Positions 1 to 64,000 of a DNA stretch of 64,000 bases are shown piece after piece. Position numbers and translations under genes: made by a program. How positions within the stretch are numbered: position 1 is the stretch's first letter; every line of letters begins with the position of its first letter. Source of the DNA: Candidatus Multivoradales bacterium (GTDB taxonomy: Bacteria > Acidobacteriota > Thermoanaerobaculia > Multivoradales > JAHEKO01); the NCBI GenBank assembly GCA_965223855.1, contig CBDCXM010000009.1:1216001-1280000 (forward strand), given 5' to 3'. The notes beneath the pieces were generated by a model that saw nothing but the letters and a program-made list of their open reading frames with translations, was not told where the DNA came from and did not search any database.

Positions 1-193
1 GGGCTCGCGGATCGAGATGCTGCTGCTGGAGCTCCCAGCACAGGCGGGCCGGCTCCAACGCGGCCGCAGCCTCCCCGGTCTGCAGGTGTCCGAGAGCTGC
101 GGCAAACAGCTCGGCGATCGCTGGCGGCGGTTCGGCGGCGGCAGCCGGCGCGACAGCGATCAGGGCGAGTGCGATCCCGATCGTCGACCTCAT
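1..193 (-). CDS. Secreted helical/TPR-like protein, 5' portion only (runs off the window start)
   Basis: Not in the ORF track because there is no stop in the window. ATG at 193 translates as MRSTIGIALALIAVAPAAAAEPPPAIAELFAAALGHLQTGEAAAALEPARLCWELQQQHLDPRA, a signal peptide followed by TPR-like helices. Co-directional with the GMC gene. Confidence 0.6.
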   Translation of the reverse strand, partial: MRSTIGIALALIAVAPAAAAEPPPAIAELFAAALGHLQTGEAAAALEPARLCWELQQQHLDPRA

Positions 194-278
194 CTTCGAG
201 ACTGGAGGCACCCAGGGTACCCCCTGCCTCTGTGAACGGGCGATCCGCCCGGGACGGGCCGGCGCTAGCCTGAGAAGG

Positions 279-1769
279 TCAGGCCAGGTGGTCGGCCATC
301 CGCAACGCCAGCGCCAGCAGCGTCAGCGTCGGGTTGGAGGTGCCCGAGGTCGGGAACACCGAGCTGCCGGCGATGTAGAGGTTGTCGACGCCGTGGACCT
401 TGCAGTCGGGATCGACGACGCCGCGCTTCGGATCCTCGTGCATCCGGGTCGTCCCCATGTGATGGAAGCTCCACTGGGTCCGCTCCAGCAGGTCTTCCTC
501 GGTGGTGAAGAGCATCATCCGGCCGCGGCCGTTGGCGCCGAGCCGCTCGGCCACGAGACGCGCCGTCTTCAGCAGGTTGAGCACGTCCTCGTCGCGCAGC
601 TGCCAGGCGAGGTGGGAGCGGCGCATGCCCAGCTCGTCGACCTCGTCGCCGAGGGTGACCCGGCAGTCCGGGTTGGGTTTCTGCTCCCCGTGGACGGTGA
701 CCCAACCGAAGTAGGAGTCGCCGCGATTGGCGGGTGGCTTGCGGCCGAGGCGCAGCTGGTCGATGGCGAAGCGGGCGATGTCCGGAGCGAGCTCGAGGCG
801 GCGCGTCTCCGGGATCGTCATGCGGTCGAGCACCACGAGGCCGTTGGGGAGTTGCCGACTCTCCTGCTCGTGGTCGGTGATCCGCAGCACGCCGCGGGCG
901 ATGTTCTCGCGCCCGCGGATGAACACCGGATCGTAGGCGCGCGGCACCGCCCGCTGCCAGTACGGGAAGGTGATGCGGCCGACCCGGGCGTGGAGGTGAT
1001 CCATGAAGTAGCGCCCGACGAGGTCGTGGTCGTTGCCGAGCCCGCCGCTCTGCACCCGGTCGTTGGCGAGCAGGATGCGGGCGTTCTCGATGGCCCCGGT
1101 TGCCAGCACGAAGTGGCGCGCCTTGAGCGTGAACTCCGGGCCGCCGATCGGCCGGGCGACGGCGCGGCGCACGGTGCGCGCCTGGCCGTCGGTGTCGAGG
1201 CGCGTCAGGTTGGCGTGGAGCAGGAGCTGAATCTTCTCGCTCCGCTCGAGCTCCTCCCGATAGCGCAGCGCGTACCGGGTCGGCGGGCTGATGTGGAAGA
1301 ACACCGTCTCGACGACGTCGTCGATGCGCAGTTGCTCGCTCGCCGTGGCGTCGTCGTAGTCGAACGGGCTGAGCTCGACTTCGCCGACGGCCTGCCGGTA
1401 GTAGGGCTCGAGAGCCTCGCGATCGAACGGCCACCCGACGTCGGCGACCCACGGGCGGAGCTTGAAGGTGTTGTTCTCGAGCGGCCGACACCAGCCGTTC
1501 CAGTGGTTGGTCGTCCCGCCCAGATAGCGCAGCCTCGTGGCGGCGAGGTAGTGATTCCGCTCATCGAGCAGGGTGCCGGTCTCGGTTCCGACGTAGAGCT
1601 CCTGCGTCGGCTGTTCGTAGGCGGGGCCGCCGCTCTCGAGCAGCAGGACCGACCTGCCCCGGGCCGCCAGTGCCCGCGCGAGCGTGATGCCCGCGGCACC
1701 GGCACCGGCGATGCAGACGTCGGCTTCGAAGCGTTCGCTGCCGGTGAGATCGTTGAGGTCGACGAGCAT
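279..1769 (-). CDS. GMC family FAD-dependent oxidoreductase
   Basis: N-terminal GAGAAG Rossmann motif, LGGTTNHW, and the C-terminal GMC signature HHMGTTRM...GVVD...VHGVDNLYIAGSSVFPT..SNPTLT. Confidence 0.93.
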   Translation of the reverse strand: MLVDLNDLTGSERFEADVCIAGAGAAGITLARALAARGRSVLLLESGGPAYEQPTQELYVGTETGTLLDERNHYLAATRLRYLGGTTNHWNGWCRPLENNTFKLRPWVADVGWPFDREALEPYYRQAVGEVELSPFDYDDATASEQLRIDDVVETVFFHISPPTRYALRYREELERSEKIQLLLHANLTRLDTDGQARTVRRAVARPIGGPEFTLKARHFVLATGAIENARILLANDRVQSGGLGNDHDLVGRYFMDHLHARVGRITFPYWQRAVPRAYDPVFIRGRENIARGVLRITDHEQESRQLPNGLVVLDRMTIPETRRLELAPDIARFAIDQLRLGRKPPANRGDSYFGWVTVHGEQKPNPDCRVTLGDEVDELGMRRSHLAWQLRDEDVLNLLKTARLVAERLGANGRGRMMLFTTEEDLLERTQWSFHHMGTTRMHEDPKRGVVDPDCKVHGVDNLYIAGSSVFPTSGTSNPTLTLLALALRMADHLA

Positions 1770-1864
1770 CGGGAGTTCCGCGAAGCGGCGAGTCTAACCT
1801 TCCGGCCCGGCTGGAACGATCGCGGATGGGGAAGGGCAGCTGTCCGGGCGGGTAGGATCGCGCG

Positions 1865-2983
1865 ATGGAGGGTGTGCTTCGAGCGGAGGTCTCGGCGGGT
1901 GCCTTCGCCCACAACGTCGGTCGCCTCCGCGAGCGGCTGCCGGAGCGCGTCGAGATCTGCGCCGTGGTGAAGGCGGATGCCTACGGGCACGGTCTCGAGG
2001 TCGTCGTGCCGAGGCTCGCTCCGCTGGTCGACCGGATGGCGGTGACGCTGCCGTCGACCGCTCTCAGGCTGCGCGAGCTCGGCTGGCGGGGCCCGGTACT
2101 GACCTTCTTTCGGGCACTCGGCGCCGTTCCCGCAGGCGAGCTGAGGGACACGCTGGAGGCACAGATCGCCGCCGGCGTCACGCTGACGATCACCTCGGCC
2201 GACGATCTCGCACCGATCGAGGCCGCCGCCGCCGCTGTCGGTCGCGAGGCCGAAGTGCACCTGAAGCTGGATACCGGGATGACGCGCAGCGGCGTCCTGG
2301 TCGGAGGGGCGCGACCGGTCGTCGAGGCGTGTGCCGCCTCGCCGGTCCGTCTGGCCGGCGTCTACACGCAACTGGCGAGCGCCGACTCGGCCGATCTCGG
2401 ATCTGCACACGCGCAGCTCGACCGCTTCGACGACCTTCTGGAGGGCGCGCCGCCGGTGACCCGTCACGCGGCGAACTCGGCCGGCGTGCTCGCCCTGCCG
2501 CGGTCTCACTACGATCTTGTCCGGCCGGGCCTCGCGCTCTACGGCGCCTATCCGAGCGTCGCCATGGCACGCCCCCTCGACCTGCGACCGGCGCTTCGTG
2601 TCGTCGCGAGGCTGATCGAGACCAAGACCGCCCCCGCCGGAAGCGCGACCGGGTACGGCGGCACCCACACCTTTGCCGAGGCGACGCCGATCGGGCTGGT
2701 GCCGATCGGGTATGCGGACGGGTACCCCCGCCGTCTCGGGGGTGTGGCGACGATGAGGCTCCGTGGCCGGGACGTCCCGGTGTGTGGCCGCGTGTCGATG
2801 GACCAGGCGGTCGTCGACCTTTCCGCGGTGCCGGAAGCTCGGGTCGGCGACGAGATCGAGGTGATCTCGAACGACCCCGATGCTCCGCACAGCCTCGAGC
2901 GGCTGGCCGCGCTCGCCGACACGATCCCGTACGAGATCTGCTGCGCACTCGGTGCGCGCGCCACCAGGATCGGAGTAGCCTAG
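1865..2983 (+). CDS. alr: Alanine racemase
   Basis: AVVKADAYGHG PLP-lysine motif, HLKLDTGM.R, RPGLALYG, GYADG, GRVSMDQ, TIPYE. Confidence 0.96.
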   Translation: MEGVLRAEVSAGAFAHNVGRLRERLPERVEICAVVKADAYGHGLEVVVPRLAPLVDRMAVTLPSTALRLRELGWRGPVLTFFRALGAVPAGELRDTLEAQIAAGVTLTITSADDLAPIEAAAAAVGREAEVHLKLDTGMTRSGVLVGGARPVVEACAASPVRLAGVYTQLASADSADLGSAHAQLDRFDDLLEGAPPVTRHAANSAGVLALPRSHYDLVRPGLALYGAYPSVAMARPLDLRPALRVVARLIETKTAPAGSATGYGGTHTFAEATPIGLVPIGYADGYPRRLGGVATMRLRGRDVPVCGRVSMDQAVVDLSAVPEARVGDEIEVISNDPDAPHSLERLAALADTIPYEICCALGARATRIGVA

Positions 2984-3031
2984 TGAGCGGCAAGCCCCGA
3001 TAAGGGAGTTGCCGTCCACCAGGGATTCCCC

Positions 3032-4735
3032 ATGCGGCTCGAACGACGACTCCGACACGCCCGCGGTGACGACCCGGTCGATCTCGTCCTGACGAACGCC
3101 AGGGTGGTCAACGTCTTCACCCACGAGATCGAGGAACTCGACGTCGCGATCGCCGGTTCGTGGATCGTCGGCCTCGGCAGCTACGAGGGGCGCGAGACGA
3201 TCGACCTCGGGGGAGCGTTCGTCGCTCCCGGCCTGATCGACGCCCACGTCCACATCGAGAGCGCCATGGTGCCGCCTTCCGAGTTCGGCCGAGCGGTGGT
3301 GCCGATGGGGACGACGACGGTGGTGACCGATCCCCACGAGATCGCGAACGTCCACGGCCTCGACGGCATCCGCTTCATGGCGGAGAGCGCCCGCCACGGA
3401 GTGTTGTCGATGTACATCATGGCGTCGTCGTGTGTTCCGGCGACCCACATGGAGACGAGCGGCGCGACGCTCGAGGCGGACGATCTTGCAACGCTCAAGG
3501 GGAGTCCCTGGCTCCTGGGGCTCGCCGAGGTGATGAACTTCCCCGGCGTCGTCCATGGCGACGAGCGGGTGCTCGCCAAGATCGACGCCTTCTCGGGGCT
3601 GGCGGTCGATGGGCACTGCCCCGGGCTGTCGGGCCGCGAGCTCAACGCCTACGTGGCGGCGGGCATCGGCTCGGACCACGAGTGCACGACAGCGGACGAA
3701 GCGCGCGAGAAGCTCCGCCGCGGGATGACGCTCCTCGTGCGCGAGGCGACCAACGCCCGCAACCTCGAGGCGCTGCTGCCGCTGGTGACGCCCGAGACCC
3801 TGGCGCGAATCTGCCTGTGCACCGACGACCGGACGCCGGCTCACCTGCTCGACGAAGGGCACATCGACGACATGGTGCGGTGCGCCATCGCCGGCGGTCT
3901 CGATCCGATCGTCGCGATCCGGCTGGCGACGCTCAACACCGCCGAGTACTTCGGCCTGCGGGATCGCGGAGCGGTCGCACCGGGGCGCCGAGCCGATCTG
4001 ATCGTGTTCGACGACCTCGCCTCACCGCGGCCGCGCGTCGTCATTCGGGGCGGCCGCGTCGTGGCGCGCGACCGGACGCTCCTCGACGGCGTCTCCGGAG
4101 CCCGCTCGGGAATGCTCCCCAACTCGATTCACGTCGACTGGGAGTCGGTCGAGCTCGCCGTCCCGGCGGCGGGCGAGCGGGTGCGGGTCATCGGCTCGAT
4201 CCCCGACCAGCTCGTCACCGAGGCTCGGGAGGAACGGGCGCTGATCGTCGACGGTCACGCCGTGGCCGACCCTTCGCGCGACCTGCTCAAGATGGCGGTC
4301 CTCGAGCGCCACCGAGCGAGCGGCGCGGTCGGGCTCGGGTTTCTGGCCGGCTTCGGGCTCCAGCGCGGCGCGCTCGCCTCGACCGTCGCCCACGACCATC
4401 ACAACCTGGTCGTCGTCGGCGCCGACGACACGTCGATGCGCACCGCGGCCGAGCACGCTGAGCGCATCGGCGGCGGCCTCGTCGTCGCCGAGGGCGAACA
4501 GGTCGTCGCCGACGTGCCGCTACCGCTCGCCGGCCTGATGAGCGACCGCCCGATCGAGGAGGTCCGCGACGGCCTCGACGCCGCGATCGCCGCCTCCCGC
4601 GAGCGTGGCGCGACGCTCGAAGACCCGTTCATGGCCCTGAGCTTCATGGCCCTCGAGGTCATCCCGAGCCTCAAGCTGACCGACCAGGGCCTCGTCGACG
4701 TCGATCGTTTCGAGATCGTTCCGCTCTGGGTCTGA
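3032..4735 (+). CDS. ade: Adenine deaminase
   Basis: PGLIDAHVHIES, DPHEIANV, LAEVMNFPG, DGHCP, SDHE, CTDD, STVAHDHHN, FMALSF.AL.VIP.LKLTD.GL. Confidence 0.95.
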   Translation: MRLERRLRHARGDDPVDLVLTNARVVNVFTHEIEELDVAIAGSWIVGLGSYEGRETIDLGGAFVAPGLIDAHVHIESAMVPPSEFGRAVVPMGTTTVVTDPHEIANVHGLDGIRFMAESARHGVLSMYIMASSCVPATHMETSGATLEADDLATLKGSPWLLGLAEVMNFPGVVHGDERVLAKIDAFSGLAVDGHCPGLSGRELNAYVAAGIGSDHECTTADEAREKLRRGMTLLVREATNARNLEALLPLVTPETLARICLCTDDRTPAHLLDEGHIDDMVRCAIAGGLDPIVAIRLATLNTAEYFGLRDRGAVAPGRRADLIVFDDLASPRPRVVIRGGRVVARDRTLLDGVSGARSGMLPNSIHVDWESVELAVPAAGERVRVIGSIPDQLVTEAREERALIVDGHAVADPSRDLLKMAVLERHRASGAVGLGFLAGFGLQRGALASTVAHDHHNLVVVGADDTSMRTAAEHAERIGGGLVVAEGEQVVADVPLPLAGLMSDRPIEEVRDGLDAAIAASRERGATLEDPFMALSFMALEVIPSLKLTDQGLVDVDRFEIVPLWV

Positions 4736-4842
4736 TCCGCTCGGCCGGATTGTTCGGTTCACCTGACTGGAGCGAGCTCGAAGGCTTGCTGCACTGACCG
4801 GGGACCGGTGCTGGCAGGGCAGTTGCATTCTCGCTCCAGTGG

Positions 4843-5634
4843 ATGAGGTTGTTTGTGCCACTGCTGCTTTGGTGCCTGTCGCCGGTGCTCAATGCGGAGG
4901 TCGCTGCTGAGTCGTCGGGGCCGCGACTGGCTCTCCACCAAGACTCCGATGTCTCCTGCGGAGAGCACTGCCTGTGGGTGAAGCTGGCAGGAGAGTCGCC
5001 GGAGAGGGTCGCTCCGGTCGCCGAGTACCTCCTCGGGACTATCGTCGACGAGCTGGATCAGCGGCACAGGGGCGTGCCTGGGGAGCACGACCTCGCTGCG
5101 GTGAAGAGGGCTGTTTCGAAGCTGGTTCGACACGGAAGCTGGCACGACGAATGGGGGCGCCGACTCGCTGTGAGGCCCGGGACCTACGAAGGTCCCCAAG
5201 GTGGAGTGAGGTCGGTGGAACTCCTCAGTCTCGGCGCCGACGGTCGGCGGGACACGAGCGACGACGTGAGGCTCGCCGCATTCACTGCAGGCCTCTCGGT
5301 CGTCTTGCTGCCCGACGCCGTGGGAGTGCCGCCACTAGGGGGAACCCTGGTCGCCATGGTCGTGGACGATCAGGGTGAGCCCTTGCCCGCTGTCACGGTC
5401 GCAGTTGAGAACTCGGAGGTGTCGCGGGTGCTGGCTACCGATGAGAAGGGACGTGCCGTCTTCGAGGGTCTGGTCGTCGGCCGCTACACAGTGAACGTCG
5501 AGTTGGACGGCTTCTCCCCCGTCATCTACCCCGACGTGACGATCGACGAACGCTCGGCGCGGGGTCTCTCGATCGAGCTCTTCCCAGCGATCGAGTGCTG
5601 GATCGAGATCTCGGCCTCCGGTGACGGGAACTGA
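4843..5634 (+). CDS. Secreted protein with a GspG-like motif and a C-terminal carboxypeptidase-regulatory-like domain
   Basis: Signal peptide. DEWGRRL...LLSLGADGRRDTSDD resembles the T2SS-G C-terminus. VVDDQGEPLPAVTV...TDEKG...FEGL..GRYTV.VELDGF fits CarboxypepD_reg. Confidence 0.6.
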   Translation: MRLFVPLLLWCLSPVLNAEVAAESSGPRLALHQDSDVSCGEHCLWVKLAGESPERVAPVAEYLLGTIVDELDQRHRGVPGEHDLAAVKRAVSKLVRHGSWHDEWGRRLAVRPGTYEGPQGGVRSVELLSLGADGRRDTSDDVRLAAFTAGLSVVLLPDAVGVPPLGGTLVAMVVDDQGEPLPAVTVAVENSEVSRVLATDEKGRAVFEGLVVGRYTVNVELDGFSPVIYPDVTIDERSARGLSIELFPAIECWIEISASGDGN

Positions 5635-5778
5635 GGAAGCTGATCGCCTGAGTCTGACTGCCCGAAAATTCGATCGTTGAAGGCAGGCTCCTGAAGCGGA
5701 TGGCGCTGAGACCGCCGTTGCGCGACTCGTCCTCCCTCCGCGGCGCCACGAGGTCGCGGCTCGGGACTGAGCGCCCGC

Positions 5779-7161
5779 TCAGGGGACCGTCGTCGACCAG
5801 GCGGTGGTGTCGCCCGACTCGAATCCGTCTTCGAAGAGCGGCGCATCGAGTTCGAACTGGACCTCGAGCGCCTTGACGGTGAAGCCGTCCCACCACCAGT
5901 TGCTGGCGCACGCGGGCCGCGGGCCGACGGTCCAGCGGAACTCGTTCGTTCCCGCCACCAGCTCGCCCGGATCGAGGGGCAGCCGGAAGCTCGCCCAGCC
6001 GCTCTGACCGCACTCGGGAGGGTCGCCGCCATCGACGGAGTAGTCGATGGGGTGGACGACCCGGTTCGCTCCGCCGTTGACGCTCAGTAGCACCTGGCCG
6101 TTCATCGCGCCGTGGAGCTGACCGGCCAGCACCGGTAGCGATCCCAGGTGCGGCAGGTCGATCGTCGCGGTCTCGTTGTCGCCGATCGGGCGGTTGCCGT
6201 TGGCCTCGAGGTAGACCAGCCCGGTGGCTTCGAACGACTCCCACCTCCCTGTGACCGGGCCGTCGAAGCGCAGGTTGTCCCAGTGAAAGGTGAACTGGTC
6301 GAAGTTGTCGTCGTTGTTGGGGGTGTAGGCGTGGGTCTTGAAGAGCACGACACCGCGGTCGAAGGGGAGCCCTCCCGTCACCGTGACTCCCCAGGTGTCG
6401 AAGCTGCCGTCCTCCTTCTCGATCGACCAGTCGATGCGGTCGGCCGAGAGCTCGACCCGCATCCGTCTGCGGATGCGCCGGTCGTCGAGAGCCGGGTCGG
6501 CCGGGTCGATGACGCGCCAGTCGCGCCAGTCGCCATCGTCGACGAGCCAGCCGCCCGGCGCGACGTCGCCGCTGCCGACAGCGATCGAGCGGCGTGAGCC
6601 GGGCGAGAAGTCGAGGACGATCCGCTCGCGCGGGTAGGTCTCGGAGATCGGCAGCCACTCGCGGGCGGCGCCGATCTTCATCTGCTCCCGGGGCGCGATC
6701 AGCACCTCCCACCACGACCGGGAGTGGCCGTCGTTGATGTTGACGTCGAACTCGAGGACGCCGCCGTCGGCGAAGTCGAACTCCTGACGGGTCCAGAAGG
6801 CGCTCACCGAGTACCCCTCGACGTGGCCCATCGACGACATCATGTGCTGCCGGCAGATGAAGAAGCTCTCGTCGGGATCGGCGCCGTTCGAGCCGTGACT
6901 GGTGACGACCGGGTGCTGCGCCGGGTTCGGGGGAGCGGGGCCGGCGCAGTCCGGACCGTGGTCGGCCGGAAACGGGTCGAATCCCGGCTCGTGATCGCGC
7001 GGATGGGTGCGGTGAGTGGCGACGAAGTCGAAGTGGTCGGGCAGGAGCGCCTGCGACGGCGCCGCCGGGTCGAGCCCATCGAAGGTCTCCTCGAAAGCCC
7101 ACTGGGCGCCCGCGGGCGCCGTCGTCAGAAGGACAACGAGTAGGGTGAGAGTGGAACGCAT
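5779..7161 (-). CDS. Secreted hypothetical protein (beta-rich, jelly-roll-like) with C-terminal FxDGFESGD tag
   Basis: Signal peptide MRSTLTLLVVLLTTAPAGA, a FHWDNLRFDG strand, and the C-terminus LFEDGFESGDTTAWSTTVP. Confidence 0.8.
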   Translation of the reverse strand: MRSTLTLLVVLLTTAPAGAQWAFEETFDGLDPAAPSQALLPDHFDFVATHRTHPRDHEPGFDPFPADHGPDCAGPAPPNPAQHPVVTSHGSNGADPDESFFICRQHMMSSMGHVEGYSVSAFWTRQEFDFADGGVLEFDVNINDGHSRSWWEVLIAPREQMKIGAAREWLPISETYPRERIVLDFSPGSRRSIAVGSGDVAPGGWLVDDGDWRDWRVIDPADPALDDRRIRRRMRVELSADRIDWSIEKEDGSFDTWGVTVTGGLPFDRGVVLFKTHAYTPNNDDNFDQFTFHWDNLRFDGPVTGRWESFEATGLVYLEANGNRPIGDNETATIDLPHLGSLPVLAGQLHGAMNGQVLLSVNGGANRVVHPIDYSVDGGDPPECGQSGWASFRLPLDPGELVAGTNEFRWTVGPRPACASNWWWDGFTVKALEVQFELDAPLFEDGFESGDTTAWSTTVP

Positions 7162-7355
7162 GGCGACCTCCTGCGGTCACTGTGACTTGCTCACCGCACT
7201 CCGGCGATGAACCGCTCCATAGCCTCACTGTGGACTCTCGACGCCTCCCGCCAGGAGACGGGCCCGGCCGCTTCGGATGGGAGGCGGACTGCTAACATCG
7301 CGCCGTCTATCTGTCTTTCTTTTGTTGACGTTCGGGATCCGGGGAAGGGACCTTC

Positions 7356-10300
7356 ATGCTTCGCGTCATCGTGGTTTTCGTCGCCGCCCTCGTGTGGGCT
7401 GCGGCCGCGTCGATCGCCGAGACCGTTCGCACTACCGGTCGGCTGAACCTGCGCCAGGAGCCGTCTACCGACAGCCAGCGGGTCGTGCTGCTCGAGGCCG
7501 GACAGGAACTCGAGGTGCTTGCACGGCGGGGGGTCTGGATTCAGGTTCGCACCGGCAACGCGGACGGCTGGGTGCACGCCGACTACGTCACGTCGGCATC
7601 GGAGGACGAGGAGACGGCCCTGCGCAACGCGTCGCTCGCCGCCGATGTCGCGCGCCTGAGGGTCGAGCAGCTCGAGAAGGAGCTCGCTTCGCTGCGCGCG
7701 GAGGGGGGAAGCGAGGTGGCGGCCGCGCTGCGAACCGAGATCGAGGAGCTGCGGGAGGCGATGGCGGACAAGGATCGCCAGATCGCCGCCCTGGAGGAAG
7801 GGGCGGGGCAGCTCTCGTCGGTGGCCAACGCCGAGCGGCTCGAGCTCCTCGGCCGGGTCGAGGAGCTCACGGCGGAGCGTGACGCGCTGCTGGCTGCGTC
7901 GGACGGTGGAAGTGCTGCCGGGGAGCCGGCGGCGACACCCCGGTCGGACGAGCAGGTGGCGGCCCTGGAGTCCGAGATCGCCGACCTGCGCTCGCGACTC
8001 GACGACCGCGAGCGGCAGGTGGCAACCCTCGAGGCGGCCGGCGCCGACCAGGCTGCCACCGCGTCCGAACTGCAGGCGCTGAGGGAGGCGCTCGATCGGG
8101 AGACCGGGGAGAAGGAACTCGCCGAATCGGAGCGGATCGTGGCGCGCCGGGAGGCGGAGGAGCTCGCCGGCGCGCTGGAAGAGCAGCAAGCCTGGCGCAG
8201 CGACGCGGAAGGCGAGCTGACGCAGCTCGCTGAGGAGAACTCCCGACTGGCCGGTCAGCTCGAGGAGCTCGAGGGTCGTCGGCAGCAGGAGACGTCGGAG
8301 GCGACCCGAGCGGGGGACGAGAGGGTCCGAGAGCTCGAGGCGGCCCTTGCCGAGGCGCGGTCGCTGGCGGCGTCTCAGGAGGGGGCTCGCGGTGAGGTGG
8401 AGTCGGCGCTCGCCGCGGAGAGGGAGCAACGCACCCGCGTCGAACAGCAGTTGGCCGACGCGGAGCGGAGCCTCGCCGAGCGGACGCAGTCGCTCGACGG
8501 CAGCCGGGACGAGAGCGAAGCCCTCGTGTCCCAGCTCGACTCGGCGCGTACCGAGCTGGCTGCGGCCCTCGAGCGCGCCGAGGAGCAGTCCGTCGCCGTT
8601 GCGGCGCTGGAGCAGCGTCTCGCCGCGCAGGCCGAGACGCTGCGCGGGGCGGGAGTCGAGTCGGAGGCCGAACGCAGCCGCTCCGCGGATCTCGAGGCGC
8701 GACTCGCCGCGGCGACGGCTTCGGCGGCGGAGAAGAGCGCACGGGTCGAGGAGCTGGAAAGCGCCCTCGCCGAAGCCGAAGCCGCCGCGGAAGCCTTGAA
8801 TCGCACGGTGTCCGACCTGCGCGGCGAACTCGGCGGGCGACGCCAGCTCGACGAACAGGCGGAGGGTCGTGCATCGGAGCTTGCGGCGAACCTCGAGCAG
8901 GCGACGACCGAACTGGCCGCGGCGAACGCCCGCGAGCAGGCTCTGTCGGAGCGTTTCGAGGCGCTCAGAGAGCTCGAGGCCCGGTTGAGGACCGACCTGG
9001 CCACTGCGCGGGCCGATCTCGAAGCCGGCCTCGAGCGTCAGGGGCAATTGCAGGACCGGTTGGGGACGGGAGACCGCAGACTGGAAGAGGCGGCTGCGAC
9101 GGCGCAGCAGCATCTCGAGACGATCGCCGAGCTGGAGACGGCCAACGCCGGGCTCGAGGCGCGCCTGGAGGCGGCGCTGCGACAGCAGTCGATCGGCGTC
9201 GGCGAAGCGCGCCTTCAGGCGGCGAGCGCGACGGAGCTGGAGCGAGAGCTCGAGCAGCTGCGGCAGCAGCTCGGTGCCGCCGTCGCTCGATCGGAAGCGC
9301 TCGAAGCCGAGCTCGACCGGGCCCGCGAACTCGGCACGAGCGCCCGCACGAGACTGGGCGAGCTGGCGCAGGGTGTCGCGCGGATGAGCGATCTCGAGGT
9401 CGAGCTGGAAGCGGCGCGAGCGAGTCTCGCCCGCGAGCGGCAGGCTCGCCTGGCGGCCGAGGAGCTCTCTCGCGACCTGGGCGCCGAGCGTTCGTCGGTG
9501 GAGTCGCGCGAGCTCGCCGAGCGGGCGGAGAGGATCGAGGGCCTCGGCAGGGAGGTGGCAGAGGTCCGGGCCGACCAGCAACGCGCCGCGGAAGAGCTGA
9601 CGCGAGTGACGGCCGAAGTCGTCGCCGCACGGGCGGCACTGGCAGCGGCCCTGGATCGGAGCTCCGGTCTGGCCGGCGTCGCCGACGACCTGCAGGAGCG
9701 CGAGATCGAGCTGGCCGACCTGCGAGAGCGGCTGTCGTCGGCCGAGAGGGGCAGAGAGGAGTTGTCCCGTGAGCTCGAGGCACGCACGACCGAGGTCGCG
9801 GCAGCCCGGACGAGTGCCGAGCAGCTCTCCAGCGAGCTCGAGAGCCTGCAGATCTCCTCACGCGACGAGGCGCAGCGCATGAGCGCCGAGAAGACGGAGG
9901 TGGAGACACGTTTGGCGAGCCTCCGCGACCAGCTGTCGGAGACCTCCGGCAGCGCGGCGGCCGCTCGCGAGGCGCTCGAAGCCGAGCTCGCGACCGCACG
10001 GCGCAGTCTCGAGTTCGCCCAGGCCGAACTGGCCGACGAACGCGCGGCACGCGCCGGCGTCGAGGAGGAGCTGGCGGAGGTGCGAGACAGCGGGGCTCAG
10101 CGGGTCGCGGCGGTCGAGCAGCAGCAGACCGGCCTCGAAGCGAGCCTCCGACAGGCGGAGGCACTCACTTCTGAACTCCGGGAGCGGCTCGATGCGAGGA
10201 CGGCACAAGCGGCGTCCTCCGGAGAGCGCGTCTCCGCCCTCGAGCAGGAGCTGGAGATCGCCGTCGAGGAGCTCGCCGCCGCTCGCCGCGAGCTCGGCGG

Positions 10301-12068
10301 AGTGAAGGGCGAGCTCGAAGCCGAACGGTCGCTTCGACTCGCTGCGGAAGACGAGCTGACGGCCCATGGAGAGGCGGGCGATCGCGAAGCCGAGCGTGTC
10401 GCGGCCCTCGAGGCCGAGCTCGAGACAGCGCGAGAGAGCTTCCGCGAGGTGGAGTCACGCGTCACCGAAGCGCAGGCGACGCTCGACATGGTCTCGGGGG
10501 AGAGGGCGACCCTGGAGGAGCGACTGGCGAGCGTCGAAGGCGAGTTGCAGGCGACGACCGCGGCGCTCGACGCAGCTCGAGAGCGGGTCGAACTCTCGAC
10601 CGGTGAGCTGGAAGCGGAGAGGACCGACCGCCTCGCCGTGGACGAGAAGATGCGATCCCTCGAGCAGGAACTCGCTCTGGAGCGTGAGCGAGGCGGTGCC
10701 CTCGAGAGCGAACGCGACCGACTCAGCGAGCGGCTGGAGGGCGGCAGGGAGGCTGCAGCTACCGCCGAGGAACGGGAAACGACGTTGCGCGAACAGTTGG
10801 AAGAGAGTCGGAGCGAGGTCGCCGAGCTCGAGACGGCTCGCGCGGCGGATGCGACGGCAAGGACCGATCTCGAAGAGCGCCTCGCGCGGGCAGAAGCGGA
10901 TCTGCGATCGGCCGTCGAGCGCGGTGCTGAGGTAGCGGGCGAGCTGGCGGCTCTCCAGGCGGCGACCGCGCCGCTCGAGCAGCAGTTGACGCAGGCGCAA
11001 AGCGAGGCGGCGACCACCGCCGCACTCGAGAAGAGCCTGGAGGACCTCGGAGAGCGGCTGGAAGAGGCCCGGCTCGACGCGGCCACGGCCACCAGCCGCG
11101 CGGCGGAGCTCGAGTCCGAGCTCGCCCGCCGCGACGACGAGCTTCAGAATGCGACGGCCCGCTGGAACGAGAGCGAGACGCGCCGCCGGAGCCTCGAGGA
11201 GAACCTCGAGGAGGGGCTCGCCTCGGCCGAGGCCCTCACGAGTGCGAACGCTCGACTTGTCGAGCTCGAGGCCGAGCGGGAGACCAGCAGCGAGAGGTTG
11301 GCTCAGGTCGAGGCGGAGCTCGAGGCCGGGCGCGCGGCTCTCGAGGTCGAAGCTCGCGACGCCGAAGCGGCTCGGGCACGGGCCGGGCGCCTCGAGACGG
11401 AGTTGGCGGCGCTGCGAGAAGAACTCGAGACCGTGCGGGCCGAGCCACCACTGGTCGCCGAAGGTGACCGCAAGATCGTCGTCGCCCCGCCGCTCGACCC
11501 GCCCGTCGAGCCGCTCGACGAGTCGGTGCCCGAGCGGGAGGCCCGAAGGACGACGCCCGCGGCGCCGCTGCCGGGGGTCGAGAGCTCGATTCCGGAGAGC
11601 TCCGTGCCTGCTGAACAGCCAGCAGCGCAACAGCGAGTTCCTGAACTGCCGGCTCCCGAGCGACGGATGCCTGCGCCGCCGACGCCGGAGGCGGATCGTC
11701 AGAGAACGGCCCGCCCCGACCCGATCGCACTCGCCGACGCCGTGCGGGCGTGGGCGAGCGCCTGGTCGTCGCAGAACGTCGATGCCTATCTCGACATGTA
11801 TGCGGATCGTTTCGTGCCGCCCGACGGGCTGAGCCGATCGGGGTGGGCGGATCAGCGCCGCACCCGAATCACCCGGCCGAGCTTCGTCGAGCTGACGATC
11901 GGGGAGATCGACGTGCAGGTGATCGCGCAGGATCGGGCGATCGTCTCGTTCCAGCAGGACTACCGCTCGAACACCTTCAACGACAGCGTGATCAAGACTC
12001 TCGAGCTCGTCCGGATCGGAGGAGCCTGGAAGATCGCCAGCGAACGGAGTCGGCCGGTTCCGGAGTAG
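7356..12068 (+). CDS. Giant exported protein: SH3b, long coiled coil, Pro-rich linker, NTF2-like (Csd6/Cds6 C-terminal type) domain
   Basis: Signal peptide. LNLRQEPSTDS...WIQVRT...GWV is SH3_3-like. About 1280 aa of Glu/Ala/Leu/Arg heptads follow. AWASAWSSQNVDAYL...FQQDYRS...KTLEL...WKIASE is NTF2-like. Confidence 0.85.
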   Translation: MLRVIVVFVAALVWAAAASIAETVRTTGRLNLRQEPSTDSQRVVLLEAGQELEVLARRGVWIQVRTGNADGWVHADYVTSASEDEETALRNASLAADVARLRVEQLEKELASLRAEGGSEVAAALRTEIEELREAMADKDRQIAALEEGAGQLSSVANAERLELLGRVEELTAERDALLAASDGGSAAGEPAATPRSDEQVAALESEIADLRSRLDDRERQVATLEAAGADQAATASELQALREALDRETGEKELAESERIVARREAEELAGALEEQQAWRSDAEGELTQLAEENSRLAGQLEELEGRRQQETSEATRAGDERVRELEAALAEARSLAASQEGARGEVESALAAEREQRTRVEQQLADAERSLAERTQSLDGSRDESEALVSQLDSARTELAAALERAEEQSVAVAALEQRLAAQAETLRGAGVESEAERSRSADLEARLAAATASAAEKSARVEELESALAEAEAAAEALNRTVSDLRGELGGRRQLDEQAEGRASELAANLEQATTELAAANAREQALSERFEALRELEARLRTDLATARADLEAGLERQGQLQDRLGTGDRRLEEAAATAQQHLETIAELETANAGLEARLEAALRQQSIGVGEARLQAASATELERELEQLRQQLGAAVARSEALEAELDRARELGTSARTRLGELAQGVARMSDLEVELEAARASLARERQARLAAEELSRDLGAERSSVESRELAERAERIEGLGREVAEVRADQQRAAEELTRVTAEVVAARAALAAALDRSSGLAGVADDLQEREIELADLRERLSSAERGREELSRELEARTTEVAAARTSAEQLSSELESLQISSRDEAQRMSAEKTEVETRLASLRDQLSETSGSAAAAREALEAELATARRSLEFAQAELADERAARAGVEEELAEVRDSGAQRVAAVEQQQTGLEASLRQAEALTSELRERLDARTAQAASSGERVSALEQELEIAVEELAAARRELGGVKGELEAERSLRLAAEDELTAHGEAGDREAERVAALEAELETARESFREVESRVTEAQATLDMVSGERATLEERLASVEGELQATTAALDAARERVELSTGELEAERTDRLAVDEKMRSLEQELALERERGGALESERDRLSERLEGGREAAATAEERETTLREQLEESRSEVAELETARAADATARTDLEERLARAEADLRSAVERGAEVAGELAALQAATAPLEQQLTQAQSEAATTAALEKSLEDLGERLEEARLDAATATSRAAELESELARRDDELQNATARWNESETRRRSLEENLEEGLASAEALTSANARLVELEAERETSSERLAQVEAELEAGRAALEVEARDAEAARARAGRLETELAALREELETVRAEPPLVAEGDRKIVVAPPLDPPVEPLDESVPEREARRTTPAAPLPGVESSIPESSVPAEQPAAQQRVPELPAPERRMPAPPTPEADRQRTARPDPIALADAVRAWASAWSSQNVDAYLDMYADRFVPPDGLSRSGWADQRRTRITRPSFVELTIGEIDVQVIAQDRAIVSFQQDYRSNTFNDSVIKTLELVRIGGAWKIASERSRPVPE

Positions 12069-12101
12069 CTGCCGCCGTGAGGTGCCGACGCCCGGCAGCC
12101 G

Positions 12102-13379
12102 TCAGTCGTAGCGCACCCAGCGCCACAGCTCCTGGAGTGTCGGCTTCTTGCCGTACATCAGGATGCCGGTGCGGTAGATCCGGCCGGCGACGGCCACCAT
12201 CAGCCAGGCGAAGCCGATGGCGAGCAGGTAGCCGAGCCCGACCTGCCACATCGGCGGCGTCTTGACCGCGATTCTCAGCAGCATGATCGTCGGTGTGAAC
12301 GGCGGGAAGAGCGACGTGACGACCGAAAGCGTCGAGTCGGGGTCGTTGATGACGAGGAAGAAGAACAGCATCGGCGCGACCAGCAGGAACACCGCGAAGC
12401 CGGCGAACTGCTGCGCCTCCTGCACGTTGTTGAACGCCGCGCCGATCGCCGCGTAGAGGGCGGCGTAGACGAAGAAGCCGATCATGAAGAGCGCGATGAA
12501 GTGGACGATCACCGCCGGCTCGAGCTGCGGGATGTCGACCTGGGTCGACAGGATGCCGAGCGAGGTGGCGACCGCCGGTGCTGTGAGCACACCGACGCTC
12601 ACCAGCCATAGGACGAGCTGCGTCAGGGCGATCCCGCAGATCCCGGCGAGCTTGCCCATCATCAGTTCGCGCGGTCTGGCGGTCGAGGCGATCACCTCGA
12701 CGATGCGCGAGGTCTTCTCCTCGAGCACGCCGTTCATCACCTGTTGGCCGTAGATCATCAGCATCAGGTAGAGCAGGAAAAAGAGGATGTAGGCGAGAAA
12801 GAAGCCGGCCTCGGCCCGCTCCTCGCTGCTCCCTTCCTCGGTCACCCTCACCGTGCGCAGGTCGATCGTGTCGAGGAGTCCCTCGACGTCGGCCTCCTCG
12901 AGGTCGAGCCGCGCCAGGCGCTCGCGGCGCACGACGTCGGTGAGGCGTCGCTCGATGACCGATTGGGTGAGGAAGCTGGAGACCGACTCGCTGTGGTACT
13001 CGACCTCGCCAGCTTCGAGATCGGCGTCCCGAAGCCAGATCCAGGCATCGATCTCGCCCTCGAGGATCCTGCGATCGAGCTCCTGCCGCTGGGTCTCGCG
13101 CTCCGAAGCAGGCGGCTCGAGCAGGATTTCGAACGAGTTGCGGATGTCCGAACGCTGCTCGCCCGTGAGGGCCTCCTCGACGGCTTCGCCCAGCCTCCCG
13201 GTCTCGTCCACGACCGCCAGCGTTCGGTTCGAGCTGGAGCGCGCGGCCAGCAGCGACGGCACCACCGTCAGCGCGAGAATCAGCACCGGGAGGGCGATGG
13301 TCGAGATCCAGAACCCCTTGCTCCGCATCCGCTCGAGGTACTCACGGCGGGCGATGACGAACGCCTTGCTACCGAGCAT
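12102..13379 (-). CDS. ABC-2 exporter permease (NatB/YhaP-like)
   Basis: Start reassigned to ATG 13379 (MLGSKAFVIARREY), which overlaps the ATPase stop. Contains EEKTSRIVEV...LMMGKL and several TM helices. Confidence 0.9.
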   Translation of the reverse strand: MLGSKAFVIARREYLERMRSKGFWISTIALPVLILALTVVPSLLAARSSSNRTLAVVDETGRLGEAVEEALTGEQRSDIRNSFEILLEPPASERETQRQELDRRILEGEIDAWIWLRDADLEAGEVEYHSESVSSFLTQSVIERRLTDVVRRERLARLDLEEADVEGLLDTIDLRTVRVTEEGSSEERAEAGFFLAYILFFLLYLMLMIYGQQVMNGVLEEKTSRIVEVIASTARPRELMMGKLAGICGIALTQLVLWLVSVGVLTAPAVATSLGILSTQVDIPQLEPAVIVHFIALFMIGFFVYAALYAAIGAAFNNVQEAQQFAGFAVFLLVAPMLFFFLVINDPDSTLSVVTSLFPPFTPTIMLLRIAVKTPPMWQVGLGYLLAIGFAWLMVAVAGRIYRTGILMYGKKPTLQELWRWVRYD

Positions 13380-14274
13380 CCTGCACCGCCTTGATGAAGA
13401 TGCTCTCGAGGTCCGGCTCCTCCGAGGCGAACTCGTGGACCGCGCCGTGCCGAACGATCCGGGCGAGCACGTCCGCCCCCTCGACACCGTCGTCCAGCAG
13501 CAGTCGGGTGACCCCGCGTTCGTCGTTGGCGCTCGCGATCCCCTCGAGACCGGCGAGGGTCTCGGTCGCCACCTCGGTCGCGACCCGGTAGCTGTTGCCG
13601 CGGAGCTCCCGCTTGATCCCGGCGAGATCGCCGCCCAAGATCGCCCGGCCGTTCGAGATCAGGCAGATGTGGTCGCACAGCTTCTCCGCCTGCTCCATGA
13701 TGTGGGTCGAGAAGAGGATCGTCCTCCCCTTCGACCGGTACTCCTCCAGCAGCTCCTTGAAGAGACCCTGATTGATCGGGTCGAGACCCGAGAACGGCTC
13801 GTCGAGGACGAGGATCTCCGGCTCGTGGAGGATGGTGCCGATCAGCTGGATCTTCTGCTGCATCCCCTTGGAGAGCTCCTCGACCTTGGAGCGCGCCCGG
13901 TCGGCGAGCCCGACGCGATCGAGCCAGTCCTCGAGGCGCGGCCCCGCCTCGGCTCGCGACAGGCCGTGCAGCTCGGCGAGGAAGAGGAGTTGATCCTGCA
14001 CCCGCATCTTCTGGTAGAGCCCGCGCTCCTCCGGCAGATAGCCGATCCGGTCGAGATCCTCCCTCCGGCGAGATCGTCCGAAGAGGCGGATCTCCCCCCG
14101 ATCGGGGGCGAGAATGTCCATCAGCATCCGGATGGTCGTTGATTTGCCGGCGCCGTTCGGGCCGAGGAGGCCGAAGATGGAACCGGTCGGGATGTCGAGC
14201 GACAGCGAATCGACGGCGACGAAGTCGCCGTAGTTCTTGCCGATCGAGTCGAGCTGAATGTGATGTCGGGTCAT
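13369..14274 (-). CDS. ABC transporter ATP-binding protein (NatA/YhaQ-like)
   Basis: Walker A GPNGAGKST, signature LSKGMQQK, Walker B ILVLDEPFSGLD, H-loop STH. Confidence 0.95.
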   Translation of the reverse strand: MTRHHIQLDSIGKNYGDFVAVDSLSLDIPTGSIFGLLGPNGAGKSTTIRMLMDILAPDRGEIRLFGRSRRREDLDRIGYLPEERGLYQKMRVQDQLLFLAELHGLSRAEAGPRLEDWLDRVGLADRARSKVEELSKGMQQKIQLIGTILHEPEILVLDEPFSGLDPINQGLFKELLEEYRSKGRTILFSTHIMEQAEKLCDHICLISNGRAILGGDLAGIKRELRGNSYRVATEVATETLAGLEGIASANDERGVTRLLLDDGVEGADVLARIVRHGAVHEFASEEPDLESIFIKAVQDAR

Positions 14275-14310
14275 GAAGGAAGCCTTCGCGGCGGCGGCCG
14301 GACGACTCTA

Positions 14311-14337
14311 ATACGCAGCCGCGGCGCAACTGTTCCA
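14311..14337 (-). promoter_or_regulatory. Putative ECF (SigW-like) promoter for the ABC exporter operon
   Basis: Minus strand reads TGGAAC-N16-CGTAT, close to the SigW consensus TGAAAC-N16-CGTA, 36 nt upstream of the ATG. Confidence 0.45.
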
Positions 14338-14413
14338 GCCGCTGCGGTGGCGGAATGAGGGGCCCGATCCCGATGTTAGGGTAGGCGGCTGCCGAGAGGG
14401 CCGCGGACCCCGC

Positions 14414-16537
14414 ATGACGACGTCACGAGCTTCCATCGCCCTTCTCGCTGTGCTGTGCGTCACCAGACTCGGTGCCGAAGCGCTCCGGGCGGATCCGGTC
14501 CAGGGTCGACTGACCGCCGCCGGCGGAGAGCCGGTCGAAGGGGCGCTCCTGGAGCTGGAGGGCGAGATGGTCGGCTACACCGACCTCGACGGCCGCTTCA
14601 CGGTCGATGTCGGGCTCGAGGCGGTGCTCGAGGTCAGCCATCCGCTCTTCGAGACGGCGACGATCGAGGTCACCTCGACCCGGCTCCCGACGATCGTCCT
14701 GGAACCACGTAGGGTACGGCAGGAGATCGCCGTCACGGCAAGTGGCGGCGACCGGTCGTACGCTCCGACGAGCGTCGCCAGCACGGTGGTCAACGCGAGT
14801 GAGCTCGCCGCCCCGCCGGCGACCCTCACCGAGCTGGTCGCCAGCTCCGCCGGTGTGTCGGAGAACGGCCAGGGGGGAATCTTCCAGACCTACTCGATTC
14901 GCGGCATCGCGCGGCTGCGCGTCCTCACGCTGTTGTCGGGGATGAGGGTGATCGGCGAACGTCGTGCCGGCGTGTCCGCCTCGTTCCTCGACCCCGGCCT
15001 GATGGGCGACGTCGACGTTCTGCGAGGGCCGTCCTCGACCTACTACGGTTCGGGCGCGCTCGGCGGGGTGATCCAGATGTTCCCGCGTGAGTTCGACTCG
15101 GCCTACGGCGAGCTGAGCTTCGAATCGAACGGCGACGGCAGCCGGGGACTCTTCGGCTGGGGAGACGGCCGGACCAACTTCGGGATCGCCCATCGGCGGT
15201 CCGAGCAGGGCGAGACCCCGGCCGGCGAAGCGCTCAACGACGGCTTCGACCAGACCTCGGCGACCTTCCAGCATCGCTGGGAGCGAGGGGAGCGACGCTA
15301 CTCGCTGCTCGCTATCGGTTCGCGCGGCACCGACATCGGCAAGTCGAACAGCGACTTCCCCGAGCGCGTCACCGACTACCCGGAGGAGAACCATCTGCTG
15401 GTGCGTTTCGAGGCGCGGGGTGCCCCCGGTTGGCGCGTCGAGGCGTGGGCGCACCCGAACGATCTGATCACCGAGGTGCGCCGCGACGGTGAGCTGACGA
15501 CGACCGCCAACGAGGCGCTCGATCTCGGCTTCAACTTCCAGCAGCGCCGCAAGTGGGGGAGTGACGGTGCGGTGCGCTTCGGCTTCGACTACTTCGGTCG
15601 TGTCGACGTTACCGCCGACGAGACGATCGAACCGCTCGCCGACCCGTCGGGCGGCGTCTTCTCCCAGCGTCCGCTCGACGCCAGCGAGAGCGAACTGGGC
15701 CTCTACGGTGCCTACGAGCGCCACGTCGGGAATGTCTTCCTGCTGCTCGGCGGGCGCCTCGCCGCCGTTCGGCAAAGCGCGGCCGATGCCCGGCGCGAGG
15801 ACGACTCCGCGCTCAGCGGTTTCGCCGGCGTCGTCGTGCCCCTGGGCTCGGGCTTCGAGATGACCGCCAATCTCGGCAGCGGGATGCGATTCCCTTCCCT
15901 GTCGGAGCGCTATTTCAACGGCGTCACGCCTCGCGGCTCCGTGATCGGCAACCCGGAGCTCGAGCCCGAGCGCTCGCGCACGATCGACGCCGGCCTTCGC
16001 TATTCCGCCTCGCGCTTCTTCGCCTCTCTCGCGGTGTTCTCGAACTCGATCGACGACTACATCGAGCGGGTGGAAGTCGCCGCCGACGAGCTGACCTTCG
16101 TCAACCTGACTTCCGGCACCGTGGAGGGGATCGAGTTCGAGGCGGTCTACGCGCCGCGTACGGCGTTCCAGTTCGTCTTCGGCGGTCACGCCATCGAGGG
16201 GCGGGCCGACGACGACCAGGCGCTGGCCGACGTGCCGCCCGACAGCGTCTTCGCCGACGCCCGAGGCCGTCACGAGCGGTGGCGGTGGAACCTCCGGTGG
16301 GAGCATCGCTTCGCCAAGGACGATCCGGGCAGCGGAGAACTCGAGATCGACGCAACCGATCTGCTCGATGCTTCGCTCGGCTACGACCTTCCCAGAGGCC
16401 TCACCCTCACCCTGGCGGCGCGCAACCTGCTCGACGAGACCTACTTCGCCTCCGCGGACGACAAGGCGTCGATCGCACGCGCCCGCTCGGTCACGCTGAC
16501 CCTGGGCTGGACCGCGGACGCCTCGCTCGGCGGTTGA
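14414..16537 (+). CDS. TonB-dependent receptor
   Basis: Signal peptide, N-terminal CarboxypepD-like domain, plug motifs SIRG and VDVLRGPSSTYYGSGALGGVI, GNPELEPERS, and C-terminal ARNLLDETY. Confidence 0.92.
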   Translation: MTTSRASIALLAVLCVTRLGAEALRADPVQGRLTAAGGEPVEGALLELEGEMVGYTDLDGRFTVDVGLEAVLEVSHPLFETATIEVTSTRLPTIVLEPRRVRQEIAVTASGGDRSYAPTSVASTVVNASELAAPPATLTELVASSAGVSENGQGGIFQTYSIRGIARLRVLTLLSGMRVIGERRAGVSASFLDPGLMGDVDVLRGPSSTYYGSGALGGVIQMFPREFDSAYGELSFESNGDGSRGLFGWGDGRTNFGIAHRRSEQGETPAGEALNDGFDQTSATFQHRWERGERRYSLLAIGSRGTDIGKSNSDFPERVTDYPEENHLLVRFEARGAPGWRVEAWAHPNDLITEVRRDGELTTTANEALDLGFNFQQRRKWGSDGAVRFGFDYFGRVDVTADETIEPLADPSGGVFSQRPLDASESELGLYGAYERHVGNVFLLLGGRLAAVRQSAADARREDDSALSGFAGVVVPLGSGFEMTANLGSGMRFPSLSERYFNGVTPRGSVIGNPELEPERSRTIDAGLRYSASRFFASLAVFSNSIDDYIERVEVAADELTFVNLTSGTVEGIEFEAVYAPRTAFQFVFGGHAIEGRADDDQALADVPPDSVFADARGRHERWRWNLRWEHRFAKDDPGSGELEIDATDLLDASLGYDLPRGLTLTLAARNLLDETYFASADDKASIARARSVTLTLGWTADASLGG

Positions 16538-16573
16538 CGAGACCGCAACGGCATCGCCGCCCGTAGCTCCCGT

Positions 16574-17962
16574 ATGCGCCGCCTCGGTCTGCTTCTCCTC
16601 GCCGCCGCAGCGGTGTACTGGGGGGTGCCGGCGGCGGCACCGGCCTTCCTGCTCGGCGGCATCCAGGTCAACGAGCCCGATCACGCTGCGTGGATCGAGG
16701 CGCTCGACGACGCCCGGATGAACACGGTCGCCGTCACCGTGTACGCGAAGCACGGCGACTGGGACTCGGACAATCTGTGGTTCGAGGACGAGGAGCCGTG
16801 GGTCGTTCACGAGGTGCGCGAGGCGCACCGCCACGGCCTCGACTCGGTGCTGGTGCTGCGCGTCGCGCTCGACCACGCCTTCGAGCCCAACAAGTTCTTC
16901 TGGCACGGCATGATCTGGCCGGAGGGCGACGAACGGCTCGCCGAGTGGTTCGACCGCTACGAGCGATTCGCCGTCAAGTGGGGCCGGATCGCCGAAGAGG
17001 AAGGCATCGGAGTGCTGGCGATCGCGAGCGAGCTCAATTCGATGACCAACACCGCGCCGCTCGCCGAGTTGCCCGGTCTCGAGGAGTACTTCGCCAACGA
17101 CGAGAAGGTCGAGGGAGAGAACGCCCGCATCCTCGAGCACGAGGAGACGATCGAGTCGAAGCACCTGTGGGTGCGGGGGCACGATCCGGGCGACTCGCTG
17201 CCGGAGTTTCTCGACGAACGCTCCGCCGCCGAGCGGGCCTGGGCGCTCAGGGTCGCCTATCTCGACGCCGACGACTCGTTAGCGGCGATCAACGCCAGGC
17301 GCAGTGAGCTCGAGCGCCGCTGGCGGCGGGTGATCGCGGCGGTCCGTGAGGTCTACAGCGGCCGCCTGACCTACGCCGCCAACTTCGACCAGTACGAAGA
17401 GGTCGGGTTCTGGGATGCCCTCGACCTGATCGGCGTCAACGCCTACTTCCCGCTGCGACGCCACTACGTGCCGGAGATCGGCGACGGCGAGCTGGAGGCG
17501 CTGCTGGAATCGCGCTGGGCGGTCGTCCTCCGGCGCCTGGCTGCCTTCAGGGAGCGCATCGGGCTTCCCGACCACGAATATCTCTTCACCGAGCTCGGCT
17601 ATGTCCGGCGCCGTCATTCGACGATCGAACCGTGGGCCTCGCACGGCTTCTCGGTGCTGCCGGCGGCGGACGGGGAGCGGTTGGTCGTCTGGGAGGAGCA
17701 GGAGAGCGACCTGGCCGAGCGGGCGGCCGCCGTGCGGGGTCTCTATCGGGCACAGCTCGCCCACCCGCGCAATCTGCTCTCGGGCCTGCTCTACTGGAAA
17801 CTCTCGACGGTCCCGAGCCATGTCGAGGTCGAGCCGTTCGTCCTCGTGCTGGGCGACAGCGACCCCCTCGAGCAGGAACTCGCCGCCTTCGTCGAACGAC
17901 AGCCGTGGGACCGGCTCCGCGGCCTGGGCCGGGCGGCGATCGACAGCGTCAGCCCCGAGTAG
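16574..17962 (+). CDS. GH113-like (GTA TIM-barrel) glycoside hydrolase, exported
   Basis: IASEL (acid/base Glu), VREVYSGRLTYAANFD, FWDALDLIGVNAYFPL, FTELGY (nucleophile Glu). Confidence 0.8.
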   Translation: MRRLGLLLLAAAAVYWGVPAAAPAFLLGGIQVNEPDHAAWIEALDDARMNTVAVTVYAKHGDWDSDNLWFEDEEPWVVHEVREAHRHGLDSVLVLRVALDHAFEPNKFFWHGMIWPEGDERLAEWFDRYERFAVKWGRIAEEEGIGVLAIASELNSMTNTAPLAELPGLEEYFANDEKVEGENARILEHEETIESKHLWVRGHDPGDSLPEFLDERSAAERAWALRVAYLDADDSLAAINARRSELERRWRRVIAAVREVYSGRLTYAANFDQYEEVGFWDALDLIGVNAYFPLRRHYVPEIGDGELEALLESRWAVVLRRLAAFRERIGLPDHEYLFTELGYVRRRHSTIEPWASHGFSVLPAADGERLVVWEEQESDLAERAAAVRGLYRAQLAHPRNLLSGLLYWKLSTVPSHVEVEPFVLVLGDSDPLEQELAAFVERQPWDRLRGLGRAAIDSVSPE

Positions 17963-18008
17963 AAGAGAGAAGCTGCCCGTCAGGGTGGCGGGTTCGAGAG
18001 AAGCCGCG

Positions 18009-18539
18009 TCAGGACTTCGCTGCCGCAGTGGCCGCGGCCGGCAGTGCGCCCTGAGGATCGCGAGCCGGCTTCGAATCGCTGGTGCCCTTTCCGGGCGACT
18101 GCTTCGCGGCCTCCGCCGCTGCATTGTCGGCAGCCTCACGCGCCCGGCGGGTCGGCTCCATGTCGATCGAGCCGCGGAACTTGGCGCCGTTCTCGAGCGT
18201 GACGCTCGGAGCGGTGATGTTGCCCTCGAGCTTGCCGGAGGGGCGGATGATCACCTCCTCCTCGCCGTTGAGGTTCCCCTTCACCTCCCCTTCGACGCAG
18301 ATCGAGCGGCTATGGATGTCCGCCTTGATGCGACCGGAGTCGGCGACCACGACACGGTACTTGGGCAGCTTCACCGTGCCCTCGATCGCTCCCTCGATGC
18401 GCAGGTCCTCGGAGCCACTGAGGTCGCCTCGGATCGAGATCGACGCCCCGAGAGTCGACACGCGACCGTCGCTCTTGCGACCGGAGGTCGAGGGTGTCGC
18501 GGGGGTCGAATCGGGGCTGTCGGTACGGTTCCAGGCCAT
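18009..18539 (-). CDS. Bactofilin (polymer-forming cytoskeletal protein)
   Basis: STLGASISIRGDLSGSEDLRIEGAIEG...VEGEVKGNL...LENGAKFRGSIDM beta-helix repeats. Confidence 0.93.
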   Translation of the reverse strand: MAWNRTDSPDSTPATPSTSGRKSDGRVSTLGASISIRGDLSGSEDLRIEGAIEGTVKLPKYRVVVADSGRIKADIHSRSICVEGEVKGNLNGEEEVIIRPSGKLEGNITAPSVTLENGAKFRGSIDMEPTRRAREAADNAAAEAAKQSPGKGTSDSKPARDPQGALPAAATAAAKS

Positions 18540-18802
18540 TGGCAGGGGTCCTTTCGGAGAAGGGAGGAAATCAATCGACGGGGAGCCGGCTCGAGAGAGC
18601 TGACCATTGGTGCCTGAGAGAACGCTCGATGATTGAACGATTTCTCAAGCCGACTCCCCGCCGAATCTGAGCGTGGAAAGGCGCCGGGCCCGCCACGACG
18701 GCCTGGGGACCGACGGACGTAGGGCGGGCCGAAGGGACGGACCCGGCGATGAGGATTGAGCTCGGTGACATCTGCAATTGGGTGGGATCCAGAGATGAGC
18801 CA

Positions 18803-19351
18803 CTAGAAATCGAAGCGAAGCAGAGCTCCGAGCGTGATGGTGTCGGAACCGCCCCGATCGACGAGATCGACGTCGTCGAAGCGGTAGTTGCCGTGCAGGT
18901 CGAGCCGCACGTTGGGAACGAGATCGATGTTGAAGCCGGCGCGGGCGGCGTAGAACGCGTCCGAGAACCCGTCATCCTCGAAGCCGTCGGAGTAGAGGAC
19001 GCCGACACCGACGCCGCCGTAGAGGCCCTTGCCGAAGAGCGCGTAGACGATCGGCGAGTAGGCCTCTGCGTCCGCGCCCTGGAAGCCGCGCTCGAAGTAC
19101 TCGAGGTCGAACTCCCAGCGGAAGTACTGGTTCGGCAACAGCTGGTAGGCGAACAGATACGACTCTCCCGATCCGGTGATCGAGTCGATCGACGTCGGGT
19201 CGAGATTGTCGACCGTCTCCCAGTAGTGGATGCCGAAGCCGATCTGATGATCGACCGCCGCCAGCGGGTTCGTCGTCGCGAGCGCCAACCCGGCGACGAG
19301 GCCGAGCAGCGGTCGGGTGGCGTTGGGAGAGCGGTGAAGCACGACCCTCAT
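18803..19351 (-). CDS. Small outer-membrane beta-barrel protein
   Basis: Signal peptide, alternating amphipathic strands and a terminal Phe (GALLRFDF). Start chosen at ATG 19351. Confidence 0.75.
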   Translation of the reverse strand: MRVVLHRSPNATRPLLGLVAGLALATTNPLAAVDHQIGFGIHYWETVDNLDPTSIDSITGSGESYLFAYQLLPNQYFRWEFDLEYFERGFQGADAEAYSPIVYALFGKGLYGGVGVGVLYSDGFEDDGFSDAFYAARAGFNIDLVPNVRLDLHGNYRFDDVDLVDRGGSDTITLGALLRFDF

Positions 19352-19471
19352 GGACTGCAGGCGGCGTGCCACCCTGCGAGGATGGAGCTAAGTGCGATGG
19401 GGAAAGCGTTTTCGGCTCATCGACACTGGTGCGGTGCCGGTGGGTCGAAGAGGGAGGCAGGGAAGATCTCC

Positions 19472-20761
19472 CTACCCGGACGGTTCGGCAGGGTGTGGGC
19501 GCCGCTTCGAGAACCGTCGTTCCAGCACGGCGTACTCGGCGGCGATCGAAGCGACGAGCGCCACCGCCCCGACGACGACTCCCCGGCCGCCGACGGCGAG
19601 CCCGACGACCAGCAGCGCCACGGTGACGGCGAGCCTGACCATCATCGCGGTGTGGATCGGCCCGGTGCGGCCCCGGTGCATCAGCTCGCCGCGGCGCCAC
19701 GAGATCAGCGTCGCCAGCGGCACGAGCGGGATCAGGTAGACGAAACCGACGCGGGCGATCTCCACCACCTCGCCGGCCGCCCCCTGGAGCCGCTCGAGGT
19801 AGAAGCCCGACAGAGGGGTGAGCGCGAAGAGCGTCATCGCCAGGAGACCGAGACCGGTGAGCGAGAGCGAGAATCGCCGCACCGCACTCTCGCTCTCAGG
19901 CCGCTTGCGCAGGGCGATGACCGCCTCGGGCAGGGCGTAGGCGGCGGCGCGTGCCAGCAGCAGGAACTGGAACAGGATCGGCCAGGCGGCGAGTGTGGCG
20001 ACCGGCCGGTCGAGGCGCGCCAGGGTGGCGGCGACGAGGGGTTGCATCAGCAGCGTCACGACCGAGGTCATCGCCAGCGGCAGGTGGAAGGCGGCCAGGC
20101 GGCGGTAGGTGACCTCCTCCTCGCCGACCTCGGGCAGCGCGGCGATGATCGGGCGTGCCCGGCGGGTGATGTAGGCCGCCTCGAAGATCACCCCGGCGAC
20201 CAGTGCCGTCGCGCCGACGACCGCGCCACGCAGGTCGGTGCCGAACGCCAGCGCGACCGCGCCTCCCGCCGAGACGGCGAGACGCAGCACGGTGCCGCGG
20301 ACGATGGCGCCGGTCCGGTTCGCGGCGATCAGGACGCCCTGCAGGAAGCGGCGCCAGCCGACGGCAGCGCTCCACGGAATCATGACCGTGAGGGCAGGAT
20401 GGACCCAGCGCGCGATCCCGGTAGGGGCGCCGAGCCACCGGACGACGACGAGGTCGAACACCGGCGGAAGCACGAGCAGGATCGAGACCGCCGTCAGGGC
20501 GATGAGCCAGTGCAGGCTGAACCGGCGGGTCTCGCGGTAGGCGCGGGCATCGTGCGCCAGCGCGGTCGCGGTCGCCAGCAGGTTGATGATCGGGCTTTCG
20601 ATCGTCACCGCGAGACTGACGACGAGGCCGACCGCCGCGAGCTGGGTCACGGCGTCGGGCAGCCGGTTGACGACGGCGCTGACGACGGGCCCCTCGGCCA
20701 GCATCAGCACCCAGCTTGCGCAAAGCGGCAGCCAGAACCGGAGAATGTCGCGCTGCCGCAT
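19472..20761 (-). CDS. MATE/MOP-superfamily (ANKH-like) multi-pass transporter
   Basis: About 12 hydrophobic segments in two repeats (FWLPLCASWVLM / FHLPLAMTSVVT), and RRFLQGVLI...GTVLRL. Confidence 0.7.
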   Translation of the reverse strand: MRQRDILRFWLPLCASWVLMLAEGPVVSAVVNRLPDAVTQLAAVGLVVSLAVTIESPIINLLATATALAHDARAYRETRRFSLHWLIALTAVSILLVLPPVFDLVVVRWLGAPTGIARWVHPALTVMIPWSAAVGWRRFLQGVLIAANRTGAIVRGTVLRLAVSAGGAVALAFGTDLRGAVVGATALVAGVIFEAAYITRRARPIIAALPEVGEEEVTYRRLAAFHLPLAMTSVVTLLMQPLVAATLARLDRPVATLAAWPILFQFLLLARAAAYALPEAVIALRKRPESESAVRRFSLSLTGLGLLAMTLFALTPLSGFYLERLQGAAGEVVEIARVGFVYLIPLVPLATLISWRRGELMHRGRTGPIHTAMMVRLAVTVALLVVGLAVGGRGVVVGAVALVASIAAEYAVLERRFSKRRPHPAEPSG

Positions 20762-20841
20762 CGTCAGGATCGCCCGAAGAGGGGGAGCTTAGCCGAGCCG
20801 CAGGCGGCTCGGCGACCGGGCGCCGCCAACCAGGTTAAGCA

Positions 20842-20870
20842 TTGCGAACCGGCTATCGGCGGTGTACGAT
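20842..20870 (+). promoter_or_regulatory. Putative sigma70 promoter for the PilZ gene
   Basis: TTGCGA-N17-TACGAT in the divergent intergenic region. Confidence 0.45.
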
Positions 20871-20980
20871 TGTGGAATAGTTCACAGCGACCCTTCCTCG
20901 GGAGCCGATCGCTCGTGGACGAAGGGGGCGGGGAGATGGGGGTCTTCCTGCCGGAACCAGACCTTGGGGGCAAGGAACCT

Positions 20981-21286
20981 ATGAAGGATGCAGAGCGCCG
21001 CGACCGGCCGCGCAGGCAGGTCGTAGGGGTGCGTCTCCAGTCGCCGACACTCAACGGACGGATCGTCGATCTCAGCGGCGCCGGCCTCGGGATCGAGACG
21101 CCGCAGTGCGTCTCGAAGGGCGATCGCCACAAGGTGACGATCAGCTATGCCGGCAAGCGGGTGACCGCCGATGCCGCCGTGCGCTGGATCGAGCGTGCCG
21201 CCGACCTCGTCGTCGGGCAGTCGCCGGTGCCGGTCTTCCGAGCCGGGCTGCAGCTCAACCGGCCCTCGCGGCTGGCGCGCGCCTGA
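20981..21286 (+). CDS. Stand-alone PilZ domain protein
   Basis: True start at ATG 20981 (AAGGAA RBS) inside the 845-aa ORF. ERRDRPR gives RxxxR and DLSGAG gives DxSxxG, the c-di-GMP-binding motifs. Confidence 0.85.
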   Translation: MKDAERRDRPRRQVVGVRLQSPTLNGRIVDLSGAGLGIETPQCVSKGDRHKVTISYAGKRVTADAAVRWIERAADLVVGQSPVPVFRAGLQLNRPSRLARA

Positions 21287-21452
21287 ACCGTCGCCGCGCA
21301 GCGCGACCCGGTCGCGACGAACCTCCGGGCGTGAGCCGCGTACATTAGGCTGAGCATCGCCGAGGGCGGTTGCAACCACCCGGGTGCTTCCGGCATCCTC
21401 GGCAACCCTGTTTCGCCACTGCGAACCTGCAACCCGAGAGGAGTCCCCGCGC

Positions 21453-22262
21453 ATGTCCCAAAGACGGTTCTGGATCACGGCAGCCTGCTGCCTCGCCCTC
21501 ACCCTGCCGCTTTCGGCGCAGATCGACCCGACGACCACCGACGAGCCGGGCCTCGATGAGCTGCCCCTCGAAGAGGTGCTCGACAGCTACTACGACGCCA
21601 TCGGCGGCGCCGAGGGATGGAGTGCCATCCAGTCGCTCAAGATGACCGGCAAGATGGTCATGGGGCCCGGCATGGAGGCACCCTTCACGCTCTACCAGAA
21701 GCTTCCCGACCAGCACCGCCTGGAGTTCTCCTTCCAGGGGATGACCGGAGTGCAGGCGATCGACGGCGACGAGGCCTGGCAGTTCATGCCGTTCATGGGC
21801 AAGACCGAGCCCGAAGCGATGCCCGAGGAGGCGGAGGAGATGCTCCGCGAACAGCTCGACATCGAAGGGCCGCTCATCAACTGGGCAGCCAAGGGCCACA
21901 CCGTCGAGATGCTCGGCGTCGGGCAGGCTCAGGGCACAGACGCCTACATGGTGAAGCTGACCAGAGACAACGGTCGCATCGAGACCTACTACCTCGACGG
22001 CGAAGCGTTCGTTCCCTTCTTCATGGAGACGACGATCGAGATGCAGGGCACCGAGCAGGCGCGCGAGACCACGATCAGCGACTACAAGGAGGTCGGTGAC
22101 GGCCTGATGCTCGCCCACTCCTTCGAGAGCCGCGCGACCGGCATGCCGGGCGGACAGACGATCACGATCGAGACGGTCGAGATCGATGCGGACGTCAGCG
22201 CGGTGGAGTTCTCGATGCCGGCGACGACCGAAGCCGAAGAAGAAGCCGAAGCTGCCGAGTAG
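21453..22262 (+). CDS. Exported LolA-like / outer-membrane lipoprotein-sorting-like protein
   Basis: GAGGAG RBS and signal peptide. AIGG...IQSLKMTG...DGDEAW...TYYLD...SDYKEV..GLMLAH matches this family pattern. Confidence 0.7.
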   Translation: MSQRRFWITAACCLALTLPLSAQIDPTTTDEPGLDELPLEEVLDSYYDAIGGAEGWSAIQSLKMTGKMVMGPGMEAPFTLYQKLPDQHRLEFSFQGMTGVQAIDGDEAWQFMPFMGKTEPEAMPEEAEEMLREQLDIEGPLINWAAKGHTVEMLGVGQAQGTDAYMVKLTRDNGRIETYYLDGEAFVPFFMETTIEMQGTEQARETTISDYKEVGDGLMLAHSFESRATGMPGGQTITIETVEIDADVSAVEFSMPATTEAEEEAEAAE

Positions 22263-22337
22263 GCGCTTTCGAAGGCGGTGAGAGGCTCGGGTGCGCCGCG
22301 GCGGCCCGAGCTTCGCTGTACTTCCGGGAGGGACGAT

Positions 22338-25300
22338 ATGAACGTGAAGCTGCGAATCCTGACGCTGGCAACGGCGATCACCTGCCAGGTAGCCTCGGTC
22401 GCTCCGACAGCGGCTGCCGGTATCGACTCCAACACCTTTGGAGGGTTGCGCGCGCGCGCGATCGGGCCGGCCACGATGAGCGGCCGCATCAGCGCCATCG
22501 ACGCCGTCGCCGAAGATCCGCTGACGATCTACGTCGGCGCCGCTTCGGGCGGCCTGTGGAGGAGCACCGACGGTGGGACGACCTTCCGTCCGATCTTCGA
22601 CGACTACGCCCAGTCGATCGGCGCCCTCAGGATCGATCCGTCCGACCCCGAGACCGTCTGGGTCGGAACCGGTGAGCCGTGGACGCGCAACTCGACGTCG
22701 ATCGGCGTCGGCCTGTACAAGTCCACCGACGGCGGCGACAACTGGGAGTTCAAGGGGTTGCCCGACTCGGAGCGGATCGCCCGGATCCGGGTCGATCCGG
22801 CCGATGGCGACACCGTCTACGTCTGCGTCACCGGCCGGCTGTGGAGCGCCGGAGAGGAGCGTGGCGTCTACAAGACCGAGGACGGCGGCGAGACCTGGAA
22901 TCGGATCCTCTACGTCGACGACACGACCGGCTGCTCCGATCTCGACATGGACCCACAGGACTCGAGCGTTCTCTATGCCGGCATGTGGGAGTTCCGCCGC
23001 TCGCCGGACTTCTTCCGCTCCGGCGGCCCCGGAAGCGGGCTTTACAAGTCGACCGACGGCGGTGAGAGCTGGGTCGAGCTGACCGAAGATCTGCCCGGGG
23101 GAGACAAGGGGAGGATCACCGTGGCGGTCGCCCCGTCGCGCCCCAACCGGGTGTACGCGGTCGTCGAGGCCGACGACACCTGGCTCTACCGCTCGGACGA
23201 CACCGGCGCCTCGTGGGAGCGGATGAACACGTCGCTGAACGTGGCGATCCGTCCCTTCTACTTCGGTCACATGGTGGTCGATCCGAACGACTACGAGCGG
23301 GTCTACAAGCCGGGACTGACCTTCGGCATCTCGAGCGACGGCGGCCGGTCGTTCACCGGCCCCTTCGGCCCCGGAGGCAACGTCCACAGCGATCATCACG
23401 CGGTGTGGGTCAACCCGCACAACTCGAACGAGATTCTTCTCGGTACCGACGGCGGGGTCTACCAGTCGTTCGACCGGGGCAACTCCTTCCGCTTCATCGC
23501 GTCGCTGCCGGTCTCGCAGTTCTACGAGGTCGGACACGATCTGGAGTGGCCCTACAACGTCTACGGCGGCCTGCAGGACAACGGTACCTGGATGGGACCG
23601 TCCCGTTCGGCCGGCGGCATCACCAACGGCCAATGGCGCAACATCGGCTTCGGCGACGGCTTCCACGCCAACCCCGACCCTGCCGACTCCGACGTCGTCT
23701 ACGTCCAGTATCAGGGCGGTCAGATGCTGCGCTTCCATCGCGACACCGGGCAGATCAAGTCGATCAAGCCGTATGCCGCCGAGGGTGAGCCGGAGCTGCG
23801 CTGCAACTGGAACACCGCCTTCTTCGCTTCGCGGCAGCGCCCTGGCACCGTCTACATGGGCTGCCAGTACCTCTTCCGTTCCAGCGATCAGGGGGAATCG
23901 TGGGAGCGGATCTCCGGCGATCTCACGACCGACGACCCTGCGCGCCAGAGGCAAAGGCAGTCGGGCGGCCTGACGATCGACAACTCGACCGCCGAGAACA
24001 ACACGACGATCTACACCATTGCCGAGTCGCCCCTCGACCCCGACGAGCTGTGGGTCGGAACCGACGACGGCAACGTCCAGCTCACCCGCGACGGCGGGGC
24101 CACCTGGAGCGACGTCACCGCGGCGATCGACGTGCCGGAGAAGCTGTGGGTGACGTTCGTCGATCCGAGCCCGCACGACGCAGGCACGGCGTTCGTGACG
24201 ATCGACGGCCACCGCTCCGGAGACATGAACCCCTACGTCTTCAAGACGACCGACCATGGCGCGACCTGGACTTCGCTCGCGACCGGGCAGCTTCGTGGCT
24301 ACGCGCACGTCGTCCGGCAGGATCCCGACAACCCGGAGTTGCTCTTCCTGGGCACCGAGTTCGGGCTCTGGATCTCCGTCGACGGTGGTGGGCAGTGGGC
24401 GCGTTTCAAGGGCAACCTGCCGCCAGTGCCGGTGCGGGATCTCGACATCCATCCGACCGAGCACGACCTCGTCATCGGAACTCACGGTCGCGGCATCTAC
24501 ATCCTGGATGACCTCTCGCCGCTGCGAGCGCTGACCGCCGAAGTGCTCGACGCCGAGCTGGAGATCCTGCCGTCGCGGCCGGCGGTGCAGTTCCTGAGCG
24601 GTCAGACGCAGGCCTTCACGGGTGACCAGGACTTCGTCGGCGAGACGCTGGGCGAGGTGGCGAGCATCTTCTACTACCAGAAGAAGCGTCACATCTTCGG
24701 CGACATGAAGGTCGAGATCTTCGATGCCGAGGGTGAGCTCATCACGACGCTCCCCGCCGGCAAGCGCAAGGGGCTCAACCGCGTCGACTGGCCGATGCGC
24801 CTGGCGGCTCCCAAGATGCCTCCGGCGACGGTGCTCGCGTTCGTCTTCAACGGTCCGCGGGTGCCGGAGGGCAGGTATACCTACCGCATCACCAAGGGTC
24901 GCGACACCTTCGAAGGCGAGCTGGAGCTGGTCGCCGACCCGCGCGGCCGCTACACCGCCGAGGACCGGCGAGTACAGCAGAAGCTGGCTCTCCAGCTCTA
25001 CGACGACCTAGAGGATCTGACCTACCTCGTCGATGCGTTGCTCGATCTGCACGGACAGGCGACCGCAGCGCTCGAGGATGCGCGCGGCGCTTCGTCGCGG
25101 CGGCTCGAGCAGTACGCCGGAGAGATCGAGGCGTTCCGCGGCACTCTGGTGTCGACGAGCGACGCCGGCTGGTTGTCGGGCGACGAGCAGTTGCGGGAAC
25201 ACCTCGCCGACGTCTTCGGCGGTCTCGCCTCCTACGACGGGAGGCCGACACAGAGCCAGATCGACCGGGCGGCGGTGCTCTCCGGTCGTCTCGAATCGGC

Positions 25301-25496
25301 GCGCGAGAGGTTCGCGGAGCTGACCGGCGAGGCGCGTCTCGCGGCGCTGAGTCAGCGCCTCGAGGCCCCGCTCGTCCTCCTGACCCGCGAGGTGTGGGAG
25401 ATCGAGCAGGAAAAGGGCGGATCGGGGGCGACGTCGCTCAGGCCGAAGCAGCTCGAGCGGCTGCAGCAGCAGGCCTGGTTCGTCCGACTGCGGTGA
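22338..25496 (+). CDS. VPS10/sortilin-like BNR (Asp-box) beta-propeller protein
   Basis: ATG 22338 with GGGAGG RBS. RAIGPATMSGRI, many S/T-x-D-G-G-x-T/S-W Asp boxes, GGLQDNG, GTHGRG. Confidence 0.9.
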   Translation: MNVKLRILTLATAITCQVASVAPTAAAGIDSNTFGGLRARAIGPATMSGRISAIDAVAEDPLTIYVGAASGGLWRSTDGGTTFRPIFDDYAQSIGALRIDPSDPETVWVGTGEPWTRNSTSIGVGLYKSTDGGDNWEFKGLPDSERIARIRVDPADGDTVYVCVTGRLWSAGEERGVYKTEDGGETWNRILYVDDTTGCSDLDMDPQDSSVLYAGMWEFRRSPDFFRSGGPGSGLYKSTDGGESWVELTEDLPGGDKGRITVAVAPSRPNRVYAVVEADDTWLYRSDDTGASWERMNTSLNVAIRPFYFGHMVVDPNDYERVYKPGLTFGISSDGGRSFTGPFGPGGNVHSDHHAVWVNPHNSNEILLGTDGGVYQSFDRGNSFRFIASLPVSQFYEVGHDLEWPYNVYGGLQDNGTWMGPSRSAGGITNGQWRNIGFGDGFHANPDPADSDVVYVQYQGGQMLRFHRDTGQIKSIKPYAAEGEPELRCNWNTAFFASRQRPGTVYMGCQYLFRSSDQGESWERISGDLTTDDPARQRQRQSGGLTIDNSTAENNTTIYTIAESPLDPDELWVGTDDGNVQLTRDGGATWSDVTAAIDVPEKLWVTFVDPSPHDAGTAFVTIDGHRSGDMNPYVFKTTDHGATWTSLATGQLRGYAHVVRQDPDNPELLFLGTEFGLWISVDGGGQWARFKGNLPPVPVRDLDIHPTEHDLVIGTHGRGIYILDDLSPLRALTAEVLDAELEILPSRPAVQFLSGQTQAFTGDQDFVGETLGEVASIFYYQKKRHIFGDMKVEIFDAEGELITTLPAGKRKGLNRVDWPMRLAAPKMPPATVLAFVFNGPRVPEGRYTYRITKGRDTFEGELELVADPRGRYTAEDRRVQQKLALQLYDDLEDLTYLVDALLDLHGQATAALEDARGASSRRLEQYAGEIEAFRGTLVSTSDAGWLSGDEQLREHLADVFGGLASYDGRPTQSQIDRAAVLSGRLESARERFAELTGEARLAALSQRLEAPLVLLTREVWEIEQEKGGSGATSLRPKQLERLQQQAWFVRLR

Positions 25497-25518
25497 GCCG
25501 ACCGGAGCCGCGCGGTTG

Positions 25519-25899
25519 ATGCAGGTGCTCTGGGTCGGCCTCGGCGGGTTCGCCGGGGCTGTCCTGCGCTGGCTCGTCGGAGGCGCCATCCAGCGCGCCT
25601 CCGGCGGCGCCTTTCCGCTCGGCACTCTGGTCGTCAACGTCCTCGGCTGCTTCGCCCTCGGTTGGCTCTGCGGTGCCGGTGCCGGTCGCGACTGGCTTTC
25701 TCCCCAGGCGCGCTCGTTCCTGACCGTCGGCCTGCTGGGCGGCTTCACCACCTTCTCGACCTTCGCCTGGGAGACGTTCGATCCCGAGAGCCCTCTCGGC
25801 GTCGGCGGAGCGTTCCTCAACGTGGCGCTCCATCTGGTGCTCGGTGTCGGAGCCGTGGCGGCCGGCTTCTGGGTCGGTGCGCGTACCCGAGGAGTATGA
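25519..25899 (+). CDS. crcB: Fluoride channel CrcB/FluC
   Basis: GGFAGAVLRW, FPLGTLVVNVLGCF, GLLGGFTTFSTF. Confidence 0.93.
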   Translation: MQVLWVGLGGFAGAVLRWLVGGAIQRASGGAFPLGTLVVNVLGCFALGWLCGAGAGRDWLSPQARSFLTVGLLGGFTTFSTFAWETFDPESPLGVGGAFLNVALHLVLGVGAVAAGFWVGARTRGV

Positions 25900-26069
25900 A
25901 ACCGGGCCTCGTCCTCCACGAGCCTCGGTCGTAGCCTCCTCTCCCCTCCTGCTGAGTTGAGAGATCTTTGAGCGCTCTTTGAGCCCGACCTGAAGACCTG
26001 GTGCCTCCGGAACGCTAACCTGCTCGCAGTGGCCCGTCCGACCTCGGTCGGTCGCGAAAGGAGTCGCTC

Positions 26070-27161
26070 ATGAAGCAGAACATCGTCGTTTTCCTGTCGG
26101 CCCTGGTGCTAGTGGCCTGTGCCGGCACCGCCCCGCCCGTGCAGCCCCCGGAGGCGGAGCTCCCGGACGGCAGCCTCTTTCTCGACGAGCCGCCGGCACC
26201 CGGAGTCGCCGCCAGGGCGGCCGAGTGGGCAACGCTGGAGGATCCGGGAGTCGAGCTCCCCTCGCTGCTCCTCACCTCCCTCTCCGACCTCGAGCTCGCG
26301 GAGCTGTCGCCGGGCGACGAGCGCAGCGCACCGTTCTTCGAGGTGCTGCTCGAGATCCTCGTCGAAGGGCTCGACGATGCGAACTACCTCCTCGCCTTCG
26401 ATCCCGAGGCAGAGCCGTTCCCCGACTTCAGGAACGGCGACGGTGTGCCCCTGGTCTCGATCTCGCGGATCGACCGCGAGCTGTCCACCTGTACCACCAG
26501 GGCCGAGACGGCGGCCGAAGAGGGCGAGGACCTCACAGGCTACGGCGGGCGACAGAAGACCGCGACCGAGGGAATCTGCGGCGGCATTGCGGTGGCGCAC
26601 TCGTTCCTCGAGCTCAATCTCCTGGACGCTCGCAACAAGCTCCGCAACGGCGACAACTTCAACGCCCGCAACCTCGCCAAGCTCCAGGGAAGCAACCGCA
26701 AGCAGATGACCCTCAAGCGGCTCCGTCAGCTCCACCAGGCGGGAGGGGCGACGGTCTGCCGGGCCCCGGCGGGTGCAGGATTCGAGACCAAGAACCTGGG
26801 GGCGCTGCGCAACTTCAATCGTCAGCTCAGTCGATTCGTCAACGACCCGAACCGTGACTGGGACTGCTCGCTCTTCGTCCGCACTCGAAGCCGCGATGGC
26901 GACGTTCTCGCGCACGTCGAGCACGTCACCGCAGTGACGACTCGCGCCGGCACGACCTCGATTCGTACGCTCAACGGCTTCGATCAGGGTAACCAGCGCG
27001 ACCGGGTACCGCTCGCGCCGGGCACCAACACCTGGACCAGCACTCCGGGCGGGAGCCCACCGTTCAAGCTGACTTCGTGCACGGGGCGCAACGGCGCGGC
27101 CACGGTCCGCAGCACCCCCAACGTCGGCCTGGTGAACTACGTCTGCTGCAGGAGACCCTGA
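26070..27161 (+). CDS. Lipoprotein, putative papain-fold cysteine enzyme
   Basis: Lipobox LVAC. Q...ICGGIAVAHS, then AHVEHV and LNGFD, suggest a Cys-His-Asp/Asn triad. AAGGAG RBS. Confidence 0.55.
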   Translation: MKQNIVVFLSALVLVACAGTAPPVQPPEAELPDGSLFLDEPPAPGVAARAAEWATLEDPGVELPSLLLTSLSDLELAELSPGDERSAPFFEVLLEILVEGLDDANYLLAFDPEAEPFPDFRNGDGVPLVSISRIDRELSTCTTRAETAAEEGEDLTGYGGRQKTATEGICGGIAVAHSFLELNLLDARNKLRNGDNFNARNLAKLQGSNRKQMTLKRLRQLHQAGGATVCRAPAGAGFETKNLGALRNFNRQLSRFVNDPNRDWDCSLFVRTRSRDGDVLAHVEHVTAVTTRAGTTSIRTLNGFDQGNQRDRVPLAPGTNTWTSTPGGSPPFKLTSCTGRNGAATVRSTPNVGLVNYVCCRRP

Positions 27162-27218
27162 CCGCGCTCACCCGGAACCCATACGCTCGAACCCATGCGC
27201 TTCCGGTAGGGTCAGTCG

Positions 27219-27659
27219 ATGAGCGCGACAGGAAGCCTGGAGGCGATCTGGATCAAGCGGTCGAAGCGCGGCCCGATGGATCCGGCGATCGAAGCGGAGT
27301 TAGTGGCGGGGCGGGGGATCGTCGGCAACGCCAATCAGGGCGGGCATCGGCAGGTGACGTTGATCGAGCGCGAGAAGTGGGACGAGATCGCCGCCGAGCT
27401 CGACGGGCCGGTCGAGCCGGAGATGCGGCGGGCCAACCTGCTCGTGAGCGGGGTGCGGCTCAACGACTGCCGCGACCGGGTCCTCAAGATCGGAGACGTC
27501 AGGCTGCGGATGCTGGGTGAGACCCGCCCGTGCCGGCTGATGGACGAGATCCTGCCCGGGCTGCAGGGGGCGCTCGATCCAGACTGGCGCGGCGGGGCCT
27601 ACGGCGAGGTGCTCGACGACGGCGTGCTGACTCTCGGCGACGAGGTCGCCTGGGACTAG
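27219..27659 (+). CDS. MOSC domain-containing protein
   Basis: RGIVGN, RQVTLIERE, RRANLLVSG, TRPCRLM (conserved Cys), RGG.YGEVL..G.LTLGD. Confidence 0.9.
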   Translation: MSATGSLEAIWIKRSKRGPMDPAIEAELVAGRGIVGNANQGGHRQVTLIEREKWDEIAAELDGPVEPEMRRANLLVSGVRLNDCRDRVLKIGDVRLRMLGETRPCRLMDEILPGLQGALDPDWRGGAYGEVLDDGVLTLGDEVAWD

Positions 27660-27759
27660 CCCGGACTGGATCCGCTGCCGCCGGCGCTACCGGTCGGCCT
27701 CCGAGGCGTGCCAAGATCGCGCCGGATGCCCGAACGCGACCGAATCTGGAGGCCCGACG

Positions 27760-29442
27760 ATGCGCCTGTTCGCCTTTGCCGCCGCCGTTGCACTGCTGAC
27801 CCTGACCGCCTGCGCCCCTGTCGAGATGCCGGTGGAAGAGACCGCTGAGGGCCCGTTCGTGGCCGAAGACATCGAGACGCGCCTCGCCCGCTTCGCGCCG
27901 ACCGAGCTGTCGGCCGACCTGGCGGGGGTTCCGGAGAGTGAGATCCCGGTCCTCGTCGAGCTGATCCAGGCGTCGAAGCTGATGGACGAGATTTTCCTGC
28001 GCCAGGTGGCGGAGGGGAACGCCGAACGGCGCGAGGAGGCCCATGCGATCGGCGGCGCACTCGCCACCTACTTCGATCTGAGCTTCGGCCCCTGGGACCG
28101 GCTCGACGACATGGAGGCGTTCTTCGGCGACGTCGAGCACCCGGAAGGGGCGGGCTACTACCCGAGCAACATGACCAAGGAGGAGTTCGAGGCGTGGGTC
28201 GAGGCGAATCCGGACGACGAGGAGGCGTTCCGCGGCCTCTTCACCGTCGTCCGACGCGACGGCGACACCCTCGTCGCCCGGCCCTACTCGGAGGTCTATG
28301 CCGAGTGGCTCGAGCCGGCGGCGGCGCATCTGCGCGCCGCGGCCGCCGCGACCGGGAACGAGACGTTGCGCACCTTCCTCGAGTCGCGCGCCGCCGCATT
28401 CGAGAGCGACGACTACTTCCAGAGCGACATGGACTGGATGGATCTCGACGCCCCGGTCGAGGTGACGATCGGCCCCTACGAGGTCTACGAGGACGGCCTC
28501 TTCGCCTACAAGGCGGCGTTCGAGGGCTTCGTCACCGTCAACCTGCCGGAGCAGTCGGCGGCGCTCGAGCGCTTCAAGTCGATGCTGCCGTGGCTCGAGC
28601 GTCAGCTGCCGATCGACGACGAGCACAAGAATCTCGATCGCGGCTCCGACAGTCCGATCCGGGTGGTCGACGAGGTCTACGTCGGCGGCGACTCGAAGGC
28701 GGGGGTCCAGACGCTCGCCTTCAACCTCCCCAATGACGAGGCGGTGCGCGAGGCGAAGGGCTCGAAGAAGGTGCTGCTACGCAACATCATGCGCGCCAAG
28801 TACGACCAGATCCTCGTGCCGATCGCCGAGCGGGTGGTGGCGGCCGAGCAGGTGGATGCCGTGTCGTTCGACGCCTACTTCGCCGAGGTGCTCCATCACG
28901 AACTCTCGCACGGCCTCGGCCCGGGCAACATCACCGTCGACGGCCGCGAGACGGAGGTGCGGCTCGAGCTCAAGGAGCTCTACTCGACGCTCGAGGAGGC
29001 GAAGGCGGACGTGATGGGGATCTACAACATCCTCCGGCTGATCGAGCGCGGCGAGATCGAGCCGGAGATGCGCGAGACCCTCGAGCCGACCTACGTCGCC
29101 GGCCTCTTCCGCTCCGCCCGCTTCGGCCTCCACGAGGCGCATGGGCGCGGCGTGGTGTCGCAGTTCAACTACCTCCTGGAGAAGGGATCGCTCGAGATCG
29201 ACGAGGAGGGGCGCTTCCGGGTCGTCTCCGACACCTTCGCCGACGGCATAGAAAGCCTGCTGGCCGAGATGCTGAGGCTCCAGGCGACCGGCGACTACGA
29301 CGGCACCGCGACCTTCCTCGACACCTACGGCGTCGCCACCCCGGAGCTCGAGGCGGCGATCGCGAAGCTCGGTGACGTGCCGGTCGACATCCGACCGATC
29401 TACCGCCAGGCGGAGGAGCTGCTGGCCGCCGCCGGGGAGTAG
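27760..29442 (+). CDS. Peptidase M49 (dipeptidyl peptidase III-like) lipoprotein
   Basis: Lipobox LTAC, TIGPYEVYED, AFNLPNDE, zinc motif HELSH, and EEAKAD. Confidence 0.9.
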   Translation: MRLFAFAAAVALLTLTACAPVEMPVEETAEGPFVAEDIETRLARFAPTELSADLAGVPESEIPVLVELIQASKLMDEIFLRQVAEGNAERREEAHAIGGALATYFDLSFGPWDRLDDMEAFFGDVEHPEGAGYYPSNMTKEEFEAWVEANPDDEEAFRGLFTVVRRDGDTLVARPYSEVYAEWLEPAAAHLRAAAAATGNETLRTFLESRAAAFESDDYFQSDMDWMDLDAPVEVTIGPYEVYEDGLFAYKAAFEGFVTVNLPEQSAALERFKSMLPWLERQLPIDDEHKNLDRGSDSPIRVVDEVYVGGDSKAGVQTLAFNLPNDEAVREAKGSKKVLLRNIMRAKYDQILVPIAERVVAAEQVDAVSFDAYFAEVLHHELSHGLGPGNITVDGRETEVRLELKELYSTLEEAKADVMGIYNILRLIERGEIEPEMRETLEPTYVAGLFRSARFGLHEAHGRGVVSQFNYLLEKGSLEIDEEGRFRVVSDTFADGIESLLAEMLRLQATGDYDGTATFLDTYGVATPELEAAIAKLGDVPVDIRPIYRQAEELLAAAGE

Positions 29443-29515
29443 CTCAGGGAGTCGGGAGGTTGCGAGGAAGTGACCGGAATCCTCTCCGCGTGTCAGACGT
29501 AGTGAGGGGTAGCTG

Positions 29516-30520
29516 ATGTTTCGGACTCTGCGAGCGATAGCGATCTGTCTCGCGGCGCTGGTGTTGCTGGCGTTCGCGCTCTTCCTCGTCAACCAGACCG
29601 CGCAGATCGTCGAGCTGGCCGAGCGTCTCGACCCGCGCTTCGGCACGGCGGTGTTGTGGCTGCTGGTCGCGGGCTTCGCCGGCCTGCTGATCACCCCGGC
29701 GGTGCTGTGGCTTCGCCTGCCGCCGGCGCTCAGCCCCCCGGTGACCGATTCGGGGCCTGAGTTCGAGCGCCATCTCACGCGGCTGCGCAGGAGGCTCGCG
29801 CGCCACCCGGGAGTCGAGGGGCCGCTCGAGACGAGGGAGGAGATCGAGAGTGCCCTCGCACGCCTCGGCGAGGAGGCGGAGGCGATGGTGCGCGAGTCCG
29901 CCGCCGCGGTCTTCCTCTCGACCGCGATCTCCCAGAGCGGCCGGCTCGACGCCTTTCTCGTGCTGGGCGCCCACTTCCGCCTCGTCTGGCGGATGGCGCA
30001 CCACTACTACCAGCGGCCGTCGCTCAGGGACATGCTGTTTCTCTACGCCAACGTCGGCGCCACGGCTTTCCTGGCTGGCGAGCTCGAGGACATCGACGTC
30101 AGCGAGCAGGTACAGCCGATCCTCTCGTCGGTGCTCGGCAGCGCCGCGACGGCGATCCCCGGCTTCCAGACCGCTTCGACGATCCTCGTCCACTCGGTGC
30201 TCACCGGGTCGGCGAACGCTTTCCTCACCCTGCGGGTCGGCATGATCGCCCGCGGCTACTGCTCTTCGCTGGTGCGCCAGGAGCGCCGCCCGCTGCGTCG
30301 CTCGGCAAGCGCTCAGGCGGCGAGGATGCTCGGCGCGATCGTCAGCCGCGGAGCGCGCACCCTGGTGAAGTCGGTCGCCAGGGCATCGAAGGACAAGCTC
30401 TTCGGCACCACTCCCGAGGCGGAGGCGCTGCTCGAGGAGGGCGACGATCTCGAGACGTCCATCACCGGGACGCCGAAGTCCGGCTGGTGGTCGCGCTTCC
30501 GGCGCGGCACCGCAGGTTGA
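29516..30520 (+). CDS. YcjF/DUF697 family membrane protein
   Basis: Two N-terminal TM helices, TAISQSGRLD, and GSANAFLTLRVG. Confidence 0.75.
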   Translation: MFRTLRAIAICLAALVLLAFALFLVNQTAQIVELAERLDPRFGTAVLWLLVAGFAGLLITPAVLWLRLPPALSPPVTDSGPEFERHLTRLRRRLARHPGVEGPLETREEIESALARLGEEAEAMVRESAAAVFLSTAISQSGRLDAFLVLGAHFRLVWRMAHHYYQRPSLRDMLFLYANVGATAFLAGELEDIDVSEQVQPILSSVLGSAATAIPGFQTASTILVHSVLTGSANAFLTLRVGMIARGYCSSLVRQERRPLRRSASAQAARMLGAIVSRGARTLVKSVARASKDKLFGTTPEAEALLEEGDDLETSITGTPKSGWWSRFRRGTAG

Positions 30521-30522
30521 GG

Positions 30523-31248
30523 CTACCCGGTCGCGAATCGCCGCGAGCGGGTGAGCTGCCGCAGCACGTAGAAGAAGAGCATCGCGATCGAGGCAAAGAG
30601 CGCCAGCGCCTCGGCGACGTAGCGGTTCTTCCGATGCCTCCTGAGGACCCGTGAGGTGTCGTGGAGGATGCCGCCGCCGGCGAGCGCGATCATGCCCAGG
30701 TTGAACCAGGTGCCGAGGTGCCAGCCGAAGGCGAGCGCGGCGACGATGGTGACGATCGCCATCAGGCCGCCCCAGCGCAGCAGGCTTCCGAGGAACGAAA
30801 AGTCGGCGCCGCTCCACCAGACGACGAGGGTGAGCGCCGCGGTGCCCATCAGCGTGATCTGTGCGGCGCTCGCGATCAGGTCGGGGGCGAAGCGCTCGGC
30901 CCGCACCAGGAGCGGCACGACGATGATCCCCTTGGCGACGACGTAGCCGGCGAGCGCGGCGTACTGGGCGAGCACCGAGTCGAGCTTCCACGCCGCCTTG
31001 CGCGCCAGCCAGCCGACGACCATGAAAGCGCCCAGGATCAGAATCCACGGCACCTCCCGCAGGCTTTCGAGCAGCCGGTGGGCGAGGCCGCTGCGGAAGA
31101 GCGCCACCTCGAAGGCGACCAGGGCGACGAGCGCGCCGGCGACGTGCAGGTAGACGCGGGTGAGGAACCCCTGCCGCGCCTCGGCTCTCCCTGCGCCCCG
31201 TCCTGAGGGCCGGCCGCCGCGGCCCCGTGCTGCCGCCTTCGTCGTCAC
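30523..31248 (-). CDS. Bax inhibitor-1/YccA family membrane protein
   Basis: FLTRVY, DFSFLG, ILHDTS.V, YVAEALALF, seven TM helices. Confidence 0.85.
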   Translation of the reverse strand: MTTKAAARGRGGRPSGRGAGRAEARQGFLTRVYLHVAGALVALVAFEVALFRSGLAHRLLESLREVPWILILGAFMVVGWLARKAAWKLDSVLAQYAALAGYVVAKGIIVVPLLVRAERFAPDLIASAAQITLMGTAALTLVVWWSGADFSFLGSLLRWGGLMAIVTIVAALAFGWHLGTWFNLGMIALAGGGILHDTSRVLRRHRKNRYVAEALALFASIAMLFFYVLRQLTRSRRFATG

Positions 31249-31249
31249 G

Positions 31250-31945
31250 TCAGAACGGAACGTCGACCGCCTGGCACAGCCAGCGGATGAACGGCGCGGC
31301 CAGCTTGCAATGGGCTTCGAAGTTGTCGAGGAAGTCCGGTGACAGGATCTCCTTCTGTGTGAAACGGGCCGAGGCGATGAAGTCCTTACGCTTCAGATCC
31401 TCGATCAGCGGGTGGTCCTCGTCGTAATCGCGCGGCGCGCGCTTGAGAGACTCGCCGCCGAAGTCGAACCGATCGCGGAAGCGCGCGTTGTCGCGCACCC
31501 GCTTCCAGCCGCGACGGTCGGTGTCGATCCTGGCGCGGATCCCCTTGAGACTCGGTGAGTCGGGATGCCACATGCCGACGCCGATGAAGCTCCCGCCCGG
31601 CTCGACGTGGAGGTAGAAGCCGGGGGCGTGTACGTCCTTCGCCTGCTTGTGGCGGAACTGGATGCCGAGGTGGGTTTTGTAGGGCGTCTTGATCTTCGAG
31701 AAGCGGGTGTCCCGGTAGATCCGGAACAGCGATCCTCCGGTCGCCTTCGGGATGGCGTTGAAGTGCGGGCTGATCTTCGCCAACCGCGGGCCGAAGTCGC
31801 TGATGAAGGCGAGCGCCGGATCCTTGAGATGGTCTTCGTAGCGATCCTTGTTGGCCTGGAACCAGTCGCGATCGTTGTTGGCGGCCAGATCCTTGAGGAA
31901 GGCGAAGAGGGCGGGCCGGAAGCGGGCGGTCGAGGTGGCGGGCAT
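31250..31945 (-). CDS. DUF2461 / TIGR02453 family protein
   Basis: Has its own ATG at 31945 with a CAGGAG RBS. FLKDLAANNDRDWF, FRIYRDTRFSK.KTPYK, LKRAPRDY, LKRKDF. Confidence 0.92.
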   Translation of the reverse strand: MPATSTARFRPALFAFLKDLAANNDRDWFQANKDRYEDHLKDPALAFISDFGPRLAKISPHFNAIPKATGGSLFRIYRDTRFSKIKTPYKTHLGIQFRHKQAKDVHAPGFYLHVEPGGSFIGVGMWHPDSPSLKGIRARIDTDRRGWKRVRDNARFRDRFDFGGESLKRAPRDYDEDHPLIEDLKRKDFIASARFTQKEILSPDFLDNFEAHCKLAAPFIRWLCQAVDVPF

Positions 31946-31994
31946 CTGACGGGTCTCCTGTTCGGTGAGAGGCGCCAGTGTAACCACTTGTGCG

Positions 31995-33490
31995 TCAGCG
32001 ACCCCGATCGACGAAGACGACCCTGACACGGCCGAAGCCCCATTTCGGGTTTTCGGCGACGACGATCTCGGGTTGCCCGTCGCTGTCGAGATCGGCGGCG
32101 ATCGGCCGCCCGAAGCGGGCACCGATGCCGTCCTCGACGGCGACCCCGAGTCGTCGACGGTGACGGAGCCGGACTCTCGCGGCAGCTCTTCGCCGGGGAT
32201 CACCCGCCAGGGCTTGCGGGCGACGAGCCTGCGACTGCGGGTTTCCTCGCCTGGATGGATGCGTAGCGCTCCGTCGCTGAGCAGCACCAGATCGGCCAGC
32301 CCGTCGCCGTCGAAGTCGTCACCCAGGTGCCAGCCCTGCGCGGCTGCGTCGATCCGGGTCCTTCTCGGCTGTGCTTCGAAGCCGCGGCGCCCGTGGTTGA
32401 GGAACGCCTCGGCCACGGTTTCGCCGCCCCCGAGGCCGTCGGTCTGCAGTACGACCAGGTCGTCATCGCCGTCGTCGTCGAGGTCGAGGACGCGTGGCTC
32501 TACCGCCTGCCAGCGGCGGCTCGTCACCTGACGGTTCCACCACGGGCCGCTCCCCTGCTGAGTGCGATCGGAACGCAGGGCGAACAGGTGGAGCGTCTGG
32601 CGCTCGAGGGGGCCGACTTCGTCGGCGGAGTTGGTGGCGACCAGTAGCACCGGGCGATCGTCGATCACGGTAAACCAGCTCCGTTGTACGACCGAGGGTG
32701 TGGGGAGGTTGGACCACGCCTCGATCTCGACTCCGTCGTCGTGGAGCCGGCTCGCCAGTCTCCGGGGGCCGATCGCCAGTGGGCCGGCGGCGACGACCAG
32801 ACGCCCTCCCTGCCGCAGGACCGCGACCGGAGGGCTGGTGCGGCGCAGTCCGAAGGCGTGGCGGGTGGCGTCGACCGGCAGCAGGAGAGTCCCGCCGGCG
32901 CGAAGACTTCCGCCGGGGGTCGGCAGGAGCATGCGCAGAGCACCCACCTCCGGCAGAGCCAGCCGGGGTGGTCCGTCGAGTGGCAGGGCGGCTCCGAAAT
33001 GGATCGCCGCGCCGCGCCACAGTTCGGTGGGTGGTCCCTCTGAGGGGCTCCCCGGCAGCTGCAGAAGCCGGTCGCGAGTGCCGCCGATGAGTTCGCGCAC
33101 GCCGTCACCGTCTAGGTCGAGGGTGCGCAGCGCCGAGAGATCGGAGGGCAGTTCGAGATCGACTGCCTCCAACGTCTCCGCCTCCGGATCGAATCGGTAG
33201 AGATGATGGAAGGGCGGATCTTCGTCTCCCTCCAACTCGGCAGGCCGTTCGGGCGCCGCGAGCAGGAAGAGGACCCGCCGGCCGGCCCCTCCCGCCCCAC
33301 CCCCCTCGCACCAGTCGAGGAGGCGTCCCGGGACCGAGGCGATGAGAGTGGTGGCCCCTTCGGAGGCGATCGTCCGCACTCCCGTCGGCGGGTGGGTGAC
33401 GACCGGGTCGTAGTCGTCCTTCCCGTCGCCCCTGGCGGCGGCTGCCGACAGGAAGAGTGCTGCAGCCGCGATACCGGCGACTCGTCTCAT
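31995..33490 (-). pseudogene. FG-GAP/VCBS repeat secreted protein with a one-base frameshift at about 32144-32147 (possibly a sequencing error)
   Basis: Signal peptide and DLDGDG-type repeats. Adding one G to the GGGG run restores VAVEDGIGARFGRPIAADLDSDGQPEIVVAENPKWGFGRVRVVFVDRGR followed by a stop at 31995. Confidence 0.8.
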
Positions 33491-35124
33491 CTTCGCTCGT
33501 CTCCGCTCAGGTAGATCTCGAGCCGGGCGGCAGCACTCTCGCCGCGACCCTCGCGCGGCAGCGGCTGGGTGACGGCGAGATCGTCGCGCCCGTCGCCGTC
33601 GAGGTCGCGGACGGCGACCAGCGCCAGGTCGCGCGGCGCGGCGAGAAGGGGAATCGTCAGATCGGGCGTAGAGGGGAAGCGGCAGCCGTCCCGGCCGAGA
33701 TGAACGGTGGCCGTCTCGCCACGTCCGATCTGCAGGAAGTCGCGCCGCCCGTCGCCGTCGAAATCGCCGCGAAACAGCGAGAGCTGACTCTGGCGGAAGT
33801 TCCTCAGGTCGAGACGGAAGACGCCCGAGAGGTCGAGCCCTTCGACCCGCTGGAAGGAACCGTTACCCTGCTGGCAGTGAACCTGGAAGTCGAGCCCGAT
33901 CTTGAGGGTGCGGGTGACGACGATCCGCAATGCCTGGAGCACGGAGAAGTCGAGCGTCACGGTCACGAGGTCCCGCCGCCTGTCACCATCCAGGTCTGTG
34001 AGGCTGCCCGACATGCCGATGTCGGACGAGCCGGCGAAGGCGTAGCCGGTCGCGTCGAAGGCGAGGCGCGGTTCGTCGTGGCGTCGCAGTCCGGGGCCGG
34101 CGCCGTGGACGCGGTACGAGGCGCGTGGGCGCCGGGCGGCTTCGAGCTCCTCTCGCATGCCGGCCTCGTCCGGCGGCTCGTGAGTCTCCTGAACGACATA
34201 CTCGGCCCTGCCGTCGCCGTCGAGATCGTCGAACAACACCACTCGGGGGCCGTCGGCATCGGGATCGACGGGCTGACGCTCACCGAGCGGACCGATCATG
34301 GGGCCGAACCGCGCCCCGAAGGCCGACCCCTCGTTGCGGGCGACGTGGAAGCGCCGCCAGCCGTGCGTCGGATGGGGGAACAGCAGGTCGGCCCTGCCGT
34401 CCCCGTCGATGTCGCGCACCTCGGGCAGCGAGAGGTCGGAGCGACGGGCGGTGGCGACGTCGTCGAAGAGGGGCCGCTCGAAGGTCGCCTCGGCGACCGG
34501 CGCCAGTCCTTCGGAAGTCCCTCGGTGAAGGGCCCAGCCGTCGTCGAGCGGCAGGAGCGCATCCGGCCACGGGTCGTCGTCGAGCCGGTGAGTCCAGGAG
34601 AGTTCCGGCAGGAAGGTCGAGCTGCCGGCGAGGATCGGCGAGGCCTCGACGACGGTGCGCCAACGAAACTGCCGCGACGGACCCTCGACGTTCGCTTCCA
34701 GCAGGGCGAAGCCGTCGTCGGTCAGCGCCAGCAGCGGGCTCGCCGGGTGATCCCACCCCTCCAGCGTGTGGATCGCCGTCGTCATCTCCAGCGGTTCGGC
34801 CAGGGGTGCCCACTTGCCGTCATCGTGGTCGAAGAGCCACAGCTCGCGACGGTCGAGCAGCGCCGGGACGATCGTCAGCACCTCGACCAGCCCTTCGACC
34901 TCGTCGATCTCGCTCGTCTCCTCGACCGCGATCTCGTCCCACGTCGAGTAGACGACGACGATCGCCAGCTCCGGCGCCGGGTCGCCGTCGAGCTCGACCG
35001 GAGTGATCTGAGCGGGCAACCCCGGGAGGTCGATGCTTGTCGCCCGATGCTCGGCCCCACAGGGAGGCGACAGGCCGGCACAGAGGACGAAGAGGGCGGC
35101 AGAAGCTGTGGGAAGCGACTTCAT
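33487..35124 (-). CDS. FG-GAP/VCBS repeat secreted protein
   Basis: Start at ATG 35124 (MKSLPTASAALFVLC). Repeats DIDGDGRADL, DLDGDGRAE, DFDGDGRRD, DLDGDGRDDL. ATGA overlap with the next gene. Confidence 0.88.
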   Translation of the reverse strand: MKSLPTASAALFVLCAGLSPPCGAEHRATSIDLPGLPAQITPVELDGDPAPELAIVVVYSTWDEIAVEETSEIDEVEGLVEVLTIVPALLDRRELWLFDHDDGKWAPLAEPLEMTTAIHTLEGWDHPASPLLALTDDGFALLEANVEGPSRQFRWRTVVEASPILAGSSTFLPELSWTHRLDDDPWPDALLPLDDGWALHRGTSEGLAPVAEATFERPLFDDVATARRSDLSLPEVRDIDGDGRADLLFPHPTHGWRRFHVARNEGSAFGARFGPMIGPLGERQPVDPDADGPRVVLFDDLDGDGRAEYVVQETHEPPDEAGMREELEAARRPRASYRVHGAGPGLRRHDEPRLAFDATGYAFAGSSDIGMSGSLTDLDGDRRRDLVTVTLDFSVLQALRIVVTRTLKIGLDFQVHCQQGNGSFQRVEGLDLSGVFRLDLRNFRQSQLSLFRGDFDGDGRRDFLQIGRGETATVHLGRDGCRFPSTPDLTIPLLAAPRDLALVAVRDLDGDGRDDLAVTQPLPREGRGESAAARLEIYLSGDERR

Positions 35125-35229
35125 GAAGTGCCGTGCGCGGGGGCTCGCTCGCTCCGGTGCGCTGCTACTGTAGCGATTCGCGGCCGCCGGGAATTCCCGC
35201 TCCGGGCGCGTCGGCATTCGTTCCCCGTG

Positions 35230-36195
35230 ATGATCGAAGACGTCCTCTCAGCCGCCGAGCGCCTGCATGGCGTCGCTCACCGCACGCCGGTCGCCACCAG
35301 CCGCATCCTGGACGAACGGGTCGGCGCGACGGTGCTGCTCAAGTGCGAGAACCTGCAGCGCGTCGGCGCCTTCAAGTTCCGGGGTGCGTACAACGCCATC
35401 CGGCAGCTCTCCGACGAGGAGCGTCGTGCCGGCGTCCTCGCCTATTCCTCCGGCAATCACGCGCAGGGGGTGGCGCTCGCGGCGAAGCTGCTCGAGACAC
35501 CGGCGACGATCGTCATGCCGGCCGACGCCCCGCGCACCAAGCTCGCCGCGACCCGCGGCTACGGTGCGCGGGTGGTCGAGTACGACCGCGAGCAGACGAC
35601 CCGCCGCGAGGTGGCGCAGCGGATCCGGGAGGGCACCGATCTGACCCTCATCCCGCCGTTCGATCATCCGCACATCGTCGCCGGGCAGGGGACCGCCGCG
35701 CTCGAGCTCATCGAGGAGGTCGGCGAGCTCGACCTGCTGCTGACCCCGGTCGGCGGCGGCGGGCTGCTCGCCGGCAGCGCCGTCGCGGCCCGTCACGCCA
35801 GTGCGGGGGCGAAGGTCGTCGGCGTGGAGCCGGAGCTGGCGGACGATGCCGCACGCTCGTTCGCCACCGGCACGCTCCAGTACGTGCGCAACCCGCCGAC
35901 GATCGCCGACGGCACGCGCACCGAGTCGCTCGGCGAACTCACCTTCGCGCTGATCCGCGAGCACGTCGACGACATCGTCACCGTCTCCGAGGAGGCGATC
36001 TGCGACGCCGTGAGGTTTCTCTTCACCCATCTCAAGCTGGTCGTCGAGCCGTCCGGGGCGTTGGGAGTTGCGGCGCTCCTGACCGGTGCCGTAGAGGCCG
36101 GGGGCAGGGTCGGCGTCGTGCTCAGCGGGGGCAACGTCGACGGCGAGGTGATGGCGGCGATCCTTCGCGGCGAACCACCGTCGTCCGCGGTGTAA
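35230..36195 (+). CDS. PLP-dependent serine/threonine dehydratase family (threo-3-hydroxyaspartate ammonia-lyase / serine racemase-like)
   Basis: KCENLQRVGAFKFRGA, SSGNHAQG, PVGGGGL, VEPSGA, LSGGN. True start at about 35230. Confidence 0.92.
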   Translation: MIEDVLSAAERLHGVAHRTPVATSRILDERVGATVLLKCENLQRVGAFKFRGAYNAIRQLSDEERRAGVLAYSSGNHAQGVALAAKLLETPATIVMPADAPRTKLAATRGYGARVVEYDREQTTRREVAQRIREGTDLTLIPPFDHPHIVAGQGTAALELIEEVGELDLLLTPVGGGGLLAGSAVAARHASAGAKVVGVEPELADDAARSFATGTLQYVRNPPTIADGTRTESLGELTFALIREHVDDIVTVSEEAICDAVRFLFTHLKLVVEPSGALGVAALLTGAVEAGGRVGVVLSGGNVDGEVMAAILRGEPPSSAV

Positions 36196-36204
36196 CTTAG
36201 GCCC

Positions 36205-36564
36205 GTGGACACGATCTCCTTCGACGCCTTCTGGTCTTGGCTGCAGGGCCACGTCAACTGTCTCGTGCGCGTGGCGAGCGAGGAGGCGGTGCTCTTCGAC
36301 GACGACGATCTTCATTGGTTCATCGGCCCGCTCGACGGCACCCAGGTGGTGCAGGCGATCCGCGGCAAGCGGTTGATGGCCGAACTGGTGATCGACCCCG
36401 AGCGGGTGACCTACGTGCAGGCGGTGGGAGAGGAGCGCAGCGGCGAATATCTGTTCGAGGCGATCAGCGAGACGGAGACCGATCGGCGTGCCGCCTACAC
36501 GTTCGTGCTCGTCCACAATCTCGACAGCGAGGCGGACCCGGGACACAGCCACGGCGTCCACTGA
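36205..36564 (+). CDS. Hypothetical protein
   Basis: Compact 119-aa ORF with host-like codon use, tightly packed in the operon. Confidence 0.7.
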   Translation: MDTISFDAFWSWLQGHVNCLVRVASEEAVLFDDDDLHWFIGPLDGTQVVQAIRGKRLMAELVIDPERVTYVQAVGEERSGEYLFEAISETETDRRAAYTFVLVHNLDSEADPGHSHGVH

Positions 36565-36616
36565 GCCGACACCGACAAACAAGCCGGGCAGGACCGACGG
36601 GGGAGGACTCGAGCCG

Positions 36617-37870
36617 ATGAAGACCTCACGAAGAAGGCTGCTCCAGGGAGCGGGCGGTGCGGCCCTCGCCGCTCAGCTCGGCGCCATCCGTCGCGTCGCG
36701 GCCGCCACCGTGCCATCGCCCTCCGGCGGACGGGCGGACTACCTGCTCGACGACGGGGTCGCCTACCTCAATCACGCCTCCATCGGGACGGTGCCGCGGG
36801 TGGTTCACGCCGCCCATGTCGGCTATCTCGAGCTGTGCGAGAGCAATCCGTGGCTCTACATGTGGTCGGACCCGTGGCGCGAGCCGGTCGATGAGGTGCG
36901 GACCCAGGTCGGCAACCTGCTCGGCTGCGCCACCGAAGAGGTGGCTCTGGTCCACAACACCACCGAGTTCTTCAACACGCTGGCTCAGGGGCTGCCGATC
37001 GGGCCGGGAGACGAGGTGCTTTTCAGCTCCCTCAACCACAGCGGAGCCAGTGTCTGCTGGGAGAATCAGGCACCGGCGCGCGGCTTCTCGGTCCGGCGCT
37101 TCGACTGGCCGCTCGATCGGGTCCCGGAGATGACGGCCGACGAGGTGGTCGAGCTCCACGCCGGGCAGATCTCATCGGCGACGGCGGTACTCGTGCTGCC
37201 GCACGTCGACAACCGGGTCGGACTGCGGCACCCGGTACGCCGCCTCGCCGCTCTCGCCCGTGAGCGTGGAGTGCGCTGGGTGCTGATCGACGGCGCTCAG
37301 AGCGTGAACGTGCTGCCGGTCGATGTGGGACAACTCGACGTCGACGCCTACGTCACCAGTGCTCACAAGTGGACGCAGTCTCCCAAGGGTCTCGGTTTCG
37401 CCTACGTGCGGCGGGAGCGGCAGGGGGAGATCCGGCCGATGTGGGTCACCTGGGGGCAGCGGCTGTGGGGGAGCGACGCCCGCCGTTTCGAGGACTACGG
37501 CACTCGCGCGCTGCCTGCGGTGATCGCGCTCGGCGACGCTCTGGCATTCCAGGCCCGTCTCGAACCGTCCGAGAGGGAAGCGCGCCATCGCGGGCTGTGG
37601 GCGACGCTGCGCAAACGGGCCGCCGAGGTCCCGCAACTGCGCTGGCGCTCGCCTTCGAGCTGGGATCTGGCAGCCGGGCTTTCGGCGGTGTCGGTCGAGG
37701 GGCGCTCGAGCGCCGAGGTCGGACGCGCGCTCTTCGAGGAGCACGGCATCGTCATGCGAGCCTTCTCCGAGCCCGGCTTCGACGCTTTGCGGATCTCCCC
37801 CAACCTGATGAACTCGGCGGACGATCTGGAACGATGGGCGGGCCTGGCGGTTTCGGACCGCCGAGTCTGA
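36617..37870 (+). CDS. Class V aminotransferase (isopenicillin N epimerase / cysteine desulfurase-like), Tat-exported
   Basis: GGAGG RBS, SRRRLL twin-arginine signal, YLNHASIG, IDGAQ, TSAHKW (PLP Lys). Confidence 0.88.
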   Translation: MKTSRRRLLQGAGGAALAAQLGAIRRVAAATVPSPSGGRADYLLDDGVAYLNHASIGTVPRVVHAAHVGYLELCESNPWLYMWSDPWREPVDEVRTQVGNLLGCATEEVALVHNTTEFFNTLAQGLPIGPGDEVLFSSLNHSGASVCWENQAPARGFSVRRFDWPLDRVPEMTADEVVELHAGQISSATAVLVLPHVDNRVGLRHPVRRLAALARERGVRWVLIDGAQSVNVLPVDVGQLDVDAYVTSAHKWTQSPKGLGFAYVRRERQGEIRPMWVTWGQRLWGSDARRFEDYGTRALPAVIALGDALAFQARLEPSEREARHRGLWATLRKRAAEVPQLRWRSPSSWDLAAGLSAVSVEGRSSAEVGRALFEEHGIVMRAFSEPGFDALRISPNLMNSADDLERWAGLAVSDRRV

Positions 37871-37925
37871 GTGGCATCGGTGGCTCCATCCGCGGAGCGA
37901 CCGGGTCTAACCTGAGGAGAGTGGG

Positions 37926-38885
<960 letters not shown>

Positions 38886-38920
38886 GCCGACGACGACGGA
38901 GCCGGTCAGGCTGGAGCCGC

Positions 38921-39817
38921 ATGATCGCGAAGCGCGACAAGCGACCGACCGCCGACGCGGGCGACCTGCTCGCCCGGGTGCGTGCGCTGGAGCTGGCCGC
39001 ACGCCGCAATGCCGCCGGTCGGCTGGAGGGGCGTTGGGCGACCTCGATCAAGGGGCGCGGTCTGCTGTTCGAGGAACCGCGGCGCTATGTCCCCGGGGAC
39101 TCGGTGCGCCGAATCGACTGGAACATTACCGCCCGCGTCGCCGAGCCCCACGTCCGGGTGCATCGGGAGGAGAGGCAACGGCGGGTGCTGCTGCTCGTCG
39201 ACGTATCGCCGTCGATGCACTTCGGGACCCGCCGTTGCACCAAGCTCGAGCTGGCGGTGGAGCTGGCGGCGACGCTCGCGGTGTCGGCGGTCGAGGCGGG
39301 TGACCGGGTCGGCTACGTCACCTTCGCCGATCGCGTGCTTTCCGACAGCCGGCCGCGGGGCGGGCGGGCACAGCTCTTTCGCACGCTGCGGGCGCTCCTC
39401 GACGCCACCGGCGAGTGGCGCCGCACGGTCGAGCTGTCCGATCCACGCGCCGCGATTCATCGCGCCGAGAGCTACGGCGGCGGGGCGATGTCGATCTTCG
39501 TTCTCTCCGATTTCCTCGACGAGGACATCGCCCGCGATCTCGCCTATCTGCGGCCGCGTCACGAGGTCTCCCTGCTGGGACTGTTCGATCCGCTCGAACT
39601 CGAGCTGCCGGCGGCGCCTCGCCTTCTGACGCGCGCCGCCGAAGGCGGGCGGAGGGTGGTGCAGAGGTCGGTGCAGAGAGCCCGGACGACGGAGCTGGCC
39701 CGCCATCACGAAGCGGTCCGCCTCTCGGCCGCCCGTCGCGGCATCGCCTGGGTCACCGCTTCCACCGCGGAATCTGTCGACCAGGTGATGCTTCGGCTGC
39801 TGAGGGTCCCGCGATGA
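38921..39817 (+). CDS. DUF58 domain protein
   Basis: GRGLLFEEPRRYVPGDSVRRIDWNITAR, VDVSPSM.FG, SDFL. Confidence 0.92.
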   Translation: MIAKRDKRPTADAGDLLARVRALELAARRNAAGRLEGRWATSIKGRGLLFEEPRRYVPGDSVRRIDWNITARVAEPHVRVHREERQRRVLLLVDVSPSMHFGTRRCTKLELAVELAATLAVSAVEAGDRVGYVTFADRVLSDSRPRGGRAQLFRTLRALLDATGEWRRTVELSDPRAAIHRAESYGGGAMSIFVLSDFLDEDIARDLAYLRPRHEVSLLGLFDPLELELPAAPRLLTRAAEGGRRVVQRSVQRARTTELARHHEAVRLSAARRGIAWVTASTAESVDQVMLRLLRVPR

Positions 39818-40299
39818 TCTCCTGGCCCGAGCTGGCGGTGGAGACCCGGGAGCCTCTGCGTCTGATCGAGCCGTTCCCGTGGGGACGGGTCGTCGTGCTG
39901 ACGGTGCTCACCGGGACGGTGCTCTGGCTGGCCGGGAGGGTGGTCCTGCGCTGGCTGAGGGCGCCCCGGACGGGAAAGGTGGAGGTGCCCGTAGCGCCGC
40001 TCGACCCGTTCGAGGAGGCTCTGATCCGTCTCAGGAAGCGCACCCGGGAGAGCCTCGACTATCGCCGCGGCTGCCACGAGCTCGCGCGCCTGGTGCGCGA
40101 GGACTACGCCGCCCGCCGCGGCGGCCAGGTCGAAACCTGGACCGCAGCGGAGTCTGTGAGGATGCATGCCGACGACGCCGGCGCGGTCTTGCTGCAGCAG
40201 ATCGCGGGTACCCGTTTCGGCCGCCGTCCGCCGGTCGCGGCGACGTTCGATGCGCTGTGCGAGCTGGCGCTCGAGACCTGGCAGGCTTTGCGATCGTGA
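39814..40299 (+). CDS. Single-TM accessory protein of the MoxR/Bat operon
   Basis: ATGA overlap with DUF58, one TM helix, and the usual position between DUF58 and BatA. Confidence 0.7.
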   Translation: MISWPELAVETREPLRLIEPFPWGRVVVLTVLTGTVLWLAGRVVLRWLRAPRTGKVEVPVAPLDPFEEALIRLRKRTRESLDYRRGCHELARLVREDYAARRGGQVETWTAAESVRMHADDAGAVLLQQIAGTRFGRRPPVAATFDALCELALETWQALRS

Positions 40300-40309
40300 G
40301 GCGGAAGTC

Positions 40310-41296
40310 GTGATCGAGGGCTTCGGTCTCGAGCGTCCGGAGGCTCTTCTGGTACTGCTCGCCGTGCCGCTGGCGCTCTTCCAGCGGGTAAGGCTCGATC
40401 GCAGAGAGGACGTGCCGATGAGCCGACTGGCGGTCTTCGGCGGCGGGGTCCGGGGGCTGCGACGGCTGCAGAGACTGGCGCTCGTGCTGACGGCAGTGAT
40501 GCTGGTACTGGGTCTCGCCGGGCCGTACCGGTCGGCGGAGGTGGAGCTCTACGACGAGCCGGGGATCGACATCGCCCTCGTCCTCGACGTGTCGCTGAGC
40601 ATGCTGGCGACCGACTTCGAGCCCGACCGCCTGACGGCGTTGCGCCGCATCGCCGACGACCTTCTGCGCCAACGCAGCGCCGACCGCATTGCCCTCGTGA
40701 TCTTCGCCAAGGACACCTTCGTCCAGTCACCTTTGACGAACGACGACTTCATCCTCCGCGAGCTGCTCGAGGCGGTGACCGTGGACACGGTCGATCAGCG
40801 GCTCAGCGGTGGCACCGCGATCGGTGACGCCCTGCTCGTGGCGACCGATCAGTTGGCGGCCGCGAAGATCGAGGGGCGGGACCAGTCGATGCTGCTGCTG
40901 ACCGACGGCGAGAGCAACGAGGGGATCGACCCGCTGCTGGCGGCGCGCCATGTGGGGGCCAACGACATCCGCCTTTCGATCGTCGGCATCGGCGGCCTCG
41001 ATCCGATACCGGTCTTCCACGAGGGGGAGCCGGTCGGCAACGGACTGATCTCGGCGCTCGACGAGGAGGCGCTGCGCGACATCGCCACGGCGGCAGGGGG
41101 GAGCTACTACCGCGCCGCGGATACCCCCGAGCTCGAGGGGATCTTCGACGAGCTCGAGCGATTGCAGGCGCGCCCGCTCGAGACCCGCCGCTTCGAGGCG
41201 CGCGCGCCGCTCGCTCCACTGGCGGCGCTGGCGGCGTTCGCCCTCTTTCTGCTCTATGCCGGCGCGACGCACGCCGTCAGGAGGCCGCTGCGGTGA
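40310..41296 (+). CDS. batA: BatA-like VWA domain protein
   Basis: GTG start. LAGP, GIDIALVLDVSLSM (MIDAS), SPLT.D, GTAIGDAL, LLTDGESN. Confidence 0.88.
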   Translation: MIEGFGLERPEALLVLLAVPLALFQRVRLDRREDVPMSRLAVFGGGVRGLRRLQRLALVLTAVMLVLGLAGPYRSAEVELYDEPGIDIALVLDVSLSMLATDFEPDRLTALRRIADDLLRQRSADRIALVIFAKDTFVQSPLTNDDFILRELLEAVTVDTVDQRLSGGTAIGDALLVATDQLAAAKIEGRDQSMLLLTDGESNEGIDPLLAARHVGANDIRLSIVGIGGLDPIPVFHEGEPVGNGLISALDEEALRDIATAAGGSYYRAADTPELEGIFDELERLQARPLETRRFEARAPLAPLAALAAFALFLLYAGATHAVRRPLR

Positions 41297-43203
41297 GCTG
41301 GAGCGCGCCCTACTGGCTCACCCTGCTGCTCCCCTTCGGGGTTGCGTTCCTCGCGGCCGCGCGAACGCAGATGCGCTCCTGGGACGAGATCGAGGAGCGG
41401 GTTTCGCCCGACTTCCGGAGTGCCTTCACCCGGCACGATCGCGGCAGTCTCCGGTTCCACCTCGGCTGGTGGTTCCTGATCGGCCTCGTGCTCGTGCTCG
41501 CCGCGTCGGGACCTGCGAGCGAGGGGGTGGAAGGGCACACGGGCGCCGGTCGGGTACTGCTGCTGGTCGACGGGTCCGCGAGCATGTCGGCGGGCGACGG
41601 CGAGCTCTGGCCCGGCCGCACGGTCGAGGAGGACCGTCGGGTGCGGCGACTCGACGTCGCTCGCTGGCTGTCGCGCGATCTCGTCCGTGCGCTGCCCGAG
41701 GCACGCTTCGCCGTCGCCAGCTTCAGCGGCAAGCCGACGCTGCACGTCCCGATGACCGACCGGCTCGACCACATCGACAACGCTTTGCGCACCCTCGACG
41801 GTCACAACTACTACAAGGCGACGGGGTCGAGCCTGGCGACCGCCCTGGGAGAGGCGTTCCACTTCGTGTCGCCGCAGCAACCGGGGCTGCAGGTGGTGTT
41901 GATCGGCGACGGCGAGCTGCCGTTCGAGGAGGACTACGAGGACGTCGTCGAGGCGCTCGCGCAACAGAACATCGCCGTTCACGGCGTGACCATCGGCACG
42001 ACCGAAGGGGTAGGCCGGTTGATCTACGACTTCCGCGACATCGTCGCTCGCGTCGAGAGCCCGCGGGTGCTGCGGGAGTACACGACTCGCCGGGTCGACG
42101 AGCACTACCGGGAGATCGCCCGGGCGACAGGAGGCTCCTTTCATGTCGCCGAGCCAGAAGTGCCGGCGGCCCTGGCGGACGCCCTGCGCGAGTACGAGTC
42201 GCCACCGTCCCAAGTGGAGCGCGAAGCGGCGCGTGGTGATCTGGCGGGCCCGCTGTGCGGCATCGCGCTGCTGCTTCTCCTCGCCGAACCGACCTTCCGC
42301 CGCTCGGGCCGTCCGCGGCCGTTCCGTTTCGACCTCGATCGGATCGGCCGGAGACCGGCCGGCCGGGGGGCGGTCGTCCTGCTGGCGCTTCTCTGCGGCA
42401 GCTGCGCGAAGACGCCGTTGGAGCTGGCGCATCGCGACAACGAGCAGGGGATCGCGCTCGACCGCATCGGCTCCCATCGCGCCGCGCGCCGCGCCTATGA
42501 GCGCAGCGCCGGTTTCGGCGTGCAGCCCGAAGTGCCGACCGCCAACCTGGGGCGCTCGCTGCTACTGGCGGAAGATCACGCCGAGGCGCGCGACATCCTG
42601 CAGGCGGCGCTCGAGCTCGACCCCACGCTCGCCGACGCCTACTTCCACGACGGAGTGGCGCTCTACCTCCTCGGACTCGAAGAGGTCGATCCCGAAGGGT
42701 GCGACCTCGAACGGTCGAAGGAGCTTTGGGAGGCGTCGCGCGAGAGATTCCTCGACGTGCTCGAACTCGACCTCGACGATCCCGATCTCGATCGCGAGAC
42801 GCACGCGAATCTGCGCGTCGTCGAGGCGGCGTTGGCGCAGGTCGAACAGCTCGAGGCCGATCCGCCCCCGGCGTGCAGAGGCGAGGGGGGCGGGGACTCG
42901 GGGGACGCCGGCGGCGGCGGAGGTGCTGGAGGTGGCGGCGGCGGTGGAGGTGGTGGGGGAGGCGGCGGCGGTGGAGGTGGAGGTGGAGGAGGAGGCGGTG
43001 GAGGCGGTGGAGGAGGTGGCGGCGGCGGTTCTCCCCCTCCGCCCCCTCAGCCACCCGACGAGACCGAGCAGGAGACGATCGAGCAGGCGATGCAACGGAT
43101 CGCCCGTCAGGGCTTCGAGGCGGAGAAGTACCATAGGCGAACGCTCCCGGAACAGTTCCCGCGCTCCGCCTGGCAGGACCCCGATCCCGAGCTGTGGTGG
43201 TGA
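41293..43203 (+). CDS. BatB/BatC-like VWA plus TPR fusion with a polyglycine linker
   Basis: GTGA overlap. DGSASMS MIDAS, IGDGE, a TM helix, TPR helices, a Gly tract and a terminal Trp (PELWW). Confidence 0.85.
   Translation: MSWSAPYWLTLLLPFGVAFLAAARTQMRSWDEIEERVSPDFRSAFTRHDRGSLRFHLGWWFLIGLVLVLAASGPASEGVEGHTGAGRVLLLVDGSASMSAGDGELWPGRTVEEDRRVRRLDVARWLSRDLVRALPEARFAVASFSGKPTLHVPMTDRLDHIDNALRTLDGHNYYKATGSSLATALGEAFHFVSPQQPGLQVVLIGDGELPFEEDYEDVVEALAQQNIAVHGVTIGTTEGVGRLIYDFRDIVARVESPRVLREYTTRRVDEHYREIARATGGSFHVAEPEVPAALADALREYESPPSQVEREAARGDLAGPLCGIALLLLLAEPTFRRSGRPRPFRFDLDRIGRRPAGRGAVVLLALLCGSCAKTPLELAHRDNEQGIALDRIGSHRAARRAYERSAGFGVQPEVPTANLGRSLLLAEDHAEARDILQAALELDPTLADAYFHDGVALYLLGLEEVDPEGCDLERSKELWEASRERFLDVLELDLDDPDLDRETHANLRVVEAALAQVEQLEADPPPACRGEGGGDSGDAGGGGGAGGGGGGGGGGGGGGGGGGGGGGGGGGGGGGGGGGSPPPPPQPPDETEQETIEQAMQRIARQGFEAEKYHRRTLPEQFPRSAWQDPDPELWW
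42928..43029 (+). repeat. GGN codon tract encoding 34 consecutive glycines
   Basis: Counted directly: 34 in-frame GGN codons mixing GGC, GGT, GGA and GGG. Confidence 0.95.
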
Positions 43204-43264
43204 GGGCTTTGGCGGTGAGGTCCGCAGTGCTGAAGGGAAGCCGCCCGGAGGCGCCTCGACCGAC

Positions 43265-44155
43265 ATGAGCCAGCCGCAGAAGATCGCCGGTGCCTACCGT
43301 CGCGCCCTCGGCCGTTCCTGCCTGGTCTTCGCGATCGGGCTGCCGACCGGCGTCGCCCTCGTCGCCCTCACGCTTTGGGTGGCCGGTGGCGCCTCGGCCT
43401 CGGCGGACTCGTATCGACCGCTTCTGGCCCTGCTCGTCGCGCCGGCCTTCCTCGCCGTGTTGGGAGCCGGCGCGTGGTGGTTCGTCCGCAGCCGAGGCCG
43501 CCGCCTGGATCGGCTCTTCGAGCCGTTCGGCATGGCGGGAACGCAGGTCGGCGGGGTTCTCCGCGGTTGGACCGGCAGCTGGAACGACCGCGAGGTCGAT
43601 GCGTGGTTCTCCAAGGGGCCGACGTTCGAACTCTTCCTCGGCTGTCACACCGCCACCCGCGGCGGGGTCGGTCGCCCGGGTGCTACCGGTCGCAGATTGG
43701 CCGCCGCGATCTTCGATCGCGAGCCTCTGGAGCCGGTGCCCGGAGAGGCCGAGGGCCTCACCGTCTACGCCGAGGACCCGGAGTGGATGCGATCGTTCCT
43801 CGCCGCTCCGGACTGCAAGGAGGCGCTGGACGAGCTACTGACGGAGACCGATCGGGTCTCGCCCATGCTTGCCGTCGGTCCCGAGGCCCTGCAGTACGTC
43901 AGGCGGTTCGAGCGTCTGGATCGCATCACGGATGCCAGTGTCCGCGGGTGGCTCGAGGCGCTGGAACGGCTCGCCCGCTGCGCAGAGACCGTCGGCCCGT
44001 CGGCGAGCGGTGCGACCCCGAGCCGGCTGGAGACCTGGGCGCGCAAGGAGCGCGGGCGGAGCTGGCTGCCGAAGTTCTTCGGCTGCCTCCTCGTCGGTAC
44101 GGTACTGGTCTTCGCGGGCCTCTTCCTGCTCTTCTACTTCGCTCACTACCGATAG
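43265..44155 (+). CDS. Hypothetical membrane protein
   Basis: Start at ATG 43265 (MSQPQKIAG). Two N-terminal TM helices and one C-terminal TM helix. Confidence 0.7.
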   Translation: MSQPQKIAGAYRRALGRSCLVFAIGLPTGVALVALTLWVAGGASASADSYRPLLALLVAPAFLAVLGAGAWWFVRSRGRRLDRLFEPFGMAGTQVGGVLRGWTGSWNDREVDAWFSKGPTFELFLGCHTATRGGVGRPGATGRRLAAAIFDREPLEPVPGEAEGLTVYAEDPEWMRSFLAAPDCKEALDELLTETDRVSPMLAVGPEALQYVRRFERLDRITDASVRGWLEALERLARCAETVGPSASGATPSRLETWARKERGRSWLPKFFGCLLVGTVLVFAGLFLLFYFAHYR

Positions 44156-44254
44156 AGGGTCTTGGGGGTCGCGCCCCGGAGCGGGGTCGTTCGCGAGGGT
44201 GGTTCTTTGCCGGGTCGGTCGTGCGACAATCGCCGCAACTGAGAGGAGATTTCG

Positions 44255-44977
44255 ATGACCTACCGTCTGACCACCGCCGCGCTGGCGTTCATCCTGTGCT
44301 TCTCGGCTTCGGCCGCGCGTGCCGGCACCGTGACGCTGACCGCCGATCGCGACAACACGCTCTATCAGTCGGACGACGGCAGTCTCAGCAACGGCGCCGG
44401 CGATCACTTCTTCACCGGCGTGACCAACGAGGGTGTGACCCGCCGCGGCCTGGTGCACTTCGATCTGACGTCGATTCCGTCCGGTGCGGTGATCACCAGC
44501 GCGACCCTGACGCTCAACATGTCGATGACGATCGCCGGACCGGTCGATGTGACGCTCCATCGCGTCTCGGCGGATTGGGGCGAAGGCGCTTCGAATGCTC
44601 CCGGCGGTGAGGGAGGTGGCGCGCCGGCGGCGACCGGGGACGCGACCTGGCTCCACACCTTCTTCGACAGCTCGCTGTGGGCGACCGCGGGAGGCGACTT
44701 CGTCGCCGCCGCCAGCGCGACGACCTCGGTCGACGACAACGGCGCCTACGCCTGGGGCTCGACGACCGGGATGATCGCCGACGTGCAGGAGTGGGTCGAC
44801 TCTCCGGCCGACAACTACGGCTGGCTCCTCCTCGGCGGCGAGCAGCTCGAAGGGCAGTCGACCGCCAAGCGTTTCGACAGCCGCGAGGGCGATCAGGAGG
44901 GGACGTCGGGGCCACAGCTCGTCGTCGAGTTCCTGCCTCCCGTGCCGGTCGAGCTGCAGTCGATCACGATCGACTGA
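44255..44977 (+). CDS. Secreted DNRLRE-domain protein with a PVEL-type C-terminus
   Basis: Signal peptide, ADRDNTL...RRGLVHFDL..IP.GAVITSATLTL, NYGWLL, FDSRE...PQLVV, ending PVPVELQSITID. Confidence 0.8.
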   Translation: MTYRLTTAALAFILCFSASAARAGTVTLTADRDNTLYQSDDGSLSNGAGDHFFTGVTNEGVTRRGLVHFDLTSIPSGAVITSATLTLNMSMTIAGPVDVTLHRVSADWGEGASNAPGGEGGGAPAATGDATWLHTFFDSSLWATAGGDFVAAASATTSVDDNGAYAWGSTTGMIADVQEWVDSPADNYGWLLLGGEQLEGQSTAKRFDSREGDQEGTSGPQLVVEFLPPVPVELQSITID

Positions 44978-45183
44978 CGCCGCCTCGAGCGGAGTCCCTT
45001 GCTGACACCACGTGCAAGGGTGTCGGGTGCAAGGGCGCGAGTGCGTCCTATTGCATAGTCGAAGAGCTATCCGGCTGCTAGAAACAGATCTTCCCCAGGA
45101 CGTAGGAAGGCGGAACGGCTCCTGATCGAGACGGCCGCCGAGGGATTCGAATCGTTTCTTTCTTTCCCGAAGAGGAGACCCAG

Positions 45184-48100
45184 ATGACGTTATTCGTCCC
45201 GTCGCAGCGGGCCGGCGTGCGCCGGTGGCCGCTTGTCGCACTCACTCTGCTGTTCCTCGTGGCGACCGCCTCGCACGCCTTCGTGCAACCGCAGTCGGAC
45301 CGCCACGAGCAGCGCAACTTCGACGCCCGGATCGCCGAGAACGTCGGCCTCGTGGCGCCGGAGAACGCCGACCAGCGGGCCGCCGTCGAGGCGCTTCGGG
45401 CGACTCTGCCCGAGCTCGCCGTGACCTACGAGCCGTCGAGCAGTGCCGTGCGCACGCTCTACAACCAGACCGGCTACCTGACCGAGCCGAGCGAGGCGCT
45501 GCCTCGTGAGATCGCACTTCGCTTCGTGACCGACAACCTCACGCTGCTCGGCCTCACGGCAGGGGACGTGCGCTCGTTCGAGGTCACCGACGAGGTGTTC
45601 ACCCGGGCGACGGGTGCGACCCGTCTCTACCTGCGGCAGACGCATGGGGGGCTGTCGGTCTACAACGCCCAGCTGCAGGTCAACATCAACCGCGACGGGC
45701 GGATCCTGAGCGTCAACAACGCCTTCCTGCCGGGTCTCGCCTCGGCGGCGGGTTTCGCCGCGGACGGGCGAGCCGGCTTCCAGCCGGCCCTCGATGCGGT
45801 GGCGGCCGTCGCCTCGGCCGCCAAGTCGATCGGTGTCGACGTGACGCCGGTCGTGACCGAGAGTGCGAGCGGCGTCGAACGGCTCACCCGGGTCAGCCCG
45901 GACGGTCTCTCCCAGGAGCCGATCGAGGCGCGGCTGATGTGGCTGCCGATCCGCGAGGGAGACGTTCGGCTGGTCTGGAACTTCCAGATCTACACCCTCG
46001 ACAGCCAGCACTGGTACGACTTCACCGTCGATGCGACGAGCGGCCGTGTGTGGACCCGGTTCGACTGGGTCAACTCGGGCGACTACCGGGTCTACGAGCA
46101 GCCGGTGGAGGATCCGGGGCATACGAGCCCGGCCCCGCCTGCCGACGCGCGGACGCTGGCGGTCGATCCCGAGAACGCCACGGCTTCGCCGTCCGGCTGG
46201 TTCTCCGGCGGCATCGTCGACGGCAACAACGTCCACGCCTGCATCGACGCCAGTCCGTCGAACAACGCCTGTGACTTCCAGACGAGCTGCTCCGGGACCA
46301 CCTGCGACTTCCCGATCAACCTCAACAACCAGCCCTCGTCGTTCCAGAACGCGGCGGTGGCGAATCTCTTCTACTGGAACAACCTGATTCACGACATCCA
46401 GTATCAGTACGGGTTCGACGAAGCTGGCGGCAACTTCCAGGAGAACAACTTCGGCAACGGCGGCAACGGGTCCGACTCGGTGAACGCCGACGCCCAGGAC
46501 GGCGGCGGCAACTGCAATGCCAACTTCGCGACGCCGACCGACGGTGGCAACCCGAGGATGCAGATGTATACCTGCACCAACGCCAGCCCGGCGCGGGACG
46601 GTGATCTCGACAACGGGGTGATCGTCCACGAGTACGGGCACGGCATCTCGATCCGCCAGGTCGGTGGCCCGGGCAACTCGAGCTGTCTCAACAACAGCCA
46701 GCAGGCCGGCGAGGGATGGAGCGACTGGTTCGCCCTCGCCTACACCCACGAGCCGGGCGATGCGGGCACGGATTCCCGCGGCATCGGCACCTACCTCTTC
46801 GGTCAGGGCCCCAACGGTCCCGGTATCCGCGATCTGCCCTACTCGACCGACCCGGGTGTCAACAACTGGACCTACGAGTCGATCTCGGGCGCCGGCATTC
46901 CGCACGGCGTCGGTTCCCGTTGGGCACAGGCGATCTGGGAGGTCTACTGGGCGCTCGTCGACCAGTACGGCTTCGACGCCGATCTCTACGACGCCAACGG
47001 CGGCGCCGGCAACCAGCGCGCCATGCTCTACGTCAACGAAGGGCTCAAGAACACGGCCTGCTCGCCGACGTTCGTCGCCAACCGCGACGGCATCATCCAG
47101 GCGGCGACCGACAACTACGGCGGCGCCGACGTCTGCCTCCTGTGGGAGACCTTCGCCGCCTTCGGCCTCGGGACGGACGCCGTCTCCGGCGGGTCGAACT
47201 CCACCAACCCGACGAACGGCTTCTCGATCCCGGCCTCGTGTCAGTGCCAGCCGAACCCGATCGCCGACGCCGGAGCGGATCAGACGATCTGCCAGGGCGA
47301 CTCGGCCACCGTCGGTACGTCCGCGCAGGCCGGCCACAGCTACTTGTGGTCACCCGGCGGCCAGTCGAGCGCTCAGATCACGGTCACGCCGACCGTCGAC
47401 ACGACCTACACCGTGACGGCGACCACCTCGTGTGGCAGTGCGCAGGACTCGGCGACGGTCTTCGTCGATGACGGCACGACGGCCGGCGGTCTGGACGACG
47501 ACTTCGAGAGTGGTGGCGGCTCCTGGAGCTCCACCGGCCTGTGGCATCTGACGAGCAATTCGTCGTGTGCCTCGCCCGGCTATTCGTCGCCGGTCAACGC
47601 CTTCTACTACGGCCAGGATTCGAGTTGCACCTACAACTCCGGTGCGGCCAACTCCGGCTCCCTGACGTCGCCGGTCATCAGTGGGATCAACAACACCTCC
47701 ACGCTGACCTTCGACTACTTCCGCCAGGTCGAGAGCTTCACCGGAGGCTCCTACGACCAGACGACGGTCGATATCGTGACCTCGAGCGGATCGACGACGG
47801 TGTTCGCACTCGATTCGACCGACGCTTCGAGCAGCTCCTGGACATCGAGCGGTGCGATCGATCTTTCCGGTTTCGCCGGTCAGAACATCCAGGTCCGCTT
47901 CACCTTCAACAGCGTCGACAACGTCTCCAACGATTTCGTCGGTTGGCTGATCGACGACGTCGTCGTCACCGGCGACTCGGCCTGCACGCCGAGCAACACG
48001 CCGCCGACGGTCTCGATCGACAGCCCGAGCGGCCCGGTGACGGTCTCCGAGGGTACGTCGGTCAACTTCACCGGTACCGCCTCGGACACCGAGGACGGCG

Positions 48101-49548
48101 ACCTGACCGGGTCGATCGCATGGAGCTCGTCGCTCGACGGTGCGTTCGGTTCGGGGGGCTCGGCCAGTGCGACGCTTTCGGTCGGTAGCCACGTGGTCTC
48201 GGCTTCCGTTACCGATTCCGGCTCGCTCAGCGGGTCCGACTCGGTCGACGTGACGGTCAACGCCAACAACGCGCCGACGGTGAGCATCAACTCGCCGGCC
48301 AACGGTGCGCAGTTCGATCAAGGCCAGACGGTGAGCTTCTCCGGCACCGCGACCGACGTCGAAGACGGCACCCTGACCGGAAGTCTCGCCTGGACGTCGT
48401 CGATCGACGGCTCGATCGGTTCCGGTGGCTCCTTCAGCACCTCGAGCCTGTCGCTCGGCACCCACACGATCACGGCGTCCGTGACGGACTCGAACGGGGC
48501 CAACGGCTCCGATTCGATCTCGATCGGCATCAACGTGATCGGAGGAGGCTGCACCGACTGCATCGACTGGAGTTCCACGACGACGGTCTCCTACTCCAAC
48601 CAGGACGTGAGCGGCGACGTCACCATCGAAGACGGTGGCGACACGATCCTGCTCCAGAACAACACCTGGCGCAGGACGACGCAGACGTTCACGATCACCC
48701 CCAACACGGTGGTCGAGTTCGAGTTCGCCTCCGCGGTTCAGGGTGAGATCCACGGCCTCGGCTTCGACGAGGACGACACGCTCACCAACGACGTGCGGAT
48801 CTTCCAGGTCCACGGCACGCAGAACTGGGGCGGCTCGAACCACGACTTCGACAACTACGCCGGTGGCGGCACGTTCACGACCTACCAGATCCCGGTGGGG
48901 CAGTACTACACCGGCACGATGTTCCTGGTCGTCGTGAACGACAACGACGCCGGTTCCGGCAACGACAGCCGGTTCCGCAACGTGCGGGTCTACGAGGACG
49001 TGCCTCCGGGCGGCTGCGCCGCGGACGTCGATTTCTCGGGCGGTGCCGCCGGCTGGACGAACAGTGGTGCGAGCACCTGCTCGACCGGTTCGTTCGTCGT
49101 CGCCACGCCGACTTCGGTCGTCAACGGTGGCGTCACCACCCAGGTGGGCGGTGACCACACCTCCGGCTCGGGCAACGCCTTCTTCTCGGCGACCAACTCG
49201 AGCGCCGGCGTCAACGACGTCGACGGTGGCAACTGCATCGTCACGTCGCCGGTCTATCCGGTTGCCGACGCCTCCGACGTCAGCCTGTGGTACTTCCACG
49301 GTCAGCGTGACGCCGGTGACGACGCTTCGGGCGACTTCTTCCTGCTCGAGATGTCGACCAACGGCGGTTCGAGCTGGTCGACCCTGGCGTCGAACGGCGA
49401 CAGCACCTCCAACGCGGTCTGGACCGAGGCGACGGCGACCGTCGCTGCCGGATCCAACGTGCAGTTCCGCGTTCAGGTCTCCGACGGCGCGAGTGCCGGG
49501 GATCTGGTCGAGGCGGGTGTCGACGACGTGTCGATCTGCCCGCAGTAG
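45184..49548 (+). CDS. M36 (fungalysin) extracellular metallopeptidase with FTP prodomain and Ig/PKD and jelly-roll accessory domains
   Basis: YQYGFDEAGGNFQ, NANFATP.DG..PRMQMY, HEYGH...GEGWSD zinc motifs, and two NxAPTVSI...GTA.D.EDG Ig-like repeats. Confidence 0.93.
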   Translation: MTLFVPSQRAGVRRWPLVALTLLFLVATASHAFVQPQSDRHEQRNFDARIAENVGLVAPENADQRAAVEALRATLPELAVTYEPSSSAVRTLYNQTGYLTEPSEALPREIALRFVTDNLTLLGLTAGDVRSFEVTDEVFTRATGATRLYLRQTHGGLSVYNAQLQVNINRDGRILSVNNAFLPGLASAAGFAADGRAGFQPALDAVAAVASAAKSIGVDVTPVVTESASGVERLTRVSPDGLSQEPIEARLMWLPIREGDVRLVWNFQIYTLDSQHWYDFTVDATSGRVWTRFDWVNSGDYRVYEQPVEDPGHTSPAPPADARTLAVDPENATASPSGWFSGGIVDGNNVHACIDASPSNNACDFQTSCSGTTCDFPINLNNQPSSFQNAAVANLFYWNNLIHDIQYQYGFDEAGGNFQENNFGNGGNGSDSVNADAQDGGGNCNANFATPTDGGNPRMQMYTCTNASPARDGDLDNGVIVHEYGHGISIRQVGGPGNSSCLNNSQQAGEGWSDWFALAYTHEPGDAGTDSRGIGTYLFGQGPNGPGIRDLPYSTDPGVNNWTYESISGAGIPHGVGSRWAQAIWEVYWALVDQYGFDADLYDANGGAGNQRAMLYVNEGLKNTACSPTFVANRDGIIQAATDNYGGADVCLLWETFAAFGLGTDAVSGGSNSTNPTNGFSIPASCQCQPNPIADAGADQTICQGDSATVGTSAQAGHSYLWSPGGQSSAQITVTPTVDTTYTVTATTSCGSAQDSATVFVDDGTTAGGLDDDFESGGGSWSSTGLWHLTSNSSCASPGYSSPVNAFYYGQDSSCTYNSGAANSGSLTSPVISGINNTSTLTFDYFRQVESFTGGSYDQTTVDIVTSSGSTTVFALDSTDASSSSWTSSGAIDLSGFAGQNIQVRFTFNSVDNVSNDFVGWLIDDVVVTGDSACTPSNTPPTVSIDSPSGPVTVSEGTSVNFTGTASDTEDGDLTGSIAWSSSLDGAFGSGGSASATLSVGSHVVSASVTDSGSLSGSDSVDVTVNANNAPTVSINSPANGAQFDQGQTVSFSGTATDVEDGTLTGSLAWTSSIDGSIGSGGSFSTSSLSLGTHTITASVTDSNGANGSDSISIGINVIGGGCTDCIDWSSTTTVSYSNQDVSGDVTIEDGGDTILLQNNTWRRTTQTFTITPNTVVEFEFASAVQGEIHGLGFDEDDTLTNDVRIFQVHGTQNWGGSNHDFDNYAGGGTFTTYQIPVGQYYTGTMFLVVVNDNDAGSGNDSRFRNVRVYEDVPPGGCAADVDFSGGAAGWTNSGASTCSTGSFVVATPTSVVNGGVTTQVGGDHTSGSGNAFFSATNSSAGVNDVDGGNCIVTSPVYPVADASDVSLWYFHGQRDAGDDASGDFFLLEMSTNGGSSWSTLASNGDSTSNAVWTEATATVAAGSNVQFRVQVSDGASAGDLVEAGVDDVSICPQ

Positions 49549-49562
49549 TTCGGCAATACCTG

Positions 49563-49599
49563 AAGCGGGGCGGCCTCCGGGTCGCCCCGCTTGTTTCTT
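49563..49599 (+). terminator. Rho-independent terminator between the convergent M36 and GGDEF genes
   Basis: AAGCGGGGCGGCC-TCCG-GGTCGCCCCGCTT hairpin followed by GTTTCTT. Confidence 0.8.
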
Positions 49600-49641
49600 G
49601 GGGTCGCTCGTTCTTCGACCGGCGGCTGTCCAGCCGGGGGG

Positions 49642-50601
49642 TCAGGGCATGGAGTCGCGTGTCTTCGGCGTCGGCAGGTCGAGCGGGTCGGTCTCCGTCA
49701 CGACCTGAGCACGGCTGACCCGATTGCGGCCCGCGCGTTTCGCCTCGTACATCGCCTGATCCGCGGCCTCGAGCAGCCGGTCCGGCTTGGTGTTCTCGTC
49801 CGGGAAGGCCGTCAGCACGCCGATCGAGAGCGAGAGCTTGGTGTCCTTCAGCTCCGGGGTGTCGACGCCGAGCGTCTCGACCCGCGACCGGACCCGCTCT
49901 GCGGCGCGGTCCGATTCGTCCTCTTCGCTCAGAGGAAGCAGGGCGACGAACTCGTCGCCCCCGTAGCGCGCGACGATCGACTCGCCGCGCAGGTTGTCGC
50001 GCAGCGTGGTGCTGACGGCGCGCAGGACCTTGTCGCCGACCTTGTGGCCGAACTTGTCGTTGATCTCCTTGAAGTGATCGACGTCGGCGATCAGCAGGCT
50101 CAGCGGGGCCTCGTGCCGCTGTGTCCGCAGGATCTCGCGCTCGAGGGCCTCGTCGAAGTAACGCCGCGAGTAGGTCCCGGTGACCGGGTCGTGGAAAGCG
50201 AGCCGGAAGACCTCCTGGTAGAAGGGAGTCTCCGCGCTGTCCGCCTCGAGGTACTTGAACGTCGCCTTGCCGACCTGAAGGATGTCGCCGTCGGACAGAC
50301 GCGCGCGCCGGACGACCTTCGAGTTGAGGATGCAGCCGTTGCGGCTGCCGCGATCTCTCAGGCGGGCTTCACCCTTCAGCAGCAGGATCTCCGTGTGCTC
50401 CCGCGAGACCCACGGGTCGCGCAGCACGATCTCGTTGTTGGCGTTTCCTCTGCCGATACGGGTGACCTCCTGGGTGAGGGGAAAGAAGCGCACGGCCCCA
50501 GGCCCCGCCAACTGCACCAGGATCGGTGGTTCGTCGGAGGGGGCGAGGTCGTCGAGGTCGAGCCGCATCGTGCGGCCCGCGGTTGTCTTGCTGTCGCCCA
50601 T
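49642..50601 (-). CDS. FHA-GGDEF diguanylate cyclase
   Basis: FHA motifs IGR...VSREH...SRNG. GGDEF motifs DVDHFKEIND.FGH.VGD, RYGGDEF, ADQAMYEAKRAGRN. Confidence 0.93.
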   Translation of the reverse strand: MGDSKTTAGRTMRLDLDDLAPSDEPPILVQLAGPGAVRFFPLTQEVTRIGRGNANNEIVLRDPWVSREHTEILLLKGEARLRDRGSRNGCILNSKVVRRARLSDGDILQVGKATFKYLEADSAETPFYQEVFRLAFHDPVTGTYSRRYFDEALEREILRTQRHEAPLSLLIADVDHFKEINDKFGHKVGDKVLRAVSTTLRDNLRGESIVARYGGDEFVALLPLSEEDESDRAAERVRSRVETLGVDTPELKDTKLSLSIGVLTAFPDENTKPDRLLEAADQAMYEAKRAGRNRVSRAQVVTETDPLDLPTPKTRDSMP

Positions 50602-50679
50602 CGCCGTTCGGAGAATCGACCAACGATAGCAGGCGGTGCACCCTTACCGGACCGAGCGCTCGCGCGCTCCGCCAACGGG

Positions 50680-51495
50680 TCAGGTCTCGGCGAGGAGGAC
50701 GATCCTCTCGCGGCTCGACACCACGACGCCGCCGGGAGGCTCGACGGTGACGGCGAAGAGATAGGCGTCGCTCACGCCGACGGGAGTGGTGATCGGGATC
50801 ACCGCTTCCGTACCGTCCTGCGGCATGTCGAAGACGCCGCCATCGACCGGGTAGCGCTCGTCACGGTCGCGGTCGAAGACCCAGAGCTGATACTGCTGCG
50901 AGGCCGGATCGTTGGCTTCGAGATTGCGGATTCGCAGGTACCCCTCACCCCGCTCCTGGTTCCAGACGACGTCTCCCTCGGCGTCAGCGGCCGCGGGGTC
51001 TTCGGTGGCGGTCCAGGCGATCTGGCGCGTTCGGGCGACCTGCAGGAGCTCGACTCGCCTCTCGGCCGCCGTCCGTTCGGTGACGAGTGTCTCGGTGGCG
51101 GGCACCTCGACGGCCAAGGTGTCGCTCGGACCCGTCAGGCGAGGCCACCAGCCGGCGAGTGCCAGGACGAGGGCGGCCGCCGCCGCCCACCAGGCGGTGC
51201 GCGTCGCCGCGGGAGGTGTTGGTTCGGTCGCGAAGTCGAGCACGCGAGCGGTGGATCCCGAGTCGTCGGACTGTGAGCCGGGGGCGGCCGCGATCAGTCG
51301 CTCCCTGAGAGCGTGCGGCAGCGGGTCTTCGGTCCCGGCGTGAGCGAACGCCTGGTGGATCGCCGCGGCGGCCACGTCGAAGGTCCTGTCGTCACCATGC
51401 TCGACGAGCAGGGGCCGCAGTTCCTCGGCCTCGCGGGCGTCGAGGTCGGCGGTCGCCCGTGCCACGAGCAGCTCGTCGAATCGCTGCCGGCTCAC
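50680..51495 (-). CDS. Anti-sigma factor, RskA family
   Basis: GTG start overlaps the sigma stop. One TM helix (WWAAAAALVLALAGWW), QYQLW, FAVTVEPPGG. Confidence 0.88.
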   Translation of the reverse strand: MSRQRFDELLVARATADLDAREAEELRPLLVEHGDDRTFDVAAAAIHQAFAHAGTEDPLPHALRERLIAAAPGSQSDDSGSTARVLDFATEPTPPAATRTAWWAAAAALVLALAGWWPRLTGPSDTLAVEVPATETLVTERTAAERRVELLQVARTRQIAWTATEDPAAADAEGDVVWNQERGEGYLRIRNLEANDPASQQYQLWVFDRDRDERYPVDGGVFDMPQDGTEAVIPITTPVGVSDAYLFAVTVEPPGGVVVSSRERIVLLAET

Positions 51496-52043
51496 GGCGT
51501 CACCGCCTGACTTTCGAGGCTCGTCAATCGCTCCCGTACCTTGTTCAGGCCGCGGAAGATGTGGGATTTGACCGTCCCCAGCGGCAGATCGACGCTGTTC
51601 GCGATCTCGCTGTGAGTCATGCCGTAGTAGATCGACAGCTCGAGAACGCGGCGCTGCTCCGGTCGCAGCTCGTGCAGGATCTCGGCCGCCACCTGCGCCT
51701 CGACCGAAGCCTGCATCCGGACATGCTCGTCGTCGGCGGGCTCGATCTCGACCTCGGGCGGCAGATCGACCCACTGGGGTCGGCGCTGCTCCTTGCGAAG
51801 CCGGTCGATCATCTTGCGGCGGGCGATCATCGTGACGAAGGTCTTCTCGGAGGCCAGCGAGGGGTCGAACTTCGCGGCGTTCTTCCAGACGGCGACGAAC
51901 GCTTCCTGAACCGAGTCTTCGGCCTCTTCGGTCGAGCGATGGAACCGCCTGGCGATCGACCACAGCAGCCCGCCGTAGTGGTCGATGCACTCGCGCACCG
52001 CGTCGGGGTCACCTGCGGCGATCCTGGGGAGGAAGGTTTCCAT
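51492..52043 (-). CDS. ECF sigma factor (SigK-like)
   Basis: AEDSVQEAF..VW, IARRKMIDRLRK, YYGMTHSEIA....PLGTVKSHIFRGL. Start at ATG 52043. Confidence 0.92.
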   Translation of the reverse strand: METFLPRIAAGDPDAVRECIDHYGGLLWSIARRFHRSTEEAEDSVQEAFVAVWKNAAKFDPSLASEKTFVTMIARRKMIDRLRKEQRRPQWVDLPPEVEIEPADDEHVRMQASVEAQVAAEILHELRPEQRRVLELSIYYGMTHSEIANSVDLPLGTVKSHIFRGLNKVRERLTSLESQAVTP

Positions 52044-52136
52044 CGGGACTTGCGAGACGTTATCGCGAAGTCGAACAAGAGAGAAAACGGCGCCGCGGGG
52101 CGAGGAGGACATCCCCACGGCGCCTGGGAAGGCAGG

Positions 52137-52643
52137 TCAGGGCATGAGGACGGTGTCGATGACGTGAATGACACCGTTCGAGGCCTCGACGTCGACGGCG
52201 ACGACGTTGGAGTCGTTGACGCGCACGGCGCCGTCCTCGGCGGTGAAGCTGATCTCGCCGCCCTGGAGTGTGGTGGCTCCGGCGCTGGCGACGACGTCAC
52301 CGGAAGCGAGCGAACCGGCGACCACGTGGTAGGTGAGGATGCTCTTGAGCTTGTCGAGGTTCTCGGGCTCGAGCAGCATCTCGACCGTGCCCTCGGGAAG
52401 CTTGGCGAACGCCTCGTCGGTCGGCGCGAAGACGGTGAAGGGGCCGTCGCCCTTGAGCGCATCGACCAGGCCGGCCGCGTCGAGCGCGGCTGCCAGGGTG
52501 CCGAACGAGCCGGCGGCGACGGCGGTGTCGACGATGTCGCCCTTGATCGACGATTCGTCGGACTTCGAGTGGTGTCCGGCGCCGGCTACGGCGGCGACCA
52601 GGAGGAGGGAGAGGCTGAGGATGGTGATTCTGGAACGAAGCAA
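52137..52643 (-). CDS. Fasciclin (FAS1) domain secreted protein
   Basis: [40 protein letters not shown] start with AAGGAG RBS. Confidence 0.95.
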
Positions 52644-52716
52644 GGTAGGTCTCCTTGTGGGTGGGATGTTTGGGAACTGCGTTTGGAAGGTGCGAGCCCG
52701 GGCGCTCGTCGGTTAG

Positions 52717-52742
52717 TTCGCCGCTGTGGCAGAAACGGTTGC
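52717..52742 (-). promoter_or_regulatory. Putative ECF promoter for the fasciclin-sigma-antisigma operon
   Basis: Minus strand reads GCAACC-N16-CGAA, an AAC/CGAA ECF-type bipartite motif. Confidence 0.45.
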
Positions 52743-52792
52743 GAGACCGGTGCTCCCTGAGGGGTGCAACCTTGAGAGTTTGGTGCCGTAAG

Positions 52793-52816
52793 ATACCTTG
52801 CGATGCAAGATATAAT
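52793..52816 (+). promoter_or_regulatory. Putative PadR operator overlapping a -10 box
   Basis: Inverted repeat ATAC-CTTGC-GAT-GCAAG-ATAT overlapping a perfect TATAAT (52811-52816) upstream of the PadR gene. Confidence 0.6.
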
Positions 52817-52844
52817 GCACAGCCTCAGAGTGGAGAGACCGTTC

Positions 52845-53204
52845 ATGACCGACCAACCGACACGGGAGCCCTGGCAGGAACAGCTGCGCCGCGGCGGGCT
52901 CGAGCTGGTGATCCTGCTCGCCGTCGCCGAGCGGCCACGCTACGGGCTCGAGATCATCCGCCACCTCGAGGAGGCCACCGACCTCGTCGTGACGGAGGGG
53001 ACGATCTACCCGATCCTCGGGCGCCTCACACGGCGCGGCCTGGCGGCGACCGAGTGGGTTCACGGGGAGAGCCCCCACCCGCGAAAGTACTACCGCCTGA
53101 CGGCCGACGGCGAGGCGGCCCTGACGGCGATGATCGACTACTGGAGCGACTACCGAGACAAGATCGACCGGCTCATCGAGGCCGGAAAAAGGAGACAGCG
53201 ATGA
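52845..53204 (+). CDS. PadR family transcriptional regulator
   Basis: QLRRGGLELVIL...YGLEI...EGTIYPIL.RL...RKYYRLTADG. Confidence 0.93.
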   Translation: MTDQPTREPWQEQLRRGGLELVILLAVAERPRYGLEIIRHLEEATDLVVTEGTIYPILGRLTRRGLAATEWVHGESPHPRKYYRLTADGEAALTAMIDYWSDYRDKIDRLIEAGKRRQR

Positions 53205-53839
53205 GACTCACCGATACCGGCGAAGCGCGGGTGCGCGGCTACCTTTTCGTCCTCAAGCGCTCGCTCGAGGCCTCCCTGCCTCCGGCCTCCGTGGCCGACT
53301 CGATGCAGGAGCTCGAAGGGCATCTGCGGGAGCGGATCGACGAGATCGATCCCGACCCGGACGAGCGGACCGCGCTCGAGAACCTTCTCGCTCGGATCGG
53401 CCAGCCGCTCGAGGTGGCTCGTGCCTACTCCGGCGAACTCCTGATCGATCAGGCGGTGGCGAGCGGCCGCTTCGTCACCACCGTCCGAGCGTTCTGGCAT
53501 CTCGCCACGACCACCGTGATCGGATTCCTTCAGGCGCTCCCGCTGCTGTTCGGCTACAGCATCGGCGCGTCGCTGTTTGCCGTCGCCGCCCTGAAGCCGG
53601 TCTTCCCCGACAACGTCGGCCTGATCGTCCAGGACGGCGTCCCTCGAGCGTTCGGGTTCGTGAGCGATCTAAGTGCGGGAGCCGAAGTGAGGGGAGGCTA
53701 CTGGGTGATCCCGATCGCTCTCGCGCTCGGACTCGGCCTGCTGGTGCTGACGCACGGCTGGGCGAAGCGCACCCTCCTCGCCTGCCAGGCAAAGAGGGCG
53801 GGAGCGGCGATCGCCCGGCTCGCGACCGGGCGGGAGTGA
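53201..53839 (+). CDS. HAAS/DUF1700-like membrane protein
   Basis: ATGA overlap with the PadR gene. YL..L...L...ELE.HL.E...IGQP.EVARAY followed by TM helices. Confidence 0.75.
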   Translation: MRLTDTGEARVRGYLFVLKRSLEASLPPASVADSMQELEGHLRERIDEIDPDPDERTALENLLARIGQPLEVARAYSGELLIDQAVASGRFVTTVRAFWHLATTTVIGFLQALPLLFGYSIGASLFAVAALKPVFPDNVGLIVQDGVPRAFGFVSDLSAGAEVRGGYWVIPIALALGLGLLVLTHGWAKRTLLACQAKRAGAAIARLATGRE

Positions 53840-53849
53840 GCGCGGCGGG

Positions 53850-55652
<1,803 letters not shown>

Positions 55653-55676
55653 CTCGGGCTCCCTTCGTCAGGCAAC

Positions 55677-55701
55677 AACGCGTCACTTGGGATTCGGTTC
55701 C
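55677..55701 (-). promoter_or_regulatory. Putative ECF promoter for the serine hydrolase
   Basis: Minus strand reads GGAAC-N17-GTT, 24 nt upstream of the ATG. Confidence 0.45.
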
Positions 55702-55909
55702 CTCGAGAAGGGCTATCGCACCGAGGCAGGCGCCGCCGACGGCCGGTGCGAAGAGTCCCCGTTGCGGCCGGGGGCCGACGGCCCTCGCGGTACGCCGGAG
55801 TGCTCGTGGCGCCCCGAGGGTGACCCGAAACGCGGTCACTCACGCTGGGGGACGGCCGGTCGGGACACCCGAGGCGAAAGGCGGGAGGGGTGCCGAAGAG
55901 GATCTCCGA

Positions 55910-56479
55910 CTAGGAGCCGCCCTCGAGCCCGCTGAACTCCTCGAACGATCCGCCGAAGAGGAAGAAGCGGATGGAGCCGATCAGCAGCAGGATCGCGGTG
56001 GCGATCGCCAGGGTGACGATCAACCTGCCTGCGATCGGTCGCCGATGCACGGTCCAGGCGATCGCGAGCAACGACGGCACGGCGAGGGGAGCGTTCCGCG
56101 GCCCGCTGAGAAGCAGCGCGGCCACCAGCACGGCGTGCACGATCAGCGTGGTCCGCCGGGTCGCGGCATCGTCGGCGAAGCGCAGTCCGTGCGCGGCGAC
56201 GAAGAGGGCCGGCACGATGAGAGCGACGCCGATCGCGTAGACCACGATCGGGCTGGCCCGCAGAGACCCGTCGAGCGCCAGCAGGGTCACGGCCAGCAGG
56301 TGCCCGAACGCCATCACGGCGATGAACACGCCGGAGAAGGCGCTCATCGCGGCGGTGATGCGCGCCCGCCGATCGAGATCGTCGTTCCTCAGCACGGCCA
56401 GGGCGGCGACGATCCCCAGCAGGGCCGACGGTGCGATCCAGCGGCTTTCGGTGGTGAGGGCTGCGACGAGGTCACTCAT
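55910..56479 (-). CDS. Hypothetical multi-pass membrane protein
   Basis: Five to six hydrophobic segments. Starts 6 nt after the upstream gene's stop. Confidence 0.75.
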   Translation of the reverse strand: MSDLVAALTTESRWIAPSALLGIVAALAVLRNDDLDRRARITAAMSAFSGVFIAVMAFGHLLAVTLLALDGSLRASPIVVYAIGVALIVPALFVAAHGLRFADDAATRRTTLIVHAVLVAALLLSGPRNAPLAVPSLLAIAWTVHRRPIAGRLIVTLAIATAILLLIGSIRFFLFGGSFEEFSGLEGGS

Positions 56480-56485
56480 CGCCGG

Positions 56486-57718
56486 TCAGGGAACGGTCGT
56501 CGACCAGGCGCTCGTGTCGCCGGTTTCGAAGCCGTCGGCGAAGAAGCGGTTGCTGAAGGTCTGCCCGAAGAGATTCGCGTTCCCGTCCTCGGTCAGCAGG
56601 ACGATAGTTGAGGGGTCGTTGCGAGTCGCGACCACGCCTCTGAGGAATGCGTCGAAGAAGGGAATCGGGAAGCTGGAGATGAAACCCGCCGAACTGTCCA
56701 GGATGATGCCCCTGTTTCCCCCCAGCTCGAGAGGATAGGACTCGCTATCGACCACGACGAACTCTCCCGCCGGCACCATCGACGAGTACGCCTGGGAGGT
56801 GAAGGTCTGGATTATCCTGGTGGGGCCGACGTCGCCCGCCGCCGTCGTGACGCGTGCCTTCGCACTCCGGTACCCGAACGCGTAGTGCTGGTTCCAGACA
56901 ACGACGAAGTCGTTCCCCGGAGTAACGTGGGCTTCGGGGCTCCAGGCGGTGTCGTAGTCATAAGGTCCGGGACTCGACATCTGGAAGCTAGGGCCGAGGG
57001 GCTCGCCCGTAGAGGAGAATCGCCGTTGAAAGACCACGGCCGGCGGTAGCCCTTCGGTCGCCTCGTAGTCAGTCCAGGCGACACCGAACCCTCCGTCCGA
57101 GAAGAGCCCTCCCGACACGTCAGCGGAGAAGTGCGGTGGCACGGTCAGGATGTCGACCGCGACCTCGGGCAGTACCGGGTCGCCGGCCGAGTCGAAGGTG
57201 GCCGCCAGGATCTCAGCTTCGGTGTTGTATCCCCAGCTCACCAGGAAGTCGCCATCGGCGGTCCTGCTGACCGACGGGCCGGTCAGCCCGCCGAGCTGGG
57301 TCTGGTTGATCTGAAACTCTCCCCCGAGGGCAGTCCCGTCGACTCCGAACCGCCGGGCGAAGATCGCCGGCTGGCCCCCAGGGTAGTTCCGCCACACCAC
57401 TACGAAGTTGCCGGACGCGTCGGTGGCGACGTCCGGACGCCGTTGCGTGCCTGTGGTGCTCTCGTTGACCCCGAACTCGTCGGTCAAAGGCACTCCGAAG
57501 TCGGAGAAGCGACGAGCACGAACGCCGTGGCCGTCACCGTCGGGCCCGAGGGCCGACCAGACGACGATGAACGTCCCGTCACCTTGAGCCGCCGCTCGTG
57601 GGTCGTCCTGGCCCGATCCGGTCTCCTGGGCGATCTGGAAAGGGTCGCCGGTTGGAACCTGGGCAATCGCGGACGGAGCCAGGAAGATCGCCCACAGAAG
57701 AGCACTGGCCTTACGCAT
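56486..57718 (-). CDS. Secreted beta-repeat protein (EF.VN..T...Q / FVVVW repeats) with C-terminal FADGFE tag
   Basis: Signal peptide from ATG 57718, repeats such as EFGVNESTTGTQ..P.VA.D.SGNFVVVW, ending FFADGFETGDTSAWSTTVP. Confidence 0.82.
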   Translation of the reverse strand: MRKASALLWAIFLAPSAIAQVPTGDPFQIAQETGSGQDDPRAAAQGDGTFIVVWSALGPDGDGHGVRARRFSDFGVPLTDEFGVNESTTGTQRRPDVATDASGNFVVVWRNYPGGQPAIFARRFGVDGTALGGEFQINQTQLGGLTGPSVSRTADGDFLVSWGYNTEAEILAATFDSAGDPVLPEVAVDILTVPPHFSADVSGGLFSDGGFGVAWTDYEATEGLPPAVVFQRRFSSTGEPLGPSFQMSSPGPYDYDTAWSPEAHVTPGNDFVVVWNQHYAFGYRSAKARVTTAAGDVGPTRIIQTFTSQAYSSMVPAGEFVVVDSESYPLELGGNRGIILDSSAGFISSFPIPFFDAFLRGVVATRNDPSTIVLLTEDGNANLFGQTFSNRFFADGFETGDTSAWSTTVP

Positions 57719-57777
57719 GGCTATCGAGGAGACAGTAGCACCAGTCACTTCTCATCCGAGCCGAAGCCGGGCAGGGC

Positions 57778-58152
57778 TCACGACTCGAGGTAGTCGTCGG
57801 GGATCGGCAGCCCCTGCGCGCGGAAGAACGTCAACTGATCGAAGTAGCCGGTCTGCCGCACGATCTTCCCGTCGCGGATCTCGAAGAACCCGCATCCGCG
57901 CAGGCCGATCGGGTCGCGCCAGCGCAGGATCGCCGTGTCGCCGCAGTCGTAGAGCAGCTCCTCGATGCAGACCATCTCGGCCCGCGCGAACTCGACGGCG
58001 AACATCTCGCGAATCTCGGCTCGGCCGTTCAACGGCCGCGAGAACACCACCTGGTCGTTGATCGCGTCCTCGGCGTAGAGCTCCGCCAGGCCGTCGGCGT
58101 CGCCGGCGTTGAAGAGCTCGATCCATCGGCGGACCAGTTCGGTGGCAGTCAT
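57778..58152 (-). CDS. SnoaL-like / NTF2 family protein
   Basis: VRRWIELFNAGDADGLAELYAEDA...LRGCGFF.IRDGKI..Q.GYFD. Confidence 0.88.
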   Translation of the reverse strand: MTATELVRRWIELFNAGDADGLAELYAEDAINDQVVFSRPLNGRAEIREMFAVEFARAEMVCIEELLYDCGDTAILRWRDPIGLRGCGFFEIRDGKIVRQTGYFDQLTFFRAQGLPIPDDYLES

Positions 58153-58166
58153 CACTCTTTCCGATG

Positions 58167-59384
58167 TCAGGGTACCGCGATCGGCCAGTTGCTGGTGTCC
58201 CCGCTTTCGAAGCCGTCGGCGAAGACCTGGTTGATGAACCTCTGTCCCATGAGGTTGCCGCTGTAGTCCTCCCAGAAGACGACGAACTCCGCCGGGTCGT
58301 CGCCGTTGGCGAAGGCACTCAGGAGGTAGCCCTGGAATGAGGGAACCTCGAACTCAGTGATCGGATCCCCCTCGGCGTCGAAGGTCGTACCACCGCGCTT
58401 CGGGTTCGAGTAGTAGCTGGTTCGCGCGACGACGAACTCTCCGGACGGCACCATCGAAAAGGAGGAGTAGTTGCTGACCGGCTCCAAAACCTTGACGGGG
58501 CCGACGATACCTGCGTTGTCGGTCTTGCGTCCCTGCACGTTCCCCCATTCGAGGAACAACTGCTGACCCCACGCCACGAAGAACTCTCCGTTCTCGGCCA
58601 CCCCGATCCGCCCTCCCGCCGAGTCCTGGCCCCAGTCCGTACCCGGGACAGAGAGTTGGAACGGGTCTGCGGTCGGGTCACCCGAGGTATCGAAGACCTG
58701 CTGGAAAACCTCCGTGGCCTCGAAGTCTCCGTGGTCGATGAGGGAAGTCCACACCACCACGAAACTCCGGTCGGGCCGCAACGCGACCGTGGTTCCGAAC
58801 TCGGAAGGGAGGTCGGGATCACTGATGACGAACGGCGGCTCGATCACCTGGCCGTGCGCGTCGAAGGACGCAGCGAAGTCTTCATCGCCATCGACATCGC
58901 TCCACGCCACGAGGAAGTCGCCGTCGGCATGCCTGCTGAGACTCGGCCGCCTGACCGTCGTTTCATCCTGGCTGACCTGCAGGTCACTCGATGTCGGCGA
59001 GCCATCGAAAGCGAAGAGGCGAGCGAAGAGCGTGGTGACGTTTGCCTGCCAAGGCAGCCAGGTGACGACGAAGTTCCCGTCCGAATCGGCCGCGATCCTC
59101 GGCCGGTTCTGGTGCCCAGAGGTGACCTGGTTGATGCCGAACTCGTCCGTGAGGGCTTCACCGTCCCTGGAGAAACGTCGCCCTCGAATCGAGCCGTAGT
59201 CGCCGTCGGCTCCAAGGACCGACCAGACGACCACGAAAGCCCCGTCGGGCTGGGCGGCGGCGACTTGCTCCGACTGCCGGTTCTCGGTGAACTGGGCGAT
59301 CGGGAACGCGTCGCCGACCGGAGTTTGAGCGTCGGTCGCTGTTCCGAGGAGAATCCCGGTGAGAAGGGCAGGAGTCCAGCGCAT
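58167..59384 (-). CDS. Secreted beta-repeat protein, paralogue of 56486-57718, with C-terminal FADGFE tag
   Basis: Collinear similarity with the paralogue (AAAQPDGAFVVVWSVLGADGD vs AAAQGDGTFIVVWSALGPDGD; SMVPSGEFVV vs SMVPAGEFVV). Ends VFADGFESGDTSNWPIAVP. Confidence 0.82.
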   Translation of the reverse strand: MRWTPALLTGILLGTATDAQTPVGDAFPIAQFTENRQSEQVAAAQPDGAFVVVWSVLGADGDYGSIRGRRFSRDGEALTDEFGINQVTSGHQNRPRIAADSDGNFVVTWLPWQANVTTLFARLFAFDGSPTSSDLQVSQDETTVRRPSLSRHADGDFLVAWSDVDGDEDFAASFDAHGQVIEPPFVISDPDLPSEFGTTVALRPDRSFVVVWTSLIDHGDFEATEVFQQVFDTSGDPTADPFQLSVPGTDWGQDSAGGRIGVAENGEFFVAWGQQLFLEWGNVQGRKTDNAGIVGPVKVLEPVSNYSSFSMVPSGEFVVARTSYYSNPKRGGTTFDAEGDPITEFEVPSFQGYLLSAFANGDDPAEFVVFWEDYSGNLMGQRFINQVFADGFESGDTSNWPIAVP

Positions 59385-59499
59385 GACTCACGCAGGAGCG
59401 TAGCACCAGGTCACGAGCCCGACCGATCCACTCCTGCGCCCGCCTGGCTGAGGCGATGGGGCTGTAGCCCGGCTTCGGGGCGATCCGTATCCGGCAGCC

Positions 59500-60987
59500 T
59501 CAGTCGATGCTCTCGTCCCAGGCCGAGACGTCCCCGCTCTCGAAGCCGTCGGCGAAGATCACCCCGTCGAAGGCGACTACGCGGGCGAAGCCGGGGCCGT
59601 CCGACCCCGGCCCTCCCAGCAGCAGCTCGGGGAAGCCGTCACCGTCGAGGTCGCCGGCACCGACTCCGCGGCCGAGAACGTCGAGTCCGTTGTCCGGGTC
59701 GAAGCCGGGGGCGTCGAAGATCGAGTCGGCCGCCGCCGCGGGGATCGCTCCGGCGAGCGGTCCCCGGAACAGGTAGCAGCGCCCGCGGCTCGAAGCGCCG
59801 CCGAACTGGGCACCGACCAGCACGTCGTCGAAGCCGTCGCCGTCGAAATCGCCGGCACCCGCGACGATCCCGAAGTGGTCGCTCGGTGCGCTTGCCGCCT
59901 CGCCCGTGAGGATCGCGTCCGCCTCCCCGGCGCCGTACGTTCCCGGCGCCAGCGGGCCGGAGAAGACGTACGCCTTGCCCGGCCCGTCGCTGAGGAACAC
60001 CTGCCACGCCCCGACGACGAGGTCTTCGCTGCCGTTGCCGTCCACGTCGCCCGCCGTGTCGAGGAAGCTGCCGAAGGAGTCCCGTAGCGCCTCTCCGAGG
60101 ATCGTGACGTCAGCCTGGGCGCTCGACACGGTCCCTTCGACAGGGCTGAAGAAGACGTAAGCGCTGCCTGCGCCGACATCGACGAGCGGGAAGTTCGGTG
60201 CGCCGACGACAATGTCGTCGATGCCGTCGCCGTCGAGGTCCACGGCGGCGACGGCGGAGCCGAGCTCCTCGAGCCCCATCGTCCCGGTGACCGTCGCATC
60301 GGCGTCTTCGGGCCCGAGGTCGCCGGCGAGAGGGCCGAGGAAGACGTGCGCCGAGCCGCTGCCGCTCTGGCTCGCGCCGGCCAGCACGTCGTCGATCCCG
60401 TCGTCGTCGAAGTCGCCGACATCGATCGCCCGCCCGAGCTCGCTGAAGCTCGTCCCGGTGATCGTCGCGTCGGCGTCGGAGACCAGCAGGTCGCCGGCGA
60501 GCGGCCCGTAGAACACCCAAACCTGGCCGTTCAGGGTGCCGCCGACGTCCGGTCCGCGGGCGCCGAGCACGAGATCGCCCACCCCGTCGCCGTTGAGGTC
60601 GCCGCCGTGCGGTGTCGCCACCAGGTCGCCGAACGCGAGGCCGGTCACCGTCACGTCCGCGTCTCCGGCCTGGATGTCGCCGCCGTCGAACGGCCCGAAG
60701 AAGACATAGACCCGCCCGACGCTCGGCTCGTCGGCGCTCACCGTCGGCCCGCTCACCGCCAGATCCGTGACGCCGTCCCCGTTGACGTCGCCCACCACCG
60801 CGAGGCTGTTGCCGAAGTCCCCGCACAGGCTGGGCGCGGCGCACCCCGTCGCCTCGCCGAAGAGGTCGAACCACGGAGCTTGCGCTCCGATAGGGGCAGT
60901 GGAGCCGGCGAGGACTAGAACTGCGAGGGAAACTCGGAGCTTGCTGGGGGTCGTCGGATCGGCCGGTCGCCGAGTCGTGGCACTCAC
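59500..60987 (-). CDS. Integrin-alpha/FG-GAP beta-propeller secreted protein with C-terminal FADGFE tag
   Basis: GTG at 60987 with GAGGAG RBS. About seven GD.NGDG..DL..GA repeats. Ends IFADGFESGDVSAWDESID. Confidence 0.88.
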   Translation of the reverse strand: MSATTRRPADPTTPSKLRVSLAVLVLAGSTAPIGAQAPWFDLFGEATGCAAPSLCGDFGNSLAVVGDVNGDGVTDLAVSGPTVSADEPSVGRVYVFFGPFDGGDIQAGDADVTVTGLAFGDLVATPHGGDLNGDGVGDLVLGARGPDVGGTLNGQVWVFYGPLAGDLLVSDADATITGTSFSELGRAIDVGDFDDDGIDDVLAGASQSGSGSAHVFLGPLAGDLGPEDADATVTGTMGLEELGSAVAAVDLDGDGIDDIVVGAPNFPLVDVGAGSAYVFFSPVEGTVSSAQADVTILGEALRDSFGSFLDTAGDVDGNGSEDLVVGAWQVFLSDGPGKAYVFSGPLAPGTYGAGEADAILTGEAASAPSDHFGIVAGAGDFDGDGFDDVLVGAQFGGASSRGRCYLFRGPLAGAIPAAAADSIFDAPGFDPDNGLDVLGRGVGAGDLDGDGFPELLLGGPGSDGPGFARVVAFDGVIFADGFESGDVSAWDESID

Positions 60988-61069
60988 GGAATCTCCTCGG
61001 TCGGTTCGTCTTCGGGTGAGTTTCGACAAGGAGCCGCAAGGTTCATCCGCCCGGTAGCCGGGGCTGTGA

Positions 61070-61104
61070 TGGTGCTTCGCGGCGGGAGATTCGAACCCCC
61101 TGTC
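61070..61104 (-). other. tRNA/tmRNA-like 3' remnant (T-arm plus ...ACCA), possible att site
   Basis: Minus strand reads GACA-GGGGG-TTCGAAT-CTCCC-GCCGCGAAGC-ACCA. No properly spaced D-arm or anticodon arm upstream. Confidence 0.45.
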
Positions 61105-61163
61105 TCTCGATCCGCGACTTCGTGGTGCTTGACTCTGAAGTCAATCGGTTGCCGGGAAAGCGC

Positions 61164-62201
61164 CTATGGAGCCGGAGCGGGGGGCTTGTTCTGAGCTTGC
61201 TGCGTTGGGAGCAGACCCTCATCCCACAAGAAGTCCTCAAGCCTTCTAGCGAAGACGCGGTGCCCCTCTTTGTTCGGATGAGAGTCCAACGGATTGAGGA
61301 AGTACTCGGAGGGGTCTGTATCGAGGAACTCGAGAGTGAGGTTCACGAACGAGAAGCCCTCCCGAGCGAACGCTCTCTCAAGGAACGGAGATCTCATCGG
61401 GACTGTCGACAAGTAGGCGATCGCGATGGGCACACTTTGCTGCCGGCTCCAAACGCCGATCCTGGACAGGTAGTCCTTCACGCGCTTCTTGTTGTCCCCA
61501 ACCTTCACGAACTTCGCTTTCTCCGTGCGTTCGCCGTCGGTCTTCAAGGCAAGGCCACGTCTGAGCTGGATTCCGCTCAACAGGAACGACGAGAAGAAGG
61601 CGCGTTCGACGGGCCGAACCTCATAGGGTCGCTCGAACCAGATGTCACGCCAGGCGCGGTGATCGTTGTGTGCGCAGAAACCGATAATCACTAGATCGGG
61701 ACTGTAGGGTTGTGCCTTGGCCTTGATCACGCCCCAGTACTGCCGGAGGTTGTAGCCAGCGACCGCGAGGTTGATGACCTCGAAAGAAGCCCCTTCCGGC
61801 GTGGAGTTGAGGTTCTCCTCAAGGACGGAGTGGTACGCATCCTCAATCCGCACACCGGATGGCATCGAGAAGGAGTCGCCCACCAAGGCAATCCGGAACG
61901 TGGAAGGCGGCTTCTCAAGAGAGTATTCTTGGTCCCGCTCCCCTCGCGAGTTGGTGACGAAAGTCACTCGTTTGAACAGAGTCTCGAGGTTCGGCCTGAG
62001 CTCGAAGGCGAGATCATCGTGAGGCGACGGCTGAACGAGGCCGGAGACGCCGAAGCCGTGCAGGCTGTTCATCTTGGAGGGGGAAAGGCTGTCCCAGCCG
62101 AAGAGGTACATGCGGTACGCCTGCTCCAAGGTCAGGAGTGTTACCCCGATGGCGGCAAGCGCGAGTGCGACGTTGGCAAGCCCCTTGCCGACCGTGCCCA
62201 T
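61164..62201 (-). CDS. SGNH/GDSL hydrolase, membrane-anchored
   Basis: N-terminal TM helix, TNSRG.RD, GDSFS (block I), NLAVAG, HND, DSHPN..GH. Confidence 0.88.
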   Translation of the reverse strand: MGTVGKGLANVALALAAIGVTLLTLEQAYRMYLFGWDSLSPSKMNSLHGFGVSGLVQPSPHDDLAFELRPNLETLFKRVTFVTNSRGERDQEYSLEKPPSTFRIALVGDSFSMPSGVRIEDAYHSVLEENLNSTPEGASFEVINLAVAGYNLRQYWGVIKAKAQPYSPDLVIIGFCAHNDHRAWRDIWFERPYEVRPVERAFFSSFLLSGIQLRRGLALKTDGERTEKAKFVKVGDNKKRVKDYLSRIGVWSRQQSVPIAIAYLSTVPMRSPFLERAFAREGFSFVNLTLEFLDTDPSEYFLNPLDSHPNKEGHRVFARRLEDFLWDEGLLPTQQAQNKPPAPAP

Positions 62202-62335
62202 GGAAGAAGCCTAGCATCGGGTGTCTCCGTCCGTCTGGGCTTGACGACTGCGGTTGGTAGGGCCGAGGAGGCGCCTTGAGCCTTGTGTTGTGCGTTGCAT
62301 ATCTGCAGGTCCGCCGGTCTTGAGACCCTCGCAGT

Positions 62336-64000
62336 ATGAACAAACACAAGCCCACCCTACCCGTCCACGCTCGCCCTTTCGAGTCTCCCTTGTCGAGCCG
62401 AGGTTCCGCCTTGTCGGTGTGGGCTCTGCTTGTCCTGAGTTTCATCGGCATGCCGCTGGTCGCACAAGGTAACCCGATCGCCGTGCATGCTGTGCCGGAC
62501 AAGATCTTCGAGGGTACTGGCGATCTTCAGCTACTGCGCGATCGAGTGGACGCAATCGAGCCCGGCTATCTCAAGATTCCCTATCGCTGGTACTGGACCC
62601 AGAATCTCGACGAGATTCAGGACTTCATCGTCGACAATCCTGGGCGGCCCTTCGTGGCCGGCTTCCTTCACTTCAACAAGGACGAGTGCCACCCTGACAA
62701 TGACCCGGACTGCGTTGATGACTATTTCGATGACCTCCTGCTCGAGGCGCAGAACGCCGCTGAGGACTATGGCTCGTCGATCGAGTACTACGAACTCGGC
62801 AACGAGGTGGACGCCAAGATCAGCCACTTCCCTGGAGGGGTCTCCGAGTACATCGACAAGCTCAACGAGTTCGTGATGGCCGTGAAGACTCTCGGCGGGG
62901 ACTCCGACGCGAAGTTTGCAATCAGCTTCTTCGACGCCTCAAGTCCTACGGCAGAGGACATTCTCGAGGAGTGCGCCAACGACTCTGCGTGCGATGCCAA
63001 CGTCAAGGCCGTGGACATCCACGTGCATCCATCGTGGAACGAAAGCAACAAGGTGCTAACCGAGATTCAGGACATCAAGGACGCGATCGCCGCCAGTGGC
63101 TTCACGGCAACGGCGGACATTCTCGTTGGAGAGATCAGTACCTGGTTTGGTATCGCCGACACCACCCCGACAGGCGAGTATCAAACGGAAGAGGAGCAGG
63201 CCGTCTTCTACGCAGAGGCACTGTTGCTCGCAGTGAGCAAGAACAGGCTCGTAATGGGCGCGTCCGGTCCGATGAGAGATCGCGGGCTTGGCCTCAACAA
63301 TCAGAATCCTCCCTACCCCCCTGCGGACAGGTTCGCAATAGGAGCTCACTTCTTCAGGCCGTCCATGACCTACTGTGATCCTCAAGGTGTCCCGCCGGCG
63401 GACTGGTGCTGTCATCCGGATGATTTGACCTGCGATGGCGAGTTGTCTGGGCCGAAGCTGTCTGCCTATTCACTTGAGCTAGTGACCAATGCTCTCGAGG
63501 GTCTGGCGGCCGGGAAAGTGGTCAAAGTGAACTCGGGCGTGTCCGGCGTCGTCCGCATCAACATCAAGCATCCCATCTTCGCGTACGCGCTCTGGCTGGA
63601 CGGGACCGGCGATATCGGCTCCTCGTCCCAGTCGTACACCTTGGATGTCGGAACGAGCGCCACGAGTGCGCTTGTTATCAAGGGGCCTCCGATCAACGTG
63701 CTCTACGACGACCGAAAGTGGCCGATTCCCGATATCGAGCTTCGACACATGTTCGAGCACTCGTACGAGGACCTGACCGGATCGGGAGGGATGCTCACGC
63801 TGAATCTCGGAACTCACGAGCCCACATTTGTCTTCACCGAGTACGACTCGATGGTCGCCTACCTTGAGATGGACGACGTGACCGACCCTCTCGTGGACAC
63901 CACAAACTACGACAACGACGGTACGAACTTCGGCGTCGTCTACACGTCGGGGGGCAAGATCGGCGGGGCGCTTGAGTTCTCGAGCGCCTCGACCTACGCG
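62336..64000 (+). CDS. Secreted clan GH-A (GH39/GH5-like) TIM barrel followed by a LamG-like domain, 3'-partial
   Basis: Not in the ORF track because there is no stop. Manual translation from ATG 62336 gives a signal peptide, YYELGNE (acid/base), DIHVH, ILVGEIS (nucleophile), then MVAYLEMDD...GKIGGALEF at the start of a LamG-like domain. Confidence 0.8.
   Translation, partial: MNKHKPTLPVHARPFESPLSSRGSALSVWALLVLSFIGMPLVAQGNPIAVHAVPDKIFEGTGDLQLLRDRVDAIEPGYLKIPYRWYWTQNLDEIQDFIVDNPGRPFVAGFLHFNKDECHPDNDPDCVDDYFDDLLLEAQNAAEDYGSSIEYYELGNEVDAKISHFPGGVSEYIDKLNEFVMAVKTLGGDSDAKFAISFFDASSPTAEDILEECANDSACDANVKAVDIHVHPSWNESNKVLTEIQDIKDAIAASGFTATADILVGEISTWFGIADTTPTGEYQTEEEQAVFYAEALLLAVSKNRLVMGASGPMRDRGLGLNNQNPPYPPADRFAIGAHFFRPSMTYCDPQGVPPADWCCHPDDLTCDGELSGPKLSAYSLELVTNALEGLAAGKVVKVNSGVSGVVRINIKHPIFAYALWLDGTGDIGSSSQSYTLDVGTSATSALVIKGPPINVLYDDRKWPIPDIELRHMFEHSYEDLTGSGGMLTLNLGTHEPTFVFTEYDSMVAYLEMDDVTDPLVDTTNYDNDGTNFGVVYTSGGKIGGALEFSSASTYA

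Follow-up and report, generated by a model that had tools for sequence, protein, structure and literature searches.

Why do four proteins encoded in one 64-kb stretch of DNA end in the same short tail? In the window, by which we mean the whole of this stretch, exactly four open reading frames (ORFs) share the ending [ILVF]F.DGFE.GD...W, which is followed by five residues and then the stop codon. Across all six frames of the window, DGFE.GD occurs four times, each time with the D 16 residues from a stop. At the DNA level the pattern is matched four times, compared with 0.00 expected from 100 dinucleotide shuffles. An HMM of the tail, built from 61 tags that all come from other genomes, was used to score the window; the runner-up ORF reached 5.1 bits. 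An earlier note had described four signal-peptide proteins with the same tail at the same register, and all four ORFs exist and end as it stated. It placed the tags at 5779-5838, 56486-56545, 58167-58226 and 59500-59559; these tails are correct, but the stop codon was counted in, and the tag proper is 3 nt shorter in each case.

All four proteins are encoded on the minus strand. Each begins with a hydrophobic stretch that closes in A-x-A ahead of Q, as judged by eye and with a crude rule, and the cleavage sites given here are predictions. P1 (5779..7161, ORF translation) is a predicted exported protein of 460 aa from a family that is conserved but uncharacterised. Its tag, LFEDGFESGDTTAWSTTVP, is found at 5782..5838 ahead of the stop codon at 5779-5781 and scores 41.3 bits; residues 1-19 (7105..7161) form a signal-peptide-like N-terminus that ends ...APAGA then QW. 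P2 (56486..57748) is a 420-aa ORF with a probable ATG start at 57718 and FVVVW-type repeats. Its tag, FFADGFETGDTSAWSTTVP, is at 56489..56545 (stop codon 56486-56488, 36.8 bits), and the signal-peptide-like N-terminus MRKASALLWAIFLAPSAIA then QV is at 57662..57718. P3 (58167..59384, ORF translation) is a 405-aa paralogue of P2 with the tag VFADGFESGDTSNWPIAVP at 58170..58226 (stop codon 58167-58169, 30.9 bits); its signal-peptide-like residues 1-19 (59328..59384) end ...GTATDA then QT. P4 (59500..60987) is an FG-GAP repeat protein. Its longest ORF spans 59500-61029, but the homologue P0001 and a codon scan point to a likely GTG start at 60987, which gives 495 aa. The P4 tag, IFADGFESGDVSAWDESID, is at 59503..59559 (stop codon 59500-59502, 31.1 bits); only HMM positions 2-15 are matched, and the residues after the W deviate from the consensus. 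Its signal-peptide-like N-terminus is long, 37 aa (60877..60987), and ends ...STAPIGAQA then PW.

The tail of 18-22 residues is the sole significant local similarity between P1, the P2/P3 pair and P4. P2 and P3 are 40% identical over 421 aa, and both contain seven repeats of about 55 residues. P4 matches Pfam FG-GAP in seven stretches (1.9e-44). The cargoes had previously been assigned to three unrelated folds. The FG-GAP assignment of P4 stands and the repeats of P2/P3 are seen, but neither P1 nor P2/P3 has a relative in Pfam, NCBIfam or PDB, and only weak leads point to a jelly-roll-like fold for P1. The genes for P2, P3 and P4 lie side by side, and tagged genes are likewise neighbours at several other loci.

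Eight attributes of small C-terminal sorting signals are set out by Haft in section 5 of bioRxiv 10.1101/2023.06.07.544157. The tag has six of these and lacks two, the transmembrane helix and the basic tail. Position near the stop (attribute 1) is seen in all four window proteins and in 100 of the 131 matches listed from a scan of species genomes, which lie 13-27 aa before the stop, a range into which random positions drawn from these ORFs fall in 6% of cases. The distance is exactly 18 aa in 61 of the 131, and the last residue is proline in 51 of these 61. The best 149 representatives of a position-blind search include 72 proteins with a single motif, and in 58 of these it is C-terminal. The tag occurs several times per genome (attribute 2), with four copies in the window and two or more, up to 6 in one, in at least 22 other assemblies. 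Counted by HMM or motif across genomes, the matches listed are mostly C-terminal and not mostly internal, but there are rare N-terminal and tandem copies, and also domain-internal ones.

Mature N-terminal stand-alone copies were seen in three proteins (P0010, P0240 and L064). Tandem pairs about 21 aa apart are present in at least 12 proteins, and P0237 consists of a signal peptide and two tags with nothing else. Strictly speaking, then, the tag is not confined to C-termini.

The consensus is [ILV]-F-x-D-G-F-E-S-G-D-T-S-A-W-S-x-T-V-P at the C-terminus. Alignment A1 shows no variation in the residues F, D, G, F, E, G and W, which the search pattern imposed there; as an independent check, these residues recur with few variants in tagged homologues of P3 and P1 reached via the cargo (attribute 3). 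The aromatic F, F and W are conserved. As had been noted from the window, the tag is acidic and without a transmembrane helix. Its mean net charge is -2.9, lysine is found in 4 of 99 tags and arginine makes up 1.3% of tag residues, so that the terminal basic cluster (attribute 5) is absent. The membrane-spanning hydrophobic segment (attribute 4) is also absent: peak 15-residue hydropathy in the last 40 aa of the four proteins is 0.4-1.4, compared with 2.4-3.0 in window membrane proteins.

With taxon labels assigned by hand on the basis of record titles, 86 of the 93 Acidobacteriota-labelled matches among those listed are C-terminal. None of the 22 motif matches listed for Chloroflexota, Actinomycetota, Armatimonadota and archaea is C-terminal, and in these groups the motif is internal or N-terminal. 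Similar endings had been noted for some acidobacteria and gammaproteobacteria; the former is borne out, while Gammaproteobacteria are missing from the species-genome matches listed. The tag profile has matches in 8,896 representative clusters at E<=0.001, domain-embedded copies included. No Pfam (2025 copy) or NCBIfam 20.0 model matches the tag at E<=1, and our searches found no relevant paper on the motif or topic, nor any on Acidobacteria sorting signals; the earlier note, too, knew of no characterised machinery for such endings.

Tagged proteins commonly have signal-peptide-like N-termini (attribute 6). These were found in 82 of 90 full-length tagged proteins compared with 20 of 38 untagged window genes, using a crude rule that thus also passes many untagged proteins, and in 25 of 30 tagged proteins in a second count. 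The 160 aa upstream of the tag in 59 proteins fall into 42 groups unlinked by BLAST, and like P1, P2/P3 and P4 these share the signal only (attribute 7), which upholds the claim that the tag is modular. Pfam domains in 55 cargoes include FG-GAP, S8, M28, M12B, C25, M23, GH114, BNR, beta-helix, cadherin, Calx-beta and PKD, among others. One tagged cargo, L047, is itself a PorU-like C25 peptidase. Taken as observed, the tail is a real modular element at the end of proteins whose N-termini resemble signal peptides, and in the sample it is restricted to one lineage.

The tag is optional in homologues, which can lack it or carry another signal (attribute 8). Among 120 listed homologues of P1, with 53-69% identity, 82 are without the tag and stop no more than 10 aa from the core. 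The tag is present in nine, of which all five with a source name are labelled Acidobacteriota. About 15 have another short tail and 2 have dockerins. In the P3 family the tag is at the end of 76 of 120 listed members; other members end in a hydrophobic helix with a basic tail or in dockerin-like modules. Still others have a complete domain of about 209 aa that opens with the motif, and in nine homologues this whole domain is found at the tag's junction. In 7 of 46 cargoes scanned, a choice-of-anchor Q, B or J domain above cut-off ends 3-9 aa before the tag (for the meaning of the name see bioRxiv 10.1101/2023.03.06.531300). The tag thus occupies the slot of known anchors and is replaced by them in homologues.

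The tail could instead act in cis, folding back on its own cargo, for example over an exposed edge strand, with no partner in trans. The 15 residues ahead of the tag have the proline and glycine content of the protein body, and such a cap would suit this absence of a flexible linker between the tag and the last cargo strand. In L020 and L071, the alignment to the Pfam InhA-like MAM model also takes in the tag. However, the cargo domains next to the tag form 42 unrelated groups, so dozens of different surfaces would need to suit one invariant motif, and the 82 untagged P1 homologues do without it. We regard a cis-acting cap as improbable.

We favour a modular address tag that is specific to the lineage, is of a new type without a transmembrane segment, and would be read in trans by a partner in the envelope, and give this reading a probability of roughly 0.45. 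What is directly supported is the terminal position, the modularity, the optional presence in orthologues, the restriction to one lineage in the sample, the replacement by anchors and the several copies per genome. In the proposed mechanism, cargo with its signal-peptide-like N-terminus would be exported by Sec. In the periplasm or at the outer membrane, one shared envelope partner would then read the tail, which is probably a two-stranded hairpin and would most plausibly be recognised by beta-strand pairing. The partner would finally move the cargo across the outer membrane or retain it at the cell surface, by analogy with the C-terminal domain of type IX cargo. The earlier reading of the tail as a secretion or surface-attachment signal is thus partly supported.

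LPXTG, PEP-CTERM, GlyGly-CTERM, MYXO-CTERM and other tripartite signals, which are served by sortase-type enzymes, are like the tag in six of Haft's attributes. They have a hydrophobic helix and an arginine cluster, whereas the tag has neither, and an intramembrane sorting enzyme is therefore unlikely. PEP-CTERM (PF07589) has no match in the four window proteins; the same Pfam library detects PEP-CTERM in L055 (1.7e-05), which serves as a positive control.

The type IX C-terminal domain (CTD) is described in PMC11969387 as a beta domain of three to seven strands and 43 to >70 aa, with short three-stranded signals of 43-55 aa among them. For one tested cargo, Hbp35, the last ~22 residues, comprising two strands, are reported to be enough (PMC11969387; PMC4804311). 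Like the tag, the CTD has no transmembrane helix and is made of beta strands, which in the tag are predicted. Both are found at the extreme C-terminus of hydrolases and adhesins, the tagged ones being presumed Sec substrates, and in both one signal serves many cargoes. The cargo repertoires are also alike, with S8, C25 and M36-type domains, cadherin and PKD. The tag differs in its size of 18 aa, in being acidic without a conserved basic residue, compared with the conserved basic residue in motif E of the CTD, in its occurrence in Acidobacteriota rather than Bacteroidota, and in its N-terminal and tandem copies. No type IX CTD model of Pfam or NCBIfam matches the four window proteins at E<=1, and no type IX gene is present among the 42 window genes scanned.

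N-terminal and tandem copies are unusual for a processed C-terminal signal and are a better fit to a binding module. The tag may then be a docking unit of dockerin or SLH-like type, which would tether proteins after their export, to a scaffold protein or to a glycan of the envelope, rather than direct secretion, perhaps with calcium bridging its three acidic residues. Dockerins are small, acidic, terminal modules with paired calcium-binding segments and a cohesin-like partner. The tag is also small, acidic and terminal, with conserved F, F and W, and dockerin-like modules sometimes take its slot in P1 and P3 homologues. The N-terminal copies suggest that it works at either end of a protein, and like dockerins it is duplicated in tandem in some proteins, although the window proteins have a single 18-aa unit. 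Yet N-terminal copies are rare, and the fixed distance to the stop, usually with a final proline, would be needless for a binding module. There is no linker ahead of the tag, no Pfam dockerin match in the four window proteins and no scaffold candidate among the window genes or the flanks of tagged loci. We consider docking possible but doubtful.

The tandem double tags would also suit self-association, a sheet-to-sheet pairing between tags on different proteins that would bring exported enzymes together in assemblies. The residues F, F, W and V give the tag a hydrophobic face that no domain is there to cover, and tagged genes often adjoin, as those of P2, P3 and P4 do. Adjacent tagged genes are often just paralogues, however, and self-association seems quite improbable.

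After removal of BLAST-linked cargo pairs, identity between tags at the variable core positions is 0.541 within genomes and 0.434 between them, and identity in the tail is 0.381 and 0.233; 0 of 2000 permutations reach either value. This greater likeness within a genome is what a shared partner predicts, and it would suit docking too; copying of tags within a genome could be another source of it. A search for the partner was made among the window genes and the 2-kb flanks of tagged loci, and no receptor or machinery was found there. No gene recurs within 2 kb of cargo genes, the largest cross-locus group among 167 candidate neighbour ORFs having 2 members. Of the neighbouring genes in the window, none has a homologue within 2 kb of another tagged gene except for an ECF sigma factor gene (51492-52118), which has a weak match (24% identity) in the flank of L015.

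The tag motif is not an orphan, because it aligns with the opening columns of a larger domain, here called class B. Tag profile columns 7-29 align to class B columns 2-24 (hhalign 97.7%, E 2e-12), and the class B HMM matches the four window tails at its positions 3-23. Class B is a domain of about 210 residues, probably a jelly roll, which is carried internally or N-terminally in Chloroflexota, Actinomycetota, Armatimonadota and archaea. In L055 and L059 the Pfam CBM_4_9 profile begins at the motif, from its positions 1-3 onward, and both CBM22 modules of PDB 4XUP open with a similar stretch (a weak match, E 0.18). CBM_4_9, CBM22 and LamG-type jelly rolls, like class B, have the motif in the same register as the tag. 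In these domains the body follows the motif, whereas the tag ends in T-V-P and the stop; the class B body of about 190 aa is absent from every window frame, and the stop comes after 18 aa of tag. At position +9 the tag has a polar threonine (61 of 100 C-terminal loci listed), compared with leucine or phenylalanine in internal copies (22 of 31). The tag resembles the first strands of a jelly roll of the carbohydrate-binding or LamG type and probably arose from them. The correspondence to the first ~23 columns of class B is new here, as are the rare mature N-terminal and tandem copies.

Such an origin raises the question of whether the tail is a functionless remnant of a lost C-terminal jelly-roll domain, as the nine P3 homologues with the full domain at the same junction might suggest. 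This is very unlikely, because decay would not keep seven positions invariant across unrelated cargoes, a signature of the tag's own in the threonine at +9 and the T-V-P end, a fixed length and several copies per genome.

The reading as an address tag can be taken further, to a form that we think unlikely as a whole. Thermoanaerobaculia-type Acidobacteriota may have a not-yet-described system for sorting or attachment in the envelope, whose signal would be an 18-residue hairpin borrowed from the two opening strands of a jelly-roll domain. Its receptor would be an incomplete jelly roll, completed by the tag through donor-strand complementation, and the tagged PorU-like peptidase L047 may process cargo.

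C-terminal address tags are the main handle for predicting surface display in bacteria, and a dedicated sorting machine was reached in each case through LPXTG, PEP-CTERM, the type IX CTD and other such tags. A curated model of this tag would improve secretome annotation at once and would supply the query profile for a partner search by phylogenetic profiling. As an autonomous unit of 18 residues, the tag could also serve engineering. For a signal used in sorting or docking, descent from the opening strands of a jelly roll would be unusual. In our sample, the tag is carried by hydrolases and adhesin-like proteins from a large branch of the Acidobacteriota, most of it uncultured.

The tag is an acidic tail of 18-19 residues, of the form F.DGFE.GD...W, that ends four probably exported proteins encoded on the minus strand of the window: P1 (5779-7161), P2 (56486-57748), P3 (58167-59384) and P4 (59500-61029, with GTG at 60987 as the probable start). 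A six-frame scan of the window finds DGFE.GD four times, in each case with its D 16 residues from the stop. The four tails score 31-41 bits against an HMM trained on 61 tags, all from other genomes, and the next best ORF of the window scores 5 bits. The shared tail described in the earlier note is real and far above chance, since the back-translated tag pattern has four matches in the window DNA and 0.00 expected from 100 shuffles. Gene-call and frameshift artefacts were ruled out as the source of the tails by consistent length, end residue and stop over 100 loci. The window is chromosomal in appearance, with a G+C content of 68%. The four tags are highly alike at third codon positions, which is no evidence of recent copying because such likeness is expected at a GC3 of 88%.

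P2 and P3 are paralogous (40% identity) and are built of seven repeats of about 55 residues. This paralogy aside, the tail is the sole similarity among the four proteins. P4 is an FG-GAP repeat protein according to Pfam, and P1 belongs to a conserved family, as seen in its homologue listing. Neither the P1 family nor the P2/P3 family has a relative in Pfam, NCBIfam or PDB, and a PDB search with P1 and P3 family profiles likewise gave no match. All four N-termini were judged by eye to be signal-peptide-like, and no hydrophobic helix was found in the four tails. The genes lie in the order P3, a SnoaL-like gene, P2 and a gene for a 189-aa membrane protein, with gaps of 11, 29 and 6 bases; P4 is 115 bases upstream of P3. 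No sites resembling a promoter or terminator were found between 55600 and 61400. Elsewhere in the window, a 1570-aa protein (7356-12068, plus strand) opens with a bacterial SH3 domain and closes with a Cds6-type NTF2-like domain, with a very long stretch rich in Glu, Ala and Arg between them. An ORF that is open at the window end (62336-64000, plus strand) has a signal-peptide-like start and no Pfam family, and lies in a stretch with a G+C content of 62% against 68%.

Genomes, one per species, were scanned with the pattern F.DGFE.G[DN]...W, giving at least 131 loci; 80 of the 131 listed were taken with 2-kb flanks. The motif lies 13-27 residues before the stop in 100 of the 131 distinct matches listed, whereas 6% of random positions in the same ORFs are as near. 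It lies exactly 18 residues before the stop in 61 of the 131, and Pro is the last residue in 51 of these 61. A start codon could be assigned for 98 of the 100 C-terminal matches listed. With taxon labels coded by hand from record titles, the motif is C-terminal in 86 of 93 matches listed from Acidobacteriota (mostly Thermoanaerobaculia and Holophagae), in all six from 'Deltaproteobacteria' MAGs, in six of seven unclassified, in the single one from Pirellulaceae and in one of two from Verrucomicrobiota. It is C-terminal in none of those listed from Chloroflexota (13), Actinomycetota (4), Archaea (3) and Armatimonadota (2). Among the matches listed the range of the tag is Acidobacteriota, not a broad set of phyla. 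A profile of 65 tails (alignment A1) was also compared with 1.84 billion representative proteins, giving 8,896 matches at E<=0.001 and 77 at E<=1e-10. Among 149 of the best 150 representatives, 58 of the 72 single-motif proteins carry the motif at the C-terminal end, in a list that favours multi-copy proteins because it is ranked by summed score. A tblastn search of plasmids with a 30-aa tail gave no match, and a PDB sequence search with the tag gave just one WD40 hairpin at chance level.

The proteins that carry the tag are diverse and mostly appear to be exported. The N-terminus is complete in 30 of the C-terminal matches listed and signal-peptide-like in 25 of them; in the protein sets, a crude rule passes 82 of 90 tagged proteins and also 20 of 38 untagged genes of the window. 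In the 55 tagged ORFs with 150 aa or more, Pfam identifies enzymes (subtilase, M28, M12B, C25, M23, GH114, glucose/sorbosone dehydrogenase and amidohydrolase) and other modules (FG-GAP, BNR, beta-helix, DUF11, Calx-beta, cadherin-like, PKD and InhA-like MAM). When the 160 residues ahead of each of 59 tags were compared by BLAST, 42 mutually unlinked groups emerged, the largest with seven members. Pro and Gly are as frequent in the 15 residues preceding the tag as elsewhere in the protein, and there is therefore usually no flexible linker. Tags have a mean charge of -2.9, with Lys and Cys near-absent. In two loci from other genomes (L020:3-2054, plus strand, and L071:1986-4037, minus strand) the alignment to the InhA-like MAM family (PF20773) runs through the tag, at about profile positions 165-182 of 191; a tag-like stretch may have been drawn into this model. 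Over its C-terminal 125 aa, P1 resembles the same region of L020 (27.7% identity, E 2e-5), and the L020 tail region has a weak sequence match to Reelin in PDB.

Within a family the tag is optional. The 120 listed members of the P1 family share 53-69% identity, and those with names are labelled from several phyla. No more than 10 residues follow the last core strand in 82 of the 120, and in nine the tag comes directly after that strand; the named ones among the nine (five) are all labelled Acidobacteriota. Dockerins are present in two of the 120, Calx-beta domains in three, and a different short tail, ..[YF][LV]P[LIV][IVL].., in 13-15. This tail lies 1-4 residues before the stop and takes the tag's place on P1 orthologues (P0306, P0311, P0316, P0317, P0325, P0337, P0338, P0341, P0343, P0346, P0347, P0389 and P0393, with P0342 and P0349 added by eye); the sole named carrier, P0342, is labelled Caldilineaceae (Chloroflexota). 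Labels in the P1 family include Acidobacteriota, Chloroflexota, Actinomycetota, Gemmatimonadota and a Granulosicoccus, and conservation is unusually high. Residues H50, D67, H68, C72, H83, D97, C103 and H106 are invariant in the family alignment (A4), and the family may represent an exported metalloenzyme of a new kind. An Atlas look-up of one P1 homologue, P0368, gave leads to 3keto-disac_hyd and LamG, all below 0.9.

The 120 listed members of the P3 family end in the tag in 76 cases, and in nine a domain of about 209 residues that opens with the motif is found at the same junction. The motif lies 28-60 residues from the end in six, three end in ..PVEL..F..E, and a hydrophobic helix with a basic tail is found at the end of two by rule and two more by eye. 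Dockerin-like or other modules end seven members, and other endings are found in 17. An NCBIfam scan of 46 of the 55 cargoes gave choice-of-anchor domains Q (five proteins), B (one) and J (one) above cut-off, each ending 3-9 residues before the tag, and one more J match below cut-off. A preprint describes 'choice-of-anchor' domains as belonging to surface proteins that are alternatively anchored via LPXTG, PEP-CTERM or type IX signals (bioRxiv 10.1101/2023.03.06.531300). The window also encodes a 240-aa DNRLRE-domain protein (44255-44977, plus strand; NF033679, 1e-18) with a signal-peptide-like start and the end PPVPVELQSITID. Three P3-family homologues (P0035, P0076 and P0099) have a short tail of this kind, ..PVEL..F..E, so that the genome may have a second type of short C-terminal tail that lacks a transmembrane segment.

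Internal copies of the motif open a domain of about 210 residues, here called class B, which ends in G-T-x-Y-F-D-x-F-x-S-x-R...I-G-P and frequently occurs in tandem arrays. With hhalign, the tag profile matches a profile of five class B sequences at 97.7% probability (E 2e-12), tag columns 7-29 aligning to class B columns 2-24. The tag corresponds to the opening strands of this widespread domain, standing alone; no class B body was found in the window. Class B has no significant match in Pfam, NCBIfam or PDB, and its weak matches are to jelly rolls (Polysacc_lyase, CBM_4_9, 3keto-disac_hyd, Laminin_G_3 and NTTRR-F1). The CBM_4_9 profile begins at the motif in loci L055 and L059, and both CBM22 modules of PDB 4XUP open with a similar stretch (E 0.18). 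From these weak matches we infer that the domain that opens with the motif is probably a jelly roll. Mean-field coupling analysis was also applied to 82 class B domains (Meff 80); terminal-gap artefacts dominated the outcome, which was set aside. Stand-alone tags bear their own signature at position +9, which is Thr in 61 of 100 stand-alone C-terminal copies at the listed loci against Leu or Phe in 22 of 31 internal copies; for the representatives the counts are 65 of 73 and 75 of 105, respectively.

The tag is not strictly C-terminal: stand-alone copies lie directly after the signal peptide in two representative proteins (P0010 and P0240) and one locus (L064), where the W-S-x-T-V-P/G end is retained. 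At least 12 proteins, including P0144, P0154, P0165, P0176, P0208 and P0216, have two terminal tags about 21 residues apart. P0237 appears to consist of a signal peptide and two tags, with nothing else, and P0137, P0142 and P0247 have the order motif, domain of about 70 residues, terminal tag. These N-terminal, tandem and combined arrangements are at odds with a simple C-terminal signal.

Haft gives eight attributes for small C-terminal sorting signals (bioRxiv 10.1101/2023.06.07.544157); the tag has six of them, the two missing being the transmembrane segment and the cluster of basic residues. PEP-CTERM was rejected, as the Pfam library that detects it in L055, a positive control, gave no such match in the four proteins, and a dockerin was rejected for want of a Pfam match. 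By analogy, the nearest working counterpart is the type IX CTD, which has no transmembrane segment either and is built of beta strands. The literature describes a short CTD form of 43-55 residues, predicted to be a single three-stranded sheet (PMC11969387), and cites a report that the last 22 residues are enough for one cargo (PMC11969387, PMC4804311). The tag differs from the type IX CTD in motifs, charge and phylum; on these differences, and with no model match, membership was rejected. A literature search of open-access full texts and bioRxiv gave nothing relevant on the motif or on sorting in Acidobacteria/Thermoanaerobaculia. The window encodes a 1454-aa M36 (fungalysin-type) peptidase (45184-49548, plus strand) whose top-scoring NCBIfam models, all below cut-off, are the M36 families dependent on T9SS, rhombosortase and myxosortase; the peptidase has neither the tag nor a recognised sorting tail.

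A partner was sought among neighbouring genes. No homologues of the window neighbours (membrane protein, SnoaL and others) lie within 2 kb of the other tagged genes, with the exception of one weak match (24% identity) of the ECF sigma factor gene in L015. The 167 candidate neighbour ORFs contain no recurring family, the largest cross-locus group having two members. A Bat-like operon in the window (37926-43203, plus strand) encodes a MoxR-type AAA ATPase, a DUF58 protein and two VWA proteins; it had been put forward as a candidate partner, and no connection between the operon and the tag appears in these data. In a Candidatus Multivoradales genome, a C25 peptidase (L047, 3-2054, plus strand; Pfam 7.9e-66) ends in the tag. 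It is PorU-like, scoring 139.8 bits against the type IX sortase PorU model, below the cut-off of 420, and the gene downstream is alaS.

Tags of the same genome resemble each other more than tags of different genomes do. After removal of six pairs with BLAST-linked cargoes, 58 within-genome pairs were kept. Identity at variable core positions is 0.541 within genomes against 0.434 for all pairs, and tail identity is 0.381 against 0.233, values reached by none of 2000 permutations in either case; the same length and last residue are shared by 0.483 against 0.273 (10 of 2000 permutations). This likeness fits co-evolution with one shared partner, and it fits copying of the tag inside a genome too.

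The best support is for the proposal of a modular address tag that would be read by a partner, amended as to the origin, position and range of the tag. A non-covalent docking module ranks second, at a lower probability. We rank first, at a probability of about 0.45, a sorting or attachment signal that would be read in trans.
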